IMG/VR virus record: IMGVR_UViG_3300002220_000062
Coordinates: 27,454 to 91,453 of that record
Origin: a virus
Lineage: Duplodnaviria > Caudoviricetes
DNA: 64,000 bases
Reading direction: 5' to 3' (one strand)
Part shown: piece after piece, positions 1-64,000 of the stretch
Numbering within the stretch: the stretch's first letter is position 1
Layout of the letters: each line of letters starts with the position of its first letter
Notes under the pieces: model-generated
The model's input: only the letters and a program-made list of their open reading frames with translations
The model's database searches: none
What the model was told of the DNA's origin: nothing
Translations under genes and position numbers: made by a program

Positions 1-75
1 GGTGTAGGTATGTTAGATGAAGAGATAGCAGAATCATTAATAGATGAAAAATTCTATGAAGACCTTTAAATTATA
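1..75 (+). CDS. 3' end of an upstream gene (partial)
   Basis: Frame 1 is open from the window edge (GVGMLDEEIAESLIDENSMKTFKL) to TAA at 73-75, just before the ATG at 80. Confidence 0.5.
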
Positions 76-79
76 AGAA

Positions 80-688
80 ATGAGTAAAAGCTTAGTGCTG
101 AATTTTGAAGTACTAATGAATTTTAACATTTCTGTTGAGGAATTCTTATTCTTATATAATATATCGGAAGATAAACCATTACATAAGGAGAATATAGACT
201 TAGAAAAACTACAACAACAACAATTAATAAAAATAGTAACAGAAGACGAAGAAATAAAATATTTTTTAAGAGAAAAATCTATACAATTAATAGAATTTCT
301 GACAATAGAGATGGAAAATTCTTTAGAGTCAAGTGAAAAAAATATAAAAAAATCAAATCGTGTTATTAACCAGGAAATAGCTGGAAGAATAGAAGAATTT
401 AGAAACAAATGGAAAGGATTAAAATCTGGTTCTATGGGTAGCCAAAAATCTTGCCAAGTGAAATTACTAAGATGGATGAAAGAAAATCCAAGTTATTCAT
501 TTGATGACATTTTAAAAGCAGCTAATATCTATTTAGAAAGTTTGAATGGTGACTACAGATTTTTACAGCGAGCTGATTATTTCATATTTAAACAGGAAAA
601 TAATCGTGAGGAATCTTCTAGATTATCTGCATTTGTAGATGAGATAGGATTAACCAATACCGATGATTGGACTACAAATTTAAATTAA
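80..688 (+). CDS. Hypothetical protein upstream of the helicase, possibly replication initiator or helicase-loader-like
   Basis: 202-aa ORF; function inferred from position before the DnaB-like gene only. Confidence 0.5.
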   Translation: MSKSLVLNFEVLMNFNISVEEFLFLYNISEDKPLHKENIDLEKLQQQQLIKIVTEDEEIKYFLREKSIQLIEFLTIEMENSLESSEKNIKKSNRVINQEIAGRIEEFRNKWKGLKSGSMGSQKSCQVKLLRWMKENPSYSFDDILKAANIYLESLNGDYRFLQRADYFIFKQENNREESSRLSAFVDEIGLTNTDDWTTNLN

Positions 689-714
689 TAATATGAAAAA
701 CAACTTAAAGTAAA

Positions 715-870
715 ATGAGTTTATATACAAGAGTCTATGATGATATTGTAGATAGAAGAAAAAGGTTACTCAATGGGCAAATAAATTGCATCCCTTGGGG
801 ATTACCTAGATTTGAAAATGAATTACCTGGTATTGAACGAGGTAAGTATTATTTAATAACAGCAAATAGT
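715..870 (+). CDS. dnaB: DnaB-like replicative helicase, exon 1
   Basis: ATG at 715 reads MSLYTRVYDDIVDRRKRLLNGQINCIPWGLPRFENELPGIERGKYYLITANS, the usual DnaB segment leading into Walker A. It ends in U at 870 and the unspliced frame hits TAG at 874-876. Absent from the ORF track. Confidence 0.9.
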
Positions 871-1172
871 TTTTAGTTTATAATAATTTAATTTGTAAAC
901 AAACAGAAGCTACGCTAGATGGTGACATCTAGATGATTATCCTTTGAATTGCTGGAAACTCTTAACAAGTAATGTTGAAGACAATCAGCAGCCAAGCTTA
1001 GAAATAAGAAGGTTCAACGACTAGTGCAATAGAGCACGTACACTATAAGTTAATGATAGTGGAAGCGGAGGACATCTCTATGAGATGAAGATATAGTCTA
1101 GTCTATATGGAAACATATAGCAGTTCATAAGAGAACGTATATAAGAGTTACGTCTTATATAGAATATAAACG
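871..1172 (+). ncRNA. Group I intron 1 (IA-like, 302 nt, no ORF)
   Basis: P1 exon TAGT/GCTA (909-912) with U-G at the splice site; P2 CTAGATG-GTGA-CATCTAG; P3 TCCTTTG (940-946)/CGGAGGA (1066-1072); P4 TGCTG (950-954)/CAGCA (986-990); P7 GACTA (1019-1023)/TAGTC (1094-1098) with AAGATA J8/7; two extra hairpins after P7; P9 CTATATG-GAAA-CATATAG; terminal G1172. Confidence 0.92.
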
Positions 1173-1181
1173 AAAGTGGGT
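1173..1181 (+). CDS. dnaB: DnaB-like helicase, 9-nt micro-exon 2 (K-V-G)
   Basis: AAAGTGGGT follows the terminal G of intron 1, ends in U, and restores the Walker A sequence ANSKVGKT in frame. Confidence 0.88.
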
Positions 1182-1255
1182 AGAATTTGCCCCTCTGGTT
1201 AGTAATAATTAGAGCAAACTCAGAATCCTAGAAATAGGGGTTAATTAATAATTAA

Positions 1256-1813
1256 ATGGAAATAATAAAAGCAGGTCAAAAACCAAAAATGGGAGATTTT
1301 GTATATGTTGTACAAGATTATACTAGTTTTACATATAAAGATGCTAATGGTAATTGTAAACATTGTTATCTTGATAATATGTCTTCACTTTGTTACACCT
1401 TAAAAGATGCCGATGAAAAGAAACAAGCAGAAATACTTGAATTATTTAAAAGTATTTTTGATGTTAATTCAAAAGTTACCTTTGGTGTAAATCTAACAAG
1501 AATGGAGTATATTGAGACTCTTAAAAAACATTTTACTTTAATATCTTGTGTAGAAGTTCCAACAGGATATGGAACACGTCAGAAACAATATCATGCTATA
1601 TTTTTTACAAATTCTATGGCTAGAGATTATGGTGGTACTTATAGAGGTAGATTAAATAAAGAAGGTGTAATTGTAAGCACTATGAAACATAGGAAAACTA
1701 TAAATCCTGGTGATAAAATTGACACTGTAATTAATGAAAGTGATATTGAAAAGATAATGTCTTATAAGAGTAAATATCATCTACAAAAATTTCTTAGAAC
1801 AAAAATTAATTAG
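1256..1813 (+). CDS. Intron-2-encoded hypothetical protein A (between the P3 and P4 5' strands)
   Basis: 185-aa ORF with an A-rich leader; no HNH, GIY-YIG or LAGLIDADG motif seen; stop TAG abuts the P4 5' strand. Confidence 0.8.
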   Translation: MEIIKAGQKPKMGDFVYVVQDYTSFTYKDANGNCKHCYLDNMSSLCYTLKDADEKKQAEILELFKSIFDVNSKVTFGVNLTRMEYIETLKKHFTLISCVEVPTGYGTRQKQYHAIFFTNSMARDYGGTYRGRLNKEGVIVSTMKHRKTINPGDKIDTVINESDIEKIMSYKSKYHLQKFLRTKIN

Positions 1814-1847
1814 CTAACGGGGAAACCCTTTATAAAAATAAGTAAAA

Positions 1848-2147
1848 ATGAAAAAAACTACAACAGCGTGTTGTGCGTTATGTCAAATTAATAATGTAAA
1901 TAATGATACAACTATTGAAGAGTTAGAATATGCAATTGACATATTAACTAATCAGAAAGAGAAAAATACAGAAGTAGGTATTACAACAGGTAATGGACAA
2001 ACTTCAGTATTTGTTATAGTTTCTCCTGGAGAATATGTACTAAGTAGAAATCTAAAAAAATTAGGATTTGAACTTAAACACACATTTGAAAGAAGAAAAG
2101 GATATCCACCTGTTGGAGAATTAGAGATGTATATTAAAAATCTTTAA
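1848..2147 (+). CDS. Intron-2-encoded hypothetical protein B (P5 loop), possibly a degenerate GNAT-like fold
   Basis: 99-aa ORF; CCALCQI near the N-terminus and NLKKLGFELKHTF resembling the C-terminal GNAT motif; fold call is weak. Confidence 0.7.
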   Translation: MKKTTTACCALCQINNVNNDTTIEELEYAIDILTNQKEKNTEVGITTGNGQTSVFVIVSPGEYVLSRNLKKLGFELKHTFERRKGYPPVGELEMYIKNL

Positions 2148-2149
2148 TT

Positions 2150-2713
2150 ATGTGGGAGACTTATGAATGGGGAAGGTCAAGATATGACATTCTCTATAAA
2201 GATGGTAGTACAGAAAAGATAAAGAGTGCATGTTTTGCAGCACTTACTCGTACTACTAATAGCACAATTAAGCGTATAAAATTATATGATTTTAAATGTA
2301 AACCAACTATAGAATATCGTAAATGGTATTTAGAATATGTTAGTGATATGTTACAACTAGAAGAGGTAGAAATTACTGAAGACTATATAGCATTTGACGC
2401 ATATGATAATAAAAACAAAAATATGTTAGTATTATCATTATTTAGATTTTTATATGAACAACTTGGTTATGTTACACCTATAATTCAAACACATGAGGTA
2501 TTTTTAGAACCTTTAAGAAATGGAGAATGTGAATATATAGATAAATTAGAAAGATTTTGTTACTTCTATAGTAAAATAGAAACAAAAAAAGCTTATTATT
2601 CTACTATACATTCTTGGTATCCTAAAACTACTGTTATTAAATCAACAGAAGATTTCTTAAAGATTAAAAAACTACCATCTGTTAATTCATTTTTTACTTA
2701 TGAAAAAAACTAA
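2150..2713 (+). CDS. Intron-2-encoded hypothetical protein C (P5 loop)
   Basis: 187-aa ORF starting 2 nt after ORF B; its TAA is part of the P5 3' strand. Confidence 0.8.
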   Translation: MWETYEWGRSRYDILYKDGSTEKIKSACFAALTRTTNSTIKRIKLYDFKCKPTIEYRKWYLEYVSDMLQLEEVEITEDYIAFDAYDNKNKNMLVLSLFRFLYEQLGYVTPIIQTHEVFLEPLRNGECEYIDKLERFCYFYSKIETKKAYYSTIHSWYPKTTVIKSTEDFLKIKKLPSVNSFFTYEKN

Positions 2714-2978
2714 AGACAATCCCGTGCCGTCACTTGATTTTAATATAATAAAAACTAATACATTTAAAGAAGATGATGAAATATGTCATATAAGAAATTT
2801 TATGGTAGGTTTACCTTACTTTTTTAAAGCAACTGATTATGATGTAAAACATTATTCAGGAAAAAATGGTATTTATTTGTTAAAACAATACGGTGTAGAG
2901 ACTAACAATGAGAAACCTAAATCAGGACACATGACAGAAATATCATGGGGTAGTAAAAAACATCCTGATGAAGATTAG
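2700..2978 (+). CDS. Intron-2 ORF D overlapping the ribozyme core (P4' to P8)
   Basis: 92 codons open across P5', P4', P6, P7, P3' and P8; ATG overlaps the end of ORF C; the long P6 loop looks coding. Confidence 0.5.
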   Translation: MKKTKDNPVPSLDFNIIKTNTFKEDDEICHIRNFMVGLPYFFKATDYDVKHYSGKNGIYLLKQYGVETNNEKPKSGHMTEISWGSKKHPDED

Positions 2979-3065
2979 GTTTATGAGATAGTCCGAACTA
3001 TATGGTGACATATAGAGCCAAACAGAAATGATTTGGCTGTGAAAATTAAACAAAAATTAATAAAA

Positions 3066-3566
3066 ATGAAATTATATTTAAAAGATTATAAAAAAAAATC
3101 AACTACATGTGTAAAAAGTTTTTTATTAGATTATTATAAGAATGTTTTCAGTTTAGAAGGAACACCTGCTACATACTTTAGTCCTATATGTGACGAAAAA
3201 GATTTGCAATGTTCTGCTAGAAAATCACGTTCATTTACAGATATGTATTATTTAACTAAAACTTATTTTCCAACATTAACAGAAAAAACTTTTACTAAGA
3301 AATTAGTAGAAGTAATGAAAGTGCATAAGTTAAAATTCTTATTTTGTAATGGTGCAAAAAAAACAGTAATACATGCCAGTTTTGGTACTAATAATCAAAG
3401 AACAAGTAACTTTTTTAAGTCATTAGTATTTGATTATTGTGGTTTATTAAAGACTCAATATAATCTAAAAGGTAATGGAGAGCATTCTATAATAGATGTA
3501 ATAGAATTTTCTGGTTATAAAAATGATGTAATTGAAAAAGAACTTAACCGTTTAAGGAACACATAA
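3066..3566 (+). CDS. Intron-2-encoded hypothetical protein E (after P9.1)
   Basis: Likely start is ATG 3066 because the TTG at 3033 lies inside the P9.1 stem; no recognisable endonuclease motif; ends 8 nt before the 3' splice site. Confidence 0.78.
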   Translation: MKLYLKDYKKKSTTCVKSFLLDYYKNVFSLEGTPATYFSPICDEKDLQCSARKSRSFTDMYYLTKTYFPTLTEKTFTKKLVEVMKVHKLKFLFCNGAKKTVIHASFGTNNQRTSNFFKSLVFDYCGLLKTQYNLKGNGEHSIIDVIEFSGYKNDVIEKELNRLRNT

Positions 3567-3574
3567 CAAAATTG

Positions 3575-4510
3575 AAAACTCAAATAGCCGATTGGTTATT
3601 TTTGTACAATACTATTCAACAAGTTATTGAAAAATCTCTAAATATCAAATTAAAGATATTTTATTTTAGTTTAGAAATGTCTAAGGAAGAAAAGATGCTA
3701 GCAGCTTTCTCTAATATTATATATATTAAAGAAGGTATAAGAATAGCTCCAAAGGACCTTAGAAGTACTAAATCAGATAAAATATTAAGTGAAGAGACTT
3801 TAGAGTTAATATCAAAATATAAACCATATTTCGACAAAATTGAAGAAATAGTTGAATTTATAGATGATATTAGAAATCCCACAGGTATTTATAAATTTGT
3901 TAGAAGTTACGCTATTGCAAATGGTGTACAACATAAGAAAACTATAAATATTAAGGGTACATTAACAGAAATCGATGATTACTATGAACCAAACGACCCT
4001 GAAGAGTACGTTATGGTTTTTATTGACCATATAAGTTTGATTTCTACCGAGGAAGAAGGAGGACAAAAGATGAATTTGCATCAATCTATTGTCAAGCTTT
4101 CTTCAGATTACCTTATTAGATTACGAAATAAATATAAATACATTCCAGTTGTTATTCAACAACAAGCATCTGCTCAAGAATCCGTAGAGAATATGAAAGT
4201 CGGAAGACTTAAACCTTCAATGGATGGATTAGGAGACTGTAAGCTTACCCAAAGGGATGCAAATGTTATATTGGGACTATTTAGTCCTTTTCGTCATGAA
4301 TTAAGAGAATACCAAGGATATGATATTACCTTTTTTAAGGATAATATTAGATTTCTAGAAGTATTAGGTGGAAGAGAAGGTGGTGGTGGTACAGTATGTC
4401 CACTGTTCTTTGATGGAGCAGTGAATTATTTTAAAGAGTTACCAAAACCAATGGACCAAGAAGGGCTTAGAAGCGTTTATAGTTACATTGAGAAAACAAT
4501 TAAAAAATAA
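3575..4510 (+). CDS. dnaB: DnaB-like helicase, exon 3
   Basis: Begins KTQ (second half of Walker A); FYFSLEMS, VFIDHISLI (Walker B), VVIQQQ and QRDANVILGL match SF4 helicase motifs; spliced product is 366 aa. Confidence 0.92.
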   Translation, partial: KTQIADWLFLYNTIQQVIEKSLNIKLKIFYFSLEMSKEEKMLAAFSNIIYIKEGIRIAPKDLRSTKSDKILSEETLELISKYKPYFDKIEEIVEFIDDIRNPTGIYKFVRSYAIANGVQHKKTINIKGTLTEIDDYYEPNDPEEYVMVFIDHISLISTEEEGGQKMNLHQSIVKLSSDYLIRLRNKYKYIPVVIQQQASAQESVENMKVGRLKPSMDGLGDCKLTQRDANVILGLFSPFRHELREYQGYDITFFKDNIRFLEVLGGREGGGGTVCPLFFDGAVNYFKELPKPMDQEGLRSVYSYIEKTIKK

Positions 4511-4834
4511 ATGGGAGAATTAGGAGAGAGAAGAAATGAAGGAAAATTAAAATGGTCTTTAGTAAGTTGGAAAGCTTTAGAACCAATGGTTAAAGTATTA
4601 ATGTTCGGAGCAGAAAAATACGATGACCACAATTGGAAGAAAGGACTGAATTACACTGAAACGTGTGAATCTTTACAAAGACATTTAAATTCTTTTATTG
4701 AAGGAGAGGATAATGACCAGGAATCTGGCATTCCCCATGTAGGACACATTCTATGTAATGCAATGTTTTTATCGTATATGTCTAAATATAGAAAAGACTT
4801 AGATGATAGATTTATTGATGAAAACTTCAAATAA
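4511..4834 (+). CDS. dATP/dGTP diphosphohydrolase-domain protein (DUF5664-like)
   Basis: GKLKWSLV, VLMFGAEKYDDHNWKKG, SLQRHL and DQESGIPHVGHILCNAMFL family pattern. Confidence 0.8.
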   Translation: MGELGERRNEGKLKWSLVSWKALEPMVKVLMFGAEKYDDHNWKKGLNYTETCESLQRHLNSFIEGEDNDQESGIPHVGHILCNAMFLSYMSKYRKDLDDRFIDENFK

Positions 4835-4873
4835 CACCCTTAATAGTGGTGGTTGGACGGAGAAAATGATAGA

Positions 4874-5644
4874 ATGGAAATTAAATTACCAAATACAAAA
4901 GAACCAGCATCAAGAGTAAATCCTAAAACAGTAATTGTATTTAGTCAACCTAAGATGGGTAAAACCACAATAGTAGCAGGACTAGATAATTGCTTAATTA
5001 TAGATTTAGAAAAAGGTACTGATTTTGTTAATGCTTTAAAATATGATGTAATTAGAACAGCGGAATCTGAAAATAAATTACCAATCGTAATCTTAAAGCA
5101 GCTAATAGAAACAATTAAAACAGCTAATGCTGATAAAAAAGGCTATGTGTACAATTTCATAGCCATTGATACAGTTACAGCATTAGAAGATATTGTTTTA
5201 CCATTAGCAAATAAAATGTATAGAGATACCTCTATTGGACGTAATTGGGTAGGAGAAGATGTTACTTCCCTTCCTAATGGTGCAGGATATCGTTATACAA
5301 GAGAGGCGCTTAAAATGGTCCTAAATGAATTAGAAAGTATTTGCGATACTCTAATTATATTAGGTCATACTAAGGATAAACTAGTAGAAAAAGAAGGCAA
5401 AGAAATGAACGAACGAGGCTTAGACCTAACAGGCAAAATGGCTGGTATTTTATGTTCAAAAGTAGATGCCATAGGTTATCTTTATCGCCATGAAAATGAG
5501 ACAATTATTAATTTTCAATCTTCTGAAAGTTTATTATGTGGAGCACGTAGTGAACATTTAAAAGGAAAGGAAATAGTAGTTGCAAAATCCGATGGGACAG
5601 GAAATATCGCAATAGATTGGTCCCAAATATTTATTAATAAGTAA
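4874..5644 (+). CDS. AAA-family ATPase (Sak4/AAA_24-like recombinase)
   Basis: Walker A SQPKMGKTT, IIDLEKG, Walker B IAIDTVT, ILGH; ATG 4874 preferred to TTG 4853. Confidence 0.8.
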   Translation: MEIKLPNTKEPASRVNPKTVIVFSQPKMGKTTIVAGLDNCLIIDLEKGTDFVNALKYDVIRTAESENKLPIVILKQLIETIKTANADKKGYVYNFIAIDTVTALEDIVLPLANKMYRDTSIGRNWVGEDVTSLPNGAGYRYTREALKMVLNELESICDTLIILGHTKDKLVEKEGKEMNERGLDLTGKMAGILCSKVDAIGYLYRHENETIINFQSSESLLCGARSEHLKGKEIVVAKSDGTGNIAIDWSQIFINK

Positions 5645-5667
5645 AATTTTAAAACGAAAGAAAGATT

Positions 5668-6243
5668 ATGTTTGATTTGAATGAAAAGAAATTTGGAGGA
5701 ACCGTTATTTTTAATAATGGACAAGCTGGTATAGCTAAAGGTGTAGAAATTTCTGTGGAGAAAAGGCAAGCGGATGAGCCAGATACATATCCTAATTATA
5801 AATTAGTGGTATCTGATGGTGTATCAAAAGTAAATCAAGGATTTTATTATCCTAAATCTGACCCTAATAAGAGTGAGGAACAAAATGACCAAGCTGCAGT
5901 TAGAGAAGTTGGTAGAATTATGCATATAGCTAGAGCCGTAATGGGTGCTAACTATACATTTCCTAACGTATCTAGTGCAAAAGAAGCATTTGATGTATTA
6001 TTTAATTTAATACGTGAAAATGCAGGTGGTAAAACATTTAATGTCTTTGTTACTTATGGAACAACTGGATATCCAGACAAATATCTTAAATTGAGATATT
6101 TTAATTTTATTGAACCAAGCGATACTGCAGTTAGTAGATTAAAAGCTACTCCTTCAGATTTAATGGAGAGATTAGAACAAGATGCTCCAGTGTCTGGTTC
6201 ATTGGATACCCCAGCTGCCCCTGAGATAGAGAAATGGTCATAA
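5668..6243 (+). CDS. Putative single-stranded DNA-binding protein
   Basis: Lies between the Sak4-like ATPase and the primase; acidic low-complexity tail ending in W; function inferred. Confidence 0.45.
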   Translation: MFDLNEKKFGGTVIFNNGQAGIAKGVEISVEKRQADEPDTYPNYKLVVSDGVSKVNQGFYYPKSDPNKSEEQNDQAAVREVGRIMHIARAVMGANYTFPNVSSAKEAFDVLFNLIRENAGGKTFNVFVTYGTTGYPDKYLKLRYFNFIEPSDTAVSRLKATPSDLMERLEQDAPVSGSLDTPAAPEIEKWS

Positions 6244-6257
6244 TTAAATAATTAATT

Positions 6258-6280
6258 GGGGGAGGAAACTCCCCCTTTTT
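6258..6280 (+). terminator. Rho-independent terminator
   Basis: GGGGGAG-GAAA-CTCCCCC stem followed by TTTTT. Confidence 0.85.
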
Positions 6281-6293
6281 ATACCGTAAAATT

Positions 6294-7331
6294 ATGATAA
6301 ACTTAAACAAAAAATTAATAACAAAACAAGACGTTTTAAATGAAACTACAGACGTAGATATCTATAGGTTTTATATAGGTGGTTATATAGATTTTTCTCA
6401 CAAAATAAAATCACCATTAAGAAAAGATGATATTAGACCATCATTAGGCTTCTTTAAAGGAGATAATGGAGAAATATGTTTTAATGATTTTGTATTAGGT
6501 GGTGGAGATTGTATAAAATTTGTACAACTTCTTAAAGGATTAGATTTCTTTGAAGCTCTTAGCTTAATAGCAATTGATTTTGGTTTTGCTGATAAATATA
6601 TCGTTAAAAAGATTAAAGGAAGTGAAACAGTTTATGATTCTTCAAAATATGAAAGTAGAGACAAAATTATTAGTAAAATAGTTGCGTTTAATCTAGGTAT
6701 AAAAAGAAGAGCATGGACAGCATATGATTATGCCTTTTGGTTACAATTTGGTATTGATTCACAAACATTAGAAAAATATAATGTTGTTCCTGTATCCTAT
6801 ATCTTTATGAATGGTTTACCTATATTAGCAGAAAAATACGCATATGCATTTATAGAATTTAAAGACGGAGTAGAGACATATAAAATTTATCAACCGTTTA
6901 GTAAAAGTTATAAATGGTTAAGTAATCACAATGGTTCGGTATGGCAAGGATGGAGTCAATTACCAGAAAAAGGTAAAAGACTTATCATTACTAAATCTTT
7001 AAAAGATGTAATGGCAATTGATTACATTACAGGTGTACCTGTTGTATCTTTACAATCTGAGAGTGTGATGCCAAAAGCTAGTATAATACAAGAATTAAGA
7101 AATAGATTTGAACAAATTTGGATTCTTTATGATAATGATTTTGATAAAGAAGTAAATTGGGGTCATAAATTTGGAGCAGAAATAGCTGAAGAAAATTTTA
7201 TACCTCAAATAGAAATTGATTCAATTTATAAGTCCAAAGACTTCAGTGATTTAGTTAAAAATAAATCAGCAGCAGTAGCTAGTGAAGTATTACGACAATT
7301 AATAACTGATTATGAAACAGCACCATTTTAA
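6294..7331 (+). CDS. DNA primase (DnaG/TOPRIM, crAss-type)
   Basis: SPLRKDDIRPS N-terminal region, IITKSLKDVM, ILYDNDFD TOPRIM DxD motif, KDFSD. Confidence 0.85.
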   Translation: MINLNKKLITKQDVLNETTDVDIYRFYIGGYIDFSHKIKSPLRKDDIRPSLGFFKGDNGEICFNDFVLGGGDCIKFVQLLKGLDFFEALSLIAIDFGFADKYIVKKIKGSETVYDSSKYESRDKIISKIVAFNLGIKRRAWTAYDYAFWLQFGIDSQTLEKYNVVPVSYIFMNGLPILAEKYAYAFIEFKDGVETYKIYQPFSKSYKWLSNHNGSVWQGWSQLPEKGKRLIITKSLKDVMAIDYITGVPVVSLQSESVMPKASIIQELRNRFEQIWILYDNDFDKEVNWGHKFGAEIAEENFIPQIEIDSIYKSKDFSDLVKNKSAAVASEVLRQLITDYETAPF

Positions 7332-7342
7332 TAATTAAAAGT

Positions 7343-7759
7343 ATGGAAGAACAATTAATAACATTTGAAACAGCTAAACTAGCTAAGGAAAAGGGATTTA
7401 ATACCTCTAATACAGGTTATAGGTATGATAAAAAAGGGGATAGGATTATGGACACCCCTTTAGATAGATTATTATGGGGTACTAATTACCCTATAGCAAC
7501 ACAATCACTACTTCAAAAATGGTTAAGGGATATTCATAATATTCATATAAAAGTTGATGATTTTATAGATGATGAAACTTGTATAGAATGGGATTATGAA
7601 ATTGTAATAATTGGTACAGATTGTACTATTACAGGTGAATATATACCATTAGTTCCATATAGTACAAATGACACATTAAGACAATTTTTAAATTATGAAT
7701 CTGCATTAGAATCAGGATTAGAAAAAGCTTTAAAATTAATAGAATTATGCAAAAAGTAA
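7343..7759 (+). CDS. Hypothetical phage protein
   Basis: 138-aa ORF; paralog of the next gene. Confidence 0.75.
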   Translation: MEEQLITFETAKLAKEKGFNTSNTGYRYDKKGDRIMDTPLDRLLWGTNYPIATQSLLQKWLRDIHNIHIKVDDFIDDETCIEWDYEIVIIGTDCTITGEYIPLVPYSTNDTLRQFLNYESALESGLEKALKLIELCKK

Positions 7760-8061
7760 AAATAAATCAAGAAACATTTGACTTAGCAGTTGAAAAAGGA
7801 TTTCCATTATATAAATCTATATTTCATAGATTATTTAATATAGTAGAAATACCACATCAACTAAAAGTTCATAAATGGTTAATAAATGAATATGATATTC
7901 ATGTAATGAAACAACAATTCCAAAGTTATAGATACAATAAAATTTCATATAGAGCTTTTGTTGTTACAGTTCCTGATGGAAAAGTTATTAAATCTAAAAA
8001 AACAGGTTCATTTCAAGAAGCTTTTGAAGATGGACTACAGTTAGCACTAAATCTAATATAA
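7747..8061 (+). CDS. Hypothetical phage protein, paralog of 7343-7759
   Basis: Shares LAxEKGF, KWL...IH and GL..AL.LI motifs with the previous gene. Confidence 0.75.
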   Translation: MQKVKINQETFDLAVEKGFPLYKSIFHRLFNIVEIPHQLKVHKWLINEYDIHVMKQQFQSYRYNKISYRAFVVTVPDGKVIKSKKTGSFQEAFEDGLQLALNLI

Positions 8062-8071
8062 AAATAAAAAT

Positions 8072-8467
8072 ATGTTAATAGCGGTATACGGTTCTTTAAG
8101 AAAAGACCTAACAAATTACAATGCTTATCTAAGGGATTCAAAGTATGTAGGTACATATGATACCAAACCCATCTACACATTAAAGAGTTTAGGATATTTT
8201 CCAGGACTTTTAAAAAATGGTACTACATCTATAGTAATGGAAGTATTTAGAGTAGATGATGAAACTATGAGTTCAATTGATAGATTAGAAGGTTATCAAT
8301 TAAATGGTGGTAGTAATCATTATGAAAAAGAAACTATCAAAACACCATTTGGTGATGCATTTATATATTTTTATGCAAAACCAGATAACATAAAAGAAGC
8401 ACCAACAGTATTATCAGGAGATTGGAAAGAGTATTTAAAAAATAAAAAAATGTATCATAATGCTTAG
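8072..8467 (+). CDS. Gamma-glutamylcyclotransferase (AIG2/GGCT-like)
   Basis: AVYGSLRK and IDRLEGY motifs. Confidence 0.88.
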   Translation: MLIAVYGSLRKDLTNYNAYLRDSKYVGTYDTKPIYTLKSLGYFPGLLKNGTTSIVMEVFRVDDETMSSIDRLEGYQLNGGSNHYEKETIKTPFGDAFIYFYAKPDNIKEAPTVLSGDWKEYLKNKKMYHNA

Positions 8468-9296
8468 AAATTTTAGACCTAGTATCAGAAGTAGACATCC
8501 ATCTCATGCACCACTTAGAGAAAGAGGTGCTTTTCCATTATTTCCATTCAGGTCTGTTATTAGATTTGGCTCAACAACAGAGTTACCAGATTCTGTAACT
8601 ATGGGAGGAAATAGAATTGAAATTAACACAGTAGAATCTGTTAAAAATTCATCTAGTAAATTACGGATGAAAAACTGTTTTGACAATGAACAAGTTAAAA
8701 CAGCAGATTGGTGTTTAGCAGGAGAAGATAATAGTCCTCAATCTGTATTAGATAGAGTAGCTAATTTTGGATATCCTGTTATTTCTAAAAGTTTTTTTGG
8801 AAGTAGAAACCAAGGTAATAAGAAACATGATACTGCTGAGGAATTGGCAGCTTGGTTAGTAGGAAAAGACTTAAGAAACTATTTATTTGAAAAGTATTAT
8901 AACTATTCTAGAGAATATAGATTACATATATCAAGAAATGGATGTTTCTATACTTGTAGAAAGATGTTAAAAGAAGGTACAAATGAAGAAGACAAATGGT
9001 ATCGTAATGATGCACATTGTGTTTGGATTTTGGAAGAAAATGATTTATTTGATAAACCATCGAATTGGGATGCAGTTGTTGCAGAATCTGTTAAAGCATT
9101 ACAATCCGTAGGATTGGATGTTGGAGCAGTAGATTTAAGAATACAATCAGCTACAAACAAAAATGGTACTGTAAGAGAAAATCCAGATTTTATAATTGTG
9201 GAAATTAACTCAGCACCATCTTTTGGTGATGTAACATTAGGTAAATATAAAATAGAATTAACAAACTTATTAACACAAAAAAATGTCAGAAACTAA
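8460..9296 (+). CDS. ATP-grasp ligase (RimK/YheCD-like)
   Basis: GYPVISK, GSRNQG, REYRLH, GLDVGAVD, IVEINSAPS. Confidence 0.85.
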   Translation: MLRNFRPSIRSRHPSHAPLRERGAFPLFPFRSVIRFGSTTELPDSVTMGGNRIEINTVESVKNSSSKLRMKNCFDNEQVKTADWCLAGEDNSPQSVLDRVANFGYPVISKSFFGSRNQGNKKHDTAEELAAWLVGKDLRNYLFEKYYNYSREYRLHISRNGCFYTCRKMLKEGTNEEDKWYRNDAHCVWILEENDLFDKPSNWDAVVAESVKALQSVGLDVGAVDLRIQSATNKNGTVRENPDFIIVEINSAPSFGDVTLGKYKIELTNLLTQKNVRN

Positions 9297-9972
9297 AAAA
9301 CAAAAAGTAATTATTGGTGTAGAAAGTAAACTATCACCAGATGAATTGGCTTTCTTCTCATTAAGATTTGATGTAGAACAAATAGAATTTGAATCATTAT
9401 TGAAAAAACGCCCATCAAAAGGTGTAGATTTTCTATATTTTTCAGGTGGAGCAGATGTAAATCCAGCTCTTTATGGTCAAAAAAAAGGTAAATTTACTTT
9501 TATAGATGAAAAAAGAGATGAAATTTGTCAAAATATAGTAAATGGTTATCCAGGTACACCAAAATTGGGGATTTGTAGAGGTGCTCAATTTTTAACAGTT
9601 ATGGCTGGTGGTAGATTAATTCAACATATTGAAGGTCATACATCTTCACATAAAATTGATGTACATTTTGAAGGTAATTCAAAGCCATCTACATATGATA
9701 TAACATCGACACATCATCAAATGATGTATCCATTTAATATTGGTGCAGATAGATATTCACTAATTGGTTGGGCAACTATGTTTAGAAGTATGGTTTATTT
9801 AGATGGTAATGATAATCAAATTAGCGTACCTGAAAAATTTGTAGAACCAGAAATTATTTATTACAGACAAACTCGTTCTTTAGCAATACAAGGACACCCA
9901 GAGTATAGTAATTGTAATAACAATACAAAAGACCTTTGTTTAGATTTAATCGAAACATATTTATTACGTTAA
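9283..9972 (+). CDS. Class I glutamine amidotransferase (peptidase C26-like)
   Basis: FSGGADVNP, LGICRGAQ (catalytic Cys), STHHQ, QGHPE (His-Glu). Confidence 0.9.
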   Translation: MSETKKQKVIIGVESKLSPDELAFFSLRFDVEQIEFESLLKKRPSKGVDFLYFSGGADVNPALYGQKKGKFTFIDEKRDEICQNIVNGYPGTPKLGICRGAQFLTVMAGGRLIQHIEGHTSSHKIDVHFEGNSKPSTYDITSTHHQMMYPFNIGADRYSLIGWATMFRSMVYLDGNDNQISVPEKFVEPEIIYYRQTRSLAIQGHPEYSNCNNNTKDLCLDLIETYLLR

Positions 9973-10002
9973 AAAAAATATTAAAATAAAAATAACAAAA
10001 AG

Positions 10003-10812
10003 ATGATTAAAAATGTAACATTGGGTGCAGACCCTGAATTATTTTTAGAAAAAGACGGAGAAGTCGTTTCCGCAGAAGGATTAATTGGAGGGACTAAAGA
10101 AGAACCAAAAGCAATTAGTGAAGAAGGACATTGTATTCAAGAAGACAATGTAATGATTGAATTTAATATTCCAGCCTCTAAAACAGCAGTTGAATTTAGA
10201 GACAATATTAACTTTGTTAAGGATTATTTATCAGCATTAGCAACAATACAGGGAGGAAAATTAAATTTCTCTGCTTCTGCTGAACTTGATACTAAGTATC
10301 TTCAAACAGACCAAGCTAAATTGTTTGGTTGTGACCCTGATTATAGTGTACATTTAAAACGTCAAAATACTCCACCAGAATCAACAGGTTCTTTAAGAAC
10401 TTGTGGAGGTCATATTCATGTTGGCTATGATAATCCTTCTCAAGAAGTAAGTGAGAAAATTATCTATGCTATGGATTTTGTATTAGGGCTTGAGTCAATT
10501 AATTTAGACCCAGATGATAGAAGAAGAGAAATGTATGGTAATGCTGGATGCTTTAGATTTAAAGAATATGGTGTTGAATACAGAACTTTATCTAATTTTT
10601 GGATTACAACAAATGAATTAATGGAATGGGCATTTAATAGTACATTAAAAGCAATTGAATTAGTTAATTCAGGTGTAATTGATTTATTGATTAAAGATTA
10701 TGCAAAAGCAGTTAAAATTGTTATTGATAACAATGATAAAGAAGCTGCAAAATTATTACTAAAAGTAGTAAATAAAATAATAGAAAAAAAATTAGTAACA
10801 ATAGAAAAATAA
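10003..10812 (+). CDS. phiEco32-like COOH-NH2 ligase type 2
   Basis: LGADPELFL, QEDNVMIEFN, FGCDPD, RTCGGHIHVG, RREMYG, YGVEYRTLSNFW. Confidence 0.9.
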   Translation: MIKNVTLGADPELFLEKDGEVVSAEGLIGGTKEEPKAISEEGHCIQEDNVMIEFNIPASKTAVEFRDNINFVKDYLSALATIQGGKLNFSASAELDTKYLQTDQAKLFGCDPDYSVHLKRQNTPPESTGSLRTCGGHIHVGYDNPSQEVSEKIIYAMDFVLGLESINLDPDDRRREMYGNAGCFRFKEYGVEYRTLSNFWITTNELMEWAFNSTLKAIELVNSGVIDLLIKDYAKAVKIVIDNNDKEAAKLLLKVVNKIIEKKLVTIEK

Positions 10813-10818
10813 AAAAAG

Positions 10819-12705
10819 ATGTGTGGAATCTTCGCGTGGGCTGGAAAAGACCCAAGAAAATTTAATAAAACTAAGTTAGATATATTAGGTATATACAATG
10901 AAGTTAGAGGAGGTCATTCTTGTGGCATAGCAAAAGATGGTGAAATATCAATAGGTATAGATAAAAATAAAGCTTATAAAGACTTTTTAGCTACTACTGG
11001 ATATGATGCACCAAAAAAATATCCAGTTGTAATTGGCCATACAAGACAAAGCACCTATGGGGCTCATACCGTAGCTAACGCCCATCCTTTTGGATTTGGT
11101 ATTGTTGGTGAAGGATATGAGTTCATGGGATGTCATAATGGTACATTACTTAATCATCATGATTTAGCTATAGAATTTGGTATTGATACTAATGAATCTG
11201 TTAGTGGAAGTGTTCCAGGAGTTAAAGTTACAAGGTCTAAAATTGATAGTGAAATATTATTAGAAATAATATATAAAACTAAAAAATATAAAGTCCTTAG
11301 TGCTTATAATGGAGCAGCAGCACTAGTTTGGACTGATGTTAATAAACCTAATGTAATTTATTGTTATCATGGTAAATCTAGAAAAAGAGATTTTGTAAAT
11401 CTTGAGCAAGAAGAAGAAAGACCATTATATTACTGGCAAGAAACCAAAAATAGTTTATTTGTATCATCAATGGAAAGTAGTTTATCTGCTATTGGTGGTA
11501 ATGAAGATACTATTAAGGAGTTTGAATTTAATACTGTTTATGAAATAACAGATGGTAATATTGATACTGCCAAGAAAATTAAAATTACAAGATTAAATAG
11601 ATTTCAAACAGGTGTCGAAAACACAAAAAAGGATTATTGCAGAAACCTAAATCAAGAGTCTTCTGCAAATCACGCAAGGCAAGACATAGAAGATGAATGG
11701 GGTATGCGCTCTTGGGAACCTACTAGAAATCGTACTATTCTAGAAAAAGAGGTTGAAAAAGCACATAATAAATCTACAGAATTTAGTGGAAAAGAAGCCT
11801 TAGATTTAAAAGATGCAATTAACAATAATATTTATACAGAAAATACTTTACGAAATTCTAATTCTTATGGTAAACAAGTTTATTTTAATAAACTTAGATA
11901 CTGGAGAACTGGACATAGAATAAATGGTGTATTTTGTTATATTGCAAATTTTGGTTTTTACTTCTTAGGATACAGTGTAAAAGAATCAGAAACTAGATTC
12001 TGGGATATTGTAAATAAACCATTTGTAAATGATGATTTTACAACACCAGATAAAATTCCAGCAATGGATTTAGATTCTGTTACTTACCCATTTGAACATA
12101 CTGCTAAAAATGAAATAACTAATCCACCATTATTCTTTATGTATGATGGTATAAAAGTTAAAACTGCTGCAGATTATATAGCTTGTTCAACAATGGAATC
12201 AACTAAAGAGAAAGTATTTACTTTTGAACAGTTGTCTCATTGTTCTTCTCATCCTATTATGGATATAGAAGAAAAATACAAACCATATTCTAGGCAAGAA
12301 GTTATGTTTGAAGGAGTACCTGTTACTAATGTATTCTGCCCATTAGGTGCAGAAAGAATTTATACATTTGAGAATGGTAACTGTATAAACATGCAACCTA
12401 TAGTTACAGTAAGAAGATTAGAAGAAGAAAATTCAACAGTTAACCAAACTAAATTAGCTTTAGTTATTGATAATCTTGAAAAAATTGAAGAAGATTTATC
12501 TGCTCTTCCAGTTAATGTTAATTCTAATAATGATTTATTAGAAGATGATATTAATGATATGTTTAAAGAATCACTACGAAAATTTCCACAGTATATAAAA
12601 AAATTAGATACTTATGGAGCAGGTAGAGGATTTGAGGCTAGTAATATTTTAAAGGAATTTGTCAACAAAGCTACAACTTTAGTAGCAATAGAAGAAAAAG
12701 AGTAA
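10819..12705 (+). CDS. Class II (Ntn) glutamine amidotransferase with a long C-terminal extension
   Basis: MCGIF (Cys2 nucleophile), GHTRQST, NAHPF, HNGTL, DSE. Confidence 0.88.
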   Translation: MCGIFAWAGKDPRKFNKTKLDILGIYNEVRGGHSCGIAKDGEISIGIDKNKAYKDFLATTGYDAPKKYPVVIGHTRQSTYGAHTVANAHPFGFGIVGEGYEFMGCHNGTLLNHHDLAIEFGIDTNESVSGSVPGVKVTRSKIDSEILLEIIYKTKKYKVLSAYNGAAALVWTDVNKPNVIYCYHGKSRKRDFVNLEQEEERPLYYWQETKNSLFVSSMESSLSAIGGNEDTIKEFEFNTVYEITDGNIDTAKKIKITRLNRFQTGVENTKKDYCRNLNQESSANHARQDIEDEWGMRSWEPTRNRTILEKEVEKAHNKSTEFSGKEALDLKDAINNNIYTENTLRNSNSYGKQVYFNKLRYWRTGHRINGVFCYIANFGFYFLGYSVKESETRFWDIVNKPFVNDDFTTPDKIPAMDLDSVTYPFEHTAKNEITNPPLFFMYDGIKVKTAADYIACSTMESTKEKVFTFEQLSHCSSHPIMDIEEKYKPYSRQEVMFEGVPVTNVFCPLGAERIYTFENGNCINMQPIVTVRRLEEENSTVNQTKLALVIDNLEKIEEDLSALPVNVNSNNDLLEDDINDMFKESLRKFPQYIKKLDTYGAGRGFEASNILKEFVNKATTLVAIEEKE

Positions 12706-12707
12706 GT

Positions 12708-14483
12708 ATGGATAATTTAGTAAAAATAAATGAAATGGTGGTAACTATTGATGGTACCACTAAGCCTAAGCAAGATTGTCGCAGAATGGGTGGAGAATTC
12801 TACCTAAAAGGAGAAATCAATGTTGAAAACTCTGGACAATGCTATTATATCAATGGAAAGTATTATAAATATAATACTGGATATATAGTATTTGACCATA
12901 GAGTAGGTCAATACATAATTAAAAATACTGATAAACTTCAAGAAGGGGTAGTCCGAATTGAAGCAAATGGTAATTTAGTTATGGGTTTCTTTACACGTGA
13001 AGAGAATGGAGCTATAATTACAACACTAGAGGACCCAACTGGTAATACTTATGTATGTTTGAATAAAGAAATTCTAGAAAATACGCACTATATAGAAAAT
13101 TTATACACAGGTAGATATTCTCACAGATTATTTACAAGAGTAGAACATTTTTTAAATCCAGGCAATGTTTCTAGTACTTTAAAAAACACGCTACCTTACG
13201 ACTCTAGGGGAGCTATGGATGACTTAATGGCATACCATAAAAATCATCATAAACCAAAAATTAGTAAAGAGGTAAAACTCTATAGTCCAATATTAGGGGA
13301 CTTAACTTTTGGTGTAGAGTATGAGACTACAAAAGGACAAATTCCACCTACAAAATGTAAAGAATTAGGTCTTATTGCTTTGAAAGATGGAAGTATAGTA
13401 GGATTAGAATATGCTACTATTCCACTTCAAGGAGAGAAAGGGTTACAAACTTTGATTAATGGTATTGTAGAACTAAGAAAATATACTTCTTATGATAAGG
13501 ACTGCTCATTACATTTCCATATTGGTAATATACCAAGAACAGAAGAATTTTTCTTAGCTGTTTGGAAAGTGTTATGTACATTAGAAAATCCAATGTTTGG
13601 ATTATTCCCTCTTTATAAAAAATATAATTTTGGAGTTAAAAGAAAACATTACACAAAACCATTACCAATAGTTGAAACATTATTTCAAATGGATAAAGTT
13701 ATTACTAAAGATAATATTAAATCGAATTTTGGAATTCTTTATAATTATTTATCAATGGGACAACCTTATTCATCTGTTAAAAATGATTTAAACAATGTAA
13801 TGTCTCACCCATCTGACCCTCACGGGAATAGTAAGTGGAATATTAGAAGTAGATATCATTGGGTTAATTTAATACCATTGTTATTTGGTAATAAAGAAAC
13901 AATTGAATTTAGACTTCATACTCCAACTTATGATTTAGACAAGATAGTAAATTATCTTGTTTTATGTACATCAATTATAAATTTTGCTAAGAACAATACA
14001 AAAGCTATATTAACTCAACCTGAAATTCTTATGAATTTAAATTTGGGTGATGTAGTATATAAAATTAGTGGTCAAATGAATTCTGTAGAAATCAATAGAT
14101 TTGCTGATTATGTATATGCTTATATTGGTCATAGAAGAGATTATAACTATATGGAAAGTAGCCGTGGAGATTTAATTGGTAATGAAGATGGTTTCAGAGT
14201 TAAAAACAAAATACCTTGGGCTGTAGCAAATACTATGGAAGTTGTATTATCTAAAATTCCGTCAAATAGAAAAAGAGATTCTTTATCAGGATATGCTAAT
14301 CAATTTAATTGGAATGTAGCACAGATTAGAAATGCTGCAGAAGACCATGTAAGAAATGTTGAAGCAAGAAGAGGCGGTGGTATACAATTCTTTGGAAATG
14401 GAGAACCCCAAGTAGTTCCTCAAGCTGTTCAAGATATTGACCCATTTGATTTAATAGTAGAAAACGATGGTCAAGAACATTAG
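12708..14483 (+). CDS. Putative amidoligase (glutamate-cysteine ligase-like fold)
   Basis: FGVEYET, DGSI.GLEYAT, CSLHFHIG, SRYHWVNL, TIEFRLH. Confidence 0.85.
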   Translation: MDNLVKINEMVVTIDGTTKPKQDCRRMGGEFYLKGEINVENSGQCYYINGKYYKYNTGYIVFDHRVGQYIIKNTDKLQEGVVRIEANGNLVMGFFTREENGAIITTLEDPTGNTYVCLNKEILENTHYIENLYTGRYSHRLFTRVEHFLNPGNVSSTLKNTLPYDSRGAMDDLMAYHKNHHKPKISKEVKLYSPILGDLTFGVEYETTKGQIPPTKCKELGLIALKDGSIVGLEYATIPLQGEKGLQTLINGIVELRKYTSYDKDCSLHFHIGNIPRTEEFFLAVWKVLCTLENPMFGLFPLYKKYNFGVKRKHYTKPLPIVETLFQMDKVITKDNIKSNFGILYNYLSMGQPYSSVKNDLNNVMSHPSDPHGNSKWNIRSRYHWVNLIPLLFGNKETIEFRLHTPTYDLDKIVNYLVLCTSIINFAKNNTKAILTQPEILMNLNLGDVVYKISGQMNSVEINRFADYVYAYIGHRRDYNYMESSRGDLIGNEDGFRVKNKIPWAVANTMEVVLSKIPSNRKRDSLSGYANQFNWNVAQIRNAAEDHVRNVEARRGGGIQFFGNGEPQVVPQAVQDIDPFDLIVENDGQEH

Positions 14484-15183
14484 TCAAGGAGATTACGTAT
14501 TAGACATAGATTATGAATCATTATTAGGAAAGGATTGGGCAGACGTTCTTAGAGAAAATCTGATTAATACTGAATATATGAAAAATTTAATGATTTTTCT
14601 AAATGAGTCATATAAAAAGGGGGGTATTTACCCCTCTAAGTCTAATGTGTTTAAAGCTCTTGAATCTGTAGATTTTGCAGATGTACGAGTAGTAATGATT
14701 GGTAGGGAACCCTACAATGATGGTAATGCAACTGGTATTCCTTTAGCTAATTATGATAAGTATGGGAAGAGATTCTCAGACGAGTTACTTAAATACTTTA
14801 AAGGAATAGAAACATCCATATATGATGGGATTAAATTATATCAAAACCCAGAATTAGATGAATTATCACCACAAGGTGTATTATTTTTAGATGCAGCATT
14901 AACATCAACAGGGACTAAATTAGAACATTTAGTATACTGGAGAAATTTCATAAGACAGGTAATAATAAGTATCCAGGAATGGATACCAGATGTAGTATTT
15001 GTATTTATGGGAGAAGAAGCAAAATATTTTGCTCAATATGTAGAGAATCCAAATTATAAATTATTTTGTGAGCATCCTTATGAATCTGTACAATTAAAAA
15101 AACCTTGGGATGGTGAAGTTCTTAATGAAGTAAACATTGTCTTAAAAACTATGAATAATGATGACAATCCTATAGTTTGGTAA
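14467..15183 (+). CDS. ung: Uracil-DNA glycosylase family 1-like protein with divergent active site
   Basis: IYPSKSNVFKAL, VRVVMIGREPY (canonical GQDPY), QGVLFLDAALT (canonical QGVLLLN..LT), VFVFMG.EA, EHP. Confidence 0.8.
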   Translation: MVKNISQGDYVLDIDYESLLGKDWADVLRENLINTEYMKNLMIFLNESYKKGGIYPSKSNVFKALESVDFADVRVVMIGREPYNDGNATGIPLANYDKYGKRFSDELLKYFKGIETSIYDGIKLYQNPELDELSPQGVLFLDAALTSTGTKLEHLVYWRNFIRQVIISIQEWIPDVVFVFMGEEAKYFAQYVENPNYKLFCEHPYESVQLKKPWDGEVLNEVNIVLKTMNNDDNPIVW

Positions 15184-15205
15184 GTATTAATTTAAACAGA
15201 AAAAG

Positions 15206-15256
15206 ATGATGATGTGGATTCCAGGTAATAATATTAGTAAAAAAATTCTGAAATAA
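15206..15256 (+). pseudogene. Orphaned 5' remnant of the resolvase gene
   Basis: Reads MMMWIPGNNISKKILK*, resembling the start MIFIKGNVPSLKNSK of 15861-16328. Confidence 0.5.
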
Positions 15257-15288
15257 TTAGGAATTGTGAATTTAATTTTGTATATTTG
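15257..15288 (+). promoter_or_regulatory. Bacteroidota-type promoter upstream of the HNH gene
   Basis: TTAGGAA-N17-TATATTTG (TAnnTTTG -7 element). Confidence 0.75.
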
Positions 15289-15306
15289 TATAAAAATATA
15301 AATATA

Positions 15307-15864
15307 ATGGAATTAATTAAAAAAGGACTAACTTTAGATGAAAAAAATCAAATCAAGAAAATAGATTATGAAAGAATTTGTAAAAAATGTGGAATAAAAC
15401 AATCATTAATAAAATTTTCTTGTAAAAAAGAAAAAAATGGATTATATTATTTTAATTATACATGTAACAAATGTGAATATAAACGAAAGTTAAAAATGCA
15501 TAATGGAAGTATAATTTCATACAATGCAACCCAGACTTATAAAGAAAATTTTACTATAGAAGGAAGAGCATCTATGTTAAGAAATAGATGTAAACAAAGA
15601 GCTAAAAAATATAATTATGATTTTTCTTTAACCAAAGAATATATAATTTCACTTTTAGAAAATGGGGTATGTGAAAAAACTAATATTAAATTAATAATAG
15701 ATGATTCTACTTACCATCCATATGCTCCTTCTATAGATAGAATTGATAATAATAAAGGTTATACTAATGATAATATTCAAGTTACTTGTATGATATACAA
15801 TTTCTGTAAAAATAAATTTTCCGAAGAACAGGTAAATGAATTTTTTAAAGATATGAGATTATGA
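15307..15864 (+). CDS. Free-standing HNH-like homing endonuclease
   Basis: CKKC...CNKC Zn finger; PSIDRIDNNKGYTNDNIQVTCMIYNFCK; ATG 15307 preferred because TTG 15286 lies in the promoter. Confidence 0.85.
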   Translation: MELIKKGLTLDEKNQIKKIDYERICKKCGIKQSLIKFSCKKEKNGLYYFNYTCNKCEYKRKLKMHNGSIISYNATQTYKENFTIEGRASMLRNRCKQRAKKYNYDFSLTKEYIISLLENGVCEKTNIKLIIDDSTYHPYAPSIDRIDNNKGYTNDNIQVTCMIYNFCKNKFSEEQVNEFFKDMRL

Positions 15865-16328
15865 TTTTTATAAAGGGCAATGTCCCGAGTTTAAAAAATA
15901 GTAAAGTAAAGACATCAAGAGGTATATTCAGCTCTCCTACTGTAAACAATTACATTAGGAAGCTGGGTATACAGTCTTTCAATTCTAGAAAGAAAATAGT
16001 ACAAGGTTATGTTGATATAGCAAAACCAAATCAAATTGAAGCATTACGGGCCCAATTTGAAGAAATGAGTATTGGTAAAGAAAATCCTTTATTTATAGGA
16101 TACCATCAGGTGAGAAATAGTAAAAGATTATTTGATTTTAGCAATAGTGTTGAAGTTATACAAGATTTATTTACAGCTCACAATTTTATAGAAGATGATA
16201 ACGTACAATACGTTTTTCCTATTCCTATGAGTATTGATGGAGAATTACCTACTACAAAAAATATAAGAACAACAAAATGGTATTCCATAGATAAAGATAA
16301 TCCAGGAGTATACATTAAAATCTTTTAA
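15861..16328 (+). CDS. RusA-like Holliday junction resolvase
   Basis: GNVPSLKNSK and RLFDFSN...IQDL...IEDDN acidic motif pattern. Confidence 0.7.
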   Translation: MIFIKGNVPSLKNSKVKTSRGIFSSPTVNNYIRKLGIQSFNSRKKIVQGYVDIAKPNQIEALRAQFEEMSIGKENPLFIGYHQVRNSKRLFDFSNSVEVIQDLFTAHNFIEDDNVQYVFPIPMSIDGELPTTKNIRTTKWYSIDKDNPGVYIKIF

Positions 16329-16330
16329 AT

Positions 16331-16591
16331 ATGAACAAAGAATTGAAATTACAGATTATAAATCTAGCAAAATTTATATTTGAGGACAAAGAATATGTAA
16401 AATTCATAACCTACTTACAAACAAATAGACTTAATGATTTAAGATTACTTGTAGATGAGAAGGTAGAATTATTAAGTATTCTTAATGATTTTAGAGAAAC
16501 TGATGAAGTTATTCTAAAACAAATAAAATATTGTGATGAACTAGAAAATTTGGTAATGGATGTTTTCATAGAAGAAATGAAAGTAAATTAA
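16331..16591 (+). CDS. Hypothetical protein
   Basis: 86-aa ORF tightly packed in the operon. Confidence 0.7.
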   Translation: MNKELKLQIINLAKFIFEDKEYVKFITYLQTNRLNDLRLLVDEKVELLSILNDFRETDEVILKQIKYCDELENLVMDVFIEEMKVN

Positions 16592-16598
16592 ACAAATT

Positions 16599-17612
16599 AT
16601 GAATGATGATGAAGAATTGAACGAGCTATATGGCTCAAATGATGAGATTGATATTTATTTAAGTTATAGTAGAGTATCTGATTTTAGTAAAAATGGTCCT
16701 AAAGCCTTAATTGAACGCCAGAGATTGGAAGGAGAAGGTATAAATGTAGGGTCTATTACAGACGATTGGTTATTTAACAGAGAAAATTTTGATGATATTT
16801 ATTTTGTATTTAATGGTGAAAAACCTACTGCAACTTTAGGAAAGCTTGTTAATATAATTTTAAAAAATTATACTAAATTACCTTCTAAGGAAGTAGTATT
16901 AAATATAATTGAAAGAAACAATTTTTGGAAAAGAAGTAAGGAAGAAACATTACTAGCAAATTTTGATACACCTGAATTTTGGAGCTACTTAGCTGCTCAA
17001 TTTCAAGGCTCAACAAAAACACTAGTAACAACTTCTGAATTAGAGCTAGGAAAAGAACTAGCAGAAATACTTACTACCCACGAATATTCTAAAGATATAT
17101 TTAGTGATAGATATGAAAGAATTAATCAATATAAATTTAATTTAACTTATAAAAATATTAAATTTAGAGGAGTAATCGACATGGTTCTAATTGACCATGA
17201 ATTTAAAACAATTAGATTGGTGGACCTAAAGACAGGAGCAGGCCCATCTTCAGAGTTTCTTACTAGTTTTTTACGCTATAGGTATTATTTTCAAGAGGCA
17301 ATATATATGAAAGCTATTGATATAATCAAAAAAGAGTTAAACATAGAAGAATATCAAGTGTTACCTTTTCAATTCCTATACATAGGAAGGGCAGAAAGGG
17401 TTCCAATTACTTTTGATGTGACACAGAAATGGCATGATGCTGCATTGAGCGGTTTTACATCTGATGGTGGATACCATTATAAAGGGTTAGATTCAACCCT
17501 AGATGACATTTTATGGCACTTCAAGAATAAAGAATTTACTTTTTCAAGGGATATAAGCGAAAATCATGGAAAAATAGATTTGAATGATAAATTTTTTAGT
17601 ATAATTAATTAA
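16599..17612 (+). CDS. PD-(D/E)XK exonuclease (RecB/Cas4-like)
   Basis: LSYSRVSDF, FRGVIDMV...VDLKTG, YYFQEAIY. Confidence 0.82.
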   Translation: MNDDEELNELYGSNDEIDIYLSYSRVSDFSKNGPKALIERQRLEGEGINVGSITDDWLFNRENFDDIYFVFNGEKPTATLGKLVNIILKNYTKLPSKEVVLNIIERNNFWKRSKEETLLANFDTPEFWSYLAAQFQGSTKTLVTTSELELGKELAEILTTHEYSKDIFSDRYERINQYKFNLTYKNIKFRGVIDMVLIDHEFKTIRLVDLKTGAGPSSEFLTSFLRYRYYFQEAIYMKAIDIIKKELNIEEYQVLPFQFLYIGRAERVPITFDVTQKWHDAALSGFTSDGGYHYKGLDSTLDDILWHFKNKEFTFSRDISENHGKIDLNDKFFSIIN

Positions 17613-17619
17613 TAATTTA

Positions 17620-18168
17620 ATGAGTAAAGTTAGATATAATAAATCTAAAACTTACTTGTTACCATTATTAGCTGAGGTAATAGATATTGATGTAAGGTTT
17701 TTTAACCATTTACAAAATACATTTATTTTTGATGTAGAAGGTAAATACAAGGATTGTATGCTTATATTGCATGACTTTTCTTTTAAAAACCCAGAGTTTA
17801 CAGCATATGAACATAAACTTACAAATAATCCATACTTCGTAGATTTAATAGATATAGATAATAAAGTCTTATATGTATTTAAATTTCCAGAAGAATATAT
17901 GGATGAATATAACCATTTTAAAAATGGAAAGTATTCTTTATTTGGAAAGGATGCCAAAGATACAATAATAAACTTCTTTGGAAAGATTTATACAGGAAAC
18001 TTAAACGCAGTCAATTTCTTATTACTGATTAAACAAATATTATATAAAGAACCAAAATTAAAAGAAAAAATAGAAAATGAGTTAGGTGTTAGATTATCAG
18101 AAGATGCGGAATTAACCGATATTATAACTTTTGAAAATGAAACATTTGACATAGCAAATAATAAATAA
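17620..18168 (+). CDS. Hypothetical phage protein
   Basis: 182-aa ORF in the operon. Confidence 0.75.
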   Translation: MSKVRYNKSKTYLLPLLAEVIDIDVRFFNHLQNTFIFDVEGKYKDCMLILHDFSFKNPEFTAYEHKLTNNPYFVDLIDIDNKVLYVFKFPEEYMDEYNHFKNGKYSLFGKDAKDTIINFFGKIYTGNLNAVNFLLLIKQILYKEPKLKEKIENELGVRLSEDAELTDIITFENETFDIANNK

Positions 18169-18227
18169 GAATTTATTTGTAGTTAACGTGAGTGATAGGT
18201 AATTGTTTTAAAAAAACAAGAATGTAG

Positions 18228-20789
18228 ATGAATAATGAATTAATGAAATATTTTAAAGGTGATTCTCTAGCTGCAGGTGTGTGGCTAGGGAAATACGCCT
18301 TATCAGGAGAGAAAACTCCAGATGATATGCATAGAAGAATGGCGGAAGAGTTTGCCAGAATGGAAATCATAAACAAAGCAAAATACAATACTGACAACAA
18401 AGCCTTTTTATCTAGTTATGGGTTCAATAGGCAACTGAAAGATGCGGAAGAATTTATTTACCATCTATTTAAAGATTTTAAATATGTAATTCCACAAGGT
18501 TCAGTAATGTCACAATTGGGTGCAAATACAATAGGTTCCTTATCTAATTGTTTTGTAATAGGTCAGCCAGAAGACTCATACGGTGGAATATTCCAGAAAG
18601 ATGAGGAAATGGCACAATTAGAAAAGCGTAGAGGAGGAGTAGGAATTGATTTATCTTCATTAAGACCAGTCAATACCCCAACCAGTAATGCCGCAAAAAC
18701 CTCAACAGGTGCTGTATCATTTATGCATAGATTCTCTAACACAACTAGAGAAGTTGCACAAAATGGCAGAAGAGGTGCTTTAATGATATCTATGGATATT
18801 AATCATCCAGATGTTCTAGAGTTTATTAAGATTAAAAGAGATTTAACACAAGTGACAGGTGCTAATATTTCAATTAAACTTAATAATGAATTTATGAAAG
18901 CTGTAGAGAATAATGAAAGTTATTGTCTAAGATTTCCAATTGATAAAAAACCAATTCGTAAAATGGACATGGCCAATAATGTATTATATGGTCATGATAA
19001 AGGTTTTGTAAAATGGATAAATGCTAGAGAATATTGGGATGAAATTATTAAATCTGCTCATAATGTAGCAGAACCAGGATTAATGTATTGGGATGCTATG
19101 ATTAATTATTCTCCAGATGGAGTTTATAATCAATATAGAGCTATTACAACTAATCCTTGTAGTGAAATAGGTATGCAGGCATATGATGCTTGTAGACTAA
19201 TAGCAGTAAACTTACTTAGTTTTGTAGATAACCCATTTACTAAAGATGCTATTTTTAATTATGATAAATTTTATGAAGTTAACTATGAAGCTATGAGATT
19301 AGGTGATAATCTTGTAGATTTAGAAATAGAGCATATTGATAGAATTTTAGCAAAAATTGAAAGTGACCCTGAAAGTGATGATTTAAAACATACAGAGAGA
19401 AATCTTTGGACTAAAATTAGAGAAACTGCATCTTCAAGTAGAAGAACTGGTATAGGATTTACTGCATTAGGAGACACCTTAGCAGCTTTAAATTTAAAGT
19501 ATGATTCAGAGGAAGCAATAAAACAAATAGACGCTATAATGCGTGTTAAAATGCGTTCTGAATTAGATTGTACTATTGATTTAAGTATTCTTTTGGGTTC
19601 TTTTGAAGGATTTGATGAAAAAAAGGAATTTTATGTAGATGGAAATAACATTTATGGTAAAAATGATTTTTACGATATGTTATCTAAGGAGTTTCCTAGT
19701 GAAGCTTTAAGAATGTTTACATTTGGTAGACGTAATGTATCTTGGAGTACAGTTGCACCAACAGGTACTGTTAGTTTATTAGCACAAACTACATCAGGTA
19801 TTGAACCTTTGTTTCAGGGCTTTTATACCCGAAGAAAGAAGATAAATATCAATGATGATAATGTGCGAGTAGATTTTACAGACCAAAATGGAGATACTTG
19901 GCAAGAATTTAATGTTGTACATCCTAAATTTAAAGATTGGATAATATATGATTCACCTGAATATGGAGAATCTATAGAAGATGCAAATATTCGTGTTGAA
20001 AAATTAAGTAAAAAAGATTTACAAGAATTATTTGAATTATCTCCTTGGTACGGTAGTACTGCAAATGATATAGATTGGTTAAAACGTATTAAAGTACAAA
20101 GTACTATACAAAAGTACATAACACATAGTATATCATCTACTATCAATCTACCAGAAAATATTACAGAAGAAGAAGTATCTCAGATATATCTAAAAGCTTG
20201 GGAACAAGACATTAAAGGTATAACAGTTTATAGAGATGGCTCTCGAAGTGGTGTTTTAGTAAATAATACAGAGATAGCAACTAAATTTGCATATAATAAT
20301 GCTGTTAAAAGACCAAAGACAGTTGAGGCGGAAGCTAAAACAACAATGTCTGATGGTAAAAAATATAGTATTTTTGTTGGTTTAGTTGATGGTATCCCTT
20401 ACGAAGTATTTGCCTTTATGGGTGGTACAAAAGAAGGGAAAGGTTCTATTGTCAAAGAAGGTAAAGGCGAGTATTACTTCATAGGGGAAGGTGATAACAG
20501 CAAAAATCGCATTTTAACTGGAAGAATGACAGAAGAACAAGAAATTATTACTAGGTTAATATCTGGGTCATTACGACATGGGAGAGGAATCCACTATATT
20601 GTAGATGACTTAAATAAAACTAGTGGTAGTTTGTTTTCATTTAACTTTGCTATTGCTAAAGTATTAAAAACATATATACCAGATGGAGTTAAATCAACTA
20701 TTACTTGCGCAGATTGTGGAAGTACTGATGTAATTTTTGAAGAAGGATGTGTAAAATGCTTGGAGTGCGGTAATACCAAATGTGGTTAA
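18228..20789 (+). CDS. nrdJ: Ribonucleotide reductase class II (adenosylcobalamin-dependent)
   Basis: SLSNCFV, RRGALM, TNPCSEI, VAPTGT, SISSTINLP, KGITVYRDGSR and a C-terminal Zn ribbon; no adjacent beta subunit gene. Confidence 0.9.
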   Translation: MNNELMKYFKGDSLAAGVWLGKYALSGEKTPDDMHRRMAEEFARMEIINKAKYNTDNKAFLSSYGFNRQLKDAEEFIYHLFKDFKYVIPQGSVMSQLGANTIGSLSNCFVIGQPEDSYGGIFQKDEEMAQLEKRRGGVGIDLSSLRPVNTPTSNAAKTSTGAVSFMHRFSNTTREVAQNGRRGALMISMDINHPDVLEFIKIKRDLTQVTGANISIKLNNEFMKAVENNESYCLRFPIDKKPIRKMDMANNVLYGHDKGFVKWINAREYWDEIIKSAHNVAEPGLMYWDAMINYSPDGVYNQYRAITTNPCSEIGMQAYDACRLIAVNLLSFVDNPFTKDAIFNYDKFYEVNYEAMRLGDNLVDLEIEHIDRILAKIESDPESDDLKHTERNLWTKIRETASSSRRTGIGFTALGDTLAALNLKYDSEEAIKQIDAIMRVKMRSELDCTIDLSILLGSFEGFDEKKEFYVDGNNIYGKNDFYDMLSKEFPSEALRMFTFGRRNVSWSTVAPTGTVSLLAQTTSGIEPLFQGFYTRRKKININDDNVRVDFTDQNGDTWQEFNVVHPKFKDWIIYDSPEYGESIEDANIRVEKLSKKDLQELFELSPWYGSTANDIDWLKRIKVQSTIQKYITHSISSTINLPENITEEEVSQIYLKAWEQDIKGITVYRDGSRSGVLVNNTEIATKFAYNNAVKRPKTVEAEAKTTMSDGKKYSIFVGLVDGIPYEVFAFMGGTKEGKGSIVKEGKGEYYFIGEGDNSKNRILTGRMTEEQEIITRLISGSLRHGRGIHYIVDDLNKTSGSLFSFNFAIAKVLKTYIPDGVKSTITCADCGSTDVIFEEGCVKCLECGNTKCG

Positions 20790-21984
20790 TATGTTAAATA
20801 AGCAAAAAGATGAGATTCAACAACAAGCCTTAAAGGCATGGTTAGAATCAGGTAAAAAAGGTACTTGTGAGATAATTACAGGCCTTGGAAAAACCTTCAT
20901 TAGTTTACATGCTTTATATACTATGCCAAAAGATGATAAAGTTCATCTATTTTTAGCTGAGACAGTTGAAAGAAAGAAAGATTTAGTTAATGACATTAAA
21001 AAATTTAATAAAATTTTTAATAAAGATGTTACTAATGATTATAATCTACAATTTACCTGTTACCAATCAGCTTATAGAAAAACTGGAAATCATTATGGCT
21101 TAGTTATAGCTGATGAAATTCATGACTCATTAAGTCCAGCTTATTCACAATTTTATGAAAATAATACATATGATGCTATTATTGGATTATCTGCAATGAT
21201 TAATAAAAAAGTTAAATACAATATTCATAATAAGATTGTTACAAAAGGGGAGATGCTGAAAAGTATATCCCCTATTTGTTTCTCCTACACACTTGACCAA
21301 GGTCAGGAAGAAGGCACTGCTAGGTCATTAATAGTTTATGTTATAAAACATAAGTTAGATGATGTTAATACTAATATTAAGGCAGGAAGTGCGAAGAAAC
21401 CATTTTTTCAAACTGAAAAAGCAGCTTATGATTATTGGGACAAAATGCATAAAAGAGCATGGTTTATTTTAAATGAAGATGAAAAGAATCTTAAAATAAG
21501 GATTACTGCACAAAGGCGTAGTCATATTTTATATAATCTAGAATCAAAAGTTGAAGTTATAAAGAAACTAATAAGTAAATTAGATACTAAAACAATAATA
21601 TTTGGTAATAGTTTAGAAAGTTTATTAAAAATTACACCAAATGTAGTTAGTTCTAGAAATAGCGAGCTACAAAATGAAAGGATTAGAAATGCATTTGATA
21701 CTAACAAGATTAGAGTCATAGGTAGTTTTAAAAAATTAAAACAAGGTGCAAATTTAGTAGATTTAGATAACTGTATTATAATGTCATATTATAGTACAGA
21801 TAAAGATTTTATTCAAAGAGTAGGTAGGTTAAGAGATAATGGAGAATTAGGACATGTATTTATACTTCTAACAGAAAATACACAAGAAGAAGTGTGGTTC
21901 ACAAAAATGTTTGAAGGAGTACAGAATCTAAATCCTATTTTCTTTAATAATATTGATGAGTATTTAATAACATTAAAAAAGTAA
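20782..21984 (+). CDS. Superfamily 2 helicase
   Basis: TGLGKT, IADEIH, GLSA, QRVGRLR. Confidence 0.88.
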   Translation: MVNMLNKQKDEIQQQALKAWLESGKKGTCEIITGLGKTFISLHALYTMPKDDKVHLFLAETVERKKDLVNDIKKFNKIFNKDVTNDYNLQFTCYQSAYRKTGNHYGLVIADEIHDSLSPAYSQFYENNTYDAIIGLSAMINKKVKYNIHNKIVTKGEMLKSISPICFSYTLDQGQEEGTARSLIVYVIKHKLDDVNTNIKAGSAKKPFFQTEKAAYDYWDKMHKRAWFILNEDEKNLKIRITAQRRSHILYNLESKVEVIKKLISKLDTKTIIFGNSLESLLKITPNVVSSRNSELQNERIRNAFDTNKIRVIGSFKKLKQGANLVDLDNCIIMSYYSTDKDFIQRVGRLRDNGELGHVFILLTENTQEEVWFTKMFEGVQNLNPIFFNNIDEYLITLKK

Positions 21985-21987
21985 TAT

Positions 21988-22893
21988 ATGATTGCGATAG
22001 GAAGCGCTGTAAATAATTTCTATTTAGGTAGAAAGGATGATAACTCTGCAAATGAGTATATTTGTTGGGACGAAGAAGAAAAAAAAGAAATAGAAGCTGA
22101 AATTGGACTAACAAAAAAAGATGAACGTCATTCAAATCATTCCAGTGTTGTCTATGTCAAAGATAGTATTCATTATACTATACATGATATAAAAAAACTG
22201 GCTGTTTTTCAGGATATTGAAAAATATTTATTTTTACCAAAGTATAAAAGAATAATGGCACCGCCATTGTTAGTATATGCTTGGACAAAGACTAGGGCTG
22301 CTTTCAGAAATGATAATTTAGCTGACTGGGAAAATAATATTGTAACTGCCAGTTTTCTTTATCATAAATATATGAAAAAGATATCTGAAAAATTAAAGTT
22401 TAGGGCAAGAATTTGGTCTTCACATTTAACATATTTTGGAGCAATGGCATTTGGTGCACATTTTAAAGAGCATACATTCAAAGAATATACAGAATATACA
22501 GAACATTCTTTATTTGATTTATTCAGATATAATGGTCATTTTTCTTTATATGAAAAATGCTTAATAACAACATTTACAAGAAGTAGAGTACTTTCATCTG
22601 CCTTTTTTGATACTTTAAGTAAGGAAGACCAACTTGGGCTTGTTATGGAGAGATTATATGTAGATTGTTCTAATGAATTTATAATAGAGGAACTTCTTTA
22701 TGAAGCTAAAGAACAAATACCAACTATAGATTTATTTAAAACAGTAATTATGTATAGATGTTCACAAAATAGTTTATCTTGGTTTAGAGATTATTTAATA
22801 CATAATTATAATGATATAATGTCTGAATTTGATGAAAAATTTGTAGGCGAATTATATGAAGCTGTAAAATGGCAAAAATTAGAAAATGTCTAA
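21988..22893 (+). CDS. Hypothetical protein
   Basis: 301-aa ORF, no motif recognised. Confidence 0.7.
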   Translation: MIAIGSAVNNFYLGRKDDNSANEYICWDEEEKKEIEAEIGLTKKDERHSNHSSVVYVKDSIHYTIHDIKKLAVFQDIEKYLFLPKYKRIMAPPLLVYAWTKTRAAFRNDNLADWENNIVTASFLYHKYMKKISEKLKFRARIWSSHLTYFGAMAFGAHFKEHTFKEYTEYTEHSLFDLFRYNGHFSLYEKCLITTFTRSRVLSSAFFDTLSKEDQLGLVMERLYVDCSNEFIIEELLYEAKEQIPTIDLFKTVIMYRCSQNSLSWFRDYLIHNYNDIMSEFDEKFVGELYEAVKWQKLENV

Positions 22894-22918
22894 AAATTAA
22901 TTAAAAGTAAAATTATAA

Positions 22919-23329
22919 ATGGAATTAGAACAAGTTACACAACCAATAAAAGAGGTTAAAAAAGAACCAAATTTTGAAAAAACATTATTAAAGGATAACC
23001 CATATGATGAGAATTATAAATTTCTAATTAAAAGAAAAGATGGTTATAAATTTATGTTATACACAATTAAGTATCCTACAAATAATTGTCAACTTTCTTC
23101 AATTGGAAATGCAAATGATTTACTACAAATACCAGAAGGTGATATTGTTGAAGTTATACATGCTATTAGGAAGGGCACTTGTAATATGGTAATTATGGAT
23201 ATTAGAGATTCTTATCTTGTAAAGTTAAAAAAATTCTTTGAACCATTTGGAGAATTTAGATTAGAGTCACCATATAAAAGTTCAAATGGTAGTAGTATGG
23301 TAATACTTATTTTAAAATGGAACATATAA
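22919..23329 (+). CDS. Hypothetical protein, possible distant relative of intron ORF A
   Basis: 136-aa ORF; see findings. Confidence 0.7.
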   Translation: MELEQVTQPIKEVKKEPNFEKTLLKDNPYDENYKFLIKRKDGYKFMLYTIKYPTNNCQLSSIGNANDLLQIPEGDIVEVIHAIRKGTCNMVIMDIRDSYLVKLKKFFEPFGEFRLESPYKSSNGSSMVILILKWNI

Positions 23330-23850
23330 CATTTGATTTAGAAACCCTAGGGAACGGCACAAATGCGCCAATAGTTCAGATAGGAGCTGTAAAATTTACA
23401 GATGATGGTACTATAACAGATACTTTCTTACGAAATATAGATTTAGAATCACTTGAGGGATTAGGTTTTCATATTGATTATAATACACTTAGTTGGTGGT
23501 TTAATCAATCCCCAGAGGCAATTAAATCTGTATTTGGTGAAGAATTAGACCGTGTAAGTTTAAGTAATGCGTTATATCAATTTCAAATATGGATTGGAAA
23601 AACAGCTGATTATTATTATTGGTCACATGCAACATTTGACCCACCAATTCTTAAAAATAATTATAAAGCAGTTGGAAAAAATATTCCTATACCATTTAGA
23701 TTACATGTAGATATTAGAACATTATCCTTACTAGGAGGTAAAATTACTATAGATAGAGGAGATTTAATACATCACAATGCATTAGATGATTGTATACACC
23801 AGGCTAACTATATTAGTAAGGGGTTACAACAACTAAAGAATAAAAAATGA
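23317..23850 (+). CDS. DEDDh 3'-5' exonuclease (Rv2179c/Exo VIII-like)
   Basis: TFDLETLG, IGAVKF, TFDPPIL, DIRTL, HNALDDC. Confidence 0.85.
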   Translation: MEHITFDLETLGNGTNAPIVQIGAVKFTDDGTITDTFLRNIDLESLEGLGFHIDYNTLSWWFNQSPEAIKSVFGEELDRVSLSNALYQFQIWIGKTADYYYWSHATFDPPILKNNYKAVGKNIPIPFRLHVDIRTLSLLGGKITIDRGDLIHHNALDDCIHQANYISKGLQQLKNKK

Positions 23851-24623
23851 AAACATTCGTAATAGGAGATATTCATGGGGGCTACAAAGCCCTCATGCAA
23901 TGTCTTGAAAGAAGTGAATTTAATAAAGAAGAGGATACTCTAATATCACTTGGTGATATTGCAGATGGATGGTCACAAGTTCCAGAATGTATTGAAGAAC
24001 TACTAACAATTAAAAATTTAATATTAATAGAAGGGAACCATGATAATTGGGCTAGACAATGGTTAAAATTTGGTATAGCTAATAAAATGTGGTTAAATCA
24101 AGGCGGTCAAGCTACTTTTGATGCATATACTATATATCATCCTGATTTAATGATTAAACATGAAAAAGAATTTTTTAATAAACAGATAGATTATTATGTA
24201 GATGATAAAAACAGAGGTTTTGTACATGGTGGCTTTACATCTAGTAAAGGATTAGGCCATGAACCATATCGTAGTAATTATATTTGGGATAGAGATTTAT
24301 GGACTTTAGCAGTTTTATCACAAGGAAGAATACACGAAGGTGGAAATAAACAATCAAGAAGATTTGAAAAGCATACTGAAATCTATTTAGGTCATACTAG
24401 TACTGGTATGTGGGATATTAAACCACATTATCCTGAATATAATGACCAAAAACAGACTAAAAATGGAAGAATAACTGTACCTATGAATAGGTGTAATATT
24501 TGGAATTTAGACACTGGTGGTGGATTTGAAGGGAAGTTAACAATAATGGATATAGATACTAAAGAATATTTTCAATCTGATTATGTAAAAACACTTTATC
24601 CAGATGAAGTTGGTAGAAAATAA
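23847..24623 (+). CDS. Metallophosphoesterase (Ser/Thr protein phosphatase-like)
   Basis: GDIHG, GDIADG, GNHD, VHGG, GHT, LDTG. Confidence 0.88.
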   Translation: MKTFVIGDIHGGYKALMQCLERSEFNKEEDTLISLGDIADGWSQVPECIEELLTIKNLILIEGNHDNWARQWLKFGIANKMWLNQGGQATFDAYTIYHPDLMIKHEKEFFNKQIDYYVDDKNRGFVHGGFTSSKGLGHEPYRSNYIWDRDLWTLAVLSQGRIHEGGNKQSRRFEKHTEIYLGHTSTGMWDIKPHYPEYNDQKQTKNGRITVPMNRCNIWNLDTGGGFEGKLTIMDIDTKEYFQSDYVKTLYPDEVGRK

Positions 24624-24634
24624 TCACTAAAATA

Positions 24635-24666
24635 TTAGGAATATCCAATTATTTGTTGTATATTTG
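24635..24666 (+). promoter_or_regulatory. Bacteroidota-type promoter upstream of the HNH gene
   Basis: TTAGGAA-N17-TATATTTG. Confidence 0.75.
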
Positions 24667-24684
24667 TATATAAATACAAAAATT

Positions 24685-25287
24685 ATGATTAAACAAAAAC
24701 AAACAAAATTAACTATAGTTAAAAAAGTAGATAGTTTATTTTATTATACTTCTAAAGGTTATAAAAAAGAACGTAAAAGAGTATTATGTAAATGTGACTG
24801 TGGAAACAATATAGAAGTAGATTTAAATAATATATTATCTATGGCTACAAAAAGTTGTGGATGCTTAAAAAAAGAAAAATTACCTATAGCAAGACAGAAT
24901 AGTTATAACAAAAGAAAAGTAGTAAATTCAGGTATTAAGAAATTATTTAGAAATTATAAATATACTGCATTAAGAAAAAATTTAGATTTTTTAATAGATT
25001 ATGATTTTTTCTTTAATATGTCACAAAAGCATTGTAATTATTGCGGTATAGAACCTAGTTTAAAAGTAAAAAATGAAACTGGTAGTATATATAATTTAGT
25101 TAATGGATTAGATAGAGTTGATAATTCTAAAGGATATATTGTGTCTAATTTAGTAACTTGCTGTTCTAAATGTAATTATGCAAAAAGAAATATGACAAAA
25201 GAAGACTTTTTAAATTTAATAAATAGGATATATGAATTTCAATCAGATTTTCTTAAAGAATTATATCCAAATGAAAAAGGAAGATAA
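24685..25287 (+). CDS. Free-standing HNH-like homing endonuclease
   Basis: CKCDCGN...KSCGC, CNYCG, GLDRVDNSKGYIVSNLVTCCSKCNYAK; ATG 24685 preferred. Confidence 0.88.
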   Translation: MIKQKQTKLTIVKKVDSLFYYTSKGYKKERKRVLCKCDCGNNIEVDLNNILSMATKSCGCLKKEKLPIARQNSYNKRKVVNSGIKKLFRNYKYTALRKNLDFLIDYDFFFNMSQKHCNYCGIEPSLKVKNETGSIYNLVNGLDRVDNSKGYIVSNLVTCCSKCNYAKRNMTKEDFLNLINRIYEFQSDFLKELYPNEKGR

Positions 25288-25499
25288 TGGTAAAAGAAAA
25301 ATTAAAAACAATTTATAATTTAGAATTACATGAAACTTTATGGGTATCTGCTGAACTAACAATTCAAAGAGTCCCAGGAGGATGGAATTATAAATATTAT
25401 GAATATAGAAATTTAATAGAATATCATAATGATTATATTTTAATAAATACTATTTTTATACCTTATCATAATGAATTTCAAATTTATGACCCTTTTTGA
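25287..25499 (+). CDS. Small hypothetical protein
   Basis: 70-aa ORF coupled to the HNH stop (TAATG). Confidence 0.65.
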   Translation: MVKEKLKTIYNLELHETLWVSAELTIQRVPGGWNYKYYEYRNLIEYHNDYILINTIFIPYHNEFQIYDPF

Positions 25500-26115
25500 T
25501 TCATCTAATTTTTTTTTAAAAAAGGAAAATAATATGATAGATAATATAGAATTAATAAAACCATTTTTGAAATTTGATAATAAAGATGATTTTTATTACC
25601 TTCAAATTTTACAAAGAAAAAAGGAAAACCCACAAATAGGAAGTAATAGTAGAGTAATAAAAAATTATTATATTACATCTGAACAATATTTATTGGATAG
25701 ATATGATGAGATTAAAATAATTTGTGAAATATTTAATGCTAGAGCTTCATTACGACTTAATAGAAGAAGTTTTAAAAAAGTAGCATTTAAAGCAATGCAA
25801 AATATAGCCAATACAATGGGTAACGGTGAATTTTCTTTTATAAAAAAATCGTATGATAGAGCTTGTGGTTTAGGTCATAATGAACTCTCTAAAAAATGGA
25901 TTTTAGATTATGATAGTATTTCTATAAATGAACTTAGTGATATGTTAACTTATATTAAAGATATTGAACCAATAGGTAGAAAAGAATTAGCTATTATACC
26001 TAGTAAAAATGGGTATCATATTATTACAAATCCTTTTAATTTACAAAAATTTAAAAATGATTTTAATGGTATAGAAATTCATAAAGATAATCCTACAAAT
26101 TTATATATTCCATAA
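25471..26115 (+). CDS. Hypothetical protein with AEP (primase-polymerase)-like motifs; true start may be ATG 25534
   Basis: WILDYD (DxD) and PSKNGYH resemble AEP motifs I and II; function uncertain. Confidence 0.55.
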   Translation: MNFKFMTLFDSSNFFLKKENNMIDNIELIKPFLKFDNKDDFYYLQILQRKKENPQIGSNSRVIKNYYITSEQYLLDRYDEIKIICEIFNARASLRLNRRSFKKVAFKAMQNIANTMGNGEFSFIKKSYDRACGLGHNELSKKWILDYDSISINELSDMLTYIKDIEPIGRKELAIIPSKNGYHIITNPFNLQKFKNDFNGIEIHKDNPTNLYIP

Positions 26116-26133
26116 TATTAAAAAATAAAAATA

Positions 26134-26670
26134 ATGAGTACATTTTTTATAGCAGATTTACATCTTGGTCATAAAAGTATGGCAATTAAAAGAGGATTTA
26201 GTAGTACATTTGAACATGATGAATATCTAATTAAACAATGGAATAAAGTTGTTTCTAAAAAAGATAAAGTATTTATTTTAGGAGATGTATCAATGGAATC
26301 TCATAATTGGTATTTTTATTTAGACCAAATGAATGGTTTTAAGAGTGTAGTTTTAGGTAATCATGATTTACCACAACATATACCAGAGTTATTAAAATAT
26401 GTAGAACATATATCTGGTATGGTTAAATATAGTACAGCAAACTTTCCAAAAATATTTTTAACACATTGTCCTATTCATACAAGAGAATTAGATTATAGAG
26501 TTAAATATAATATACATGGGCATATACATGAGTATAATGTAATGAGAACTGAAACTATAGGTAAATATGGTCATACAAGAGAAGTTAAAGATGACCGTTA
26601 TATTAATGTATCTTGTGAACAAATAGATTATACACCTAAAAAAATTGAACAATTAATAAAACTAAAGTAA
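26134..26670 (+). CDS. Calcineurin-like phosphoesterase
   Basis: ADLHLGH, LGDVS, GNHD, THCP, HGHIH. Confidence 0.88.
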   Translation: MSTFFIADLHLGHKSMAIKRGFSSTFEHDEYLIKQWNKVVSKKDKVFILGDVSMESHNWYFYLDQMNGFKSVVLGNHDLPQHIPELLKYVEHISGMVKYSTANFPKIFLTHCPIHTRELDYRVKYNIHGHIHEYNVMRTETIGKYGHTREVKDDRYINVSCEQIDYTPKKIEQLIKLK

Positions 26671-26714
26671 AAGAAAAAAGGGAGAACCGTTATGGAACTC
26701 CCTTTCTTTTTTTT
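26671..26714. terminator. Bidirectional terminator between the convergent modules
   Basis: AAGAAAAAAGGGAG...CTCCCTTTCTTTTTTTT, an A-tract and T-tract flanking a hairpin. Confidence 0.85.
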
Positions 26715-26729
26715 AGACTTTCAACTTTA

Positions 26730-29700
26730 TTAATTTGTTATGTAATTAATATACTGATATTTTTGTTTATATGTAGTCTTTTTTAAATTTATAATTGGTG
26801 TTAATGATTTTAAATCTTTAACAATAACTAAGTTACCTTTAGAATCTTTATCTGTAACTGACCAAGGTGTTATAGCTGTACCTAGAATACTTGTTAAACT
26901 TTCTACAACTCTCATTGATGGAATTGGAGACTTTAAAATTTTGTATTGTTGTCTAGGGTCAATATAAGACATTAACTCTGAGTTTAATCTAGCTGCAACT
27001 AAAGCTGTGTACCATAAAACACTATCATCATCATCTCCATCTCCTGCTAATCCAGAAAGCAATATTGCTAATTTAAATAATAATATATTTAACCCAGCTT
27101 CTGCAATTGTTTTTTGTATATTTTTCTTTTCTGAATCAGATAATTCATTCCAATTACTTGATAATAACTTAAAGTTCATCTCTTTTAAAGCAGGAAGTAC
27201 CGCTTTAATAAAATATCTTATTGTAGTTGTATACATACCTTCTATATCCTCTTGTAATGCGTCTGAGAAGAATCTTTCCTCCTCTAATAATTCATCTTTA
27301 GCTTTCCCAACATGTACAAAACCCCTCCATCTATTAAGTGCAGACTCAACTAAATATTTACGAAACATCATAAAGATTTTACCTGTTGCATGTCTCATAG
27401 CCTCTGGTTGCATATTACTATCATAGTTACCCATGGTCTGAAATATTTTAGCTTTTAAGAAATTATTAACAATTTCTTTTCCACCCTCGTTATATTTTAT
27501 ACCAAGTGATTTAGTTGTATATACTACTTTATTATTTAAAACCAGTTTTCCTTTGGAGTTGTCAAGCATATCTAATAATGATGCAGCATTTTTTTCATCT
27601 ACAATATTACCATTAGCATCTATAAAATTACTATCAGCATCTAATACTTTAATAGTTTCTAGTACCCCCATAGTTAAAACAGATTGTAACCAATGCTCAC
27701 CAGATGCTTGCATAAATTGCATTGAATCTGAATTTAGTTTTGCTTTAGCTAAAGTATTTTTAATAAAAGCCTGTTCTACAGAAACACTTACCATACCAAA
27801 TGTATCAAACATCTCATTTATTTGATTTGTTATTGACATTTTAATAGGTGAAGACATATCTTTTAAATTATTTAATGCATCTGCAAAATATAATTTTTCT
27901 GCCTTCATTAATGCAGAACCAGAAATATGATTTCCAGCAAGGCCTTCTAAGAATAACTGAGCCTTACCATTAAGTACGTTAACTGAACCAGCAACCTCAT
28001 TTATCCACATACCTAATTTAGCAGTCCATCCATTAAGTACACCAACTGCTTTATTCATATCTACTCCACCAATACTACCTGCGTCTTTATGTAAAATATC
28101 ATATAAATTACTTTCCATTAAAGATACTAATCTTTCATAAGTTTCAGATTTGATTCCTTCAACTGTTGCTGTTTTATTTCTCTTAATAATAAGATTAACA
28201 AATGGTACTCTACTTCCAGTAGTTTTATAGTATTTCTTATTTTTAGCTATCTCAACTAAACTAGTCATACTATTTTCTGCTTGATGTTTTTCATCAAAAT
28301 TTACACCATTTTTAGCTTCTAATCTGTAAACAGTAAACAAATCTAATGATTGTTGTGATGGTTCAATTTTACCTCTAAAATTTATCTTAACCTCATAAAT
28401 AGGATTACCAGCTAAATCTTGTTTTATAGTTTCATAACCAATATCATCAGGTCTTATACTTGTTAAATCTTTCCAAGCATCAGTAGCTATACCAGTAGCA
28501 TTACCCTCTATAACTCTCTCTAAATTAGATTTGGTGATAGATGGTAGATTATAAAATACAGAACCAAATAATGGTTTACTCACAATTGAATGTATACCAA
28601 AAGTTTGTTTTTTAGTATCTAATGAAATCTGTCTAAAAGCCAATAAAGCTTCTTTCTCAACTTCACTTAAATCCTCTAAGTTATTTAACCATTCTTTATT
28701 TGGTTTTGATAATCTAGTACCTTTTTCATTAACTACCTCATGAGTATTATTAAGTATCCATTTTTTAAATTCTGAATTTGTAAAGTATTGTCTAAATTCT
28801 CTAGAATTCTTTCCAAATTTTACAATAACTTCATCTCTACCTAATGTATATTCAGCTAATTTTTTCTCATATAGTAATTTGAATTCTAATTTAACTTCAC
28901 CTTTAAGATATGCTCTGCCATATGCGTCATATTCTAATAACTTTGCGTGTGCTTTAGATGGACTTTGCCCTTTTTTTTCAGTTGACCATTTATCAAAAAT
29001 AGATTTTAGTTTAAAATCATTATCTCTATCCCTTCTAATAATATTTTCTATAATACCATTTATAAGATTTTGCATAATTTGTACTAACTTAGAATTAGTA
29101 CTTATACCAGATACAAATAATTTAGTACCAAGACTTATATCAAAGTGAATATCATATACAATACTATTTGCATAATCTTCTACTTCTTTATCTATTTCAT
29201 CAGCATAAGTAGTATTCATCATTTTAGATACCCATGCAGTTTTCCCTTCTGGTATTTGTAAATCAAAATGTTGTTTTTCTAATTTAGTTTTCCATTTTGC
29301 TAATACTTTAGCAGCATATTTTCTATTATTTAAAACTTTAATAACACCTTTTTTATTTATAGCCTCAATATTATTAGTTAAAGTAGTATATTTGCCAAGT
29401 GCAGCACCTAACTCTTTTTCAAGTGTTACAATATCCTCTCTTTTGATTAAGGTTTGGTCACTTGTTCTCATTTCTGAGATAAAAGATAATACTTCGTGTA
29501 TTAAAGAGTGAGCAGTTAAATATTTTTTATATAAAGCAATAGTATTTTTAATACTGTCAGCAGTTAAGTCTTCTTTATCAAAAGCAGTTTCAAGTGAGTT
29601 AATATTTTTAATCATACTATGAGTAAAGATACTAATAGCTTCCCATTTCTTTGCATTATCAAATACATCAATATCCGCGAATAATTTTTTAAGATTATCA

Positions 29701-31385
29701 GAGTATTTTTTTAACTTAGTTGGGTCTTTAATTACTTTAATTAAATGGTCATATCTTCTAATACTTTCTTCTAAGTTATCTTTAATACCATTTAATAAGT
29801 ATGTTTGTCTTTCTTCAATAGTTTTTAAAGAATAGTATGTACGTGGCTCTCTACTTTCATAGATACCCTCATTAATACCTCCTTCATAATCACTTTCTTG
29901 TATAACTTTAGTAATACTATTAATTAACTTAGTGTAATCACTATTCTTAGGTAATCCAAATAATGTTCTAATATAATCTACAATCTGAGTCCATAAAGAT
30001 TTACCATTTTCCTCTATACCCATTAATTCTAATTGGAACTCCTCATTAGTCATTAATTCAGCTATAAATTCTTCTTGGTTTTTAAACCCATATGATTTAT
30101 TTGTTGATAATAATTTGTATTTGGTATACATCTTATTAATAAAGTCTTTGAACATCTTTTCATTCATTGACTCAGGTCTTGTATAAGCTTTTATTGTAAC
30201 ACTATGAACTATCTCATGTAATAATGAAGAGATTACTTGCGCAGGTGTAAACTGTAATAATCTATCTTTATTTATTTCTATTATATTTGTAGATGGGTCA
30301 TACTGCATTACAGTATTAAAATTCTTTAATCTTGATTCTGCTACAAATTTAATTTTAGCATTAGTTCTATAAAGTAATGGTAATAGTTTTTCAATAAGTA
30401 ATTTTGTAAACTTATTAAAGCCTTTGTAATTAGTTTTTATATTATCTAATACTTCTTTAGCAGTAAATGACTTGTCCTCATTATTAAATAATATAAAGTT
30501 AATAGGATTATTTTCTTTAACTTCATTGACAGTATTTTCACCCTCTACTATAGAAAGGAAGTCATCTGTGTTTTCATCTAATAATTCTGTAATTCTTGAT
30601 TTACTACTTACTAATATATTATTACTTTCAAAATCAATAAATTGTTTAAAATTTTCAATATCTTGTTCTGAACCTAATATATGTATTTGTTCTGGTTCAA
30701 ATACTACATATTGTCCTGATTTATTATCAATATTTCCGTCTTGTGTAGTTTTAGCAACATCTTCACTTTTTGATAATATGCTAACTTCTTTCGGATTAAT
30801 TATATTAATAATAGATGGATTATAAGATTTTAATTCTTTATTAGCTACTGTTTCTGTATAAAATTTTGCCTTATCTTTAGTTGTAGCGAAATAAAAACCA
30901 CTTCCTAACATTTGACCAGCTCCTGAATTTAAAAATTCTTTAGAAAATTTATCAATATTTACATAACTCCCATGATAAACAATATCTTTTACTTTACTTT
31001 CAGGAAATATGGTATCTAAATATTTAGAATATTCTTCTTGTGTACCTATTTCAGATAATTCAGGGTTATTTTCAAATATAGTATCTATACCTTCTTTAAT
31101 AATTATATTATCTTGTTTAGTAATTATATGTTCTTTTTCATATTCTTTCACTATATCATCATATAATGATAAAACATTATCATTAGGAATAATAGTAGAT
31201 GTTTCTGCATCTATCTCAAATAGACTTTTACCATAAGTATTTAAGCCGTATTTTTGTTCAGCAATATTACTATATAGTTCATTTAATCCTTCAAATTTTG
31301 AAAAATCAATTATTTGTCTATCTTCATTAATAGCTCCCTTATCTACTAAATCTGTGATTAGTTTTTGTTTTATTGGACAACTCAT
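26730..31385 (-). CDS. Large virion ejection/RNAP-associated protein with zincin and ART-like domains
   Basis: 1551 aa directly after the vRNAP gene; LLHEIVH...EEFIAE zincin motif; VYHGS...GSGFYFA ART-like segment. Confidence 0.7.
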   Translation of the reverse strand: MSCPIKQKLITDLVDKGAINEDRQIIDFSKFEGLNELYSNIAEQKYGLNTYGKSLFEIDAETSTIIPNDNVLSLYDDIVKEYEKEHIITKQDNIIIKEGIDTIFENNPELSEIGTQEEYSKYLDTIFPESKVKDIVYHGSYVNIDKFSKEFLNSGAGQMLGSGFYFATTKDKAKFYTETVANKELKSYNPSIINIINPKEVSILSKSEDVAKTTQDGNIDNKSGQYVVFEPEQIHILGSEQDIENFKQFIDFESNNILVSSKSRITELLDENTDDFLSIVEGENTVNEVKENNPINFILFNNEDKSFTAKEVLDNIKTNYKGFNKFTKLLIEKLLPLLYRTNAKIKFVAESRLKNFNTVMQYDPSTNIIEINKDRLLQFTPAQVISSLLHEIVHSVTIKAYTRPESMNEKMFKDFINKMYTKYKLLSTNKSYGFKNQEEFIAELMTNEEFQLELMGIEENGKSLWTQIVDYIRTLFGLPKNSDYTKLINSITKVIQESDYEGGINEGIYESREPRTYYSLKTIEERQTYLLNGIKDNLEESIRRYDHLIKVIKDPTKLKKYSDNLKKLFADIDVFDNAKKWEAISIFTHSMIKNINSLETAFDKEDLTADSIKNTIALYKKYLTAHSLIHEVLSFISEMRTSDQTLIKREDIVTLEKELGAALGKYTTLTNNIEAINKKGVIKVLNNRKYAAKVLAKWKTKLEKQHFDLQIPEGKTAWVSKMMNTTYADEIDKEVEDYANSIVYDIHFDISLGTKLFVSGISTNSKLVQIMQNLINGIIENIIRRDRDNDFKLKSIFDKWSTEKKGQSPSKAHAKLLEYDAYGRAYLKGEVKLEFKLLYEKKLAEYTLGRDEVIVKFGKNSREFRQYFTNSEFKKWILNNTHEVVNEKGTRLSKPNKEWLNNLEDLSEVEKEALLAFRQISLDTKKQTFGIHSIVSKPLFGSVFYNLPSITKSNLERVIEGNATGIATDAWKDLTSIRPDDIGYETIKQDLAGNPIYEVKINFRGKIEPSQQSLDLFTVYRLEAKNGVNFDEKHQAENSMTSLVEIAKNKKYYKTTGSRVPFVNLIIKRNKTATVEGIKSETYERLVSLMESNLYDILHKDAGSIGGVDMNKAVGVLNGWTAKLGMWINEVAGSVNVLNGKAQLFLEGLAGNHISGSALMKAEKLYFADALNNLKDMSSPIKMSITNQINEMFDTFGMVSVSVEQAFIKNTLAKAKLNSDSMQFMQASGEHWLQSVLTMGVLETIKVLDADSNFIDANGNIVDEKNAASLLDMLDNSKGKLVLNNKVVYTTKSLGIKYNEGGKEIVNNFLKAKIFQTMGNYDSNMQPEAMRHATGKIFMMFRKYLVESALNRWRGFVHVGKAKDELLEEERFFSDALQEDIEGMYTTTIRYFIKAVLPALKEMNFKLLSSNWNELSDSEKKNIQKTIAEAGLNILLFKLAILLSGLAGDGDDDDSVLWYTALVAARLNSELMSYIDPRQQYKILKSPIPSMRVVESLTSILGTAITPWSVTDKDSKGNLVIVKDLKSLTPIINLKKTTYKQKYQYINYITN

Positions 31386-34300
31386 TATTTACAAGGTTTG
31401 TTTATTGCGTCATTGTTATCATTAAATAAATCCAACTGACTTGGGTCTATTTTAATTTTACTCTTATTTTCTGTATAAGGTTTAATGTTCCTTAACTCAT
31501 TTATTACTTCTGCTAATGATTCAGCATGTGTTCCTTCATTTCTTCCAGCTAATCTTTTATCATATAGTAATGTAGCGTTATCAAGTTTTCCTGAATTTAT
31601 TTCATCTAATATCCACTCACGTTGTTCTGGCTCAACACTTCTTAATACAATAGTTTCACCATTTGCAGTAGTATAATCAGCATAGTCCTTTTTACCTAAT
31701 AACCAGTCTTTATATGTATTCGCAGCAGCTGTTACAGCAGAGATTCCTTCAGATGATAACTTAATTGTACCATTTACACCACCCTCACTAAAAGGATTAC
31801 CAAAATGTGAATATTCATGTGTCCTATTTAAAGTTCTCATAGTATTAACTCCATCTGTAGTATATACAGGTTGATTTTTTAATACTGTCCATTTATTTTC
31901 TAAATCTACTTTAACTTGTCTAGGTTTTTGTTCTACATTTTCAACACCCTGTAAAGTATTAATATAAACATCTGTAATAGCTTGTTTACCTATTTCATTT
32001 ATCTCTCTTGTACCAATGCCAGCAAAGTTCTTAGTTAATGATGGTGTATTTACTTCTGTAAACTCACTTCCATTCCAAGTAAACCATTTACTTTCATTTT
32101 GGTCAAATACATATACAGGTTTGTTTTGTTGTATAGCCATTTCAACTGCATAACCAGTTCCTCCTTGAATAGCATCTTTTATTAAAACTCTTTGTTCTGC
32201 TTTTGGTTTACCTAAATCTGCTTTCCATACATCTCCTGCTTTTCCTATTGAACTTATAGCAAATACAGCATCAGAATTTTTAACTTGGGCCCAGTTTCTA
32301 ATTAGCTTCTCTTCTTTCATTGTAGCGTATTTATAACCCCACATAGCTTTAGCTGCTTTAGCAACCATTGAAGGACCCTCAATAGCCTCTGACATATCAC
32401 TAATATTTACATTACCCCTTGGTGTTTTAGTATTTAAATAGTAATGTTTATTATTTACCATTCCAAATTCTTCACCTATATAATCCCACTCTGAATCAGA
32501 ACCATTAGCACCACCAGAATGATTAGTAAAATCACCCATATTAGTAGGTTCTTTTTTAATTTCTGTTTTTACTCTTGTATCTATTTCTTCAGCTGAAATT
32601 GACTTTTCTTTTTCTTCTTCCACTTTTTCAGGATTTATTAATGCATAAAATTGACCAGTAATTTCAGGAGTAAGAGTTAATTGATTTAATGGAAAGATAC
32701 TTCTATTAGTTTCATCCCATTTACTATATTCTAATACTTTAAATCCTTTTCTATCACTGTATCCTAAAGTTTCAGATGCTATATATACTGGATTATTAGC
32801 AGGAGTAAAACCTATTAAACGATATGACCTTTCAATTGGGTTTCCTTCTGGGCTTTTAGCATTCTTTTTAACCCATTCTCTTGTCATACTTTTCTCACTT
32901 GGATATAATGCAAAACCATAATCATTATTAGGCAGTTTTGTATTTACCTCATTATCAAATATTTTTTTAGTTACTTGATAATCTTCTTTATTTGCTTTAA
33001 AGAAATCATGTTGAAAAACAGTATCTATTTTTCCACCCATATTATTTAACTCAATGGCTGTATCTATTATATAATCATTTAAATTATTTTTAGCAAACCA
33101 TTCATATGGTATGTAACTATAGAATTGATTAATATTCATTTGAAAACCTGAGCTTAAAAATGAATATTTAATAAGCATAGTAGATAACTCAGGATTATCA
33201 TTCATTAAATCCAACCAAGCTGTAGTTAAATCATTCTCTATAGATGCTGATTTTTTTCTATTACTCATACCTATAAATTTCATACCAGTCTCATTAGTTT
33301 TTATTTCTAATTCTTGGACCAATAAGTTTTTACTTACTTTTTTATAAGCATCTAATATATCTACAGTTTTAGTAACTATTGCCCATCTATTATGTTGTGT
33401 CATTTTTAATGGACCAAATCCTGACATAATATATGAATAATAACTATTCTCCAATTTTGTTGCTAATTTTTCACTTAATAAATCAGTTCCATAAATGGAT
33501 TTTGATATTGCATTAAATGTATTTACAACTGTTGGGTTTGCTATTAGGAATGTAGATGGGTTTGCTTCCATTACATCTCCTATAAAATTAATAATATTTT
33601 CAGTATAAGCACCAAGTAGTGTATATTTACCATTTTTAACCAACTTAGTACTAAACCCTTTAAAATTACCCTCTTCTGCTTCATCATTATTAATTAAATT
33701 ATGAATTAAATTTTTCATAATGATTAATGATGTTACATTTTTTCCATAACCAGATACATCAACCTTAGATGCATCGTTATTTTCTTTTATCTTTTTAGCT
33801 TGGTTTTGCCATTCTATAAAAGTATAGAAAATATTCATCTGTGTTTCAGGATTAGCCTTACCATTAATTTGAACTCTCAGCTCTTTTAATGATAAACTAT
33901 TTATTTTAAATCCTTTTCTGCTTTTAAATCTTCCTTTAGTAACAAATATTACTTTCTTTATTTCTTCAAATTGCTCTTCAGAAACTTTAGATTTAAATAA
34001 TCTAGATAATGTTTTAATTGATATATCACCTTTAGTTGATTCATAAATAGTTCTATAACTTTTAGTAACACCATTTATTGTCTTAGGTGCAAAAGATTCT
34101 AATTCTTCTACTACTTTACTTTCAACATATTTTTCTTCTATATTACCAGTATTCTTGTTAATTTTAGACTCAGCATTGGTAATGAAGTTAATATATTCTT
34201 TTATAACTGGTTGTCCTATTAATGCATTAACATAATAAGGATGAACACCAGCTCTTAATAACATAAACCCTACGTTAGCAGTTTGTGTAGTCCAGTTACC

Positions 34301-37300
34301 TCTAGTAATATAAGGGTCTCTAGCAATATCCACATACGCATTTAATAATGCTGAGAGTGAGTTTGCTATGTTTATTTTTTTTAGACTTTTATCACTAGTT
34401 TTAACAGTTTTATTATAGTATTCAAAATCCTCATCTGATAGTGGTTGTGAATATTCAGAGTCAAACGTTGTTTCCTCTTGACTATTCATTTTACCAATAC
34501 CTAAATTATATTTATGAAAACCTAATGAAGCCATCATACCCCTTACGTGGTCAACTACAGCATTAGCAGTTTGACCTACCCCAGCTTTACCAGCAATAAA
34601 TTGATATTTTAATTCAATCTCATTTATTAGATTAAAGTCAGATAGATTTGTAGATGGTGGTATAGGAAATAAGTCCTTTATATCATCTTTAATAAAACTA
34701 TAATCAATTGGAGTCATTACCTCCTTAATTACCTTTGGGTTCGTTAAAACAGCTTTATAGGCTTCTATTAGCTTATTCTGTAATCCTTTTACAGAATTAG
34801 TTTCTAAATTGTTATCTTCTTTTATATATTCTAATTTACTAACAACATTATAATTAGGAATTTCTTTCTTAATATTTTCAAGTAATTTACTCTTACTATC
34901 TGAATGTAAGATAAAATTAACTAACTCATTAACATCATGATTTAATATATCTTTTACATCACCACCAAATAAGAATCTTACAATACTTTCCTCATCTAAT
35001 TGTGATGAGTCTTCTACACCTAATTCATCTAATAAATCAGCTACTTTTTTACTTGTTTGTAAAAGTGTTTTACCTCTTAAGTTTGTATAAATATACTCTC
35101 TAATTTTACCAGCATTTTTATATAATGCTTTAAAACTAGGCATCATCAAATACATCTTATCAATATCAAAGTCACTACCTGTTTTAGTAGTAATACCAGT
35201 ATATGTAATAATAGTATCTCCAACTTCTGCTGGTAATATACCAACTACTTCAATAGCATCATTTGATGCCAATGCTTGATTAGGAATCCTATAACTTACA
35301 ATATTTCTTAGTATTCTTTGGTCTATTAATCCATCTGTATAATTATTTTCTTTTGTACCAAATAATTGTGCTGGTGTTTTTGATGCATAATCAGGAACAT
35401 ACTTTGCAATAAAAGAACCAGAAAGTAAAACACCACCTGGTCTAATTATTTTTCTACCTGTTTTAGATAAAATAAACTCACCATTATCATCCCTTAAGAA
35501 TGTAGGCTCGTGGGTAGTGTTCATAGCCCAAGGAGTCCATATTACACCTTTTTGATTTGCTTCTTCATTACTAAACCCATAGTTAGCCATTTGAATAAAT
35601 GCTCCACCATTTGTTTGTATTTTTACTAATCTTTTTAAAGATATAGATGCAAATATATTTTGTAACTTTTGTTGATAACCAGGAATACCAAATGGAGATA
35701 AACCAGATTCTAAAGCATCAATAACATTTTGTGGTGCTCTTCTAGTTTTCAATTCATCTACTAATACCTTGTTTAATCTAGCAATATTACCTATTTTATT
35801 ATTGGAAGAAATACCAAATTCTTTTTGGAAACTACTTTTACCTTTATTAGATAATGTTTCTACTATTTTATTAATGTAATTTAATAGATTTTCACCATTT
35901 ATTTCTTCTCCATCCATTATAAATTCTTCTGTTGGATTAAAAGCTAATCCAGCAAATATATTTTTTTGAATCTGAGAGCCAACAGCTGTATCTTTAAATG
36001 TTTTAGTTGGTAAATCTTGTTGTAATTTCCATCCACTATTTTTTAAGGTTAATGGATTTAATTTGAAGTTATCTAATACTTTACCATTTTCATCATGTGA
36101 TTTTGTAGGTAGGTTAGACCCAACTTTAATACCTTGTCCTGTAATTAATTCATCTATATTATCAGTCACCATTTGGTCTGCTAATCTTTTAAGGCCAGGA
36201 TTATTCTTAACTAATTGTGGTAATAAGACAGCTTGTGAGTATTTTAAATAAGTAGGCACACCATTGTTAATTTCAAAGTACACTCCTTTTAATGGTTGTG
36301 CTGCTCTTTTTAATTCATCAACAGTAAATGGTTCTTTATTTATTTGCATTAATTTATCAAATACAATATCATCTATATTAGCCCATTTTCCTAAACCTTG
36401 TTTTAAAAATTTCCAACGTTCAGGAGTTATCCAAGCTTGTGCATCTGTAGAATCAATACCATCTTGTATTACTTCACCTTTTTTATCTACTTTTCTTTCA
36501 TAGAATTTTCCAATAGTTCTCCATTCTTTTTCAGTAAATAACTCTTTTAAGTTTTCATTAAATGGAGAGGTAATTAATACATCTTCTATAATAGCAACAT
36601 TATATGTTTCTTGGCCTTCTTTTAAATATAATTGTAAACCATCAGTGTATGTTGCTGGGATACGTTTCTTATAGTCAACCATATTTTTATAATAAGCAAC
36701 ATCTCCAGAGAACATTTTTGAATACTCTATTTGAGATATTAACCCATTTACATAAACATCACCTGCCAACTTTAAACCAGTAAGTTTACTACCAGCATAA
36801 GAATCCCATATTTCAGAATCAAATCCTTTATTAACCTCCTGGCCTAATGAATTAAGTGTTACTAAACCTATATTTCTTATTTGTTTATATGTATCAAGAA
36901 TATCTTGACTTACAGTTTGATTTATTACTTTTAAAATATCTTCTTTAACAACATCTAAATCCATATCTATAATAGTTCCATCTTCATTATAAAGACTGAA
37001 ACCAGATTCAACTGCGTTAAAATTCTCAAAGTTTAAACTGTTAAATAATTGAAATTGTAAACCATTAGCTCTTTTGTCTCCATTTAAATGGTAGAACATT
37101 CTTAATTTACTAGAGTCATTAGTAGCTTTAGCTAATGCTAATTCTTCTTGTACAACTTTAATACGATTAAACTCTGACTTAACGTAGTTATATAATATTT
37201 CTTGGGAAGGTTCACTTATTATTGCTTTCCCATCTACAAATTTAGTGTTACTATCAACAACCATTCCTTTAGTTAACTCAAATTGGTATTGAGTACTTTT

Positions 37301-39253
37301 ATCTGCTGGAGTTGCTGTATTTATATATGATTTGCCACCTACTTTTTTATAACTTAACATTTTATTATAAATGTCTGCAAAAAAGTCATTCATTGAGATA
37401 GATTTATTATCTTCTGCATTTTTTGCATCACCCATTTCTTGTAATGAGTTAAATACAACTAAATCAAAGTCTTCTATTCTTTGTTTAGAGACTCTAATTT
37501 GTTCTTCTTCTGATACATTTAAATCCAATCCTAAAAGGTATTGCATATAAAATGAACCTTTAGTGTATGGGGTAGATTTATAATAAGTTAATAAAATATT
37601 TCTATCTCTTTTCCATTCTTTAACCCTTGTAGATAAATAAGATGGATATGAATATAACCATTTAGATTTACCTGTTGAGAAAATAGAAGCATCTGAGCCA
37701 TCTTTTAAATAAAAAGAATGTGCATTTGCTAATACATTAAATTCATTTTGGTCATCAAATGGATTTATATTAAAGTTATTTAAAGATTTTACAGTTAATT
37801 TATCAATAAAGAAAGTAATAGAATTTATTAATTTAATTAACTTTTGTACTCTCTTATCATTATCTACTTCTATGTTACTTAAGTTATCTAAATAATGGTC
37901 AAATCCCTCAGGTGTTGTAATAACACCCATACTCTCTAATAATTTTCTAACACTAAGTGTAGAGGCATTTAAATTATTTTCATTTGGTTTAATAGTCTTA
38001 AAATCACTAGCAAGGTCTTTTAGCCCTTTAAGTGATGTACTATTAAATAAATTATTTACAGCAAATAATTGTATAAAATTATGATTCCAATTATTTTTTA
38101 TAAATCTATTTTTACCACCTACATTAGATAAGTTTTGTACACTATGAACTATAATATTCTTTTTTCCAATTGCCTCTCCAGTTAATGGGTCAACATCAGC
38201 TACTTGTTTAACTTCATATATAGTTCCTATAAAATTGTTTTTATGTAAATTAAAAGCTTGTACAAACTCAGCTTTTAAATAAGGACTCATATCTTTTAAT
38301 AAAGGAATTAAATCCTTTAAGTATTGTTTCTTACCAGATAATGTAGAAAGTTCTGTAAGATACATTTCAAATAAATCTTCTCCAACTAAACTTGTTTTGT
38401 CTGTTAAATTAGCTAATAATGTTCCATATACATCATCAAATGAACGTAACTCTGGTTCTAAAAATAAAGGGTCAAGATTTTCAGTATCAACTAATAATGA
38501 TAATCTTAATTTTATATTAGCCGATATATTATCTTTAGTACTTTTTTCAAAGGATGCTTTATCATATGATGCACCTCTTTCTCCTTCTTCTTCATCTAAC
38601 ATATCTTCCACTTCAGTAGTTTCCTTGTACACAAGTTTTAACTCTCTGAAGTAATTCTCAACATGTTTTACCCACTCATCTATATTATCTAAAGATTGCT
38701 CTAGTATAACAGCATTAATACGTCTAGTCATATCAGGACTAGCCTTTAACTCTATTACTTTTGACTTTATTTTATTTTCAATACTAGTTCTTAAATTAAC
38801 TAAATTCTCAGTTACATCAAAGTCATTAAAGTTATCACCAATTCTACTAGATACAAAATTTAAAGCTAGTCTTTTAGCAGTAGACCTAATTACTTCATTA
38901 CTAAATCTAGTGTTTAATTTTCTATCTGTAATTGGAAAATATACTTTTATATTATTTTGATTAGTGTAGTAATATTTACCATACTTATTATCAAATTCTA
39001 ACTTAGGTTCACCATTATCATCTACTCTTCGTTGATTAACTTCTCTTTCAAGAAATGGTTTTTTAAAGTCTTCTTCTAAATCTATTGCTTTATTATTATC
39101 ATCAGTAGCAAATTCTTTTAAGAAAGTACCATTTGTTTTAAAATAGTCATAATACTCCTTAGTTAAATCTTCATTCTTATTTGTTATATTATTAAATATA
39201 GTATTAAATAATATAGAATCTTGTTTATTTTCTAATTTTATTGTACAACTCAT
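31385..39253 (-). CDS. Virion RNA polymerase (crAss-like), catalytic subunit
   Basis: 2622 aa; YRIPNQ...TGSDFDIDKMY with DFDID at 35159-35173, the catalytic motif of crAss-like vRNAP; DAQAW upstream. Confidence 0.9.
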   Translation of the reverse strand: MSCTIKLENKQDSILFNTIFNNITNKNEDLTKEYYDYFKTNGTFLKEFATDDNNKAIDLEEDFKKPFLEREVNQRRVDDNGEPKLEFDNKYGKYYYTNQNNIKVYFPITDRKLNTRFSNEVIRSTAKRLALNFVSSRIGDNFNDFDVTENLVNLRTSIENKIKSKVIELKASPDMTRRINAVILEQSLDNIDEWVKHVENYFRELKLVYKETTEVEDMLDEEEGERGASYDKASFEKSTKDNISANIKLRLSLLVDTENLDPLFLEPELRSFDDVYGTLLANLTDKTSLVGEDLFEMYLTELSTLSGKKQYLKDLIPLLKDMSPYLKAEFVQAFNLHKNNFIGTIYEVKQVADVDPLTGEAIGKKNIIVHSVQNLSNVGGKNRFIKNNWNHNFIQLFAVNNLFNSTSLKGLKDLASDFKTIKPNENNLNASTLSVRKLLESMGVITTPEGFDHYLDNLSNIEVDNDKRVQKLIKLINSITFFIDKLTVKSLNNFNINPFDDQNEFNVLANAHSFYLKDGSDASIFSTGKSKWLYSYPSYLSTRVKEWKRDRNILLTYYKSTPYTKGSFYMQYLLGLDLNVSEEEQIRVSKQRIEDFDLVVFNSLQEMGDAKNAEDNKSISMNDFFADIYNKMLSYKKVGGKSYINTATPADKSTQYQFELTKGMVVDSNTKFVDGKAIISEPSQEILYNYVKSEFNRIKVVQEELALAKATNDSSKLRMFYHLNGDKRANGLQFQLFNSLNFENFNAVESGFSLYNEDGTIIDMDLDVVKEDILKVINQTVSQDILDTYKQIRNIGLVTLNSLGQEVNKGFDSEIWDSYAGSKLTGLKLAGDVYVNGLISQIEYSKMFSGDVAYYKNMVDYKKRIPATYTDGLQLYLKEGQETYNVAIIEDVLITSPFNENLKELFTEKEWRTIGKFYERKVDKKGEVIQDGIDSTDAQAWITPERWKFLKQGLGKWANIDDIVFDKLMQINKEPFTVDELKRAAQPLKGVYFEINNGVPTYLKYSQAVLLPQLVKNNPGLKRLADQMVTDNIDELITGQGIKVGSNLPTKSHDENGKVLDNFKLNPLTLKNSGWKLQQDLPTKTFKDTAVGSQIQKNIFAGLAFNPTEEFIMDGEEINGENLLNYINKIVETLSNKGKSSFQKEFGISSNNKIGNIARLNKVLVDELKTRRAPQNVIDALESGLSPFGIPGYQQKLQNIFASISLKRLVKIQTNGGAFIQMANYGFSNEEANQKGVIWTPWAMNTTHEPTFLRDDNGEFILSKTGRKIIRPGGVLLSGSFIAKYVPDYASKTPAQLFGTKENNYTDGLIDQRILRNIVSYRIPNQALASNDAIEVVGILPAEVGDTIITYTGITTKTGSDFDIDKMYLMMPSFKALYKNAGKIREYIYTNLRGKTLLQTSKKVADLLDELGVEDSSQLDEESIVRFLFGGDVKDILNHDVNELVNFILHSDSKSKLLENIKKEIPNYNVVSKLEYIKEDNNLETNSVKGLQNKLIEAYKAVLTNPKVIKEVMTPIDYSFIKDDIKDLFPIPPSTNLSDFNLINEIELKYQFIAGKAGVGQTANAVVDHVRGMMASLGFHKYNLGIGKMNSQEETTFDSEYSQPLSDEDFEYYNKTVKTSDKSLKKINIANSLSALLNAYVDIARDPYITRGNWTTQTANVGFMLLRAGVHPYYVNALIGQPVIKEYINFITNAESKINKNTGNIEEKYVESKVVEELESFAPKTINGVTKSYRTIYESTKGDISIKTLSRLFKSKVSEEQFEEIKKVIFVTKGRFKSRKGFKINSLSLKELRVQINGKANPETQMNIFYTFIEWQNQAKKIKENNDASKVDVSGYGKNVTSLIIMKNLIHNLINNDEAEEGNFKGFSTKLVKNGKYTLLGAYTENIINFIGDVMEANPSTFLIANPTVVNTFNAISKSIYGTDLLSEKLATKLENSYYSYIMSGFGPLKMTQHNRWAIVTKTVDILDAYKKVSKNLLVQELEIKTNETGMKFIGMSNRKKSASIENDLTTAWLDLMNDNPELSTMLIKYSFLSSGFQMNINQFYSYIPYEWFAKNNLNDYIIDTAIELNNMGGKIDTVFQHDFFKANKEDYQVTKKIFDNEVNTKLPNNDYGFALYPSEKSMTREWVKKNAKSPEGNPIERSYRLIGFTPANNPVYIASETLGYSDRKGFKVLEYSKWDETNRSIFPLNQLTLTPEITGQFYALINPEKVEEEKEKSISAEEIDTRVKTEIKKEPTNMGDFTNHSGGANGSDSEWDYIGEEFGMVNNKHYYLNTKTPRGNVNISDMSEAIEGPSMVAKAAKAMWGYKYATMKEEKLIRNWAQVKNSDAVFAISSIGKAGDVWKADLGKPKAEQRVLIKDAIQGGTGYAVEMAIQQNKPVYVFDQNESKWFTWNGSEFTEVNTPSLTKNFAGIGTREINEIGKQAITDVYINTLQGVENVEQKPRQVKVDLENKWTVLKNQPVYTTDGVNTMRTLNRTHEYSHFGNPFSEGGVNGTIKLSSEGISAVTAAANTYKDWLLGKKDYADYTTANGETIVLRSVEPEQREWILDEINSGKLDNATLLYDKRLAGRNEGTHAESLAEVINELRNIKPYTENKSKIKIDPSQLDLFNDNNDAINKPCK

Positions 39254-39255
39254 TA

Positions 39256-42200
39256 TTATTTACATTTTAAAAGTAGTGTAGCTATATTTAATTTTCTTTC
39301 TTCAGCCATAATTCTTATAGCTTCAAATTTTTCTGCATTAGTTTTTTTCCCCATAATATTATTATATATATCACTTCCTAATTGTAGGTGCCCAAGATTA
39401 GATAATTCTATTATGATTTTAACTATAACATCATCTGTAACCTCAATTGTATCTGTTGTAATATTTTTTTGTTTTAACTCCTCAACTACTTTTGATTCAG
39501 TAGTATTTGGAACTTCATGCAAAGGTACAACTTTTTCTTGAAATTTCCTAATTTTTTCAGGTTTATTTTCTTCTAAAGTATCCCAATTAACCAAATTTTG
39601 TATAGCTGTCCCAATTGGACTTGAAGATAATATTACTGTTCCTTTTTCATTTGTAATTACACCATTACCATTTACAATAGCTACAGTATACTTTTTACCT
39701 TTATATGTAATTTCTTGTGATGGTTCTAAAATATCTTCAAAGTTTTCTTTACCTTGTTCTTCTTGTAATTTAAGTTCTTTTTTTCTAGCTACAGGAACAG
39801 TATCTATTAACTTACGTTCTTCAGCAGTAAAATCAGTAAAAGGTCTACCATTAGGTTTAACCATTTCTCTTACTAAATCTTCTGCTCTAATAGTTTCAAT
39901 ATTACTTTGGTTTTCTGCATCTGTTAACTTTCTAGGTCTTTTTAATTTTTCTTCTAAATATTTATCTACATCATCTCTAGTAAGAAAATATTCTTGATTT
40001 TTACCATCAATAGTATATCCACTTTTATCAGAATATTGAATTAACATTTTATCTACAGCATTTATACCTACTCTAGATTCCATAACTTCATCCATTAATC
40101 TTATATAATCTTGAATTATATCATCAGGAATAGATTGTAATATACTATTAGCTAATTCAGCTATATTATCAGAATTTATTTGACTTACTACAGAATCATT
40201 AATATTTATTCCTTCATTTAATGTTCCTCTTATTATATTTAATAAATCTGTTAATTTTCTTATATCTTCCCCATTCTTTATACCAGCTTTTAATAAATCT
40301 TGTAATTGTTTTATTTTGTTTTTAAGTAAAGGTTCTTTTGTTTTCCAATGTTTACTTAATAATTCAGTAGGTGTGAAAGATTTATTATTAACAAAATCTA
40401 CAACTTTATTAATAAGTAAATCTATATTAGACTTAGAATTTATAATAATAGGTATAATTTCTGTTTTAGCACCTCCAGATACATTTACTTTATCTGAATT
40501 AAGATATATACCAGAGAATCCTTGAAAGGTTGGTGTAAACTCACCAACAACTGCATTTGTATTTAATATTTTATTAGATAATAAATATGTTAAATAATTA
40601 TCATTTGTTTCAATTGTTGCTTTGGTAGTACTCCCCTTTTTAGGTTTAATATTTATATTATATCTTTTATTATTTTGTAACCATTGAGAAAAATGCTCCT
40701 TATTAAAATCTTTTGCATTTTCTATAACTTTCCCAGTAGTTTTAGAATTACCATACACAAAATTAGATACACCTTTTTTCTTAGTACCAGTAAATTTAAC
40801 CCTACTCTTAGTACTCTTACTCATATCCCAAATTAAGAAATCTACTATATCTTTTAAAGTAACATCATTGAATGGTTTACCAATCAACTTTATCTCTTCT
40901 GCAAAAGTTTCTTTTATTTGTTTAATTAATTCAGGATTTTTAATCTCTGATAATGTTGTAGATTTTTCTACTGTATCATTTTGTAATCTTAATTCATATA
41001 AACTTGCCAATAAATCAGCATCTGTTTTATTTATTTTTTGAATATTTAACTTTAATGGAAACTTAAATCCATTAGCCATAGGAATTATCATATATATCTC
41101 CCCAGCAGTATTAGTCTTATCAAAATAAGGATATATAGTACCATCTATAAATTGTAGTTGTCCTAAAGCATTTACAAATCCTAATCTTTTCTTTACTTCT
41201 CCTACTCTTCTTTCTTGTGAAATTTTATATAAGAAATGTAAATCAAGTACAGAATTTTCAGCTACTTTGCCATCTACTTTACCATCTACTTGTAATTCTC
41301 CAGCATATTGGCCTTCTATTTCTCCAGTAATTTCTTCTATGGAACTCTTTGCAATTAATGCATTAACAATTTTAGTTCTTAGTAATTTAGAGGAGTTATC
41401 AAATTTATTAGAAGTTCCATTTGATGTATATTTTGTATGTATAGGTGCTTGTTGTTCTCCTAATACTACATTTATAGGTAAATAGTTAATAAGAGTATCT
41501 ATTTCTTCTTTGGTTAAAGTTTCACCAGCTACTAATCTATCATAGATTTTTACTGCTTTATTCCAATTAGCTTTACTAGTTTTTACTATACTACTATCTG
41601 TTGGTACAACCTCACCAGAAGTTCTATTAACAGCAAAGTTAACAGCAACTCCTTTCTTATTTCTTGGGTCTTGTTCTAAAGATATAAATTTATCATCTAC
41701 AAATGATAATTTAGTTTTCTTTACTCTATCATATGATAAAATAGGAGTACCATTACCTCTTTTTAGTTCATCTCCAGTTTCATTATTCTCATTTGTCTTA
41801 GGTATAAGTTTATCGTGATTATCACTACCATCTGTATTAAACTCAGATTCAAGATTAACTTCTACTTCTTTTGTTACTTTTTTATTTATAACCACAACAG
41901 CACCAGTCTCCATTACTTCTAATGTAATGGTGGTAGCTGTAATATCATCAGGAGATGCTAAAACAATATGATTATATAAATCAGACTCATCAAGTTGACC
42001 ATTAGAATTATTTATTAATTCTTGTGAGATTGGAACTAATTCCCCAACATTGTAATTTGATACAATTTCTTCTATATTATCTTCAGCTTCCTCTTCTTCT
42101 ACCTCTTTGTTTTCTTTATTCTCATTAGTAGTTTCTTTCTGTTTATTTGCTTGTTCAACACCTTTTGCTGTAATCTCATCTTTTAATTGTGCTTTTTTAG

Positions 42201-44436
42201 CAGCTACAGCCACTTTTAAAGCTTTGTCCGCTACAGTATTAGTATAAGTAATGTTATCTAACTCTTCTGGTGTTTTAGCCTCTGAAATCTTCTTTTGTAT
42301 TGCTTCAATTTTAACTTGATTAGCAGCTTCTAATGCTTTCTCTAAGTTCTCTCTATCTTTTACTTCAGCAGCAAATGTTTTTTCATGATTAACTTTATTC
42401 CAAAATTCATTATCTTGTTTATTTACTTCTTCCAAAGTAGCAGTAAATTCCGCTATATCATCATTTAATTCTTTTATTGCAAAGTTATTTTTACTAAGTT
42501 CTACCCCAGTATCACTCAGTAAATCTAAGTCTACAGGTAAACCAAGGGACATTAATAAATTAGACCTAGTTGTTTTTGTTTTATCTATTTGTTCTTCATA
42601 GAAATATTTTGCATTCTTACTACTTATATATGTAGATGCTAATTTATTATAAAATCTCTTTTTATCATCAGCAGTTGCATTTTCATTTTCTAATTTTACT
42701 AATGCTGGTGCAAATTGACTAAAAGTATTAAAGTCTTGTGATAATTTTTCAGCTCTTGATAATATAGTTTTAGAAATATCCTCTACTTCTTTTTTTTCTT
42801 TTAAAGCAACTTCTTCAATAGTTTTTGATTGCTCAAAGTATTGATGTAGAGCTGTTAATCCTAATTCATCATTAAATATAAAATTCTTGATTAATTCCCC
42901 ACTAACAAAAGCACGCATACTTTCTATAGTCTTTTCATCTCCTGATGCTATTGCTTTATCATAATATTCAGATAAGTGTTCAGATAATCCAATTGCTTGA
43001 GCTTTATCTTTAAATTTCTTTGGGTCTAAAGTTCCATCTTCTTTATGAACATCTCCTGTAAATATTTGATAGAAACTATCTAATTTAGCCAGTTCTGGTA
43101 ATAAATTATTTAAAGCTTTAGATTCTTGATTCTTTTGTAATATATTAGTTACTACTTGCATAGGTCCGCCCATCATTGAACCAAGCAAAACTGCTTTTTG
43201 GCCTTCTACACTAGTAATCATATCTATATAAGCTGGTCCTAAATCCCCTAATAAATCAAATTGTGATTTTAATGTATTTAATACACCTTCTCCTCTTTGT
43301 TCACCTTTAACTGCTCTATTCACATGATATTCTTCCGCAACAGATTGCATACCTTCCTCAAAGAAACCTTCTCTTAAAGAACCTTTTCCAAAAGTTTTAG
43401 CCCCTTCTCCAACTTTACTTAATAAAGATTTAGTTGGCATTGTAGTTAATACTTTACCAGCATCATCTACAATATTACCCGTAGCTTTATTTAAACCTTT
43501 ACCCCATAGCATTTTTGCCATAATTAAGTTGGGAACAGCAAGAATAGTTACATTTGATATAAATACATCACGCATAGCTTCTCCCTTACCAATATCAAAA
43601 TCTTCCTGAGATATTTCACCACTATCTAATTTTGGTTGCATCCTTGCTACATAACTATCTCCAGCACCTTTTGCCTCTGCGCCTGCTTCAAATATTGTAT
43701 TAGCAATTGCAGCAGAGGTAACATTTATAGAACCTGGAGTAACATTAATTTTTCCTAATACTGAAACAGCATCATCTACTTTAGAACCCATAGCACCAAT
43801 TTTATTTACACCTGCAAATAATTTAGCACCTATACCCATTTTATTAATAATAGCACCAGGAGCAAACATAGCTAACATATAACCAAGACCGTCCGCACCT
43901 TCTTTTGCCCAAAAATCTATGGATTTAAAATTCTCCCATATATTACCATTTTCAACTGCCTTTTTAACATATACAGGAAGTAATTCAGTATTAACTGTTT
44001 CATTTAGATTATCAAGACTTTTAATCCATGAATTATTAACTGCTGTTTCAAAAAACTGATTATTTTCACTGTCAAATATTTCTCCAATACCTCCTATAAT
44101 TGTACCTCCTATTGTTGGAACCATTTTTAAAACCTCTATACCAGCTTTAGTAATAACTCTACCAGTCCCACTTCCTAATTTAGATAACCAAGGTTGTCTT
44201 TGCGCTCTATTTTCTGATATTAATTCTTGAGAACCAAATGAATCTTCTTTACCATCTTGATTTAAACTAACATTTGATAGTAGACCAACATCATATTTAC
44301 TTTTACCATAGTCTAAACCCCTAACTACTTCTGTAGAAGGGGTTCTAGATGTTTTAAATTTTTTAAACCCTGGTTGTTTTAATATACCAATGTCAAATTT
44401 AGCATCATAACTATTTAATAATTGTTCATCATCCAT
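39256..44436 (-). CDS. Large virion ejection protein of the RNAP cluster
   Basis: About 1725 aa; Gly/Ala-rich hydrophobic N-terminal region, FFEEGMQ, coiled-coil middle; ATG 44436 preferred to avoid a long overlap. Confidence 0.7.
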   Translation of the reverse strand: MDDEQLLNSYDAKFDIGILKQPGFKKFKTSRTPSTEVVRGLDYGKSKYDVGLLSNVSLNQDGKEDSFGSQELISENRAQRQPWLSKLGSGTGRVITKAGIEVLKMVPTIGGTIIGGIGEIFDSENNQFFETAVNNSWIKSLDNLNETVNTELLPVYVKKAVENGNIWENFKSIDFWAKEGADGLGYMLAMFAPGAIINKMGIGAKLFAGVNKIGAMGSKVDDAVSVLGKINVTPGSINVTSAAIANTIFEAGAEAKGAGDSYVARMQPKLDSGEISQEDFDIGKGEAMRDVFISNVTILAVPNLIMAKMLWGKGLNKATGNIVDDAGKVLTTMPTKSLLSKVGEGAKTFGKGSLREGFFEEGMQSVAEEYHVNRAVKGEQRGEGVLNTLKSQFDLLGDLGPAYIDMITSVEGQKAVLLGSMMGGPMQVVTNILQKNQESKALNNLLPELAKLDSFYQIFTGDVHKEDGTLDPKKFKDKAQAIGLSEHLSEYYDKAIASGDEKTIESMRAFVSGELIKNFIFNDELGLTALHQYFEQSKTIEEVALKEKKEVEDISKTILSRAEKLSQDFNTFSQFAPALVKLENENATADDKKRFYNKLASTYISSKNAKYFYEEQIDKTKTTRSNLLMSLGLPVDLDLLSDTGVELSKNNFAIKELNDDIAEFTATLEEVNKQDNEFWNKVNHEKTFAAEVKDRENLEKALEAANQVKIEAIQKKISEAKTPEELDNITYTNTVADKALKVAVAAKKAQLKDEITAKGVEQANKQKETTNENKENKEVEEEEAEDNIEEIVSNYNVGELVPISQELINNSNGQLDESDLYNHIVLASPDDITATTITLEVMETGAVVVINKKVTKEVEVNLESEFNTDGSDNHDKLIPKTNENNETGDELKRGNGTPILSYDRVKKTKLSFVDDKFISLEQDPRNKKGVAVNFAVNRTSGEVVPTDSSIVKTSKANWNKAVKIYDRLVAGETLTKEEIDTLINYLPINVVLGEQQAPIHTKYTSNGTSNKFDNSSKLLRTKIVNALIAKSSIEEITGEIEGQYAGELQVDGKVDGKVAENSVLDLHFLYKISQERRVGEVKKRLGFVNALGQLQFIDGTIYPYFDKTNTAGEIYMIIPMANGFKFPLKLNIQKINKTDADLLASLYELRLQNDTVEKSTTLSEIKNPELIKQIKETFAEEIKLIGKPFNDVTLKDIVDFLIWDMSKSTKSRVKFTGTKKKGVSNFVYGNSKTTGKVIENAKDFNKEHFSQWLQNNKRYNINIKPKKGSTTKATIETNDNYLTYLLSNKILNTNAVVGEFTPTFQGFSGIYLNSDKVNVSGGAKTEIIPIIINSKSNIDLLINKVVDFVNNKSFTPTELLSKHWKTKEPLLKNKIKQLQDLLKAGIKNGEDIRKLTDLLNIIRGTLNEGININDSVVSQINSDNIAELANSILQSIPDDIIQDYIRLMDEVMESRVGINAVDKMLIQYSDKSGYTIDGKNQEYFLTRDDVDKYLEEKLKRPRKLTDAENQSNIETIRAEDLVREMVKPNGRPFTDFTAEERKLIDTVPVARKKELKLQEEQGKENFEDILEPSQEITYKGKKYTVAIVNGNGVITNEKGTVILSSSPIGTAIQNLVNWDTLEENKPEKIRKFQEKVVPLHEVPNTTESKVVEELKQKNITTDTIEVTDDVIVKIIIELSNLGHLQLGSDIYNNIMGKKTNAEKFEAIRIMAEERKLNIATLLLKCK
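39520..39551 (-). promoter_or_regulatory. Intragenic Bacteroidota-type promoter about 270 nt upstream of the vRNAP gene
   Basis: Minus strand TTAGGAA-N17-TACCTTTG, same spacing as four intergenic copies. Confidence 0.6.
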
Positions 44437-44437
44437 T

Positions 44438-46315
44438 TTATTTCTTCTTTTTTGTAGTTCTAGGAATTGCACCATTTGCATTCATAAAGAAATCTTGTAA
44501 TTGGTCTTCTGTTAAAAGTGTTGGAGCCCCAAAATTTCCATCTTCATCTTTTTGATTTATCATATAAGACATTTCTTGACCACCTTGATTAACTCTATTA
44601 GTTAAATATACTACTTGTGTATTAGAAGGTTTTCCATTGGGAAGTGGTATTGTGTATGGTATATCTGGTAATTTATTAGTATTAACAAAAGTGTCATTAA
44701 ATTCAGTATCAGCAGCATATTCAGGTGAGTTTAATTCTGTAGCATCCCTACTAACTAATATAGTTTTTAATTTTCCATCTTCGGCTCTGTATTGCATTTT
44801 TAATGGAGAAACAAATAACTTTTTATTTTGTTGTGTTCCGTATTTATCAGTATTAAAATTTTTTGGACTATAATAACCAGAGTAAGTTAAAGTTTTGAAA
44901 TTCTTTTTAATTTCATCAGGTAAATCTTCATAAGACATTACCTTTCCATCTATAGAATATTTTCTACTTTCAGGATTAGCTTGTACAAGGTCTGCAATTT
45001 CAGCTCTAGTTGTTTTAGTAGCCCCTACACTTCTATCACCATATGTTTTTACAAAATCATCTGTTATTATGATATCTTGCCGTTGTATTGATTTATTAAT
45101 ATTATAATAATCTCTTACAGTTTTAACACCTAATTTAGAATATGGGGATATACCTTGTAAAGCTTTGTTATTTTGTTGTAAAGCTTTAAATATTTTATCA
45201 TACTCTATTCGTTCTTTAGCACTTAATTGATTTGTAATACTGGCAGGTGTAGGTGGTTCTGTACTGTTTGTAACAACTAAAGCACCATTTATATCTTGTA
45301 CTGTTCTTTTAGGAGCTACATTTACTCCACCTAATACATTATCAAGTTTATTAACAACAGCACTAGAATATACTTCTACACTTGAATCTTGGTCATACTC
45401 ATATCTAAGTGGAGATACACTATCAGTATTAACACCTAATTCTGCTGGAGATTTATACCCAGATATTTCAGAACTTGTTTGTTTTGAATAAGCTTGTTTT
45501 TCAAACACTTTATTTAATCCTTCAACTTCTTGTAAAGCTTGTGCTGGAGTTTTTCTTTGTTCTACTAAAGACCTACCAATTTCAGAATTTGGATTATTAA
45601 TTTGATTATTAATATAATCAACTGCGTATTGTAAATTATCTATATTAGAAGAATATGCTGTTTTAGCACCTTTTGTTAATATATATTGTCCTGGATTATT
45701 TGGGTCATTTGTTATAATATTAGAAGTTAATGAACCTATATCACTAGATTTTACACCAGCCTTAACAAATAAATCTTGTAATTTATCAGTAACATTAATA
45801 TAATTTGGACTATATCGTTCTTGTATATTAGTTATATTACCTGTTGCTGCAAATTCATCAGCATATTTCTTTTCTACATCTTTCCAATTCTCAGCTATAG
45901 CATCTGCAGGGTATCCTAATTTAGTTGCATTAGCAATATAACTTGCTTTATTAAGTTCTAAAGTCTTTTTAGCTGTTTGTATTTTACCTAAAGTACCTGT
46001 AGGACTTATAGCTTGTTGGTACTCTTTATTAAGTCTTATAAAATCAGTTTTTGATGTTGGTGAGAACCCCTTAGTAGCTAAATCTTCTGCTTGCTTACTC
46101 ATTTTAGTGTATAATTCAGCTTGTTTTTGTTTTGCTACATCACTATGTATAAGTAATGGGTCTATTTGAGCCAATTGAGTTTCTATACCCGCTCTAGCTT
46201 CATCTAATTGATTATGTTGCCCTCTCATATAAGAAGGAGCAACCATTAGTTCCTGTAATGTACGAGGTGTATATCTAGCAGGTTGTATATTTGTATAACG
46301 ATTCACTGTTGCCAT
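44438..46315 (-). CDS. Putative virion cargo/ejection protein
   Basis: 625 aa, no Cys seen, located upstream of the RNAP cluster. Confidence 0.6.
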   Translation of the reverse strand: MATVNRYTNIQPARYTPRTLQELMVAPSYMRGQHNQLDEARAGIETQLAQIDPLLIHSDVAKQKQAELYTKMSKQAEDLATKGFSPTSKTDFIRLNKEYQQAISPTGTLGKIQTAKKTLELNKASYIANATKLGYPADAIAENWKDVEKKYADEFAATGNITNIQERYSPNYINVTDKLQDLFVKAGVKSSDIGSLTSNIITNDPNNPGQYILTKGAKTAYSSNIDNLQYAVDYINNQINNPNSEIGRSLVEQRKTPAQALQEVEGLNKVFEKQAYSKQTSSEISGYKSPAELGVNTDSVSPLRYEYDQDSSVEVYSSAVVNKLDNVLGGVNVAPKRTVQDINGALVVTNSTEPPTPASITNQLSAKERIEYDKIFKALQQNNKALQGISPYSKLGVKTVRDYYNINKSIQRQDIIITDDFVKTYGDRSVGATKTTRAEIADLVQANPESRKYSIDGKVMSYEDLPDEIKKNFKTLTYSGYYSPKNFNTDKYGTQQNKKLFVSPLKMQYRAEDGKLKTILVSRDATELNSPEYAADTEFNDTFVNTNKLPDIPYTIPLPNGKPSNTQVVYLTNRVNQGGQEMSYMINQKDEDGNFGAPTLLTEDQLQDFFMNANGAIPRTTKKKK

Positions 46316-46317
46316 TC

Positions 46318-47922
46318 TTATTTACCTTTTTTAGTTTTATCTCCTCCTATTAAATCTTGTACTTGTTTCCAAACATCAGAAGTAGATATTTGTTTTCCAT
46401 CTTTATCAGTGTAATATTCACCAGTCCATTTGTAACCAAACATTTTTTGAACCATTTTCTTATCCAAATGTTCTTTACTAATCTTCCCAACATCTTCAAA
46501 TAATGCTGATTTAAGGTTAGATTTAGTAGTTTCAAATGCAGCTTTGTCTCTTGCAGACCTATCTAAGAAATCTCTATCTAATTCTGCATTTACTGTATCT
46601 CCTTGTTGTTTAAATTGTTGTCCTTTTGCAGACTCTCCAGCTTTTATCTGGTCTATACCAGACATTATTGCAGATTGCCCTTTTAATTTATTTAAACCAG
46701 CAGCTTGTAAATTAGTTTGTAAATTACCAGCATTACCTGTGGCTCCTTCAGTAAGAGCCCTCTCAGTATTTTGTTGGTTTAGTATATTTAATTCTCTAGC
46801 TTCATCTGGATTATATTCTTTATAAACACTATCTAATCTTGTTCCTCTTTGTGTAGGAGATTTCTTTAAATTCTTTAACTCTAATAGATTACTAGCTATT
46901 GGAGCAAACTGTCCAATGTTAGCTGCATTTTCATATGTCCAATCTAAAGCTCTTCCTGCTAATGTTTTATTTTTAAAGTCTGGAATAGTTGGTCCGCTTC
47001 CAAAGTTTAAATTAGATGTATCAGGTTGTGTTTGTTCTGCATAATTATTTAATGTAGTTGGAGTTTGCCCCCATACAGAAGGATTAAATAATTTCTCATC
47101 TGTTGGAACTAATGGTTTACTTAAGTCACTATAATTATAATTACCTTTACCATCTCTAAATCCTCCTGTTCCTAACTCTCTTACAACATGTCCTGGTTTT
47201 TTTCTAATATTACCACTCATTATGCCACCATAAGCAAAATCACTTTGTCTAAGTTCAGCATTTTGTGAACCAACAAATCTTTGATTAGCAATTTCCATTT
47301 CTTTCTTTCCACCACCAAAAACAGAACCAAGTAAATCAGCACCTCCTTTTACAATAGCCATAGGGTCACCTGTAACAATACCTTTTCCTAAATTTACAGC
47401 TCCTCCAATTCCTTTAGATAATTTATCTTTTTTGAATTGATTAATATCATAATGTTGGTCTCCTTTTACATTTACATTTGGTTTTCCAAATATATCTTGT
47501 CCAGCAGTTAATAAACTCTGAGCAGCTCCTCCTATATTTCCTATACCTGCACCTACTTCTGGAGTAGCACTACTATTAGGTCCAATACCAGTATCAATAG
47601 CTCCATCTGCATTCCACATTTGTTGTGCTTCACCACCATAAGCCATTTGTCCTTCTTGTGGTTCCATAAATTCACTCATTCCTTCAGGAACTTGCCCATC
47701 CATTTGGTCAGGTATTTGTTGAGATTGAGTTTTAATAGCTTCTTGCATCTTAAGGAACTCCTGTTTTTTCATTATAGATTTAAGTAATGCCTCTTTAGTA
47801 GCTATTGAGGCATTATCATTTCTACCTTCAAACCTCTTCATTACAGAAGCAGATTCATCAGCTATAGTATTACCTTTTACCCAAGCTGGTATATTGAATT
47901 GTTTATTTAAATCTTGTGTCAT
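46318..47922 (-). CDS. Putative virion cargo protein with AYGG motifs
   Basis: Gly/Gln-rich; MAYGG and FAYGG; ATG 47922 preferred. Confidence 0.6.
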   Translation of the reverse strand: MTQDLNKQFNIPAWVKGNTIADESASVMKRFEGRNDNASIATKEALLKSIMKKQEFLKMQEAIKTQSQQIPDQMDGQVPEGMSEFMEPQEGQMAYGGEAQQMWNADGAIDTGIGPNSSATPEVGAGIGNIGGAAQSLLTAGQDIFGKPNVNVKGDQHYDINQFKKDKLSKGIGGAVNLGKGIVTGDPMAIVKGGADLLGSVFGGGKKEMEIANQRFVGSQNAELRQSDFAYGGIMSGNIRKKPGHVVRELGTGGFRDGKGNYNYSDLSKPLVPTDEKLFNPSVWGQTPTTLNNYAEQTQPDTSNLNFGSGPTIPDFKNKTLAGRALDWTYENAANIGQFAPIASNLLELKNLKKSPTQRGTRLDSVYKEYNPDEARELNILNQQNTERALTEGATGNAGNLQTNLQAAGLNKLKGQSAIMSGIDQIKAGESAKGQQFKQQGDTVNAELDRDFLDRSARDKAAFETTKSNLKSALFEDVGKISKEHLDKKMVQKMFGYKWTGEYYTDKDGKQISTSDVWKQVQDLIGGDKTKKGK

Positions 47923-47926
47923 CTTA

Positions 47927-49399
47927 TTATTTTTTAAATACACCACTTGATGTTATTCTGTTTGAAAATATATATTTCCCCATATCTCTGAAGTTAAATG
48001 AGGTCTCACCTTGTTCTACTGAAGCTTTAGGTCCTAACATAACTCCACCATTTGGGTTAGTTTCGTGCCTTCCACCTACACCATATGATGAAAAAGAGCC
48101 ACCATATAAAGCTTGTCCTATTGAGCCACCATAAGCAGCCATATTATTATTTATATTGCCTTGATTATTACTAGCAACAGTATTTAATATTTCTTTTAAC
48201 TCCTCTGGTTTATAATATCTTGCTGTTTTACTAGTTTTTTCATCCTGCATTAACCTATTAATCATTTCATCATCTATAGGTTGTCCTGGAGTTACATTTA
48301 AAAATTGCCTCATTTCCATAATACGAGGATACAACTCACCATTTTGCCCCATATACTCAGCTTGTTTAATTGCTCCTCTTCCATTAAATTGACCAAATTC
48401 AGAATTAGCTGCTTCACTAGTTGTATTTCCTGGATATTTATTTCTTAGAGATTTAAGTGGCCCATTGTTCTTCATTAGATACTTAGAAAGATTATTACTT
48501 ATGTCTTCTGTTGCGTGTGTATATTCATGAGTAGCTGTTCCTATAGTTGGATTACCAAAGTATTCTATATTACTATTTTGGTATCTTCCAGTAGTTCCTG
48601 GTACTTCACCTTTAATCTCTGACGTTGTATTTTTTAAATTTGTTAAACCTTTTTTAAATACTTCATTATCTATTCCTAAATTAGTTTGTGAAGTAGTAGG
48701 TTCACCAGACATATTTGCTCTATATCTTTTTCTAGTTTCTGGATGTGTCATCCAATTAGTAACAAAATCTTTACCTTGTTGTACATTATCTTTTTTAACT
48801 GGTGGGTCAATTCCACCACCATAAGCATACATGCCAATAGGAGCTTCCTCTTTAGTAGCAAAAGGTCTGCCAAATACTTCAGTATCTCTAACAAATGGTT
48901 TTGGATTTATATCTTCTAAAGGAGTATATGTACCTTTAAAATTTTCTATTCTTTCTTTTCTATGTTTTCTTGGTCCAGACCAATGGTAATTAGCCCAAAA
49001 ATCTGGAACTGTTTCTTTTCCAGACATTACATTAGCCAAATCTGCTCTAGGATGTTCCCTCATATTACCAAGATATAAAATATCTTGTTGTTCAGGTGTT
49101 AAGGTAGTTGCGTCTAAAGATTCTCCTTGAGTAGATTTCTCTAACCATTTTGGTATAGGATTATTATTTCTAGTATAATAATCTTTTAATCTTCTAGCTG
49201 CAGTAATACCACCTTTATTCTTACCAACTTCAAATTGATATTTACCTCTTCCTGGGCCACCACCTACTTGTTTTTGTGTATGTGATAAGGAACCACCAGT
49301 TTCATGATTGGCAATACTATTAAGTAAGTGGAGGTACTGTTTTTTAGTACCTCCCTTTTCTTTTATTAACGCCTCTATGAGTTTGTTTAGTTCATTCAT
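47927..49399 (-). CDS. Virion protein with a lysozyme-like N-terminal domain and a zincin-like domain
   Basis: IANHETGG...GRGKYQFE...TPEQQD (lysozyme-like pattern); ATHEYTHA (HExxH); AYGG linkers. Confidence 0.6.
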   Translation of the reverse strand: MNELNKLIEALIKEKGGTKKQYLHLLNSIANHETGGSLSHTQKQVGGGPGRGKYQFEVGKNKGGITAARRLKDYYTRNNNPIPKWLEKSTQGESLDATTLTPEQQDILYLGNMREHPRADLANVMSGKETVPDFWANYHWSGPRKHRKERIENFKGTYTPLEDINPKPFVRDTEVFGRPFATKEEAPIGMYAYGGGIDPPVKKDNVQQGKDFVTNWMTHPETRKRYRANMSGEPTTSQTNLGIDNEVFKKGLTNLKNTTSEIKGEVPGTTGRYQNSNIEYFGNPTIGTATHEYTHATEDISNNLSKYLMKNNGPLKSLRNKYPGNTTSEAANSEFGQFNGRGAIKQAEYMGQNGELYPRIMEMRQFLNVTPGQPIDDEMINRLMQDEKTSKTARYYKPEELKEILNTVASNNQGNINNNMAAYGGSIGQALYGGSFSSYGVGGRHETNPNGGVMLGPKASVEQGETSFNFRDMGKYIFSNRITSSGVFKK

Positions 49400-49405
49400 A
49401 TTTTA

Positions 49406-49437
49406 CAAATATACGAAATAAAATTTATTATTCCAAG
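49406..49437 (-). promoter_or_regulatory. Bacteroidota-type promoter for the cargo/RNAP operon
   Basis: Minus strand CTTGGAA-N17-TATATTTG, 6 nt before ATG 49399. Confidence 0.7.
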
Positions 49438-49480
49438 TTAATTAAGATATATTATATAATAAAATATATTATATGTTATA

Positions 49481-52400
49481 TTATACAGTATATGAGATTG
49501 TAATATCATGCAAAATTAACTTATAATTCGATGTATTATCTAATTCTAATTTTAAGAAAATCCAAGGATTTCTTATTCTATTTCTACCATCTCTAGGTAT
49601 CTCTGCTTTCCATTCTCTAAACTTACGTCTTAGGTTTTTATCTCTACCTACTACTAAAGGAATTTTACCAGAGTTTTGATATTCACTATAAGCTTGTATA
49701 CTTGTTAATGTTTTATCTGGTTGGTCTATATCTTTTAAGTATAACTCTGAATTAAAAAATACAGAATCAAATACACAAGATATATCACTTTCTGGATTTA
49801 CTTGTAGTATAATATAACTTGGTGCATATTCTCCATAGAAATGGTTGTATAATCCTTTATTATGTTCATAAATAGTAGGTGTTGTATTACTAGGGATTGA
49901 AATAAGCCTCTCTCCTTTATTAATATACATAGAAGGATTATATACCTTCAAATCTACAAACTGGTCTAATAACTCATTAAAACATCTTGTAAAGGATTTA
50001 TCTCCTTGTAAAAACGTAAAGTATACGTCATTATTATAATTATCTTTTCCAAATAGAACTCCAGTACCTAATATCGGGTTATCTTTTCTTAAAGTTGTAT
50101 AATCATAATTATTATTAAAGTATGTATGAAATCCTTTAGTATCTGTTAATGACATACCAACAGCGTCTGGAACTCTACCTATGCCTTTATTAAGTGCATC
50201 ATAATAATAGATACCTCGTTTAGTACTTGTAATACCCCATTTATTAATACTACCAGAACTAGTTGTTAAATAATTATAATTATATAATACACTACCAGTT
50301 CCTAATTCAATCCCTACACCATCATTAGCTTGGATTTGAACTCTAGGATTAATAATAATTTTAGATATAGCCTCATCCTGAAATGCATATACCTCATCAT
50401 TAAATGACATTATGTTATTAATAGGTCCAAATTTACCATTTAAATCTAATACTTCATTTTCAAGTATATCTGTCCAACTATCAATAGATTCATTAGGAAT
50501 TTTAAGTTTAGTAGCTTGTACTCTTGTATCAAAGTTTTCAACTCTTCTAAATGTAGATTCTAAATTTGTAGTTTTAATAAGAGTTGGTTGTTGACTATAA
50601 ACTCTATTATATTCATGATATTCATTGTAGGTAGGTTGAAATCTAGAGTCCCACGTAGAAGATGATAAATCATTTCTATTCTTTAAATCTACAGTAGTCT
50701 CTAACTTAACTGATACTATTTCACTTAATTGTACTACACCTGTAGAGTATACTTCTACATCTGTTTTACCTATTCTTAAGAATTTAAATGTTTGTACATA
50801 AGTATCTCCTGCATTATCTATAGTTACTTCACTAGTTCCTATATCAGTATAAGTACCTATTTGTAAATATTTTGTTCTTCTTTTATCTTCATATGAAATA
50901 CCACTATATATACCACTAAAATAAATATCATTTAATGGTCTAATAAATTCAGTTACTAAAATAGAAGAGGTATTATTTATACCAGACTGTGTATATAAAT
51001 TTTCCATCAAAATACGATTATATGATGGTATATCTTCATTATCCCCTCTATCTAATACAAATGTATAATTTTTAGCACCATAAGAATTAATACTAATAAT
51101 AGCTCTTGATAATTCACCATCTTTAACAAAACTATCTTCTCCATCAGATAAAAATCCTTCTAATGTATTTGAATAAGTATATTTAGAATTATTATTATAA
51201 ACAGTTCTACCTTGTCCCCTAACAGTTAATTCTGGGCTTCCATATATATTATATATTTTAGAAGTTGGAGAATTTATAAATGTTGTAAATTCCCTAATAT
51301 ATTGATTAAATGTTAAATCAACATCAGGAGTTGAACCATTTGGGTCTGAAATCATACCCCTATCAACAATACTCAATACACTACCATTAAGTGATAAATT
51401 TGAACCACCTGATGCATGTGGGCTTAATTTATTTAAAGCCTTTCCTTCAACAGCCACAACTTTTGAAGCTATAATTCTACGTTGCCCCCACCATGCATTA
51501 TATGTATTTTGTAATCCACCAACTACTCTTAGTTGTGTAGAAGTACTAAGAGATACAGAATCAAACATTATCTCAGGAGAATACATTTGATACATAGCAG
51601 TATATTGATATACATCAGCTGCCCTTTGTGATGGGCTATATTGTACCTCTGTAAAAAAATTATTTGTTTTACTACTGTTAGCAGCACCAGCTTGCATTAC
51701 TGCTAAATGTAAATTTGGTTTTAAAGGAACAACCTCTTCAAATGTACGTAATAAGAAGTTTGGTATTTTAACCTGTACATCACTATCATTTCTTTTTTCT
51801 GGAACAGTGTATAGTGTAGCACCTTGGCTATCTCTTGGAGAACTTATCATCATACCACCTATAACTCCTTGACACATAATAGTTCTATCATTAAGTGTTC
51901 TATCTGCTCTAATTACAGTATATCCTACTGGTTTTTCACTTTCAGAACTAAAGTTATAACTATTTAACCAAGTATAAAAAGCTGAAGTTAAATTAACTTT
52001 TATAGTATTATAGTTACCTTGTAAGTTACCACTAGGCATCTTGTAGTCACAAGTCCATTGTGGTAATGAAGTTTGTCCTAGATTATTGTAGAAGGTTATA
52101 CCAAACCTATAAATTTCTCTGTCTTTTAAGAGTCTATACTCTTCTGGTTTATCTAATGATTTTTGTACTATTTCTAATTCTATAAATTTACCAGTTGCTC
52201 CAAGTATTGAAGAATTGAATTTATATTTTAAACCATCATAATCTAAATTAATAGCATCATGATTTGTAGGTACAATAAAACTATTAGTAACAGTTAATTT
52301 ACTTCCACTAGTTATATTTGTAGTTGGGTTAAGTACAATATCCTTATATATATTTGTAGTTTGTGCATTCAATCCAAATGAGTATGCTCTACAATCTAAT

Positions 52401-53530
52401 TCTTTAGGTAATAGAAACTCACTTGATTGTATATTAGCCATAAACAATCTATTATCTTTTGATTCTATATGTTTTGGTATTATAGGATTTGAACCTAAAA
52501 ATATTAATTCTTCTAAAGTTAGAGAACTTATTGTACTACCATCATCATATAGTAATAATGAACCATCAGCATCTATTTCTTTTTCCTCTATTAAACTAAT
52601 AGATGGTATCTCACCATATGATGTATATTTAATTGCATATACTCTAATGTAGTCATAAGATGAATCTATATTAGCTATTTCTATAATAGGAATAGCACCA
52701 ACAACTTCATTTAATGCACCACCACCAAGATTATTACCTTTATCTAAAGATACTAATTCTGATAATGGACTTAATTTTGTCTGTGAGGAATTTAATCTAA
52801 ATAAATTATATGCATATTGAATCATCCCAGCAGTATGTGTACCACCAGAAACAACATCTTTAATTATAGGTTGCGAGAAATCAACAGTACCAACGAAGTT
52901 AATACTTGAAGAAGAGATATCAATAAGTGAATCATTCCCTTCTATTGATGTATGATTTAAATTTATTGCTCTAATTTGTTGCTTTCCATCTACCCAATAA
53001 ACTTTCTGAATGTTTTCATTTTCATAATTAAATATTGCTTGTATTGGATTATTAACAGAAAATGATAAATGTCTTACATATATTAACTCTAAATCATATT
53101 CACCTGTTAATACATTATTAAGTCTCCAAATACAATCCATACCAGTATTACTAGTAGAAAATATAATAATAGCATCTCTAGTAGTAGTATGTCCAATTAT
53201 AATATGTTCATTGGTATATCTAGGTAATAAATCAGCATCTAATTGTGTATCTATTTCCCCACTAGTAGTAAACAAAATAGATTTAGTACCATATTCAATT
53301 GTACCAGCTTTTGCTGGTGTAACTAAATCATTGATACCAAATATAGTAGTTGCTGGTAATGATATAATTAACTCTGTGCCTTTTTCATTAGTTAATTCTC
53401 CAGTAGATTGTGTATCTGTGGAGGTTATTCTAATATGTTGAGCATCAAAATAATATTGAAATGGATGTTTGGATTTAGCTATATCTTGATTAGCTCCACC
53501 AAATGTATATTTTACTTGTTTATTTGCCAT
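49481..53530 (-). CDS. Tail stabilization/muzzle protein (P22 gp10-like, crAss-type)
   Basis: About 1350 aa, beta-rich; ENIQKVYWVDG, DSWTD...GKFGPI, RIRNPW; position after the ring protein genes. Confidence 0.75.
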   Translation of the reverse strand: MANKQVKYTFGGANQDIAKSKHPFQYYFDAQHIRITSTDTQSTGELTNEKGTELIISLPATTIFGINDLVTPAKAGTIEYGTKSILFTTSGEIDTQLDADLLPRYTNEHIIIGHTTTRDAIIIFSTSNTGMDCIWRLNNVLTGEYDLELIYVRHLSFSVNNPIQAIFNYENENIQKVYWVDGKQQIRAINLNHTSIEGNDSLIDISSSSINFVGTVDFSQPIIKDVVSGGTHTAGMIQYAYNLFRLNSSQTKLSPLSELVSLDKGNNLGGGALNEVVGAIPIIEIANIDSSYDYIRVYAIKYTSYGEIPSISLIEEKEIDADGSLLLYDDGSTISSLTLEELIFLGSNPIIPKHIESKDNRLFMANIQSSEFLLPKELDCRAYSFGLNAQTTNIYKDIVLNPTTNITSGSKLTVTNSFIVPTNHDAINLDYDGLKYKFNSSILGATGKFIELEIVQKSLDKPEEYRLLKDREIYRFGITFYNNLGQTSLPQWTCDYKMPSGNLQGNYNTIKVNLTSAFYTWLNSYNFSSESEKPVGYTVIRADRTLNDRTIMCQGVIGGMMISSPRDSQGATLYTVPEKRNDSDVQVKIPNFLLRTFEEVVPLKPNLHLAVMQAGAANSSKTNNFFTEVQYSPSQRAADVYQYTAMYQMYSPEIMFDSVSLSTSTQLRVVGGLQNTYNAWWGQRRIIASKVVAVEGKALNKLSPHASGGSNLSLNGSVLSIVDRGMISDPNGSTPDVDLTFNQYIREFTTFINSPTSKIYNIYGSPELTVRGQGRTVYNNNSKYTYSNTLEGFLSDGEDSFVKDGELSRAIISINSYGAKNYTFVLDRGDNEDIPSYNRILMENLYTQSGINNTSSILVTEFIRPLNDIYFSGIYSGISYEDKRRTKYLQIGTYTDIGTSEVTIDNAGDTYVQTFKFLRIGKTDVEVYSTGVVQLSEIVSVKLETTVDLKNRNDLSSSTWDSRFQPTYNEYHEYNRVYSQQPTLIKTTNLESTFRRVENFDTRVQATKLKIPNESIDSWTDILENEVLDLNGKFGPINNIMSFNDEVYAFQDEAISKIIINPRVQIQANDGVGIELGTGSVLYNYNYLTTSSGSINKWGITSTKRGIYYYDALNKGIGRVPDAVGMSLTDTKGFHTYFNNNYDYTTLRKDNPILGTGVLFGKDNYNNDVYFTFLQGDKSFTRCFNELLDQFVDLKVYNPSMYINKGERLISIPSNTTPTIYEHNKGLYNHFYGEYAPSYIILQVNPESDISCVFDSVFFNSELYLKDIDQPDKTLTSIQAYSEYQNSGKIPLVVGRDKNLRRKFREWKAEIPRDGRNRIRNPWIFLKLELDNTSNYKLILHDITISYTV

Positions 53531-53534
53531 AGCA

Positions 53535-54272
53535 TTAAGAAAATTTTCTAATTTGTTCCTTAGCACCACTGCCTTTATAGAAATTATTGTGGGCTTGTGT
53601 ATTAATTATTAATCTATTAATAGTATTCATTATACTTTCTAAATGGTCTATTCCTGATAGTTTCATAGAAGTATCAGCACCACCCATATAGAAATGTCTT
53701 TTTTGTTCTATATAATTAAATGCTTTATCAGTTATTTTACCCATAATCCATATAGGTTCTAAAAATCTATGTAGAATGTAATATTCTATTGCCATAGATA
53801 ATTTAGCATCATCTGGTATAAGAGGATATCCATCTTCATCTACAATTAATGCTTTATAACTTATTTGTACATTACCACTAGGGACAGATAGATACATAAT
53901 ACCTTTTTGTGTAGTATACGTATATTCACCTACTAATTGTTTACCTTCTTCATTTTCACCACATTCTATAGCCATATGATAAATATCAGTAGCATGTCTT
54001 AATGCAATAGCACCAGTATCATAACTATTAGGATTAAAGACAAGTCTAGCACCTCGTATTGTTAATAATTCAGATGGTAATGCAACTTTATAATTTGATA
54101 TAACTAAAGGAGGATTAGTAACTTTATCTTCAAAGGATAAAGGTGCTCCTAGCAGTCTTAAAACTTCTATAGCATATTCAGCCGCCTCCTCATAAGATAA
54201 GTCTGCTGCTAATGGGTTCCTAAGAACTTTCCATAGTATTGTTTTAAGCGATATTGTTTGGCCTGAATTCAT
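53535..54272 (-). CDS. Tail ring/tubular protein (P22 gp4-like)
   Basis: ISYKALIVDEDGYPLIPD...AIEYYI pattern; crAss-like tail gene order. Confidence 0.65.
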   Translation of the reverse strand: MNSGQTISLKTILWKVLRNPLAADLSYEEAAEYAIEVLRLLGAPLSFEDKVTNPPLVISNYKVALPSELLTIRGARLVFNPNSYDTGAIALRHATDIYHMAIECGENEEGKQLVGEYTYTTQKGIMYLSVPSGNVQISYKALIVDEDGYPLIPDDAKLSMAIEYYILHRFLEPIWIMGKITDKAFNYIEQKRHFYMGGADTSMKLSGIDHLESIMNTINRLIINTQAHNNFYKGSGAKEQIRKFS

Positions 54273-54283
54273 AATTTTTATTT

Positions 54284-54787
54284 TTAATATAATAAGAAAG
54301 CATCGAAGTTATCTTTATTTGGGTCTTTAATCCTTGTGCTAAGAGCTCTTTGAAACTTTCTACTTGGTTTGAATTTATATAAACTTTTATATTTTACTTT
54401 AGATTTAAATTTCTTACAATATATTCTGAACACATATCCAGAAGTATGTGAATTATTATATCTAACTAATATCTTTTTTTCTTTTGCCTCATTATCTTTA
54501 TTCCATAAGTCATTTGTGGCTTTCCAATCTATAGGTACATTATTAACAAGTTTACCATTTACTATCCTAGGTTTTCTTTTATCTTTCTTGATAAATATTT
54601 CTAAACCCAAAAAAGGTATATAGAATATAAGATTATGTTCAATAACCAATTCTATTATACCTGAATTAAAATCTGTAAGTATTTTATTAAAAAGTACAGC
54701 AGTTGTTTTATTGTTATACTTTTTATTATAATATTTATAATAATCACCTATCCCGTAATCTCCTTTGAATTTATGTATTCTTTCCAA
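54284..54787 (-). CDS. IHF/HU-like basic protein of the crAss tail module
   Basis: Very basic; IPFLGLEIFIKK...PIDWKAT...FKPSRKFQRAL. Confidence 0.6.
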   Translation of the reverse strand: MERIHKFKGDYGIGDYYKYYNKKYNNKTTAVLFNKILTDFNSGIIELVIEHNLIFYIPFLGLEIFIKKDKRKPRIVNGKLVNNVPIDWKATNDLWNKDNEAKEKKILVRYNNSHTSGYVFRIYCKKFKSKVKYKSLYKFKPSRKFQRALSTRIKDPNKDNFDAFLLY

Positions 54788-54788
54788 A

Positions 54789-55469
54789 TTAATCTGTACT
54801 ATCGTTTACTTTATCTTCTGGTACTTGAACTGAACGTAATAAATCTTTAATTATTTCTTCTCTTATTAAATCTATATAATGTGGTTGCAAGGGGTAGTCA
54901 GATGTTTGTATATCATAACAAGGAACTGCATCTTCACAACAACAAGTAGAGTATGCACTAAGACTAGTTGGGTCCTCAAATACTCCAGTTACTGTTATAC
55001 AATCTAATAATTTATAATCTTCTGATTTACTATATGCATATATATAATTATCTACATCAATGAAAGCATATATAGCATTAGGAAAAGGAGCATTTTCTAT
55101 AAAAGGTGCCCTATCTTTTTCTATAAAACTAAAAGGTATACCAATTCTATTAACTGGTTTTACTTTTGATATAGCTACTTTAGTATGAGATTCAATTGGT
55201 TTTGGTAATTTTTGTTTACTTCTAAGTATATTACCACAAGAGTAATCAACTGAACATTCATTAACTGAAACTTCTTCCATTGCTAAACATAAAGTTTGCT
55301 TAATAGAATTATCTATAGTTTTTTGAAAGTTATTTACATCCTGTCTTAAATACTTAGCTCTTTTAATATCATATAAATATAATATATATCTATCATCTAT
55401 CTCATAATCATCACTAAAAGCATTTATAGCTTCTCTGATATCATACACAAGTTCATTTACTTTTGCCAT
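54789..55469 (-). CDS. Tail ring/tubular protein
   Basis: ITVTGVFEDP...DYPL pattern; gene order. Confidence 0.6.
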   Translation of the reverse strand: MAKVNELVYDIREAINAFSDDYEIDDRYILYLYDIKRAKYLRQDVNNFQKTIDNSIKQTLCLAMEEVSVNECSVDYSCGNILRSKQKLPKPIESHTKVAISKVKPVNRIGIPFSFIEKDRAPFIENAPFPNAIYAFIDVDNYIYAYSKSEDYKLLDCITVTGVFEDPTSLSAYSTCCCEDAVPCYDIQTSDYPLQPHYIDLIREEIIKDLLRSVQVPEDKVNDSTD

Positions 55470-55473
55470 AATC

Positions 55474-55526
55474 TAAAAATTAAAAGCCCCACCCACTATG
55501 TTTTATTTTATAGTAGAAAGGGCTTT
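55474..55526 (-). terminator. Possible terminator or attenuator hairpin
   Basis: Minus strand AAAGCCC...CTACTAT/ATAGTGG...GGGCTTT followed by a T-rich run; imperfect stem. Confidence 0.45.
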
Positions 55527-55532
55527 AGGTAA

Positions 55533-56510
55533 TTATTTATTTATTAATAACCATTTTTTATAGTTTGTATCACTCATTTCAAACAGTCTATCATTATCTA
55601 AATCTCTCATAATGTGTTTAACTGTTCCTCTATTAGTTGTTACAGATTTAACTTTTTCTAAATCTATACCACCAGATATTGGTGACGTCTGTTTATTTTT
55701 ACCTTGTAAAACACCAAGATGAAACATAGGATTTTCCCATCCTTGTAATACTTTAAACACATGTTCTAATTGTATTACATCTTCATCACAGTATGTAAGC
55801 ATTTCTTGTAATGCTTTCTTATCATCTTTTAAGATAATTCTTTTCCACAAATCTATATTTGTTGAGATTTTTCCAGCATGACCTAATACTTTAGATATAT
55901 AATCTAGTTTATTAGACTGGAAATTAAATTTCTTTCTTGCTACTTTTAAAGTATCAAACTGTGGATAGTCTATTAGCATTTTTAATCCATGAATTAAAGC
56001 TCGTGTTTTAATCCATTTTAAATCAAAGTTATCACCATTATGAGCAACTATCATATCAGCCTCAGCCATAATGTCTATAAACTGTTCTAATAGAAATTTA
56101 TCATCATGATTTTTATCCCATACAAGATTGTATACTTGTTTTTCACCTAACCATTTGTAACTAATACAAATAATCTTTCTTTCTTCAATAATCTGTTCTG
56201 GTGAAATATTAACTTTAAATCCTGTTCTCCAAAACCAACCAATATTAAAACTAGTTTCAATATCATATATTAATACTTTTTGTTCTCTTCCTTCTGGATT
56301 TTCAATATCATCCTTTAATTCTTTATTAACTTCTCTGATTGCTTGCTTACAATCAGCTACAGTTGTTTGAAATCCTTTATTTAATAATACTTTTCTTAAT
56401 CTTTGTCCACCTTCTCGTAGGTATCCTTTTTTTACTCTTAGAAATTGTGCTATTTCATTTATATCTAGGTTAGTAGAATTACATTTTTTTAAATCTCCCA
56501 TATTTTCCAT
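55533..56510 (-). CDS. RNase H-like (DnaQ/DEDD) 3'-5' exonuclease
   Basis: IYDIETS, AHNGDNFDLKWI, DTLK, SNKLDY, YCDEDV. Confidence 0.85.
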   Translation of the reverse strand: MENMGDLKKCNSTNLDINEIAQFLRVKKGYLREGGQRLRKVLLNKGFQTTVADCKQAIREVNKELKDDIENPEGREQKVLIYDIETSFNIGWFWRTGFKVNISPEQIIEERKIICISYKWLGEKQVYNLVWDKNHDDKFLLEQFIDIMAEADMIVAHNGDNFDLKWIKTRALIHGLKMLIDYPQFDTLKVARKKFNFQSNKLDYISKVLGHAGKISTNIDLWKRIILKDDKKALQEMLTYCDEDVIQLEHVFKVLQGWENPMFHLGVLQGKNKQTSPISGGIDLEKVKSVTTNRGTVKHIMRDLDNDRLFEMSDTNYKKWLLINK

Positions 56511-57192
56511 TTTTAAATCTTCCTTTTAATGTACTATAATTAATTTTTAAATATTTAGAAAGGCTCATAATACTTTCAAATTGTAAGTTATTTTCTAAAT
56601 CTATAACTTTAATATTATTTGTTTTTGGATTTTCTATTTTAATTTTATATTTATTTTTAGGAGAATGTTTCCAAATATACCCATATGCTGTACATTGTCT
56701 ATTATTACAACAAGCAACAATATTTTTAGATTTTGGATTTTTATTATAAAAACTTTCTGCTATTTTTATACATTCCCATTTTTTGATTAAATTATTATTT
56801 AAATCATATTGATAAACATCTTTTCGTCTTCTACTTTTAATACCTTTATTATAAATACCACTTTTTAATTTTGTTTCTTCAGTCATTATATAATTAGCCA
56901 ACCCTTCTCCACCATCTGTTAAATTTGATAAACAACCTGTTTTCAAATCTTTTCTACCATATTGTTTTATTAAAAATATTTCTAATTCAATAGCCAATTC
57001 TTTGTTTAAATCTTCTGCAATTATTTCAATAGAGTAATCAGATTTTTTAATTATCTTTTCCCATAAATTATTTCTAATTTCTTTAGAATAAGGTCTTTTA
57101 ATATTACCAATTCCTATATAAAATATTTCATTAGTATCTAATCTTCTATGTCTATATACACAATATTTTTTCTCAATATTACCTATTTTCAT
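56479..57192 (-). CDS. GIY-YIG-family homing endonuclease with NUMOD1-like domains
   Basis: CVYRH...FYIGIG...R, ELEIFLI, LSNLTDGGEG; VYQYDLNNNLIKKW...TAYGYIWK; ATG 57192 preferred. Confidence 0.82.
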   Translation of the reverse strand: MKIGNIEKKYCVYRHRRLDTNEIFYIGIGNIKRPYSKEIRNNLWEKIIKKSDYSIEIIAEDLNKELAIELEIFLIKQYGRKDLKTGCLSNLTDGGEGLANYIMTEETKLKSGIYNKGIKSRRRKDVYQYDLNNNLIKKWECIKIAESFYNKNPKSKNIVACCNNRQCTAYGYIWKHSPKNKYKIKIENPKTNNIKVIDLENNLQFESIMSLSKYLKINYSTLKGRFKNGKYGRFKKM

Positions 57193-57213
57193 ATTATTTT
57201 TATAAATATAATA

Positions 57214-57245
57214 CAAAGGTACGACAATTAATTGGATTTTCCTAA
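57214..57245 (-). promoter_or_regulatory. Bacteroidota-type promoter upstream of the GIY-YIG gene
   Basis: Minus strand TTAGGAA-N17-TACCTTTG. Confidence 0.75.
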
Positions 57246-57261
57246 TTTTTTTAAATATATT

Positions 57262-57930
57262 TTATAATTTTATTAAGTATCCTGCCCAAAAAGTTTTATT
57301 AGTATCAAATCCTGCCGTAATAATATTGCTTTTTTTATTCTGAAAATATATACTTCCTTTAACAACTGGTTTAATATCTATAACATCTTTTTCAGTGAAT
57401 AGAGTTAAAGGTAATCCAGTCTCTAAACCAACTAATAGTTTATTTGTAGGAGGCTTATTATAATTTATTACAGTTGTATCTTTCACTGTAATTGTATATG
57501 GCTTTATTTCGTATTTTGAGGCCTGTTTAAGCAACTTTCCTTGTACGTTAGTATAAATACTTATCTTTACCGAAGTGTCCTCATATGTCTCATTATACTC
57601 TCTCTCTGCAATTGCATCAATAAACATACTATCTTTAGTTATTGAGTCTTTTAACTTTAAAGCATTATACTTTTTTAGAAGTTCTGTATTAACAGGATTC
57701 TTAATAGTAATTGGTTTAGGTAGATAAATAGTATCTAACTTCCCATCCTTTCCAGGAATAGTAATTATTTTTTCTTTAATTATAATTTCTGGCTCTGGGG
57801 TTTCACTACCTCTAAACAAAAATAGAATTAAAAGAATTAAAATAACATTTCCAATTACTGAAACCTTCAATGGAGTCCAGTGAATTCCTTTAATAAATGT
57901 TGTAACTGTTGTTAGTAATGATTTAAGCAT
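57262..57930 (-). CDS. Membrane-anchored lysis protein (spanin-like)
   Basis: N-terminal TM segment (VILILLILFLF), follows the endolysin, C-terminus ends in an amphipathic beta strand. Confidence 0.5.
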   Translation of the reverse strand: MLKSLLTTVTTFIKGIHWTPLKVSVIGNVILILLILFLFRGSETPEPEIIIKEKIITIPGKDGKLDTIYLPKPITIKNPVNTELLKKYNALKLKDSITKDSMFIDAIAEREYNETYEDTSVKISIYTNVQGKLLKQASKYEIKPYTITVKDTTVINYNKPPTNKLLVGLETGLPLTLFTEKDVIDIKPVVKGSIYFQNKKSNIITAGFDTNKTFWAGYLIKL

Positions 57931-58507
57931 TGTATAATTTTTTATATTTATTTAGAAGTATCACACGATGTGACAATCCATGATAACCTCCATTAATTAT
58001 TCTGGTTATTTTTCTTATATCATCTTTATCAGCTAAACTATTAAGATTATGTTTATTCCAAAACCACAGCGCTGATATCATAGCATCTGCTTCATTTAAT
58101 AGTAAGTCTGGATTATTTACATAATCTATTCCAGTAGCTTTAGATAAAGCAATATAGTTTCCTTTAAGTGTTACTTGTAAAAAACCTCTACCTCTATATC
58201 TCCAACCATCACCACTTGCTTCATTACCATTACCACCTTGATTAGCATATACAAAGTTAGCTATCTGTATTGGTTTATAAGCAAGTTGTTTTGCTTTTAA
58301 TCTTTCAACATCTGATAATACACCATTTCTATTAACATCTAAATCATGTTTAAATATTTGTAGAAGTCTTGCCTCTGAATATCTTAGATTCTCTTGTACT
58401 GGCTTTAATCCACTTTCATGCTCTATTTGCGCCATAAAATGAGCTAGTCTTAATGGTGTATTAATACCATATTTGTTAAGTAATGTTTTATATTTTATAT
58501 GTAGCAT
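57923..58507 (-). CDS. Endolysin, glycoside hydrolase family 19
   Basis: AHFMAQIEHESG, ENLRYS, GDGWRYRGRGFLQVT, NY, SALWFW, ITRIINGG. Confidence 0.92.
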   Translation of the reverse strand: MLHIKYKTLLNKYGINTPLRLAHFMAQIEHESGLKPVQENLRYSEARLLQIFKHDLDVNRNGVLSDVERLKAKQLAYKPIQIANFVYANQGGNGNEASGDGWRYRGRGFLQVTLKGNYIALSKATGIDYVNNPDLLLNEADAMISALWFWNKHNLNSLADKDDIRKITRIINGGYHGLSHRVILLNKYKKLYNA

Positions 58508-59145
58508 TATATATTTGTATTAGGTTCATTATCATTTACTTCTACAGTATCATCTCCACCGCCTAATTTTTTAAAGAATTTAAGTTGCAGTATTTGAAAT
58601 ATCCTATTTGCTAATGTAAATAAGTAAGGTTTTTTTCCAAATAATACTTCTAAACTTTCTCCTATACTAACATATTCTCGTAAACCAAATAAAAATATTG
58701 GTACTAATGATAATGCATGTATAATTTCTTCTAAATAAAGTAACCCTTCAACATGTTGTGATGCTGTAAATGATAGTAGTAACCATAAATATATTGATAT
58801 AAATTTAAATATAGTATACATAATTTTACTACTTTTAAATTTATGTTCTTCATACTTATCAATATTAGCTTCTAACAATGCTTCTTCTGCTTTATATGCT
58901 GATGCTGCAGTTCCTAATGCTTGGTCAACTATTATTAATGCTGATATTACTACTAATAATGTAACGGATACTCCTAAGAAAGACTCATTCAAGATGTAGC
59001 TAATTAAAGTTGTAACTAAAGATAAAGATGTAGAGGCACCAACTAAGTTGCTACCCTTCGATAATCCAAACATAATCTTTATGTTTGTTAATAACGGAGT
59101 ATAATGTTCAATCATTCTATGATATATTTCCCCCCAATTTTTCAT
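58507..59145 (-). CDS. Holin-like membrane protein
   Basis: Several hydrophobic segments, REYVSIGESL; immediately upstream of the endolysin. Confidence 0.7.
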   Translation of the reverse strand: MKNWGEIYHRMIEHYTPLLTNIKIMFGLSKGSNLVGASTSLSLVTTLISYILNESFLGVSVTLLVVISALIIVDQALGTAASAYKAEEALLEANIDKYEEHKFKSSKIMYTIFKFISIYLWLLLSFTASQHVEGLLYLEEIIHALSLVPIFLFGLREYVSIGESLEVLFGKKPYLFTLANRIFQILQLKFFKKLGGGDDTVEVNDNEPNTNI

Positions 59146-59181
59146 TAGGTTTTATTATTAATTTATTTATTATTTTATTTT

Positions 59182-59868
59182 TTAATCAACCGTCCACCAT
59201 AATTGGTATCTATAATAATCTGTACATACATCTACAGGACTATCAGTTCTATTAAACCATTCTGGATATAGTATTAATCCTGCATTTGCTCTTTCCACAG
59301 TTAATGCTGCAGGAGCACCTGTTGTATAACCACTATCAAATGAAGTTGGTGTAGTGGTTAATCTATCATCAATACCTGGAAGTACCCCGTATTGTGCAAT
59401 AAGTGTACCTAGGGAATCTTCTATTACGTGTGCTTCTTCAGATACTGCAACACCTACACTTGCATAAACTTTTGTAAATAATTGAGTGGCAATAATTGTA
59501 GCACCAGTTGGAATTGAAAAAGAACCTAATTGAAGACCATAATGAGTGCCGGAATTTTTTGGTATAGTATAACACATATATGTTCCATTTTCTACCCCAA
59601 TAACATTTGTAGGATTAGTCATATTAGTAGTATCAGGTATAGATGTTACATATACACTAGCTGTAAATACATGTTTATATCCTCTAAAATTTGATAACCT
59701 ATCTTTTGTACCAACATAAGTTGGGTCAAATATTCCTGTAGCTATTGCAAATTGGCCACCTGCGCCCATCAAATGTCTTCCATTAGTTCCCACTAAATCC
59801 TGATTCACAACCTCACAAACTTTAGAAAATGTTATTGGTAATGCTACAGGTACTATACTATCTGCCAT
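59182..59868 (-). CDS. Putative tail fibre accessory protein
   Basis: Follows the S74-type fibre gene; Thr/Gly-rich, beta-like composition. Confidence 0.5.
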   Translation of the reverse strand: MADSIVPVALPITFSKVCEVVNQDLVGTNGRHLMGAGGQFAIATGIFDPTYVGTKDRLSNFRGYKHVFTASVYVTSIPDTTNMTNPTNVIGVENGTYMCYTIPKNSGTHYGLQLGSFSIPTGATIIATQLFTKVYASVGVAVSEEAHVIEDSLGTLIAQYGVLPGIDDRLTTTPTSFDSGYTTGAPAALTVERANAGLILYPEWFNRTDSPVDVCTDYYRYQLWWTVD

Positions 59869-59871
59869 AAT

Positions 59872-61851
59872 TTATTTTTTTAATAATAGTATTAACATTA
59901 TTTCTAGTTGTTCTACTTTCTCTTTAAGATAAGCTATTTCTGCAGAATGTAAATCTGAATATGATACAGATTTAATTCCATCTTCATCAGTTCTTACAAA
60001 TTCTGGATGTTCTATTTCAAGTTCTTGTGCAATAAGTCCTATTCTTGGTTGTTTATTAGTTTTAAAATTAAAACTTTTATAAATAGAATTTATTTTTTTA
60101 AATGTTAAAGGTTCTATATTTTCTTTTAATCTTATATCAGAACTTCCTATAAAATCTGCTGCTGTAATTGCATAAGTAGAACCAGCATTCCAATCTGCAG
60201 ATAAAGTTGTTAAAGCTATATTATCAGCATTAGCTACTATACCATTTCCACCTATAACATTTAATGTTGGGTTAATTGTAGAAGTACCAGTTTGTGTCAT
60301 ACCTGTGCCAGCAGTAACACTTGTAACTGTACCAGTTTCACTACTAGGAGGGGCTATCCAACTTCTAACACCATCTGTTGTTGATGATAAAACATAACCA
60401 CTAACACTTGGGTTACCTAAAGCTGGTTCTGCCCCAATATTTACAGCTGTTAATGTTCTAGTTGTAATTTCTGTAACTGAACCAATTGCGTCAGAAGTAA
60501 ATGTACTTAAAACTTGTGCTCCTGTTGCTGTTATACTTCTAGTAGTATATGCAGGATGTATATAACTACCCCCAGATATAGCAGATAAAGAAGTAGTACC
60601 ACCACTTGCTAATAATATATCATCAGCACCTTTTCCAGTTATTTTATAACCACCAGAAGTATTATTAACTACAAAAAATCCATTAGTATCAATATCTCCT
60701 TGTGCTGATATTTGACCACCAGTAACTACTATATTTGCATTTAATAAATTTAAATCACTTATAAAAGTTTTTAATCCAGCAATTGTTTGAGTTCCAGTTG
60801 TAATTACACCAGCAGTAGTTTCTGTTACTCCATTTATAGTAGCGTCAGTTCCTGTATCTGAATTAATTACTACAGTTGTTGTATTATGAGTTACTGTTAG
60901 ATTAGTTGCTCCACCACTAGCAGTAGAATTAATAGTAATTTCATCATCTGCCCAATCTAAAGTAATATTAGTACCAGCTTTAATTACTGCAATATCTGCA
61001 GATGTTATAATAGAACTTCCTAATGAGGTACCAGCCGCATTCTTAGCTTGAAATTTCCAATAACTATAATTATCTTTAGCTGCTATACTATCATCTACTA
61101 AAACAAATTTATCATAAACAGCATTCATAGAAGGAGCTAATGTTGTAACCCCATCCCAACTAGAACCATATATTGTATCATTTACTTGAGTAGTAGGTGC
61201 TACACCATTTATAGTTATTGCATTATTTGTTGCATTATAAGATAATGTAATAGCAGTGCCACCTATAAAATTAACAGTGTTATCATTAGTAACTTTAGAT
61301 TTAAATACACTATCAACATTTAATTTCCACCCTAATCCATCTACTAATATATCAACCTCATTCATTGTATACTTATCTAAGTCAGATATATCTTCTTCTA
61401 AATGAGTATGTGAATTATCTATTTCATTACTAGCTTGAATTATAATATCATTTACTTTAGAATTATAATCTGAAATATATGTTTGGTCTGGATTAAATAA
61501 TAAAACAGCTGTATCTTTAGCTGTACCAACATATCTAATAACATTAGTAGAATTATTATATTGGGTAGTAGTTATCTGCCCAGATAATACAGATATATAA
61601 TATTTAGCACCAGCAACTAATGTACCAGTTGGATAAACGTACTCTCCATAAGATATAAATTCTATTTCATCCTCTGATATAGAATTAGTAATTGCTAATT
61701 TTATTTCAGTAGTTGATTTAGTTTTATCTGTAGCAGTTGTATTATACCATTTACCATCTGGAGCAAGATAAACTAAACTACCACTAACTATATTTTCACC
61801 TCCTACTGGATTAGTTTCTTGTTGATTTATATATAGATTAAATATTGCCAT
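59872..61851 (-). CDS. Tail fibre with a C-terminal intramolecular chaperone (peptidase S74)
   Basis: Thr/Gly-rich repeats; SSDIRLKENI...GLIAQELE...SVSY and a terminal coiled coil. Confidence 0.85.
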   Translation of the reverse strand: MAIFNLYINQQETNPVGGENIVSGSLVYLAPDGKWYNTTATDKTKSTTEIKLAITNSISEDEIEFISYGEYVYPTGTLVAGAKYYISVLSGQITTTQYNNSTNVIRYVGTAKDTAVLLFNPDQTYISDYNSKVNDIIIQASNEIDNSHTHLEEDISDLDKYTMNEVDILVDGLGWKLNVDSVFKSKVTNDNTVNFIGGTAITLSYNATNNAITINGVAPTTQVNDTIYGSSWDGVTTLAPSMNAVYDKFVLVDDSIAAKDNYSYWKFQAKNAAGTSLGSSIITSADIAVIKAGTNITLDWADDEITINSTASGGATNLTVTHNTTTVVINSDTGTDATINGVTETTAGVITTGTQTIAGLKTFISDLNLLNANIVVTGGQISAQGDIDTNGFFVVNNTSGGYKITGKGADDILLASGGTTSLSAISGGSYIHPAYTTRSITATGAQVLSTFTSDAIGSVTEITTRTLTAVNIGAEPALGNPSVSGYVLSSTTDGVRSWIAPPSSETGTVTSVTAGTGMTQTGTSTINPTLNVIGGNGIVANADNIALTTLSADWNAGSTYAITAADFIGSSDIRLKENIEPLTFKKINSIYKSFNFKTNKQPRIGLIAQELEIEHPEFVRTDEDGIKSVSYSDLHSAEIAYLKEKVEQLEIMLILLLKK

Positions 61852-61852
61852 A

Positions 61853-62782
61853 TTATATTCCTGGTCTAGATTCTGTTAAAGTTACGGTATGAATTACAGT
61901 TCCTGTTGAATTTAAAATATCAACTTCTACAGTATGTGAGTTTGCTAATGATGAATTATCACCATACATTCTAAGTAAACATAAATATATTCTTAAATGA
62001 ACTATATTCCAAGGTGGAGTATGGGCAGAACTATATGGTACTACTGGATTATAAGTAGTAAATTTATATGTATCTGTAGGTACAATACCAGTTACTGTAG
62101 TATATGGTACTTCTCCTGTAACCCCTTCTGAAGTTTGTCTCATTACAAAACCATTAAAAGTACCTAACCCTCTTATTGTATTTTTATATCTTAAATATAA
62201 TTTCTCACCTTCAGTTAAAGTAACAGTAAGATAGTGTGTAGTTGATATAAATCCACCACAATCATGTGTTCCAGTACTAGTATTTGTAATAACAGGATTA
62301 CTGACTATTGAACATTGAATAGTTGATAATGGAATAGTAGTGGTAATATATTGTTCTATATTTCCTAAAGTATCTTCAATAGCATAATCAAAAGTAATAA
62401 TCCTACTATTTACTTCCCCATATGATATATCAGCAACTAATTGTAATAATGGTATGCTACTACCACTACTAACACCAGAGATATCTATAGAAGTTAGTGA
62501 TGGTCCTGATAATACAATACTATTATATTTTAACGTAAAAACACCATTAGTTACACTAACCCCATTTAATTTATATGATACATTTTTAATATGTAACCAT
62601 TTTTTAGAACCACCCACATAATCTTTTAATAGAAATATAGTAGATGGAGTTATAGGTATTGTATCTACTACTCCTACTTGATAAGTTTTAGTAACAACTG
62701 AACAACTTTCTTCTACAATACCTTTAACAGTATCTGTATAAGAACGAACATATTTATTTATCTTATTAGTAAATGTAGCCAT
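61853..62782 (-). CDS. Putative structural protein
   Basis: 309 aa, Thr/Ser/Val-rich, in the tail region. Confidence 0.55.
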   Translation of the reverse strand: MATFTNKINKYVRSYTDTVKGIVEESCSVVTKTYQVGVVDTIPITPSTIFLLKDYVGGSKKWLHIKNVSYKLNGVSVTNGVFTLKYNSIVLSGPSLTSIDISGVSSGSSIPLLQLVADISYGEVNSRIITFDYAIEDTLGNIEQYITTTIPLSTIQCSIVSNPVITNTSTGTHDCGGFISTTHYLTVTLTEGEKLYLRYKNTIRGLGTFNGFVMRQTSEGVTGEVPYTTVTGIVPTDTYKFTTYNPVVPYSSAHTPPWNIVHLRIYLCLLRMYGDNSSLANSHTVEVDILNSTGTVIHTVTLTESRPGI

Positions 62783-62792
62783 ATATAATTTA

Positions 62793-63164
62793 TTATCCTA
62801 CAAAGGTTAAAGACCCTGCATCTGAAATTTCAAAAGTAAATGATGTATTATAAGCTGCTAAAATACCTGCGTCTGGCACATATGTAAATAGCCCAGCATC
62901 AATATGGTCAACAAAACTTAGTATTTGATTTAGTGTTACATTAACACCATTTAATTTTAATAATCCACTAGCTGGTAAAGATGTTATTTTTAGATTTAAT
63001 GCTGCATCTCCTTCAGGGTCACTATATGGTGGAATTGTATTAGTAGTGAACATCGCTCTAGTATAAACTATAGTTGCCGCATGGTCAGTTGTTGCTGAAC
63101 CATCTCCTACTTCTGTTGGTGGTAGATTAGTATAACCATCTACTGTTATTGTAAAATTTGCCAT
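62793..63164 (-). CDS. Ig/cadherin-like structural protein
   Basis: YSDPEGDA...KITSLPASGLLKLNG...FTYVP...SFTFEISDAG. Confidence 0.65.
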   Translation of the reverse strand: MANFTITVDGYTNLPPTEVGDGSATTDHAATIVYTRAMFTTNTIPPYSDPEGDAALNLKITSLPASGLLKLNGVNVTLNQILSFVDHIDAGLFTYVPDAGILAAYNTSFTFEISDAGSLTFVG

Positions 63165-63186
63165 TTAATTTATATTTAATTATTAA

Positions 63187-63507
63187 TTACTCTTGTATTG
63201 ATTTTTGACAATGATTTTCATCTAATTTATTTAATAAGTAAACAAGACGTTTACCTGTTTTAGTTAATGTGCCATCTCTTTGATTCTTACCTAATGCACT
63301 ACTTATAGTTTCTCCATCAACTCCAAATTTATAACCATCTTTAGTTCTTAGATATTTGTTCCATAGTGTTCTAAATTCTCTATTCGTATATTTATCTAAA
63401 CTTAAAGCTGAACTTAACCAATACCCATTTCCTTTAACTAAAAAATAGTTCCATATTGTTAATGGTAGAAATAAAATATATGCTATTAAAAATAATAAAA
63501 ATCCCAT
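63187..63507 (-). CDS. Hypothetical membrane-associated phage protein
   Basis: Hydrophobic N-terminus; GETISSALGK...DENHC. Confidence 0.65.
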   Translation of the reverse strand: MGFLLFLIAYILFLPLTIWNYFLVKGNGYWLSSALSLDKYTNREFRTLWNKYLRTKDGYKFGVDGETISSALGKNQRDGTLTKTGKRLVYLLNKLDENHCQKSIQE

Positions 63508-63998
63508 TATTCAGTTATTTGCTGTTTAATATTAACCATAAATAAATCCCAAGAAGCTTCAATTGTATCTAATTCTGTATTAGATACAGCATTTTTTGTA
63601 TTGGCTTTTGATAATAATCTATTAGCTCTTAAAGCTGTTTGAATACCTCTCCAGTTAGTAGCCATTGTTAGTATTAAATCACAAGCAACAGTATTAGAGT
63701 AACCATTAGCTATAGCATCTGAACTCACACTGTCAGGAACATCATTCTCAGGATAACCTGCATCTTTATAAGTAATTGCTTCTTTCTCTGCAAGTTCATA
63801 TTCAAAAGCTCTTTCTCCTACTATTTCTTTAATAAGATTGTCAGTATCCCTCTCAAATTTTATTATTAAGGATTTTTTTCTATCAGAAAATTCAATATCA
63901 ATCTCTTCTTGAGTTTTATCAATAATAGGAAATGTGATAATATCACTAACACTATCATAAAATACTTCACCTAGTCTTTGTAAATTTGTATATACAGG
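63507..63998 (-). CDS. Hypothetical protein, 5'-truncated by the window edge
   Basis: The frame stays open upstream of the track's GTG (63728) to the window end (PVYTNLQRLGEVFYDS...). Confidence 0.65.
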   Translation of the reverse strand, partial: PVYTNLQRLGEVFYDSVSDIITFPIIDKTQEEIDIEFSDRKKSLIIKFERDTDNLIKEIVGERAFEYELAEKEAITYKDAGYPENDVPDSVSSDAIANGYSNTVACDLILTMATNWRGIQTALRANRLLSKANTKNAVSNTELDTIEASWDLFMVNIKQQITE

Positions 63999-64000
63999 AA

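Follow-up and report, generated by a model that had tools for sequence, protein, structure and literature searches.

Phage genes interrupted by group I introns, in some cases by several, include orf142 and nrdE of Twort, the DNA polymerase gene of SPO1-like phages, and td, nrdB and sunY of T4. The locus described here lies in a window of 64,000 nucleotides of a viral genome (IMGVR_UViG_3300002220_000062:27454-91453) and resembles these genes in that group I ribozymes occupy conserved, essential replication or nucleotide-metabolism genes, with several introns per gene and GIY-YIG ORFs in peripheral loops. It differs in that its two introns are 9 nt apart and interrupt the codons for Walker A in a gene for a DnaB-type helicase. 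Group I introns of crAss-like phages have been described in the Delta and Zeta groups, with MCP, PolB, primase, ATP_43b and TerL as targets and no helicase listed (PMC7886860); unlike those phages, the clade studied here is the marine Akihdevirus-like branch.

Exons of less than about four codons flanked by group I or group II introns "occur regularly in mitochondrial genes" (PMC10352661), an extreme example being a 1-bp cox1 exon (PMC5436844). As with such mini-exons in fungal and protist mitochondria and in placozoan cox1, the conserved residues are missed here by gene callers. In contrast to the organellar cases, where splicing is often protein-assisted or in trans, the exon belongs to a phage gene, and intron-free and single-intron alleles exist in the same population, so that its assembly can be traced. 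A literature search returned no phage report of so short an exon.

Judging from the sequence, the sole DnaB-type replicative helicase gene of this uncultured, crAss-like marine phage is very probably split within its ATP-binding loop by two group I introns, giving the following exons:

715 to 870, plus strand: helicase exon 1, 52 codons ending in YYLITANS, in the ORF list and aligned in alignment A1
1173 to 1181, plus strand: micro-exon of 9 nt, AAAGTGGGT, coding for the Walker A residues K-V-G; the final 4 nt form the 5' strand of intron 2 P1
3575 to 4510, plus strand: helicase exon 3, from KTQIADW on, 311 codons and a stop; RecA-like core after the P-loop

Joining these segments yields the continuous 366-aa DnaB-like helicase (52 + 3 + 311 codons) of the original prediction, whose coordinates proved exact; all 366 codons are open, and the protein is 96-98% identical to that of L002, a relative with both introns. 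The Walker A segment A-N-S-K-V-G-K-T is entered by intron 1 between its Ser and Lys codons and, 9 nt downstream, by intron 2 between its Gly and Lys codons, and a profile aligns ANSKVGKT to the Walker A sequence ARPSVGKT of the DnaB structures 2vye and 2r6a. Exon 1 shares 58-96% amino acid identity with the exon-1 part of relatives, and exon 3 matches the DnaB-like family phrog_19 (E 1e-6) and is 53% identical to g029 of phage phi14:2. Pfam DnaB_C (PF03796) is matched by 12 of the 15 members of A1 (best E 2e-11; 32.9 bits in one member, L062, against a cut-off of 27), and the 91-kb genome has no DnaB_C-like region other than this gene. The sole ORF called for the 3' part of the helicase is 3572-4510 with a TTG start, the fragment lacking the P-loop Gly that had been pointed out beforehand.

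Alignment with uninterrupted homologues, suggested earlier as a check, leaves no gap at the P-loop. The gene is uninterrupted in about 33 IMG/VR relatives, where the exon homologues lie exactly 9 nt apart and the 9 nt code for K-[VIAGSD]-[GA], and in A1 the gap between the two window exons is exactly three columns. The three-exon arrangement is far beyond chance. The adjacency of the two elements, and the one long gap that default gene calling shows, might also suggest a single composite intervening sequence at 871-3574 (a twintron or one 2.7-kb intron), in which the 9 nt would not be an exon. But its removal would delete K-V-G, which is present in all of the uninterrupted homologues and in the DnaB structures. 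Intron 2, moreover, stands alone in about 15 relatives, where its first base directly follows the 9 nt; the last base of intron 1, a G, directly precedes them, and both elements possess a full set of P1-P9 of their own, all of which reduces the composite reading to a negligible probability.

Intron 1, the upstream one of the two predicted introns, is made up as follows:

871 to 1172, plus strand: intron 1, group I (RF00028), 302 nt, ORF-less, subgroup IA2-like with P7.1 and P7.2
906 to 912, plus strand: IGS GAAGCUA (motif coordinates)
915 to 932, plus strand: P2
1019 to 1023 and 1094 to 1098, plus strand: P7
1024 to 1037, plus strand: P7.1
1041 to 1061, plus strand: P7.2
1073 to 1087, plus strand: P8
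1103 to 1120, plus strand: P9
1123 to 1136, plus strand: P9.1
1138 to 1161, plus strand: P9.2
1172, plus strand: terminal G, directly before the micro-exon

Its match to Rfam RF00028 reaches 99.5 bits (E 8e-27; gathering score 50 bits) over the full model (1-253) at 872-1120 of the window, and it is 75-85% identical to group I introns annotated in Staphylococcus and Bacillus phages. The fold has a z-score of -4.2 with P1 (UAGU/GCUA) formed, including the U870·G909 pair in the centroid fold. Hairpins P7.1 and P7.2 are an insertion between P7 and P3' in the RF00028 alignment and also form in the fold, and by inspection the intron fits subgroup IA2. It contains no plus-strand ORF of 40 aa or more. 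Since five relatives encode a GIY-YIG+NUMOD1 homing endonuclease in the P1 loop of intron 1 at the same site, we read the intron in the window as an ORF-less derivative of an endonuclease-bearing one.

Intron 2 has its core dispersed around five ORFs:

1182 to 3574, plus strand: intron 2, group I, 2393 nt
1186 to 1188, plus strand: P10 strand UUU, pairing with AAA at 3575 to 3577
1189 to 1192, plus strand: IGS
1193 to 1214, plus strand: P2
1219 to 1222 and 2909 to 2912, plus strand: P3
1227 to 1238, plus strand: GAAA hairpin
1240 to 1249 and 1805 to 1814, plus strand: ORF-A stem
1817 to 1821 and 2721 to 2725, plus strand: P4
1828 to 1832 and 2711 to 2715, plus strand: P5
2726 to 2730 and 2890 to 2894, plus strand: P6
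2900 to 2904 and 2989 to 2993, plus strand: P7
2914 to 2920 and 2975 to 2981, plus strand: P8
2998 to 3015, plus strand: P9
3017 to 3037, plus strand: P9.1
3038 to 3051 and 3550 to 3563, plus strand: P9.2
3574, plus strand: terminal G

P1 of intron 2 (GGGU/GCCC) has only 4 bp and includes U1181·G1189, so both 5' exons end in a U paired with G and both introns end in G (G1172 and G3574), just as predicted. P10, read from the sequences, has 3 bp here (AAA/UUU) and 5 bp in phi14:2. As the core is interrupted by ORFs, only its 3' part (P8-P7'-P9) is found with RF00028 in the window (29.3 bits, E 9e-6); a compact homologue at the same site, L017, matches the full model at 67.1 bits, the micro-exon falling inside its P1, and L035 gives 30.9 bits. 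Patches of the core are conserved against phi14:2 and at least 20 loci amid divergent ORFs. Covariation is seen in P3, with four variants (CTCA/TGAG, CTCT/GGAG, TTCC/GGAA and CTCC/GGAG), and in P7, with two (GACTA/TAGTC and GACTG/CAGTC), and P4 is compensatory between subfamilies (ACGGG/CCCGT vs ACGGT/ACCGT). RNAalifold recovers both P7 and P8, and compensatory changes support them (double changes in 5 of 17 pairs).

The T4 td intron (IA2) may be a structural relative of intron 2. The two probably share GGGU in P1 opposite a GCC-type guide, P4-P6 sequence resembling ACGGGGAA...CAAUCCCGUGC, and additional 3' hairpins after the P9 hairpin. Unlike td, intron 2 of the window type is without P7.1 and P7.2 between P7 and P3', and it has two extra P3-P4 hairpins and five ORFs in four loops. 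Group I introns do not usually have hairpins, here two, together with an ORF in the interval from P3 to P4. The ORFs are:

1256 to 1813, plus strand: ORF-A, 185 aa, in the loop of the stem between P3 and P4
1848 to 2147 and 2150 to 2713, plus strand: ORF-B and ORF-C, in the P5 loop
2700 to 2978, plus strand: ORF-D, 92 aa, reading through P5', P4', P6, P7, P3' and P8
3066 to 3566, plus strand: ORF-E, 166 aa from the ATG, in the P9.2 loop

Comparison of ORFs A to E with Pfam and PHROGs gave nothing significant, and no endonuclease was recognised; nor did the window intron ORFs show similarity to those of the phi14:2 intron. In intron-less relatives, ORF-B and ORF-C have homologues that stand as separate genes immediately downstream of the helicase. 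ORF-D keeps its ATG start (upstream of P5') and its stop (in P8') in relatives. The ORF-E family is found in most intron-2 copies and also free-standing; its profile had no match among PDB sequences, and the AF2 model of ORF-E (pLDDT 83) had no Foldseek match and weak winged-helix-like matches by VIA (Z at most 4.6).

The helicase could in principle be dead or permanently split, the introns being non-splicing relics and the phage using host DnaB or the separate fragments. The loss of the endonuclease ORF from intron 1, the swelling of intron 2 to 2.4 kb with five ORFs, and the score of exon 3 alone on DnaB_C (16.2 bits, below the Pfam cut-off) would agree with decay, but the open codons and the close identity to L002 do not, and all core elements of both ribozymes are intact in the window. 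More than 20 diverged lineages also keep the interrupted architecture, among them the cultured, plaque-forming Cellulophaga phage phi14:2, which has intron 2, unannotated, at the same site. Because phi14:2 is viable, its interrupted gene must be functional in vivo, provided that the phage cannot do without the helicase. Both introns with the 9-nt exon occur in eight distinct relatives (the micro-exon is flanked by two introns in L002, L003, L012, L028, L030, L032 and L037), and the micro-exon variants found in two-intron relatives (AAAGTGGGT, AAAGTAGGT, AAAGTTGGT and AAAATTGGT, coding for K-V/I-G) differ only by synonymous or conservative changes, a pattern that fits coding constraint. A dead or split helicase is thus very unlikely.

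For a functional, spliced helicase, we propose that one pre-mRNA carries two autonomous group I ribozymes, each IGS pairing with the last bases of its own 5' exon (UAGU/GCUA for intron 1, GGGU/GCCC for intron 2). Guanosine attack would open each intron, release would follow the terminal G (G1172 and G3574), and ligation of the three exons would produce an mRNA for the 366-aa helicase, its P-loop intact. Both introns are accordingly predicted to self-splice in a guanosine-dependent manner, with ligation of the exons. The original prediction gave the micro-exon two roles, 3' exon of intron 1 and P1 partner of intron 2; as P1 partner it contributes just the GGGU of the 9 nt. The micro-exon should be long enough, and the two ribozymes should not compete for its 9 nt, because no P10 forms between the IGS of intron 1 and the micro-exon and P1 of intron 2 uses GGGU only; for the same reasons either splicing order should be chemically possible, and the proposal that splicing may be ordered finds no support.

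Splicing might nevertheless be obligatorily ordered, or might often skip the micro-exon to give a TANS|KTQ helicase whose broken P-loop would regulate or poison the hexamer. Skipping would indeed stay in frame, as had been stated, by simple arithmetic (156 nt + 9 nt + in-frame exon 3). But UAGU of exon 1 pairs poorly with the intron 2 IGS GCCC, neither of the exons downstream forms a P10 with intron 1, and the sequence forces no order; such a scheme is highly improbable, and the exon-skipped "poison" helicase is pure speculation.

The prediction of two independent invasions is borne out by the relatives, in which intron 2 often stands alone. Between the window and L012, intron 1 is 93% identical and the helicase about 76%; between the window and L002, intron 1 is only 72% identical and the helicase 96-98%. 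Intron 1 has, on this sequence comparison, been horizontally exchanged, and the two introns come from different lineages. Well-supported branches of the tree, in which 9 rows have both introns, force at least five state changes, and intron 1 occurs in none of the 25 intron-free rows. A pattern scan of IMG/VR returned no allele with intron 1 alone, against five control matches. Besides the empty site, the population contains alleles with just intron 2, alleles with both introns, and one insertion at a shifted position. The metagenome contig L069 (DNA or cDNA) has the precise intron-free junction AATAGT-AAAGTGGGT-AAAACAC and is about 96-97% identical to the lineages of L043 (intron 2 only) and L037 (both introns); bacterial genome contigs searched with its exon-1 peptide contained no copies. 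L070, the second contig from the metagenome scan for spliced-type junctions, was rejected as an ordinary intron-free allele.

We suggest that intron 2, widespread in this phage clade, arrived first, and that intron 1, mobile with its GIY-YIG endonuclease in relatives, several times invaded alleles already holding intron 2, the endonuclease gene having since been lost from intron 1 in this genome. Given the tree rows and the IMG/VR pattern scan, intron 1 could even be a dependent, "second-storey" invader that homes only into intron-2 alleles, its GIY-YIG endonuclease or ribozyme context recognising the last exon bases together with the 5' end of intron 2. This we regard as rather doubtful; if true, one mobile element would have targeted the edge of another, with the 9-nt exon as a fixed by-product. 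The allele series makes it possible to study two ribozymes folding and splicing 9 nt apart as well as intron-on-intron dependence, and with phi14:2 and its host in culture intron 2 is directly testable.

Rfam returned nothing for positions 1-6000 (E up to 1) or for the whole 64-kb window (gathering threshold), a speed-filter artefact given that short stretches gave strong matches. Phage introns are probably under-counted, since standard scanning of the window misses an intron of 99.5 bits. A possible third intron at 45808-45816 on the minus strand, marked by a J8/7-P7 motif, was dismissed as chance, because Rfam gave nothing there and the motif count was within the range of shuffled sequences. 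A near-identical spliced product was absent among 2029 homologous proteins, in which the matches of at least 76% identity are all truncated ORFs of about 312 aa. These findings correct the annotation of a whole clade: the replicative helicase gene of Akihdevirus-like crAss phages, phi14:2 included, is complete but interrupted by introns that annotation has overlooked, and its product has been called as a P-loop-less fragment of 280-312 aa, a truncated length shared by about three quarters of the 120 closest database proteins.

The comparative evidence gives solid support to a DnaB-like helicase gene that is interrupted twice in its Walker A region, and it is very likely that both interruptions are spliced group I introns yielding a 366-aa helicase. 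Exon 1 starts with ATG and comprises 52 codons ending in YYLITANS, directly followed by TTT-TAG; the micro-exon, AAAGTGGGT, codes for K-V-G; and exon 3 begins with KTQIADW and contributes 311 codons plus the stop, so that the three joined exons encode 366 aa. T870 and T1181 immediately precede the proposed 5' splice sites, and the introns end with G1172 and G3574. On re-reading the window sequence, the exon and intron boundaries of the original prediction proved exact. Mechanical ORF calling represents the 3' part only by a TTG-started ORF (3572-4510).

Features of the helicase gene and the downstream replication module
715-870: exon 1 of the DnaB-like helicase gene
871-1172: predicted intron 1, 302 nt, RF00028 match
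1173-1181: micro-exon, 9 nt
1182-3574: predicted intron 2, 2393 nt, core strands conserved with Cellulophaga phage phi14:2
3575-4510: exon 3
within 4511-7331: protein with dATP/dGTP diphosphohydrolase N-terminal domain (PF18909, E 3e-32)
within 4511-7331: Sak4-like annealing protein (phrog_124)
within 4511-7331: primase (phrog_12622)

Full-length relatives matched Pfam DnaB_C, 12 of the 15 members of our protein alignment doing so (best E 2e-11). The profile of this alignment pairs ..vtANSKVGKT.. with ..vaARPSVGKT.. in 2vye and 2r6a, two DnaB structures. Within Walker A, intron 1 accordingly separates the codons for Ser and Lys, and intron 2 those for Gly and the catalytic Lys. A search of the rest of the genome found no second DnaB_C-like region. 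The replication module downstream (4511-7331) looks ordinary.

The parent IMG/VR record comprises 91,453 bases, and its closest named relative is phi14:2 (Crassvirales, Steigviridae, Akihdevirus). Relatives were collected as 66 IMG/VR loci found with the exon-3 protein, which were then searched with the exon-1 and exon-3 peptides. At 33 of these loci the two parts lie exactly 9 nt apart, coding for K-[VIAGSD]-[GA], and the helicase gene is thus uninterrupted there. An insertion of 0.8-3.6 kb directly after AAAGTGGGT is present at about 15 loci and in phi14:2 itself. Eight distinct loci (L002, L003, L012/L016, L028/L046, L030, L032 and L037) carry both insertions, as the window does, in the order AATAGT, insertion, 9 nt, second insertion, with AAAGTGGGT, AAAGTAGGT, AAAGTTGGT or AAAATTGGT as the 9-nt exon. 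In the protein alignment exactly three empty columns separate the window exons, and KVG fills them in the other members. The stretch between TANS and KTQ thus requires no extra or altered residues in the homologues at these 33 loci or in this alignment, and the originally predicted junction stands. Scanning JGI metagenome contigs for a spliced-type junction also yielded L069 (Ga0075167_10965470), whose positions 1-220 read AATAGT-AAAGTGGGT-AAAACAC without interruption; its identity is ~96-97% both to L043, which has only intron 2, and to L037, which has the two introns. This contig is either a precise natural empty-site allele or an assembled spliced transcript.

Intron 1 matches the whole model of the Rfam family Intron_gpI (RF00028) with 99.5 bits (gathering 50, E 8e-27) in a scan of 855-1195 (341 bases), and the family search of its own genome gave the same match. 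Rfam scans with default filters, of the whole window at the gathering threshold or of 6 kb with E up to 1, missed it; routine annotation likely under-reports AT-rich phage introns. Group I introns from phages of Staphylococcus, Bacillus and Enterococcus and from T4-like phages share 75-85% identity with this region, and the Staphylococcus (Twort/K-like) homologues are annotated as Intron_gpI. Its thermodynamic fold has a z-score of -4.2 and contains P1, in which UAGU (867-870) and the following UUU pair with the guide GAAGCUA (906-912) and U870 faces G909 (U870·G909), together with P2, P7.1, P7.2, P8, P9, P9.1 and P9.2. The presence of two hairpins between P7 and P3' is characteristic of subgroup IA2. 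Read from the sequence, ..CAGAA on the 5' side of the guide's G is unable to pair with AAAGUG, so that intron 1 has no P10 to the micro-exon. The window copy of intron 1 is ORF-less. The copies that L002, L028, L030, L032 and L037 have at this site encode a GIY-YIG+NUMOD1 protein of 195-253 aa in the P1 loop, and from their Pfam family names these proteins are predicted to be classic homing endonucleases of the I-TevI type.

Between intron 2 and its phi14:2 counterpart, conservation is limited to short patches between unrelated ORFs, and it is these patches that make up the strands of a group I core. At 761 nt, L017 is the shortest relative; it shares the insertion site, has its core in one piece and reaches 67.1 bits on RF00028, AAAGUGGGU falling in P1. 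The window's own intron 2 scores 29.3 bits (E 9e-6) for the P8-J8/7-P7'-P9 part. Compensatory changes back P3 (CTCA/TGAG, CTCT/GGAG, TTCC/GGAA and CTCC/GGAG, with CTGGA/TCCAG or TCGGA/TCCGA in a second subfamily), P7 (GACTA/TAGTC versus GACTG/CAGTC) and likewise P8. From eleven sequences RNAalifold predicted P7 and P8 unaided, with double changes at 5 of 17 pairs. P1 is GGGU/GCCC with U1181·G1189, and P10 joins UUU (1186-1188) to AAA (3575-3577), the phi14:2 equivalent being GAUUU with AAAUC. Between P3 and P4 lie a GAAA-capped hairpin and a second stem of 10 bp (1227-1249 and 1805-1814), the loop of which contains ORF-A. It is uncommon for group I introns to have additional helices here, and the second-subfamily introns of the L017 type have the usual short J3/4 instead.

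Of the five ORFs inside intron 2 (ORF-A to ORF-E), none matched an endonuclease family. ORF-A sits in the stem located between P3 and P4, ORF-B and ORF-C in L5 and ORF-E in L9.2. Intron-free relatives have homologues of B, C and E as free-standing genes that directly follow the helicase (L039 6930-7484, L024 2425-2970 and L054 6944-7730, corresponding to window 1848-3566), and the same genes thus occur either beside the helicase or inside the loops of its intron. ORF-D (2700-2978) runs through the ribozyme core from P5' to P8'. Its homologues in L001 (phi14:2), L004-L012, L035 and L061 keep the ATG 12-18 nt upstream of P5' and the stop inside P8'; the part in the P8 loop is Cys-rich, with CxxC pairs, in most relatives, and the window copy has no Cys there.

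Splicing is what we infer for both introns from these sequences, and the strongest indirect argument comes from the cultured phage phi14:2, whose single helicase gene is interrupted by intron 2 at the identical position. Each ribozyme has a separate set of guide, core and terminal G. The original prediction held that splicing may be ordered, but no sequence feature appears to force either order, as intron 2 uses only the last four bases of the micro-exon and intron 1 uses none. Removal of intron 1 first would present intron 2 with a normal 5' exon, only longer; if intron 2 went first, the freed 3'-OH would end a 9-nt tail of intron 1 that the 4-bp P1 keeps in place, after which ligation would go on as usual. 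Skipping of the micro-exon would indeed keep the reading frame, as had been proposed. By way of intron 2 it would have to use the poor pairing of exon 1 UAGU with the guide GCCC; alternatively, it could occur if the core of intron 1 accepted the 3' splice site of intron 2.

Intron states are patchy on the helicase tree, the state with both introns requiring at least five changes on well-supported branches. Intron 1 of the window is 93% identical to that of L012, with helicases ~76% identical, and only 72% identical to that of L002, with helicases 96-98% identical; intron 1 thus moves independently of its host gene. Nine rows of the tree have both introns, and none of the 25 intron-free rows has intron 1. 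A pattern scan of IMG/VR for intron 1 without intron 2, in which 9 nt and exon 3 follow the end of intron 1, had 0 matches; with the start of intron 2 in the pattern as a control, 5 were obtained. That intron 1 never occurs without intron 2 in these comparisons fits an earlier arrival of intron 2 and a later one of intron 1; it might also mean that intron 1 needs intron 2 to be there. L026 (4293-6000) harbours a member of the intron-2 family shifted upstream by 4 nt (AAGGT|...|AGGA AAA), a third insertion point within the same three codons at which K-V-G-K-T is still encoded. This shift could reflect reverse splicing in which the guide re-targets a neighbouring GGU, or sliding of the intron.

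It is well known that essential phage genes can carry group I introns at conserved motifs, several of them in one gene, and the crAss-like phages in the Delta and Zeta groups are among the examples (PMC7886860). Exons of <4 codons between organellar introns are routine (PMC10352661; PMC5436844). Our literature search, incomplete also for Twort, found no phage report of a comparable mini-exon and no report of introns in a crAss-type helicase or in phi14:2. The mechanism is ordinary, the exon unusually short and the natural allele series rich, and the consequence for annotation is clear. The phi14:2 annotation lists g024 (64 aa, 'hypothetical') and g029 (280 aa, 'DnaB') as unrelated genes, yet together they make up the helicase, a single gene (L001 695-4420; NC_021806.1 12982-16707) with a group I intron of 2616 nt (L001 863-3478; record 13150-15765) that contains g025-g028, and its spliced product reads ..TANSKVG|KSQITDQ...

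Follow-up and report, generated by a model that had tools for sequence, protein, structure and literature searches.

A probable giant group I intron with genes in its peripheral loops in the helicase of a crAss-like phage

Phage group I introns such as those of T4 (td, nrdB and sunY/nrdD), SPO1 and Twort carry one homing-endonuclease open reading frame (ORF) in a peripheral loop. The locus described here resembles them in several respects: a probable intron of the self-splicing type lies in a conserved phage DNA-metabolism gene, ORFs occupy peripheral loops or the 3' tail, LAGLIDADG or GIY-YIG genes are present in relatives, and alleles with and without a neighboring intron (intron 1, below) coexist in nature. 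It differs from them (0–1 ORF) in that members of the present family are 2–3 kb long with 3–6 ORFs at up to five sites, most of the ORFs lack a nuclease signature, the catalytic core is traversed by a conserved frame, and extra hairpins lie between P3 and P4, with an Rfam score below the cut-off.

Non-endonuclease genes have been described in other group I introns. In IStrons, a bacterial group I intron is fused with an IS605/IS607 element encoding TnpA and TnpB; like the present locus, IStrons are prokaryotic group I introns with more than one gene not of the classical homing-endonuclease type, and their ORFs come after the core, the position that ORF E has here (PMC10690162). Here, however, Pfam gives no TnpA/TnpB and there are no transposon ends, the genes are interspersed among the parts of the core instead of following it, and the setting is a phage genome, with insertion sites that resemble homing sites in replication genes; a Pfam scan of ∼30 intron ORFs found no transposase or TnpB domain, and there was no IStron match. 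The hexacoral mitochondrial ND5-717 intron is likewise a giant group I intron fixed in an essential gene, with several ordinary, non-endonuclease genes in a peripheral segment (PMC6545197). All of its cargo, which consists of core mitochondrial genes, sits in P8, the intron ends in A, and in corallimorpharians it is removed by back-splicing (PMC6545197), whereas here several loops share the cargo, the intron still ends in G, and the genes are of an accessory, variable kind; the comparison implies no homology. Within Crassvirales, Yutin et al. (2021) reported that group I introns interrupt core genes, both replication and structural ones, in a survey that relied on signatures of endonuclease domains and located the introns mainly in groups Delta and Zeta (PMC7886860); the searched intron and helicase passages of that paper do not mention the helicase intron described here. 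A preliminary description of this DNA had known of no earlier account of the arrangement. Given the IStron (PMC10690162) and ND5-717 (PMC6545197) precedents, this holds only for phages and for the multi-loop layout: within the literature searched, a layout of ribozyme pieces between four to five genes not recognizable as homing endonucleases is new for phages.

The interrupted helicase gene

The window (the whole 64,000-nucleotide stretch of DNA that was analyzed) comes from a crAss-like phage, and the host gene of the intron is its replicative (DnaB-type) helicase. The helicase ORF is broken inside the ATP-binding (Walker A) loop by what is probably a 2.4-kb group I intron, intron 2, placed straight after a micro-exon that itself follows the compact intron 1 (Table 1). 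Compared with the uninterrupted cr108_1 helicase, exon 1 is 52% identical (E 8e-19), exon 3 is 50% identical (E 2e-91), and the KVG of the micro-exon is the exact fill for residues 53–55 (KIG), that is, the junction is exact at the protein level. ANSKVG or ANSKIG is continuous with exon 1 in Cellulophaga phage phi14:2 and eight contigs, and exon 1 and the 9-nt micro-exon are kept in all intron-bearing relatives. Exon 3 is under strong purifying selection (dN/dS of 0.11 against the closest relative, L004). Excision of both introns would join ...ANS, KVG, and KTQ... and thereby restore the Walker A loop, in a full-length helicase of ∼366 aa.

Intron 1 matches the Rfam Intron_gpI model across 872–1120 (99.5 bits, E 7e-26), and its counterpart in L004 contains a GIY-YIG plus NUMOD1 gene. 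In run X9, a DNA contig links position 870 to 1173 and represents a natural allele without intron 1. No clean intron-less allele other than this one for intron 1 was seen; an X2 contig skips from 818 to 3711, and the letters between are undefined.

Table 1. Positions of exons, ribozyme elements, and ORFs in the window
Feature	Position	Strand	Description
Helicase exon 1	715..871	+	52 codons, ending ...ITANS; residues 1–52 of the cr108_1 helicase
Intron 1	872..1172	+	Compact group I intron without ORF (context only)
Micro-exon AAAGTGGGT	1173..1181	+	Nine bases, K-V-G, middle of the Walker A loop
Intron 2	1182..3574	+	Probable group I intron, 2393 nt, ORFs in peripheral loops; bounds from protein homology, U.G, and terminal G
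P1	1178..1192	+	1178–1181 (exon GGGU) with 1189–1192 (internal guide GCCC); loop 1182–1188
P2	1193..1214	+	9-bp stem, GUAA tetraloop
P3 5' strand	1219..1222	+	CUCA, then invariant GAAU; partner 2909–2912 (UGAG)
GAAA-tetraloop peripheral hairpin	1227..1238	+	Between P3 and P4; conserved in L004, L005, L011, L027
Second peripheral hairpin	1240..1814	+	Stem 1240–1249 with 1805–1814; loop contains ORF A
ORF A	1256..1813	+	185 aa, in second-hairpin loop between P3 and P4
P4 5' strand, J4/5, P5 5' strand	1817..1832	+	P4 1817–1821; P5 1827–1832
ORF B	1848..2147	+	99 aa, P5 loop
ORF C	2150..2713	+	187 aa, P5 loop
ORF D	2700..2978	+	92 aa, through P5', P4', P6, P7, P3', P8; stop in P8'
P5', J5/4, P4', P6 5' strand	2711..2730	+	P5' 2711–2716; P4' 2721–2725; P6 2726–2730
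P6', P7, P3', P8, J8/7, P7'	2890..2993	+	P6' 2890–2894; P7 2900–2904; P3' 2909–2912; P7' 2989–2993
P8	2914–2927 with 2963–2981	+	Compensated variants among relatives
P9 and P9.1	2998..3038	+	P9 2998–3015, GUGA tetraloop; P9.1 3016–3038, conserved 9-nt loop CAGAAAUGA
ORF E	3066..3566	+	166 aa from ATG at 3066 (or TTG at 3033); between P9.1 and 3' splice site
3'-terminal motif UAACAAAAUUG	3564..3574	+	Ends in terminal G3574; contains ORF E stop codon
Helicase exon 3	3575..4510	+	Begins KTQIAD...; cr108_1 helicase from residue 56 onward

The dispersed ribozyme core and its relatives

The group I identity of 1182–3574 is visible only by comparison with relatives. In the P5'/P4'/P6 region, 25 nt are identical between the window and phi14:2, and a 16-mer inside this identity served as the query for retrieving the family; the core blocks lie in the same order in phi14:2 and in ∼24 IMG/VR viral contigs. 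The topology is ordinary (P1-P2-P3, a P4-P6 domain, a P3/P7 pseudoknot with P8 between P3' and P7', then P9 and P9.1), with the ORFs cutting the core into six blocks. Every element of the dispersed core named in the preliminary description is present, within a few bases of where it had been placed. To our knowledge, a 4-bp P3 together with two hairpins between P3 and P4 is unusual among group I introns.

At the 5' splice site, the window copy has a U1181.G1189 pair, and U.G is found there in 14/14 aligned copies. Three of the four P1 pairs show compensatory changes in step with the host exons (GGGU/GCCC, GCGU/GCGC, CCGU/GCGG, and GGAU/GUCC), and all six inner pairs of P2 have compensatory changes (100% of cells paired); for P1 plus P2, 96% of the cells are paired and 9/10 pairs are compensatory, values reached by none of 500 shuffles. 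P3 and P3' are paired along their full length in 13 of 14 loci, and these 14 loci show 8 different strand combinations that pair fully; P7/P7' is paired in 23/23 loci, with three fully paired, compensated variants. Compensatory changes affect five of the six P9.1 pairs, and for P9 plus P9.1 (94% of cells paired) the covariation score is again reached by 0/500 shuffles. P4 and P6 are invariant and therefore uninformative for covariation; the P4/J4/5/P5 block is conserved in all relatives and, in the L010 copy, aligns to P4 and P5 of Rfam Intron_gpI. At the other end of the intron, the 3'-terminal motif lies directly 5' of the helicase K-T/S-Q codons in 15/16 helicase-hosted copies, and a terminal G follows a UAACAAA-type motif in all 16. 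The collinear blocks in relatives, the strong covariation, and the exact protein-level junction together exclude chance.

The GAAA-tetraloop hairpin has stem variants in L023 and L030 (by eye), and a similar hairpin is found near the 3' end of L020. For the second hairpin, the duplex flanking the ORF A loop has a free energy of −12.0 kcal/mol, compared with −9.7 kcal/mol at the 5% shuffle tail, and its counterpart in L005 is closed (7 bp, 4-nt loop).

The Rfam Intron_gpI model (RF00028) has a gathering score of 50 bits, which is a detection threshold and not a defining property of group I introns. Intron 2 falls below it, with a partial match at 2865–3015 (29.3 bits, E 8e-5) that covers P8-P7'-P9 only. 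L010, a naturally compact relative, reaches 47.3 bits (E 4e-11) through an alignment that runs from P4 to P9 and leaves the P3 5' strand out of reach, and in four other relatives the model finds nothing at E ≤ 0.01. Standard Rfam searches and endonuclease-domain searches miss introns of this family.

About a dozen related environmental phages have the interleaved multi-ORF layout. The eleven complete helicase-hosted copies are 1946–2946 nt long and hold 3–6 ORFs at up to five structural sites, and other environmental phages have the same core in their helicase, SF2 helicase, PolB, and primase genes (at least five host genes). LAGLIDADG_2 genes lie inside the intron in L004 (between P7 and P3'), L027, and L034 (Pfam E 3e-38 to 1e-18), and most copies have no recognizable endonuclease. 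Because of these LAGLIDADG genes, intron 2 is best read, at the level of sequence comparison, as belonging to a mobile family of which the window copy is an endonuclease-less member.

ORFs within the intron

All five ORFs that the preliminary description had placed in the gaps of the core (A–E) were found, intact and co-oriented. The stop codons of A, C, and D do lie in structural elements, namely, the 3' strand of the stem closing the loop of ORF A, P5', and P8', and that of E lies in the 3'-terminal motif. ORF A is between P3 and P4, as described, but in the loop of the second extra hairpin rather than in a plain junction. Values of dN/dS across the intron ORFs are 0.11–0.55, indicating purifying selection. 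The reported lack of HNH, GIY-YIG, and LAGLIDADG motifs is borne out by Pfam and PHROGs, which give no such domain, nor any other nuclease domain, in A–E. Predicted structures were compared for ORFs B and C, and neither gave a nuclease match above noise.

ORF A has no Pfam or PHROG match; its family comprises 10 proteins, with homologues at the same site in L004, L027, and L023 (dN/dS of 0.45 against L004). ORF B belongs to a family of at least 243 proteins with no Pfam match (dN/dS 0.11). Its AlphaFold2 model (pLDDT 88) aligns by VIA-align with residues ∼66–165 of GNAT acetyltransferases (Z 10.2, rmsd 2.6, 85/99 residues), and nearly all of its top 50 structural rows are GNATs; the predicted fold of ORF B is that of a GNAT C-terminal half, the part that binds acetyl-CoA. 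Being only 99 aa long, the protein lacks the N-terminal half. ORF C (31 proteins, dN/dS 0.27, model pLDDT 92.5) has no known fold, the best hits of an exhaustive PDB structural search (Z 5.0) being to unrelated folds, and its matches in BFVD (E 8e-5, TM 0.5) are uncharacterized proteins from phages, crAss-like ones among them. ORF E belongs to a family of 1723 representative clusters with no Pfam or PHROG name (dN/dS 0.55); it has a homologue at the same site in L004 and free-standing homologues in L022, L005, L027, and L011. A diverged ORF B homologue (L012) also stands free, apart from any intron core. A cryptic nuclease or maturase may be present among ORFs A and E.

The frame of ORF D is open through the core in 19/20 distinct loci. 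Across these 20 loci, it has one stop in 2043 nt of P6 loops, compared with 71 and 135 in the other frames, and the conserved peptides DNPVPSL and NGVETN.E.P are translations of the RNA core. Given this conservation of an open frame in relatives, ORF D is not incidental.

Comparison of related helicase loci, which the preliminary description had proposed, gives the same intron with different ORFs and, in some relatives, with empty sites (P3 to P4 in L005; L5/L6/L8 in L010; the 3' end in L020). In relatives, the site of ORF A is taken by at least seven ORFs for which no similarity to ORF A was detected, and the ORFs found at the same structural sites, which are mostly unannotated, differ from one relative to another; this fits loops gaining and losing genes. 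The earlier notion of a gene-capture platform gains partial support from this turnover and from the free-standing E and B homologues, but the family is not endonuclease-free, as L004, L027, and L034 demonstrate.

Readings of the locus and their implications

Probably, 1182–3574 is one very large group I intron in a crAss-like helicase, belonging to a mobile family and carrying ORFs in peripheral positions. The short P3, the two hairpins between P3 and P4, and the Rfam scores below the gathering level count against this reading. Its RNA is predicted to self-splice, perhaps with protein help, given that pairings are 0.6–1.7 kb apart; without a cofactor, P3, P4, and P5 pairing across this much translated RNA may be kinetically hard. 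ORFs A, B, C, and E would be accessory passenger genes that the intron can tolerate since splicing removes its loops, and ribozyme folding would interact with translation of the closely spaced ORFs, D among them. A more far-reaching version, to which we give only tentative credence, is that the family is an unrecognized lineage of phage group I introns that acts as a stable multi-site holder of accessory genes, and in which ORF D and its flanking ORFs couple translation to folding and so time the helicase or avert premature termination. The loops would then be safe harbors within essential replication genes, where accessory genes come and go, and the coupling would time helicase production against intron-gene expression or shield the 2.4-kb intron from premature transcription termination.

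The intron may be real and yet some or all of its ORFs be its own machinery (a new homing nuclease, a DNA-targeting factor, or a maturase), the likeliest candidates being B and C, which are conserved as a pair, or ORF D, which spans the core; we regard this as rather unlikely. B and C occur together in the P5 loop of at least six helicase-hosted copies, and their tight conservation within the intron family (with the low dN/dS values given above) means that they could serve the intron itself; the ORF D frame stays open through the core in nearly all loci, the core has reached its several host genes although most copies have no recognizable endonuclease, and, with pairings separated by more than 1 kb, it is plausible that so large an intron depends on a protein cofactor. 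Against this, intron copies in other host genes are entirely without B and C, the modeled fold of B is an acetyl-CoA-binding GNAT half rather than a nuclease, and homologues of B and E stand free, away from intron cores. LAGLIDADG enzymes are frequent among the weak Foldseek rows for ORF C, but these rows are poor (TM ∼0.2, rmsd >14, E >0.05), and the exhaustive structural search gives only unrelated folds at its best Z of 5.0.

That the intron is a decayed, non-splicing relic, with the helicase a pseudogene or expressed as fragments and the phage using another helicase, we consider very unlikely. The loss of the endonuclease gene from the window copy is what is expected late in an intron life cycle, and the Rfam score is low; the purifying selection on exon 3, the conservation of exon 1 and the micro-exon, and the retention of the terminal motif and terminal G speak against it, and the core helices stay paired through compensatory changes across distant phages, which would not persist in a dead ribozyme. 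More improbable still is that there is no giant intron and that free-standing genes lie between separately translated helicase fragments, the blocks being promoters, terminators, or coding motifs of ORF D. The blocks do sit in the open frame D, with its conserved peptides, and this is how phi14:2 is annotated: its record leaves the intron unannotated and gives DnaB as a 280-aa fragment and g024–g028 as hypothetical. At synonymous positions, however, the blocks do not vary, whereas D is free to vary on either side of them; the break is within the Walker A loop, to which the micro-exon supplies exactly three residues, the compact relative L010 matches the group I model, and LAGLIDADG genes lie inside relatives' copies; covariation of the helices, including strands 1.7 kb apart, brings this reading close to refutation. 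The homology junction and the covariation favor a single giant intron over separate genes, as the preliminary description had maintained.

If splicing of this giant intron is true, phage group I introns would not be limited to a ribozyme with at most one homing endonuclease, and several unrelated genes housed in several loops at once would constitute a new kind of phage accessory-gene hotspot. The family would also offer a natural test of ribozyme folding in which the translated strands are separated by as much as 1.7 kb and one frame passes through the core itself. Annotation would likewise be corrected, as the records of phi14:2, a phage with a cultured host, and of many marine crAss-like contigs show the helicase as a truncated DnaB accompanied by hypothetical genes.

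Exon structure of the helicase gene

The window lies in a 91-kb virus record, and the C-terminal helicase ORF (exon 3) has its best relatives in the Crassvirales; its product is 54% identical to that of Cellulophaga phage phi14:2 and 44-50% identical to proteins of gut crAss-like phages, where it is annotated as replicative DNA helicase. Upstream, the product of the ORF at 715-876 ends ...YYLITANSF*, the long ORF from 3572 starts (L)KTQIADW, and the uninterrupted helicase of the crAss-like phage cr108_1 reads ...FSANSKIGKTQIAD... at the same place. By BLASTP, window positions 715-870 correspond to residues 1-52 and positions 3575-4507 to residues 56-365 of the cr108_1 helicase, and the residues left in the gap, KIG, correspond to AAAGTGGGT (KVG) at window 1173-1181. 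Because these 9 nt fill the three-residue gap, the Walker A loop is encoded in three pieces, with a 9-nt micro-exon standing between exon 1 and exon 3. A product begun at 3572 would be missing the first 55 residues at its N terminus and, with them, the front half of the P-loop. In phi14:2, exon 1 (g024) ends ANSKVG and is followed by the same intron start, and the helicase resumes ∼2.6 kb further on, with g025-g028 in between.

Intron 1, a compact group I intron, lies 9 nt upstream of the giant intron 2, and the two tandem introns, with the micro-exon between them, split the Walker A loop. Rfam Intron_gpI matches intron 1 with 99.5 bits, and in a DNA contig from run X9 position 870 is joined directly to 1173, a natural allele without exactly this intron. 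The 40-nt insertion between its P7 and P3' suggests P7.1/P7.2, which would make intron 1 IA2-like. The tandem arrangement is common to the window and the related loci L004 and L011; phi14:2 and most other relatives have the giant intron alone.

The public record of phi14:2 (NC_021806, 217-3942) lists the helicase as a 280-aa DnaB (g029), exon 1 as the hypothetical g024, and the intron ORFs g025-g028 as hypothetical proteins (g027 being the frame through the ribozyme core); the intron is unannotated there, and the literature searched (with incomplete coverage) contains no description of it. In run X2, from a hydrocarbon metagenome, the alignment of one DNA contig stops at 818 and picks up again at 3711; the skipped 2892 nt equal both introns plus ∼198 nt of divergent exon. 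This alignment, which covers the two flanks, would fit an intron-less helicase allele.

Positions of features in the window and of a recurrent intron ORF family in related loci
Feature	Locus	Position	Remark
Exon 1	window	715-871	
Intron 1	window	872-1172	Intron_gpI match 872-1120
Micro-exon	window	1173-1181	
Intron 2	window	1182-3574	2393 nt
Exon 3	window	3575-4510	
ORF A	window	1256-1813	
ORF B	window	1848-2147	
ORF C	window	2150-2713	
ORF D	window	2700-2978	
ORF E	window	3066-3566	
Block conserved with phi14:2	window	1173-1274	
Block conserved with phi14:2	window	1816-1865	
Block conserved with phi14:2	window	2713-2737	25 nt identical
Block conserved with phi14:2	window	2871-2918	
Partial Intron_gpI match	window	2865-3015	P8, J8/7, P7', P9
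P9.1 loop	window	3023-3031	9 nt
Gene after helicase	window	4511-4834	
COOH-NH2 ligase	window	9985-10809	
∼205-228-aa ORF	L024	3377-4048	
∼205-228-aa ORF	phi14:2 (L001)	2356-2967	
∼205-228-aa ORF	L030	8527-9210	
∼205-228-aa ORF	L015		upstream ORF

The dispersed ribozyme core of intron 2

At the sequence level, the decisive support for intron 2 comes from comparison with relatives and not from Rfam. The window and phi14:2 share four collinear conserved blocks, located exactly where the preliminary description had placed the helices of a dispersed group I core, and the ORFs between the blocks have no detectable nucleotide similarity. A 16-mer of the P4'/P6 block retrieves 32 IMG/VR stretches, ∼24 of which share the flanks and are followed 25-172 nt further on by a P6'/P7 block. 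In a 14-copy alignment, P1 together with the inner six pairs of P2 is 96% paired, with both sides changing in 9 of 10 pairs; none of 500 shuffles reaches the observed values, and slid controls give 0.03-0.13 versus 0.58. P1 follows the host exon (GGGU/GCCC, GCGU/GCGC, CCGU/GCGG, GGAU/GUCC), always with U.G at the splice site, and in P2 the GUAA tetraloop persists above stems that differ widely in sequence. P3/P3', the strands of which are 1.7 kb apart in the window, is fully paired in 13 of 14 loci by script count, with eight distinct fully paired strand combinations (e.g., CUCA/UGAG, UUCC/GGAA, CACC/GGUG, and CUUC/GAAG), and P7/P7' is paired in all 23 loci in three variants (GACUA/UAGUC, GACUG/CAGUC, and GGCCA/UGGUC). 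P8 has compensated variants, and P9 plus P9.1 is 94% paired, with five of six pairs in P9.1 compensated under a conserved 9-nt loop. P4 and P6 never vary and are therefore uninformative either way on covariation; for the AU-rich P5, we claim covariation only for two cases read by eye (L020 and L024). The terminal G is present in 16/16 helicase-hosted copies, just after a UAACAAA-type motif in all but phi14:2. The P9.1 loop, CAGAAAUGA, is invariant in eight copies though its stem is entirely altered. The loop may be engaged in a tertiary contact; no partner for one was found.

The fold departs from the textbook in that P3 has only 4 bp, two hairpins stand between P3 and P4 (one capped by a GAAA tetraloop, the other holding ORF A in its loop and closed and ORF-free in L005), and intron 2 does not reach the Rfam threshold. 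At gathering threshold, Rfam returns nothing for the whole window (1-64000). Even intron 1 is missed in this run, and on a short stretch in E-value mode it far exceeds the Intron_gpI cut-off of 50 bits; the speed filters thus drop true matches in AT-rich DNA of 25-30% GC, and the empty result is a filter effect, not absence. In E-value mode, intron 2 itself gives a partial Intron_gpI match (29.3 bits, E 8e-5). Among the relatives, no group I match was obtained in 12 loci at gathering threshold, in four at E ≤ 0.01, or in the phi14:2 locus at E ≤ 0.1; the only one came from a narrow search on the compact L010, a relative with short P5, P6, and P8 loops, which aligns to Intron_gpI from P4 to P9 (47.3 bits, E 4e-11) and agrees helix for helix with the assignment made beforehand. 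This agreement bears out the core map of the preliminary description. The 5' strand of P3 in L010, lying 840 nt upstream, could not add to the score.

Reading frames within the intron

Compared with L004, the closest relative, ORFs A, B, C, and E have dN/dS values of 0.45, 0.11, 0.27, and 0.55, respectively (helicase exon 3, 0.11), and a dS exceeding that of the exon by a factor of two to three; the dN/dS values indicate that all four are coding and constrained, B and C strongly. Read in the frame of ORF D, the core gives DNPVPSL...NGVETN.E.P. A single stop interrupts this frame in the P6 loops of 20 distinct loci (2043 nt in all), versus 71 and 135 in the other two, which argues that it is maintained. 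It is also stop-free in the P8 loops except in L017 and in L004 and L034, where an endonuclease gene is inserted; in compact copies it starts in the P5 loop, and its stop lies inside or just after P8'. The loop-encoded parts have protein-like conservation in subsets of copies. C-terminal parts of the frame are often Cys-rich.

Pfam and PHROGs searches with ORFs A-E gave nothing significant, and no paralogues of A-E were found elsewhere in the window by BLASTP or phmmer. At least 243 proteins of ∼100 aa, without a Pfam domain, make up the family of ORF B. The ORF B model (pLDDT 88) resembles GNAT acetyltransferases in their C-terminal half, which binds acetyl-CoA (Z 10.2 and rmsd 2.6 over 85 of 99 residues), the top matches being nearly all GNATs; the protein is too short for a whole GNAT. 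Matches of ORF B to designed armadillo repeats in a PDB sequence search were judged compositional, with no single stretch passing alone. A diverged homologue of ORF B in L012 lies outside any recognizable core. The ORF E family is very large and unannotated (1723 representative clusters), some members being free-standing in related phages, and an Atlas search with ORF E gave GNAT-like matches at 0.86-0.88, under the level counted as more than a lead; comparison of E with B gave nothing. ORF A (family of 10 proteins) gave nothing usable in the Atlas search and no relation to B (3.6% probability). Aligned by hhalign with the gene at window 22919-23329, A and B reach probabilities of 7-9%, which are not significant. 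ORF C (family of 31 proteins) has a confidently predicted fold (pLDDT 92.5) with nothing above Z 5.0 among solved structures, and among viral models it resembles only uncharacterized proteins of crAss-like and other phages. Comparisons of ORF C with the COOH-NH2 ligase of the window and with a cr108_1 hypothetical protein revealed no relation, and no meaningful match came from PDB sequence searches with C and E.

A family of giant introns and its proposed splicing

The 11 complete helicase-hosted copies are 1946-2946 nt long and carry 3-6 ORFs of 60 aa or more each, at five kinds of site: between P2/P3 and P4; in the loop of P5; in the loop of P8 or between P7 and P3'; in the P9 loop or 3' tail; and in the frame running through the core. 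Since every site is ORF-free in some relative (P3 to P4 in L005, L5/L6/L8 in L010, the 3' end in L020), we take the ORFs to have been inserted into a ribozyme that was once compact. This core also recurs in SF2-helicase, PolB, DnaG-primase, and another DnaB-like gene, a distribution to be expected of a mobile intron. The preliminary description had seen no homing-endonuclease motifs in ORFs A-E by eye, and Pfam and PHROGs likewise give none, but relatives do carry such genes: L004 shares A, B, C, and E with the window (58-90% protein identity) and additionally has, between P7 and P3', a LAGLIDADG_2 gene (E 3e-38), L027 and L034 also carry LAGLIDADG genes, and intron 1 of L004 holds a GIY-YIG/NUMOD1 gene. 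The window copies of both introns are without these genes. LAGLIDADG genes aside, none of ∼20 further intron ORFs of relatives scores above the curated Pfam cut-off.

Group I introns of crAss-like phages are known and were found through endonuclease domains (PMC7886860). The view that the present arrangement is undescribed stands for phages, insofar as the literature searched (with incomplete coverage) describes no group I intron of a phage in which several genes other than endonuclease genes are spread over several loops, but it does not extend to the carriage of other genes as such, which is known from IStrons (PMC10690162) and from group I introns of hexacoral mitochondria (PMC6545197).

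The comparisons establish the exon structure, the ribozyme core, and the positions of the ORFs, as well as selection on the ORFs and their turnover among relatives. Beyond this, we infer that the pre-mRNA would fold via the long-range P3, P4, and P5 and loop-closing stems, and that guanosine-initiated splicing would remove both introns to give a helicase of ∼366 aa. In run X12, which is labeled RNA-Seq and is probably DNA, neither the 871/1173 nor the 1181/3575 joint is present. Either the precursor or the excised intron would serve as mRNA for the intron ORFs; the 2 nt between the B stop and the C start and the overlap of C with D suggest coupled translation. More speculatively, near-continuous translation might guard the long intron against premature termination, or time splicing.

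The gene right after the helicase encodes a dATP/dGTP diphosphohydrolase N-terminal domain (Pfam PF18909, E 3e-32); in L011, its counterpart is followed by a free-standing ORF E homologue that is translationally coupled to it. Finally, an ORF family of ∼205-228 aa without a Pfam match recurs in the 3' tail of several intron-family copies, its members starting M..I.CIN.K.Y and ending NPNSGN..FW....

Follow-up and report, generated by a model that had tools for sequence, protein, structure and literature searches.

In the window (the whole 64,000-nt stretch of viral DNA analysed here, part of a 91-kb IMG/VR virus record), an open reading frame of 92 codons, ORF D, runs through the 3′ half of the predicted ribozyme core of a group I intron that interrupts a DnaB-like helicase gene. 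ORF D is probably, and we hold this with good confidence, a real, selected, intron-borne protein-coding gene threaded through this half of the core. The overlap of the threaded ORF with the core itself also appears to be selected, judging from the sequences of related introns, which keep the same layout. Overlap between intron ORFs and the core, together with a “core creep” model, has already been published (PMC3073962). The overlaps described so far are usually short, involve one end of a nuclease gene and are regarded as evolutionary accidents. Here, the same RNA appears to have been maintained in two roles, as catalytic core and as coding sequence, throughout hundreds of diverged introns whose loops have exchanged coding modules. 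The arrangement bears on self-splicing introns that carry non-nuclease cargo and would offer a natural system for studying how the ribosome and ribozyme folding share one RNA under coupled transcription-translation.

The split helicase gene and the dispersed core of intron 2

The window helicase found its matches among crAss-like phages, the nearest being Cellulophaga phage phi14:2 (Steigviridae) with 54% identity. The gene, on the + strand like all the features described below unless stated otherwise, is interrupted within its Walker A loop. Exon 1 (715–870, ending in ITANS) is followed by group I intron 1 (871–1172, terminal G at 1172), which has no ORF and matched Rfam Intron_gpI with 99.5 bits at 872–1120; reading the sequence by eye, U870 could pair with G909 in P1 of this intron. 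A 9-nt micro-exon (1173–1181, AAAGTGGGT) encoding K-V-G of the Walker A loop separates intron 1 from group I intron 2 (1182–3574, terminal G at 3574), which is homologous to the phi14:2 intron and has its core dispersed around five co-oriented ORFs, A to E. Exon 3 (3575–4510) begins KTQIADW. At the site of the micro-exon, relatives lacking intron 1 read an uninterrupted AATAGTAAAGTGGGT. Removal of 871–1172 and 1182–3574, with the exons joined in a script, gave an intact 366-aa helicase reading ANS-KVG-KTQIAD (ANSKVGKTQIAD) across both junctions. The spliced product shared 51% identity with the uninterrupted helicase of crAss phage cr108_1, in an alignment inspected as far as residue 350 and unbroken at both junctions.

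The same twin-intron arrangement is present in the relative L004, with a different first intron, and the second intron alone is found in L005, L013, L017, L019 and phi14:2. Rfam at gathering thresholds gave no match over the whole 64-kb window, the two introns emerging only when a short stretch (3.2 kb) was scanned permissively, and further introns in the window may have escaped the whole-window scan in the same way. ORFs A to E (1256–3566) showed no match to a homing-endonuclease family and no meaningful family score in Pfam, PHROGs or NCBIfam; despite this, the intron 2 family occupies several different genes.

The core elements of intron 2 were placed by homology and covariation, and every coordinate was then verified letter by letter. 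P1 pairs GGGU (1178–1181) with GCCC (1189–1192) and provides the U-G pair at the 5′ splice site, G3574 lying directly before exon 3. The 5′ strands of P3 (CUCA, 1219–1222), P4 (1817–1822) and P5 (1828–1832) lie far upstream of their partners, with P3 and P3′ (UGAG, 2909–2912) about 1.7 kb apart and P4 and P4′ about 0.9 kb apart. The remaining strands are crowded into the region read by ORF D. Specifically, P5′ (2711–2715), J5/4, P4′ (2720–2725) and the 5′ strand of P6 (2726–2730) coincide with codons 4–11 and the conserved peptide KDNPVPSL; the P6 loop (L6, 2731–2889) holds a 52-aa variable module of ORF D together with a closing RNA stem; and P6′ (2890–2894), J6/7, P7 (2900–2904), P3′ and the 5′ strand of P8 (2915–2923) correspond to codons 64–75, YGVETNNEKPK. 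The P8 loop (2924–2972) leads to the 3′ strand of P8 (2973–2980), which is followed by J8/7 and P7′ (2989–2993).

Nine combinations of P3 strands were seen across 22 relatives, two of them with a G-U pair; besides these two G-U variants, the relatives carry TTCC/GGAA, CTCT/AGAG, CTTC/GAAG, TTCA/TGAA, CACC/GGTG and GATC/GATC. P7 occurs as GACUA/UAGUC, GACUG/CAGUC and GGCCA/UGGUC, and pairing of P4 with P4′ and of P5 with P5′ was predicted in every relative folded. Rfam Intron_gpI aligned the P8-J8/7-P7′-P9 part of intron 2 at 2865–3015 (29.3 bits, E 8e-5). This score is under the gathering score of RF00028 (50 bits), as about 2 kb of ORFs divide the core and spread it over 2.4 kb; the compact relative L008 gave no Rfam match. 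With P3 and P7 covarying and the spliced helicase intact, the predicted RNA core of intron 2 is taken to be real, and with P1, the terminal G, the covarying core and a host gene restored on its removal, intron 2 is a predicted group I intron.

Other insertions into the core were noted in passing. In group I introns the joint between P3 and P4 is normally 3 nt. The corresponding stretch of the window (1223–1816) contains a hairpin with a GAAA tetraloop (CCUAGAAAUAGG) and a stem formed by GGUUAAUU and AAUUAGCU, with ORF A in the loop of that stem; in L005, a stem homologous to the one bearing ORF A closes a 4-nt loop and has no ORF. LAGLIDADG-like ORFs, recognized by eye, lie on the − strand in L004 (about 2290, directly after P7) and in L019 (about 8580, inside P7′); the core itself is broken by both, so each may be a nested or invading element.

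The threaded frame and its modules in related introns

ORF D extends from ATG 2700 to TAG 2976–2978 (92 aa, GC 28%). ORF C (2150–2713) lies in the P5 loop and ends with the UAA at 2711–2713 within P5′, so that the two ORFs overlap by 14 nt, ORF D being in the +1 frame. From P5′, ORF D passes through P4′, P6, P6′, P7, P3′ and P8, and it ends at a UAG inside the P8 3′ strand; about 62 nt of it are strands or joints of the core (P5, P4, P6, P7, P3, P8). The preliminary description of this DNA had already drawn a 92-codon ORF along this path, with an ATG overlapping the end of ORF C and a stop in the P8 3′ strand. Its coordinates were verified and all of its structural assignments were right, the ORF listing and the letter-by-letter check agreeing on both ends.

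Database searches assigned ORF D to no family: there was no Pfam match at E ≤ 1 and no NCBIfam match at E ≤ 0.1, PHROGs gave only weak matches at E > 0.05, and a search of the ESM Atlas gave no usable match. No homing-endonuclease or maturase domain (LAGLIDADG, GIY-YIG, HNH, His-Cys box or PD-(D/E)XK) was found in it. AlphaFold models were weak both for ORF D (pLDDT 40) and for a typical family member with 67 aligned sequences (pLDDT 60), the latter showing L6 as a hairpin of two helices and the parts encoded by the core as coil.

Related introns were collected with an 18-nt word from J5/4-P4′-P6, which retrieved 19 IMG/VR loci, and a 15-nt word, which added three true metagenome members; the resulting sample comprises 22 distinct introns counting that of the window, and the retrieval word does not select for an open frame. 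The span of the P6 loop was in phase with ORF D in all 22, with 13 different spans of 28 to 286 nt and about 17 unrelated module groups, for which the chance of phase conservation is roughly (1/3)^16 = 2e-8. From P5′ to P3′, the 22 introns contained three stops in the ORF D frame versus 110 and 203 in the other two frames, and two of the three were in L004, just past P7, where the LAGLIDADG-like ORF is inserted. Among the 19 introns in which P8′ was located, the P8 loop was stop-free in the ORF D frame in 18. The threaded frame stopped at a UAG in P8′ in 13 of these 19, at a UGA in J8/7 in three and 11 or 23 nt downstream of where P8′ begins in two; it stopped earlier in two introns (L013 and L021). 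Of the 19 relatives with P8′ located, 17 had the stop at P8′, J8/7 or the start of P7′, a stretch in which, across the family, every one of the three frames has a stop. The frame was kept in 20 of the 22 introns and broken in L6 of L021 and in L8 of L013. A direct counterpart of ORF D, alike in frame and stop, is g027 of phi14:2 (YP_008242251, annotated as a hypothetical protein). Loss of the frame in relatives had been named in the preliminary description among the results that would speak against its proposal; the frame was retained in 20 of these introns and in g027.

Selection on the protein was examined in homologous pairs of loop modules. Three pairs of L6 modules, all from other introns of the family, gave dN/dS values of 0.24, 0.34 and 0.25, with a pooled pS of 0.45 vs a pN of 0.17 (Fisher p 1.5e-5). 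Two pairs of Cys-rich L8 modules from relatives gave 0.30 and 0.26. Taken together, the loop modules of homologous introns have dN/dS values of about 0.24–0.34. For the window’s own L6 module, the codon-usage score was 0.54 vs 0.60 ± 0.22 for the genes of this phage and −0.12 ± 0.17 for stop-free random codons of the same composition (p about 5e-5, analytic control). A search for related loci with this module in IMG/VR and JGI metagenomes found no relatives; two family proteins, P0003 and P0004, share it (86% and 78% identity over the shared part, gap-free in L6) and have L8 tails quite different from that of the window.

When 1.84 billion protein representatives (50% identity) were searched with a profile built from the two core motifs, 237 clusters matched at E ≤ 1e-3; these derive from called ORFs and are therefore silent on the frequency of closed frames. 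From the 153 clusters fetched, 135 proteins had both motifs, and 69 of these 135 begin no more than 12 residues from DNPVPSL. At least four Cys residues in the tail were found in 63 fetched family proteins; ORF D of the window lacks the Cys4 or zinc-ribbon-like tail that is common in the family. Larger fusions also occur. In L007 (883–1548), the threaded ORF is preceded by a GNAT acetyltransferase domain fused to it in frame (Pfam PF00583; 28.4 bits against a cut-off of 20.7), suggesting an enzyme carried as intron cargo, and in L004 a homologue of ORF C is fused upstream in frame to the equivalent of ORF D. A module with the pattern LHKFNKL...YC..NGI.YN is N-terminal, in the P5 loop, in L010, L011 and L115 and C-terminal, in the P8 loop, in L012, which suggests that coding modules move between loops.

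Part of the loop sequence shows signals of an RNA rather than a protein. In the P8 loop of the window, AUCAGGA and UCCUGAU form a hairpin around an inner CAUGA-CAGAAAUA-UCAUG (fold z −2.9). ORF D passes through this segment as KSGHMTEISWGS, which was considered as a protein domain and rejected: compared with L040, the segment has no synonymous and five non-synonymous differences, its first part is identical in DNA, and it forms the hairpin, all of which points to an RNA module and not a protein one. The hairpin loop resembles a CAGAAAUGA loop after P9, and the segment is read as an RNA tertiary-contact module merely traversed by ORF D. A CAGAAAU loop motif caps the hairpins at 2934–2941 (P8 loop) and 3024–3032 (after P9), and the copy after P9 is also present in L006, L012, L015 and L021; the motif may serve as a tertiary contact. 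The closing stem of L6 also gave a significant RNA fold (z −2.9); part of the constraint on L6 therefore acts on RNA, and L6 serves both RNA and protein.

Translation, splicing and ribosome entry

Intron 2 is a member of a large family of group I introns of marine crAss-like phages. The threaded ORF of this family sets out within the P5 loop, where it has an AUG of its own, placed a few codons ahead of P5′, or is the last part of a longer gene of that loop. Its path then takes in P5′-P4′-P6 (..DNPVPSL..), a variable P6-loop module, P6′-P7-P3′-P8 (..NGVETNxEQP..) and, in the P8 loop, another variable segment, ending at the UAG in P8′ or at a UGA or UAG just beyond. As a ribosome covers about 30 nt and unwinds its track, translation of ORF D and the folded P4-P6/P3-P8 core would exclude each other, and with them translation and catalysis, on one RNA at any one moment. 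In the T4 td intron, early translation of I-TevI into P6a and P7 reduces splicing, according to the passage of PMC3073962 that cites Gibb & Edgell (2010).

The preliminary description had held that ribosomes on the ORF would unfold the core, and that the resulting switch between translation and splicing could time the start of DNA replication. The unfolding follows from the geometry and has the td/I-TevI precedent; it may or may not act as a switch. The timing of replication found no support, the threaded ORF being present also in introns of primase-like, SF2 helicase-like and other genes. Overall, the 22 homologous introns sit in at least four different host genes, with insertion sites in the helicase P-loop, in an SF2 helicase-like gene (motifs by eye), in a primase-like gene (upstream exon by eye) and elsewhere. 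The occurrence of the layout in several host genes indicates a trait of the intron, not regulation of the helicase. In the window, expression of the helicase, and hence phage replication, would depend on removal of an intron whose core is read as coding sequence.

One alternative keeps ORF D as a real gene and uncouples it from splicing: the protein would be made from the excised intron or from intron-internal transcripts, and the overlap would be compact dual coding that regulates nothing. We regard this as quite possible, if somewhat short of an even chance. All of the coding evidence fits it equally well, the several unrelated host genes argue against host-gene-specific regulation, and T4 separates I-TevI translation, which takes place on late transcripts, from splicing in time (PMC3073962). 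The search for intron-internal promoters does not favor it, as the Bacteroidota −7 motif occurred at chance level and sigma-70-like sites were under expectation, in scans that are weak and leave crAss-type promoters uncovered. In addition, the overlap of ORFs C and D, which are fused in L004, would let ribosomes of the P5-loop gene run into the core on whichever RNA they translate.

A more far-reaching form of the proposal would make ribosome passage obligatory to the decision between mRNA and splicing. A fixed translated track through the core would serve as a scaffold into which small modules (helical hairpins, zinc ribbons, GNAT) are swapped in frame in L5, L6 and L8. We consider this rather doubtful; if true, the scaffold would be a built-in toggle between translation and splicing of a type not described for group I introns.

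The ribosome might, conversely, aid folding. Translation of ORFs B, C and D behind the polymerase would leave the late core strands unpaired until transcription has passed P7′ and P9; ribosomes would then leave at the P8′ stop, the distant strands would pair correctly, and translation would promote splicing. Translation of the upstream exon is known to help td splicing (PMC3073962), and such a role would fit the stop positions of 17 of the 19 introns, which lie between P8′ and the start of P7′ in a stretch with stops in all three frames across the family. These stops, however, sit in conserved core sequence that the RNA needs anyway, and dN/dS values below 1 indicate that the peptide itself matters beyond the passage of ribosomes. 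Such a role of the ribosome in folding is judged unlikely.

How ribosomes would reach ORF D is suggested by comparison with L004, which reads FFTYEKNKDNPVPSL in one frame, the ORF C homologue passing straight into the threaded frame. The window differs from L004 by one extra C after a run of seven A, as a result of which ORF C stops at the UAA in P5′ and ATG 2700 lands in the frame of ORF D. In the family, ORFs with a short start of their own are the form met most often, which favors initiation at ATG 2700, most probably coupled to the end of ORF C translation, and leaves a +1 slip as a minor alternative; whether by ATG 2700 or by a +1 slip, ribosomes on the P5-loop gene would continue into the core. 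An AU-rich 15-bp helix with one bulge, predicted to extend P5 (1836–1850 with 2687–2701), would bring the ORF B start region opposite the nucleotides leading up to ATG 2700, with the A and U of this codon at its edge, and may sequester the start site; this helix is of low complexity (an A-run vs a U-run), shows no consistent pattern in relatives and may be due to chance.

It was also considered that ORFs C and D are one gene, joined by a +1 shift or by polymerase slippage at GAAAAAAAC (2702–2710), with ATG 2700 unused. The single frame of the close relative L004 and the position of the extra base just past the A7 run are in keeping with this. The extra base, however, is a C after the A run, whose length is unchanged; the separate short form is the commonest, with 69 of 135 proteins starting within 12 residues of DNPVPSL; and P0007 combines an L004-type L6 module with its own start. 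Such a joint gene thus has only a small chance of being correct, and entry at AUG 2700 is preferred. A −1 frameshift at A_AAA_AAC was rejected, ORF D being in the +1 frame.

Comparison with known intron ORFs

In fungal mitochondrial group I introns, ORFs continue the reading frame of the exon before them, so that their products (LAGLIDADG proteins, GIY-YIG proteins or maturases) are exon fusions. ORF D is similar to these in being a long frame that runs through parts of the intron structure, but the introns of the window have in-frame stops after each 5′ splice site and ORF D starts inside the intron.

The td intron with I-TevI offers a closer likeness, as its ORF, likewise in a group I intron of a phage, has nucleotides in common with core helices. 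The I-TevI ORF lies in one loop, its 3′ end overlaps the core (P6a and P7) by 20 nt, and its start region is structured in the RNA (PMC3073962). Unlike I-TevI, which is a GIY-YIG homing endonuclease, ORF D lacks a nuclease domain, and its path takes in seven core strands, helices and joints amounting to about 62 nt; in place of a single loop, two or three successive loops hold coding modules in the ORF D family. The LAGLIDADG ORF of a cyanobacterial LSU rDNA intron, from Synechococcus lividus, has an 81-nt overlap with P6/P7/P3/P8/P9.0/P9 (PMC3073962, Table 1), so that it and ORF D both overlap P6, P7, P3 and P8. A search of the literature found no paper on a core-threaded ORF with in-phase coding modules in successive loops, nor one on an intron family of the ORF D type in crAss-like phages.

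In the “core creep” model (Edgell et al. 2011), a stop codon is lost and the ORF extends to the next stop (PMC3073962). The model predicts variable, dispensable extensions of loop ORFs, whereas in the ORF D family the frame is kept, the L6 inserts are in phase and purifying selection is seen. An origin of ORF D as such an extension was rejected, given the same frame and core path in 20 of 22 introns and loop dN/dS values of about 0.3. More generally, it is highly improbable that ORF D arose as an accidental open frame or by neutral extension and has no selected product: stop-free stretches can be accidental, the core segments (8 + 10 codons) are themselves stop-free in the ORF D frame and the P8-loop part alone would stay open with a probability of 0.3, but the base composition gives only about 1.2e-4 for all 92 codons, and dN/dS, codon usage and the statistics of phase and stops over the whole family stand against it. 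The suggestion in the preliminary description of a chance open frame is therefore rejected, the threaded frame being kept in relatives.

The counterpart in phi14:2 is the most directly comparable ORF. Like ORF D, g027 belongs to an intron at the same helicase insertion site, has its frame through P4′/P6/P7/P3′/P8 and ends with a UAG in P8′; it differs in its L6 and L8 modules and in having a Cys4 tail, and phi14:2 has no intron 1. As phi14:2 is a cultured relative that grows on Cellulophaga baltica, the relation between translation and splicing is directly testable. In its RefSeq record (NC_021806, L001), the intron is unannotated and the helicase is split into separate entries, exon 1 (217–411) being annotated as the hypothetical protein g024 and the helicase g029 (3100–3942) being called from an internal start.

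Follow-up and report, generated by a model that had tools for sequence, protein, structure and literature searches.

The closest structural precedent for the arrangement described here is found in the pre-ejectosome of the Anabaena phage A-4L (cyanopodophage A4), where a disulfide bridge between Cys1715 of gp27 and Cys5 of gp26 was observed by cryo-EM at the point where a C-terminal helix ends (PNAS 2025, PMC12002296). The authors of that paper treat the bond as a local stabiliser rather than as part of a chain or an instance of a rule. By counting cysteines in both proteins, we find that position 1715 is the sole cysteine among the 1717 residues of gp27 and position 5 the sole cysteine among the 1114 residues of gp26. 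A second related group comprises the N4-like Schitoviridae, whose ejection proteins (the virion RNA polymerase N4 gp50/DEV gp71, gp72 and gp73) are almost free of cysteines, a scarcity ascribed to their passage through the oxidising periplasm (PMC11445570); the statement that the N4 polymerase lacks cysteine, which a preliminary description of the present DNA had made as well, is found in the same work. Finally, in crAss-like phages, the proteins of the virion RNA polymerase module were detected by mass spectrometry in virions of phi14:2 and crAss001, the crAss001 virion contains inter-subunit disulfides in its tail and portal vertex (PMC10172136), and fused polyproteins are regarded as probably cleaved (bioRxiv 10.1101/2020.03.07.982082, PMC10172136). 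The latter two papers mention neither the cysteines that are the subject of this study nor a link between the three proteins, and we found no paper describing a terminal-cysteine pattern for Crassvirales.

The DNA analysed here (the window, a stretch of 64,000 nucleotides from an uncultured phage) carries a module of this kind, with the following features:

49481..53569, minus strand: gene of the muzzle protein (crAss_MUZ match, E=2e-219)
44438..49399, minus strand: three cargo genes upstream of A, encoding proteins of 625, 542 and 490 amino acids
39256..44436, minus strand: gene A, 1726 amino acids (longest open reading frame 39256-44481), ortholog of phi14:2 gp67 (phmmer E=1e-92)
39262..39264, minus strand: codon (TGT) of the penultimate cysteine of A (..LLKCK, stop)
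31385..39253, minus strand: gene B, 2622 amino acids, virion RNA polymerase, ortholog of phi14:2 gp66 (phmmer E=1e-250)
39245..39247, minus strand: codon of Cys3 of B (MSCTIK..)
31391..31393, minus strand: codon of Cys2621 of B (..KPCK, stop)
26730..31385, minus strand: gene C, 1551 amino acids, ortholog of phi14:2 gp65 (phmmer E=1e-118)
31377..31379, minus strand: codon of Cys3 of C (MSCPIK..)

Judged by its sequence, the A-B-C cluster is a crAss-like virion RNA polymerase module of the phi14:2 gp67-gp66-gp65 type. B matches chain A of 6VR4, the PDB structure of phi14:2 gp66 (E=2e-246), and shows 30.5% identity to gp66 over 80% of the length of B, and it has the two-barrel core with the DFDxD catalytic motif, the S/D-F-D-I-D-K sequence being invariant in an alignment. 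Searches of PHROGs and Pfam returned no family for A or B, and C contains a weak ART-PolyVal match at residues 135-223. crAss001 has the same order, from the muzzle gene through the cargo genes to A, B and C; a crAss cargo protein 1 domain is found in the 490-residue upstream protein, and ring 1 and ring 2 are also located upstream of the module. The true start of A is likely at 44436 (MDDEQLL...), immediately past the stop of the upstream gene. By orthology, A, B and C would all be packaged in the virion of this phage.

The three proteins display an extreme depletion of cysteine, as known for ejected proteins of the N4 gp50 type. The preliminary description had noted by eye that cysteines are confined to the facing ends of these proteins, and a computational count agrees, with 4 cysteines in the 5899 residues of A, B and C combined, where about 58 would be expected (P(<=4) ~2e-20), corresponding to 0.07% compared to 0.99% in the other open reading frames of the window. 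A contains a single cysteine, two residues from its C-terminus, B contains cysteines only at residues 3 and 2621, and in C residue 3 is the sole cysteine, whereas the free outer ends, the N-terminus of A and the C-terminus of C, have none, as had also been described. The chance that four randomly placed cysteines would occupy each of the four three-residue junction ends is about 1e-12. In structural models, residues 1-13 of B are predicted to form a coil ahead of the first helix, which would place Cys3 on this N-terminal coil, while in A a C-terminal helix is predicted to end at the terminal cysteine. The 625-, 542- and 490-residue cargo proteins contain no cysteine and would therefore lie outside any chain.

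To place these observations in context, we surveyed 76 non-redundant loci together with the window and the named phages phi14:2, crAss001, the p-crAssphage-like Carjivirus and Flavobacterium phage Fpv2. Excluded from the statistics were a fragment (L081), two loci whose genes are continuous but for an in-frame stop or a frameshift (L062, L083) and four loci with a recoded TAG that was missed by the code test (L082, L086, L088, L090, from the same cluster as L089). The terminal cysteines, whose comparison across relatives with fused and split genes had been suggested at the outset, are conserved order-wide. Cysteines are present on both sides of 99 of about 106 junctions (99 of about 101 at the protein level) compared to an expected 0.9%, with control open reading frames carrying a terminal cysteine in 9.3% of cases per end. 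They are located 0-8 residues from the upstream C-terminus and, in the downstream protein, at residues 2-9; facing ends with a sole or near-sole cysteine, as in A4 gp27 and gp26, are thus a property of the window and of 99 junctions in its relatives. Conversely, none of about 120 genuine outer ends contains a cysteine, and internal cysteines account for 0.022% of 397,138 residues against a background of 0.96% in the relatives. The rule is followed by phi14:2 gp67/66/65, by Fpv2 and by crAss001 gp47/50/49, where gp47, the counterpart of A, is encoded on the opposite strand and retains its sole C-terminal cysteine. In the Carjivirus the junction reads ..SFSCM, stop, then MSCGNIK; an 857-residue Carjivirus cargo protein ends in ..SCR, a stray terminal cysteine elsewhere. 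Exceptions are L044, where B lacks its terminal cysteine, and L003, where the cysteine of A is located 31 residues from the end.

The cysteine pattern is under selection. In the last 250 residues of A (28 homologs) the cysteine is the only near-invariant column, and in the first 500 residues of B (28 homologs) Met1 and Cys3 are the only invariant ones. The C-terminal cysteine is the most conserved column in the last 250 residues of B (96%, 24 homologs), and Cys3 is conserved in 100% of sequences in the first 400 residues of C (24 homologs). These cysteines are kept within very divergent tails, with a mean column identity of 13-19% and variable neighbours, in proteins whose core identity is 23-30%.

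The pattern is also strictly tied to junctions at which the genes are split. Fusions of A and B lack the A-B pair; among 34 such proteins, 12 contain no cysteine except for the C-terminal one or none whatsoever, and a cysteine near the former junction is found in just one, the junction position being crudely estimated by an offset from the catalytic core, as a hidden Markov model of the B N-terminus gave unreliable positions. Two independent fusions of all three proteins (5005 and >4900 amino acids), whose tails are homologous to C, contain no cysteine. Two independent additional splits of C (L040, L044) have each gained a new pair, whereas a split of B by a group I intron (L020, L034) is not accompanied by a pair. 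Relatives contain up to four pairs compared to two in the window. The state of the A-B junction has changed at least six times on the tree and the independent contrasts are concordant in five of five cases, while a phylogenetic sign test on this junction alone is underpowered (p=0.06). An alignment of fused and split junctions revealed no conserved linker. The cysteine pair therefore tracks gene architecture, being kept where genes are separate and dropped where they are fused, which strongly supports a pairing of the facing ends. The preliminary description had suggested that disulfides could chain the three proteins to be threaded through the tail and separated in the reducing cytoplasm; the junction pairs of this proposal are sustained by their conservation, the bare outer ends, and the loss and gain of cysteines upon fusion and fission, whereas the type of bond, the threading and the reduction are what we infer beyond the comparison.

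We thus propose, with a probability of about 0.7, that the virion packages A, B and C as cargo devoid of cysteines except for four that act as tethers, which would join the proteins head-to-tail, likely by inter-chain disulfides. The comparative evidence strongly supports that the cysteines act as pairs, from A to B and from B to C, and a disulfide chain of about 667 kDa appears the best reading because the A-4L pair with the same signature is a disulfide observed by cryo-EM. In both systems the signature of sole terminal cysteines is identical, and the large ejection proteins that carry it are products of neighbouring genes. A search with A4 gp26 and gp27 against A, B and C by phmmer yielded no match at E<=1, and the precedent is consequently an analogy of mechanism and not of descent. 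A4 has a five-fold, T7-like pre-ejectosome with a single pair and no RNA polymerase, whereas in crAss-like phages the polymerase is located between two pairs, which track fusion and fission across an order and are proposed to build a linear multi-protein thread. Similarly, the cysteine-poor ejected polymerase of N4-type phages resembles the cysteine-free, fully fused crAss-like polyproteins (L087, L014/L015); it is a single T7-like polypeptide with neither terminal cysteine nor partner, in contrast to B, a two-barrel (DFDID) polymerase of a split module with cysteines solely at the split points. The tail and portal disulfides of crAss001 rivet fixed structural proteins, whereas the A-B-C pairs would connect mobile cargo end to end.

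In the proposed mechanism, A, B and C would be kept free of cysteines like other ejected phage proteins. The penultimate cysteine of A would pair with Cys3 of B and the penultimate cysteine of B with Cys3 of C. These bonds, most likely inter-chain disulfides, would form after confinement in the particle, away from the reducing cytoplasm. As there are no other cysteines in the three proteins, any disulfide would give linear chains only. The product would be a single N-to-C thread of 5899 residues, the covalent counterpart of the cysteine-free polyprotein of about 5000 residues encoded by some relatives, and since the cysteines are 0-8 residues from the end, leaving tiny branch stubs, the joint might fit through a narrow channel. 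The chain would leave through the tail in single file and, after ejection, the reducing cytoplasm of the host would release the three proteins.

Certain considerations count against a disulfide chain. Virion assembly takes place in the reducing cytoplasm. A search of the 91-kb record of the phage found neither a thioredoxin (PF00085) nor a sulfhydryl oxidase (PF04777), with the latter being a weak blank as the control matched no control genome, and in light of these searches oxidation would have to be spontaneous. The source of the oxidant is a difficulty in phages of the strictly anaerobic gut. The disulfides of crAss001 and A4 were observed in aerobically purified particles (PMC10172136; PMC12002296). 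Finally, since B and C begin similarly (MSCTIK, MSCPIK) and A and B both end in CK, products linking A to C, B to B or tail to tail are conceivable.

Among alternative explanations, one that we regard as unlikely is that each junction cysteine acts alone, either as anchor to a cysteine of the portal, a ring or the capsid interior or as terminal packaging or processing tag. The shared M-[SAG]-C-x-I-K start of B and C (C-P-N in many relatives) could constitute a recognition tag, and cysteines are indeed present in the tail ring proteins of the phage. Yet, a terminal signal would be expected at the N-terminus of A or the C-terminus of C as well, where the survey found none; moreover, both sides of a junction are gained and lost jointly, and the upstream cargo, likewise in need of packaging, contains no cysteine. 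Less probable still would be a pairing by other thiol chemistry, such as a bridging metal ion, a thioester or other cross-link, or possibly peptide ligation. The comparative data establish pairing and not the type of bond, and cysteines flanking a junction on both sides are reminiscent of protein splicing. Against this, each end offers a single conserved ligand with no conserved His, Cys or Asp nearby, the 0-8 residues past the cysteine are too few to accommodate an intein or HINT fold, ligation of the native chemical type requires an N-terminal cysteine whereas the downstream cysteine is found at position 2-9, and the identical signature in A4 forms a plain disulfide. A split intein or trans-splicing was rejected separately, with only 0-8 residues after the upstream and 1-8 before the downstream cysteine, no Pfam matches in the tails and no conservation therein except for the cysteine. 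CaaX-type prenylation and lipobox lipidation were dismissed in the absence of a motif or signal peptide and with the position of the cysteine being variable.

The preliminary description had alternatively considered the junction DNA, TGTAAATAA(TA)ATGAGTTGT, as coupling or recoding signal. This reading, in which the signal would be translational and the cysteine codons a by-product, we now regard as very improbable and have abandoned. The strings quoted there are exact and their likeness even extends into the following codons (T/P-I-K), rendering both junctions of the window near-identical over about 30 nucleotides, and both downstream genes are in the same relative frame with stop and start overlapping or almost touching. 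This similarity is the outcome of CK-stop followed by MSC under AT-rich codon use. In relatives, there is neither a conserved nucleotide signal nor a fixed spacing and frame: cysteines are kept amid different flanking codons, gaps range from -13 to 1727 nucleotides, all three frame offsets occur (33/24/40) and crAss001 gp47 is encoded on the opposite strand, apart from the start of gp50. Chance or phylogenetic inertia in a cysteine-poor family has a negligible probability, since, despite the general paucity of cysteines in ejected proteins (PMC11445570) and a few stray terminal ones as in the Carjivirus cargo protein, it would have to account for the terminal placement in the window, the pairing at nearly all protein-level junctions and the retention of cysteines while all neighbours vary.

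The disulfide chain that we favour makes a prediction that is sharp and inexpensive to examine in phi14:2 and crAss001, both of which are cultured. For annotation, it provides a rule by which a cysteine pair marks a real protein boundary and its absence an intron, a frameshift or a wrongly annotated start, and the deposited start of the Carjivirus RNA polymerase appears to be mis-called. We give a somewhat better than even chance to the broader view that Crassvirales and their Flavobacterium-phage kin share a general terminal-cysteine code, by which each fission of the cargo polyprotein would be repaired post-translationally by a disulfide between single cysteines at the new ends. The virion would then always eject a single covalent thread (0.6-1 MDa) of fixed order and 1:1:1 stoichiometry, with the RNA polymerase mid-thread, which the reducing cytoplasm of the host would cut into active proteins, a device that would have evolved independently in cyanophage A4 and that is perhaps a widespread, overlooked principle of podophage ejection. 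In the human gut no viruses are more abundant than crAss-like phages, and how their polymerase proteins of about 0.7 MDa exit a DNA-filled head via a narrow tail is a standing question. A redox-cleavable covalent thread, if true, would explain the order, stoichiometry and completeness of their delivery, and it would also account for proteins that are free of cysteines and for the interchangeable fused and split layouts of their genes.

The window belongs to a 91-kb IMG/VR virus record with a G+C content of 28%, in which the three consecutive giant genes A, B and C follow genes for crassvirus structural and cargo-sized proteins:

Genes of the window
Minus strand: tail ring proteins 1 and 2 (Pfam)
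49481-53569, minus strand: crassvirus muzzle protein (Pfam, E=2e-219)
47927-49399, minus strand: protein with a crAss cargo protein 1 domain (Pfam)
46318-47946, minus strand: cargo-sized gene, after the crAss cargo protein 1 gene and before A
44438-46315, minus strand: cargo-sized gene, before A
39256-44481 as longest open reading frame, minus strand: giant gene A
31385-39253, minus strand: giant gene B, 2622 aa
26730-31385, minus strand: giant gene C, 1551 aa

B corresponds to gp66, the virion RNA polymerase of phi14:2, matching its crystal structure (6VR4) with E=2e-246, at 30.5% identity over 80%. The phi14:2 orthologs of A and C are gp67 (E=1e-92) and gp65 (E=1e-118), respectively. Translation of A likely starts at the ATG at 44436, directly past the upstream stop, resulting in a protein of 1726 aa beginning with MDDEQLL, in agreement with acidic N-ends in relatives. 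ART-PolyVal (ADP-ribosyltransferase of polyvalent proteins) weakly matches residues 135-223 of C (30717-30983, minus strand), with E=5e-7 and 30.9 bits compared to a cut-off of 31.2, and phrog_4700 also hits this region. It is possible that C, the last member of the proposed chain, carries an ADP-ribosyltransferase domain that would be injected.

The preliminary description had reported, by eye, that these proteins are nearly devoid of cysteines except at the ends facing each other. A computed count bears this out with four cysteines in the 5899 residues of A, B and C, where about 58 would be expected from the cysteine content of 0.99% in the other open reading frames of the window (P of finding four or fewer ~2e-20). 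The single cysteine of A is located two residues from its C-end (..LLKCK*), B contains one at residue 3 (MSCTIK) and one at residue 2621 of 2622 (..KPCK*) and the single cysteine of C is found at residue 3 (MSCPIK). The four junction ends would each receive one of four randomly placed cysteines with a probability of ~1e-12. The outer ends, the N-end of A and the C-end of C, are indeed free of cysteine and the quoted junction DNA matches the window exactly. The three cargo proteins upstream of A contain no cysteine in a total of 1657 aa.

For a survey of relatives, we collected IMG/VR loci containing the polymerase core, initially 14 and then 80, to which annotated phages were added. Open reading frames were called with TAG as Gln wherever the core contains an in-frame TAG and the loci were collapsed at 90% core identity into 76 clusters. 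Their module proteins, the equivalents of A, B and C in split or fused form, contain 88 internal cysteines in 397,138 residues (0.022%), compared to 0.96% in 280 ordinary open reading frames from the same loci. The facing-end placement claimed for the window proved conserved and tracks the split state, with cysteines on both sides in 99 of the 107 listed junctions (which include one script artefact, for the window itself): the upstream protein has a cysteine 0-8 residues before its C-end and the downstream protein has one at position 2-9. Control open reading frames contain a cysteine in 9.3% per such end, thus a pair would be expected in about 0.9%. Five outer ends were flagged with a cysteine (in loci L012, L019, L033, L057 and L061), all of them spurious, because the locus is cut or A is encoded at another place, and no genuine outer end with a cysteine was found in the 76 clusters. 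In terminal alignments (last 250 aa of A, first 500 and last 250 aa of B, first 400 aa of C), cysteine is, except for the initiator methionine of B, the only invariant or near-invariant residue, with mean column identities of 13-19% for the last 250 aa of A and the first 500 aa of B.

A short motif accompanies the N-side cysteine, as it is followed by P-N-x-N in many C proteins and a few B proteins (MVCPNKRL, MYKCPNKN, MICPNLND and others; for C e.g. in L004, L016-L018, L020, L035, L041, L047, L055, L066, L070 and L080) and by x-I-K in both B and C of the window's clade. In-frame TAG codons are found throughout the module in L016, L017 and L058-L099, many of them gut-type loci, with 70 in one gene of 4328 codons, and TAG is thus reassigned, presumably to Gln. 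Internal cysteines are commoner in these recoded lineages and in the Carjivirus RNA polymerase, translated here with the standard code (2-8 per giant protein), compared to mostly none in environmental lineages.

The same arrangement is found in named phages:

Cysteines of module proteins in named phages
phi14:2 gp67, 1797 aa: sole Cys is the last residue
phi14:2 gp66, 2180 aa: only C3 and C2179
phi14:2 gp65, 1421 aa: only C3
crAss001 gp47, 2341 aa: only C2339
crAss001 gp50, 2412 aa: C5, C1334, C2404
crAss001 gp49, 1349 aa: only C5
Carjivirus (p-crAssphage-like) 1957-aa protein: C-end ..SFSCM*
Carjivirus polymerase protein, ~4070 aa: true start MSCGNIK, deposited start upstream and non-canonical
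Flavobacterium phage Fpv2 gp33, 4401 aa: only C4400
Flavobacterium phage Fpv2 gp34: C3

Fpv2 is placed outside of the Crassvirales by current taxonomy. In CrAssphage sp. C0521BW15 (MW067001, L101:12950-13015), an RNA polymerase of ~4090 aa was deposited with a non-canonical start codon (ILLYIS...). This annotated start is probably wrong, as an ATG 21 codons downstream yields MSCGNIK, which fits the order-wide N-terminal M-x-C rule. An 857-aa protein from the Carjivirus cargo region (L101:1870-4443) has its sole cysteine one residue from the C-end (..KQSCR) and the protein that follows has no N-terminal cysteine; this terminal residue may have arisen by chance (9% expected) or may connect to something other than the next protein.

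On the polymerase-core tree, the junction between A and B is split in 33 and fused in 34 cases, with at least six changes of state. The cysteine pair goes with the split state in all five independent contrasts (p=0.06 for the sign test alone). Twelve A-B fusions of 3500-5300 aa contain either no cysteine or only the C-terminal one facing C, and in a single fusion a cysteine is located near the former junction, whose position is crudely estimated. In two unrelated lineages, A, B and C are completely fused and contain no cysteine, with a tail homologous to the C protein that the nearest relatives encode as a separate gene. One of these lineages is represented by L087 (5005 aa), the other by L014 and L015, two overlapping fragments that each exceed 4500 aa. 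Conversely, where C is split once more, in the unrelated lineages L040 and L044, a further pair is found at the added junction (..NCK facing MSSC.. and ..IEC facing MGKC.., respectively). A negative control is provided by L020 and L034, where the open reading frame of B is broken inside the catalytic motif, between GSD and FDVDK, by ~940 nt (L020:11530-12473; L034:11617-12564), and the flanking ends of this RNA-level split contain no cysteine. A group I intron model hits this insert over two separate parts, each time short of the gathering score (E=2e-6 and 6e-4), and a 214-aa open reading frame lies within it. By its sequence, the insert resembles a group I intron that carries a homing-endonuclease-like reading frame and interrupts the active-site sequence of the virion RNA polymerase of a crAss-like phage. 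Exceptions include L003, where the cysteine of A is located 31 residues from the end, and L042, with a frameshift-like split within a stretch of poly-Lys. Further exceptions are L042 (15780-17501) and L044 (13173-16658), where inserted, non-homologous genes separate B from C, and B of L044, which neighbours such a gene and has lost its C-terminal cysteine. The inserted proteins (573 or 1161 aa, starting with M-S/N-K-x-I-E-x-E-G) contain two internal cysteines spaced CxxxxxxC and none at their ends, which places them outside of the chain.

An alternative raised in the preliminary description, that the nearly identical junctions act as a coupling or recoding signal, is excluded since, among 97 paired junctions, the genes overlap by up to 13 nt or are separated by up to 1727 nt, with 33, 24 and 40 junctions in the three frame offsets, codons around the cysteines vary between relatives and the junction partners in crAss001 are not adjacent, with gp47 located on the opposite strand, convergent with gp49. 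The resemblance of the two junctions in the window is the outcome of CK-stop followed by MSC-x-IK in AT-rich codons.

The confinement of cysteines to facing ends, always on both sides, and their appearance and disappearance with the break point to a bond between the two protein ends, for which a disulfide is the plain candidate by analogy with Anabaena phage A-4L (A4). There, the sole cysteine of gp27 (1717 aa), Cys1715, located at the end of a C-terminal helix, forms a disulfide with the sole cysteine of gp26 (1114 aa), Cys5, in the cryo-EM structure of the pre-ejectosome (PMC12002296). The A4 proteins show no homology to A, B or C by phmmer and A4 is thus a separate, independent example of this device. 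Particles of crAss001, too, contain documented inter-subunit disulfides (PMC10172136). Both solved cases come from aerobically purified particles. Together, the facing-end pattern and the A4 precedent lead us to read A-B-C as a putative thread of ~667 kDa, which would be equivalent to the polyprotein of fused relatives. The crAss001 counterpart would amount to ~690 kDa, from proteins of 262.5, 276.9 and 154.5 kDa, and trypsin cleavage of its gp47 leaves no more than CNS as the terminal peptide. The remainder of the proteins would be kept free of cysteine so that other disulfides cannot form, an argument that has been made for N4-like ejection proteins (PMC11445570), and we infer single-file ejection followed by reductive release in the cytoplasm. 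In AlphaFold models, Cys3 of B resides on a 13-residue coil ahead of the first helix (mean pLDDT 81) and the cysteine of A where a short C-terminal helical bundle ends (pLDDT ~80 locally, 65 overall), making an exposed tether position plausible for both. Since the N-ends of B and C are alike, as are the C-ends of A and B, nothing conserved besides the cysteines accounts for pairing specificity. In the 91-kb record, neither an oxidase nor a thioredoxin gene was detected. The strongly acidic N-ends of A in the window's clade (44392-44436, minus strand, and L002-L032, with MDDEQLL, MEDEVIED, MEEEELNS, MDEEELGL and others) may be the part that leads the proposed chain or may contact the cargo protein encoded upstream.

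Full-text literature searches found no mention of these cysteines in crAss-like phages and they are not discussed in the phi14:2 polymerase preprint (bioRxiv 10.1101/2020.03.07.982082) or the crAss001 atlas (PMC10172136). It was already known that ejected proteins are depleted of cysteines and that phage A4 has one head-to-tail disulfide. What is new is an order-wide rule, read from sequence, that would link the giant cargo proteins, the polymerase among them, in sets of two to four and that follows their fusion and fission.
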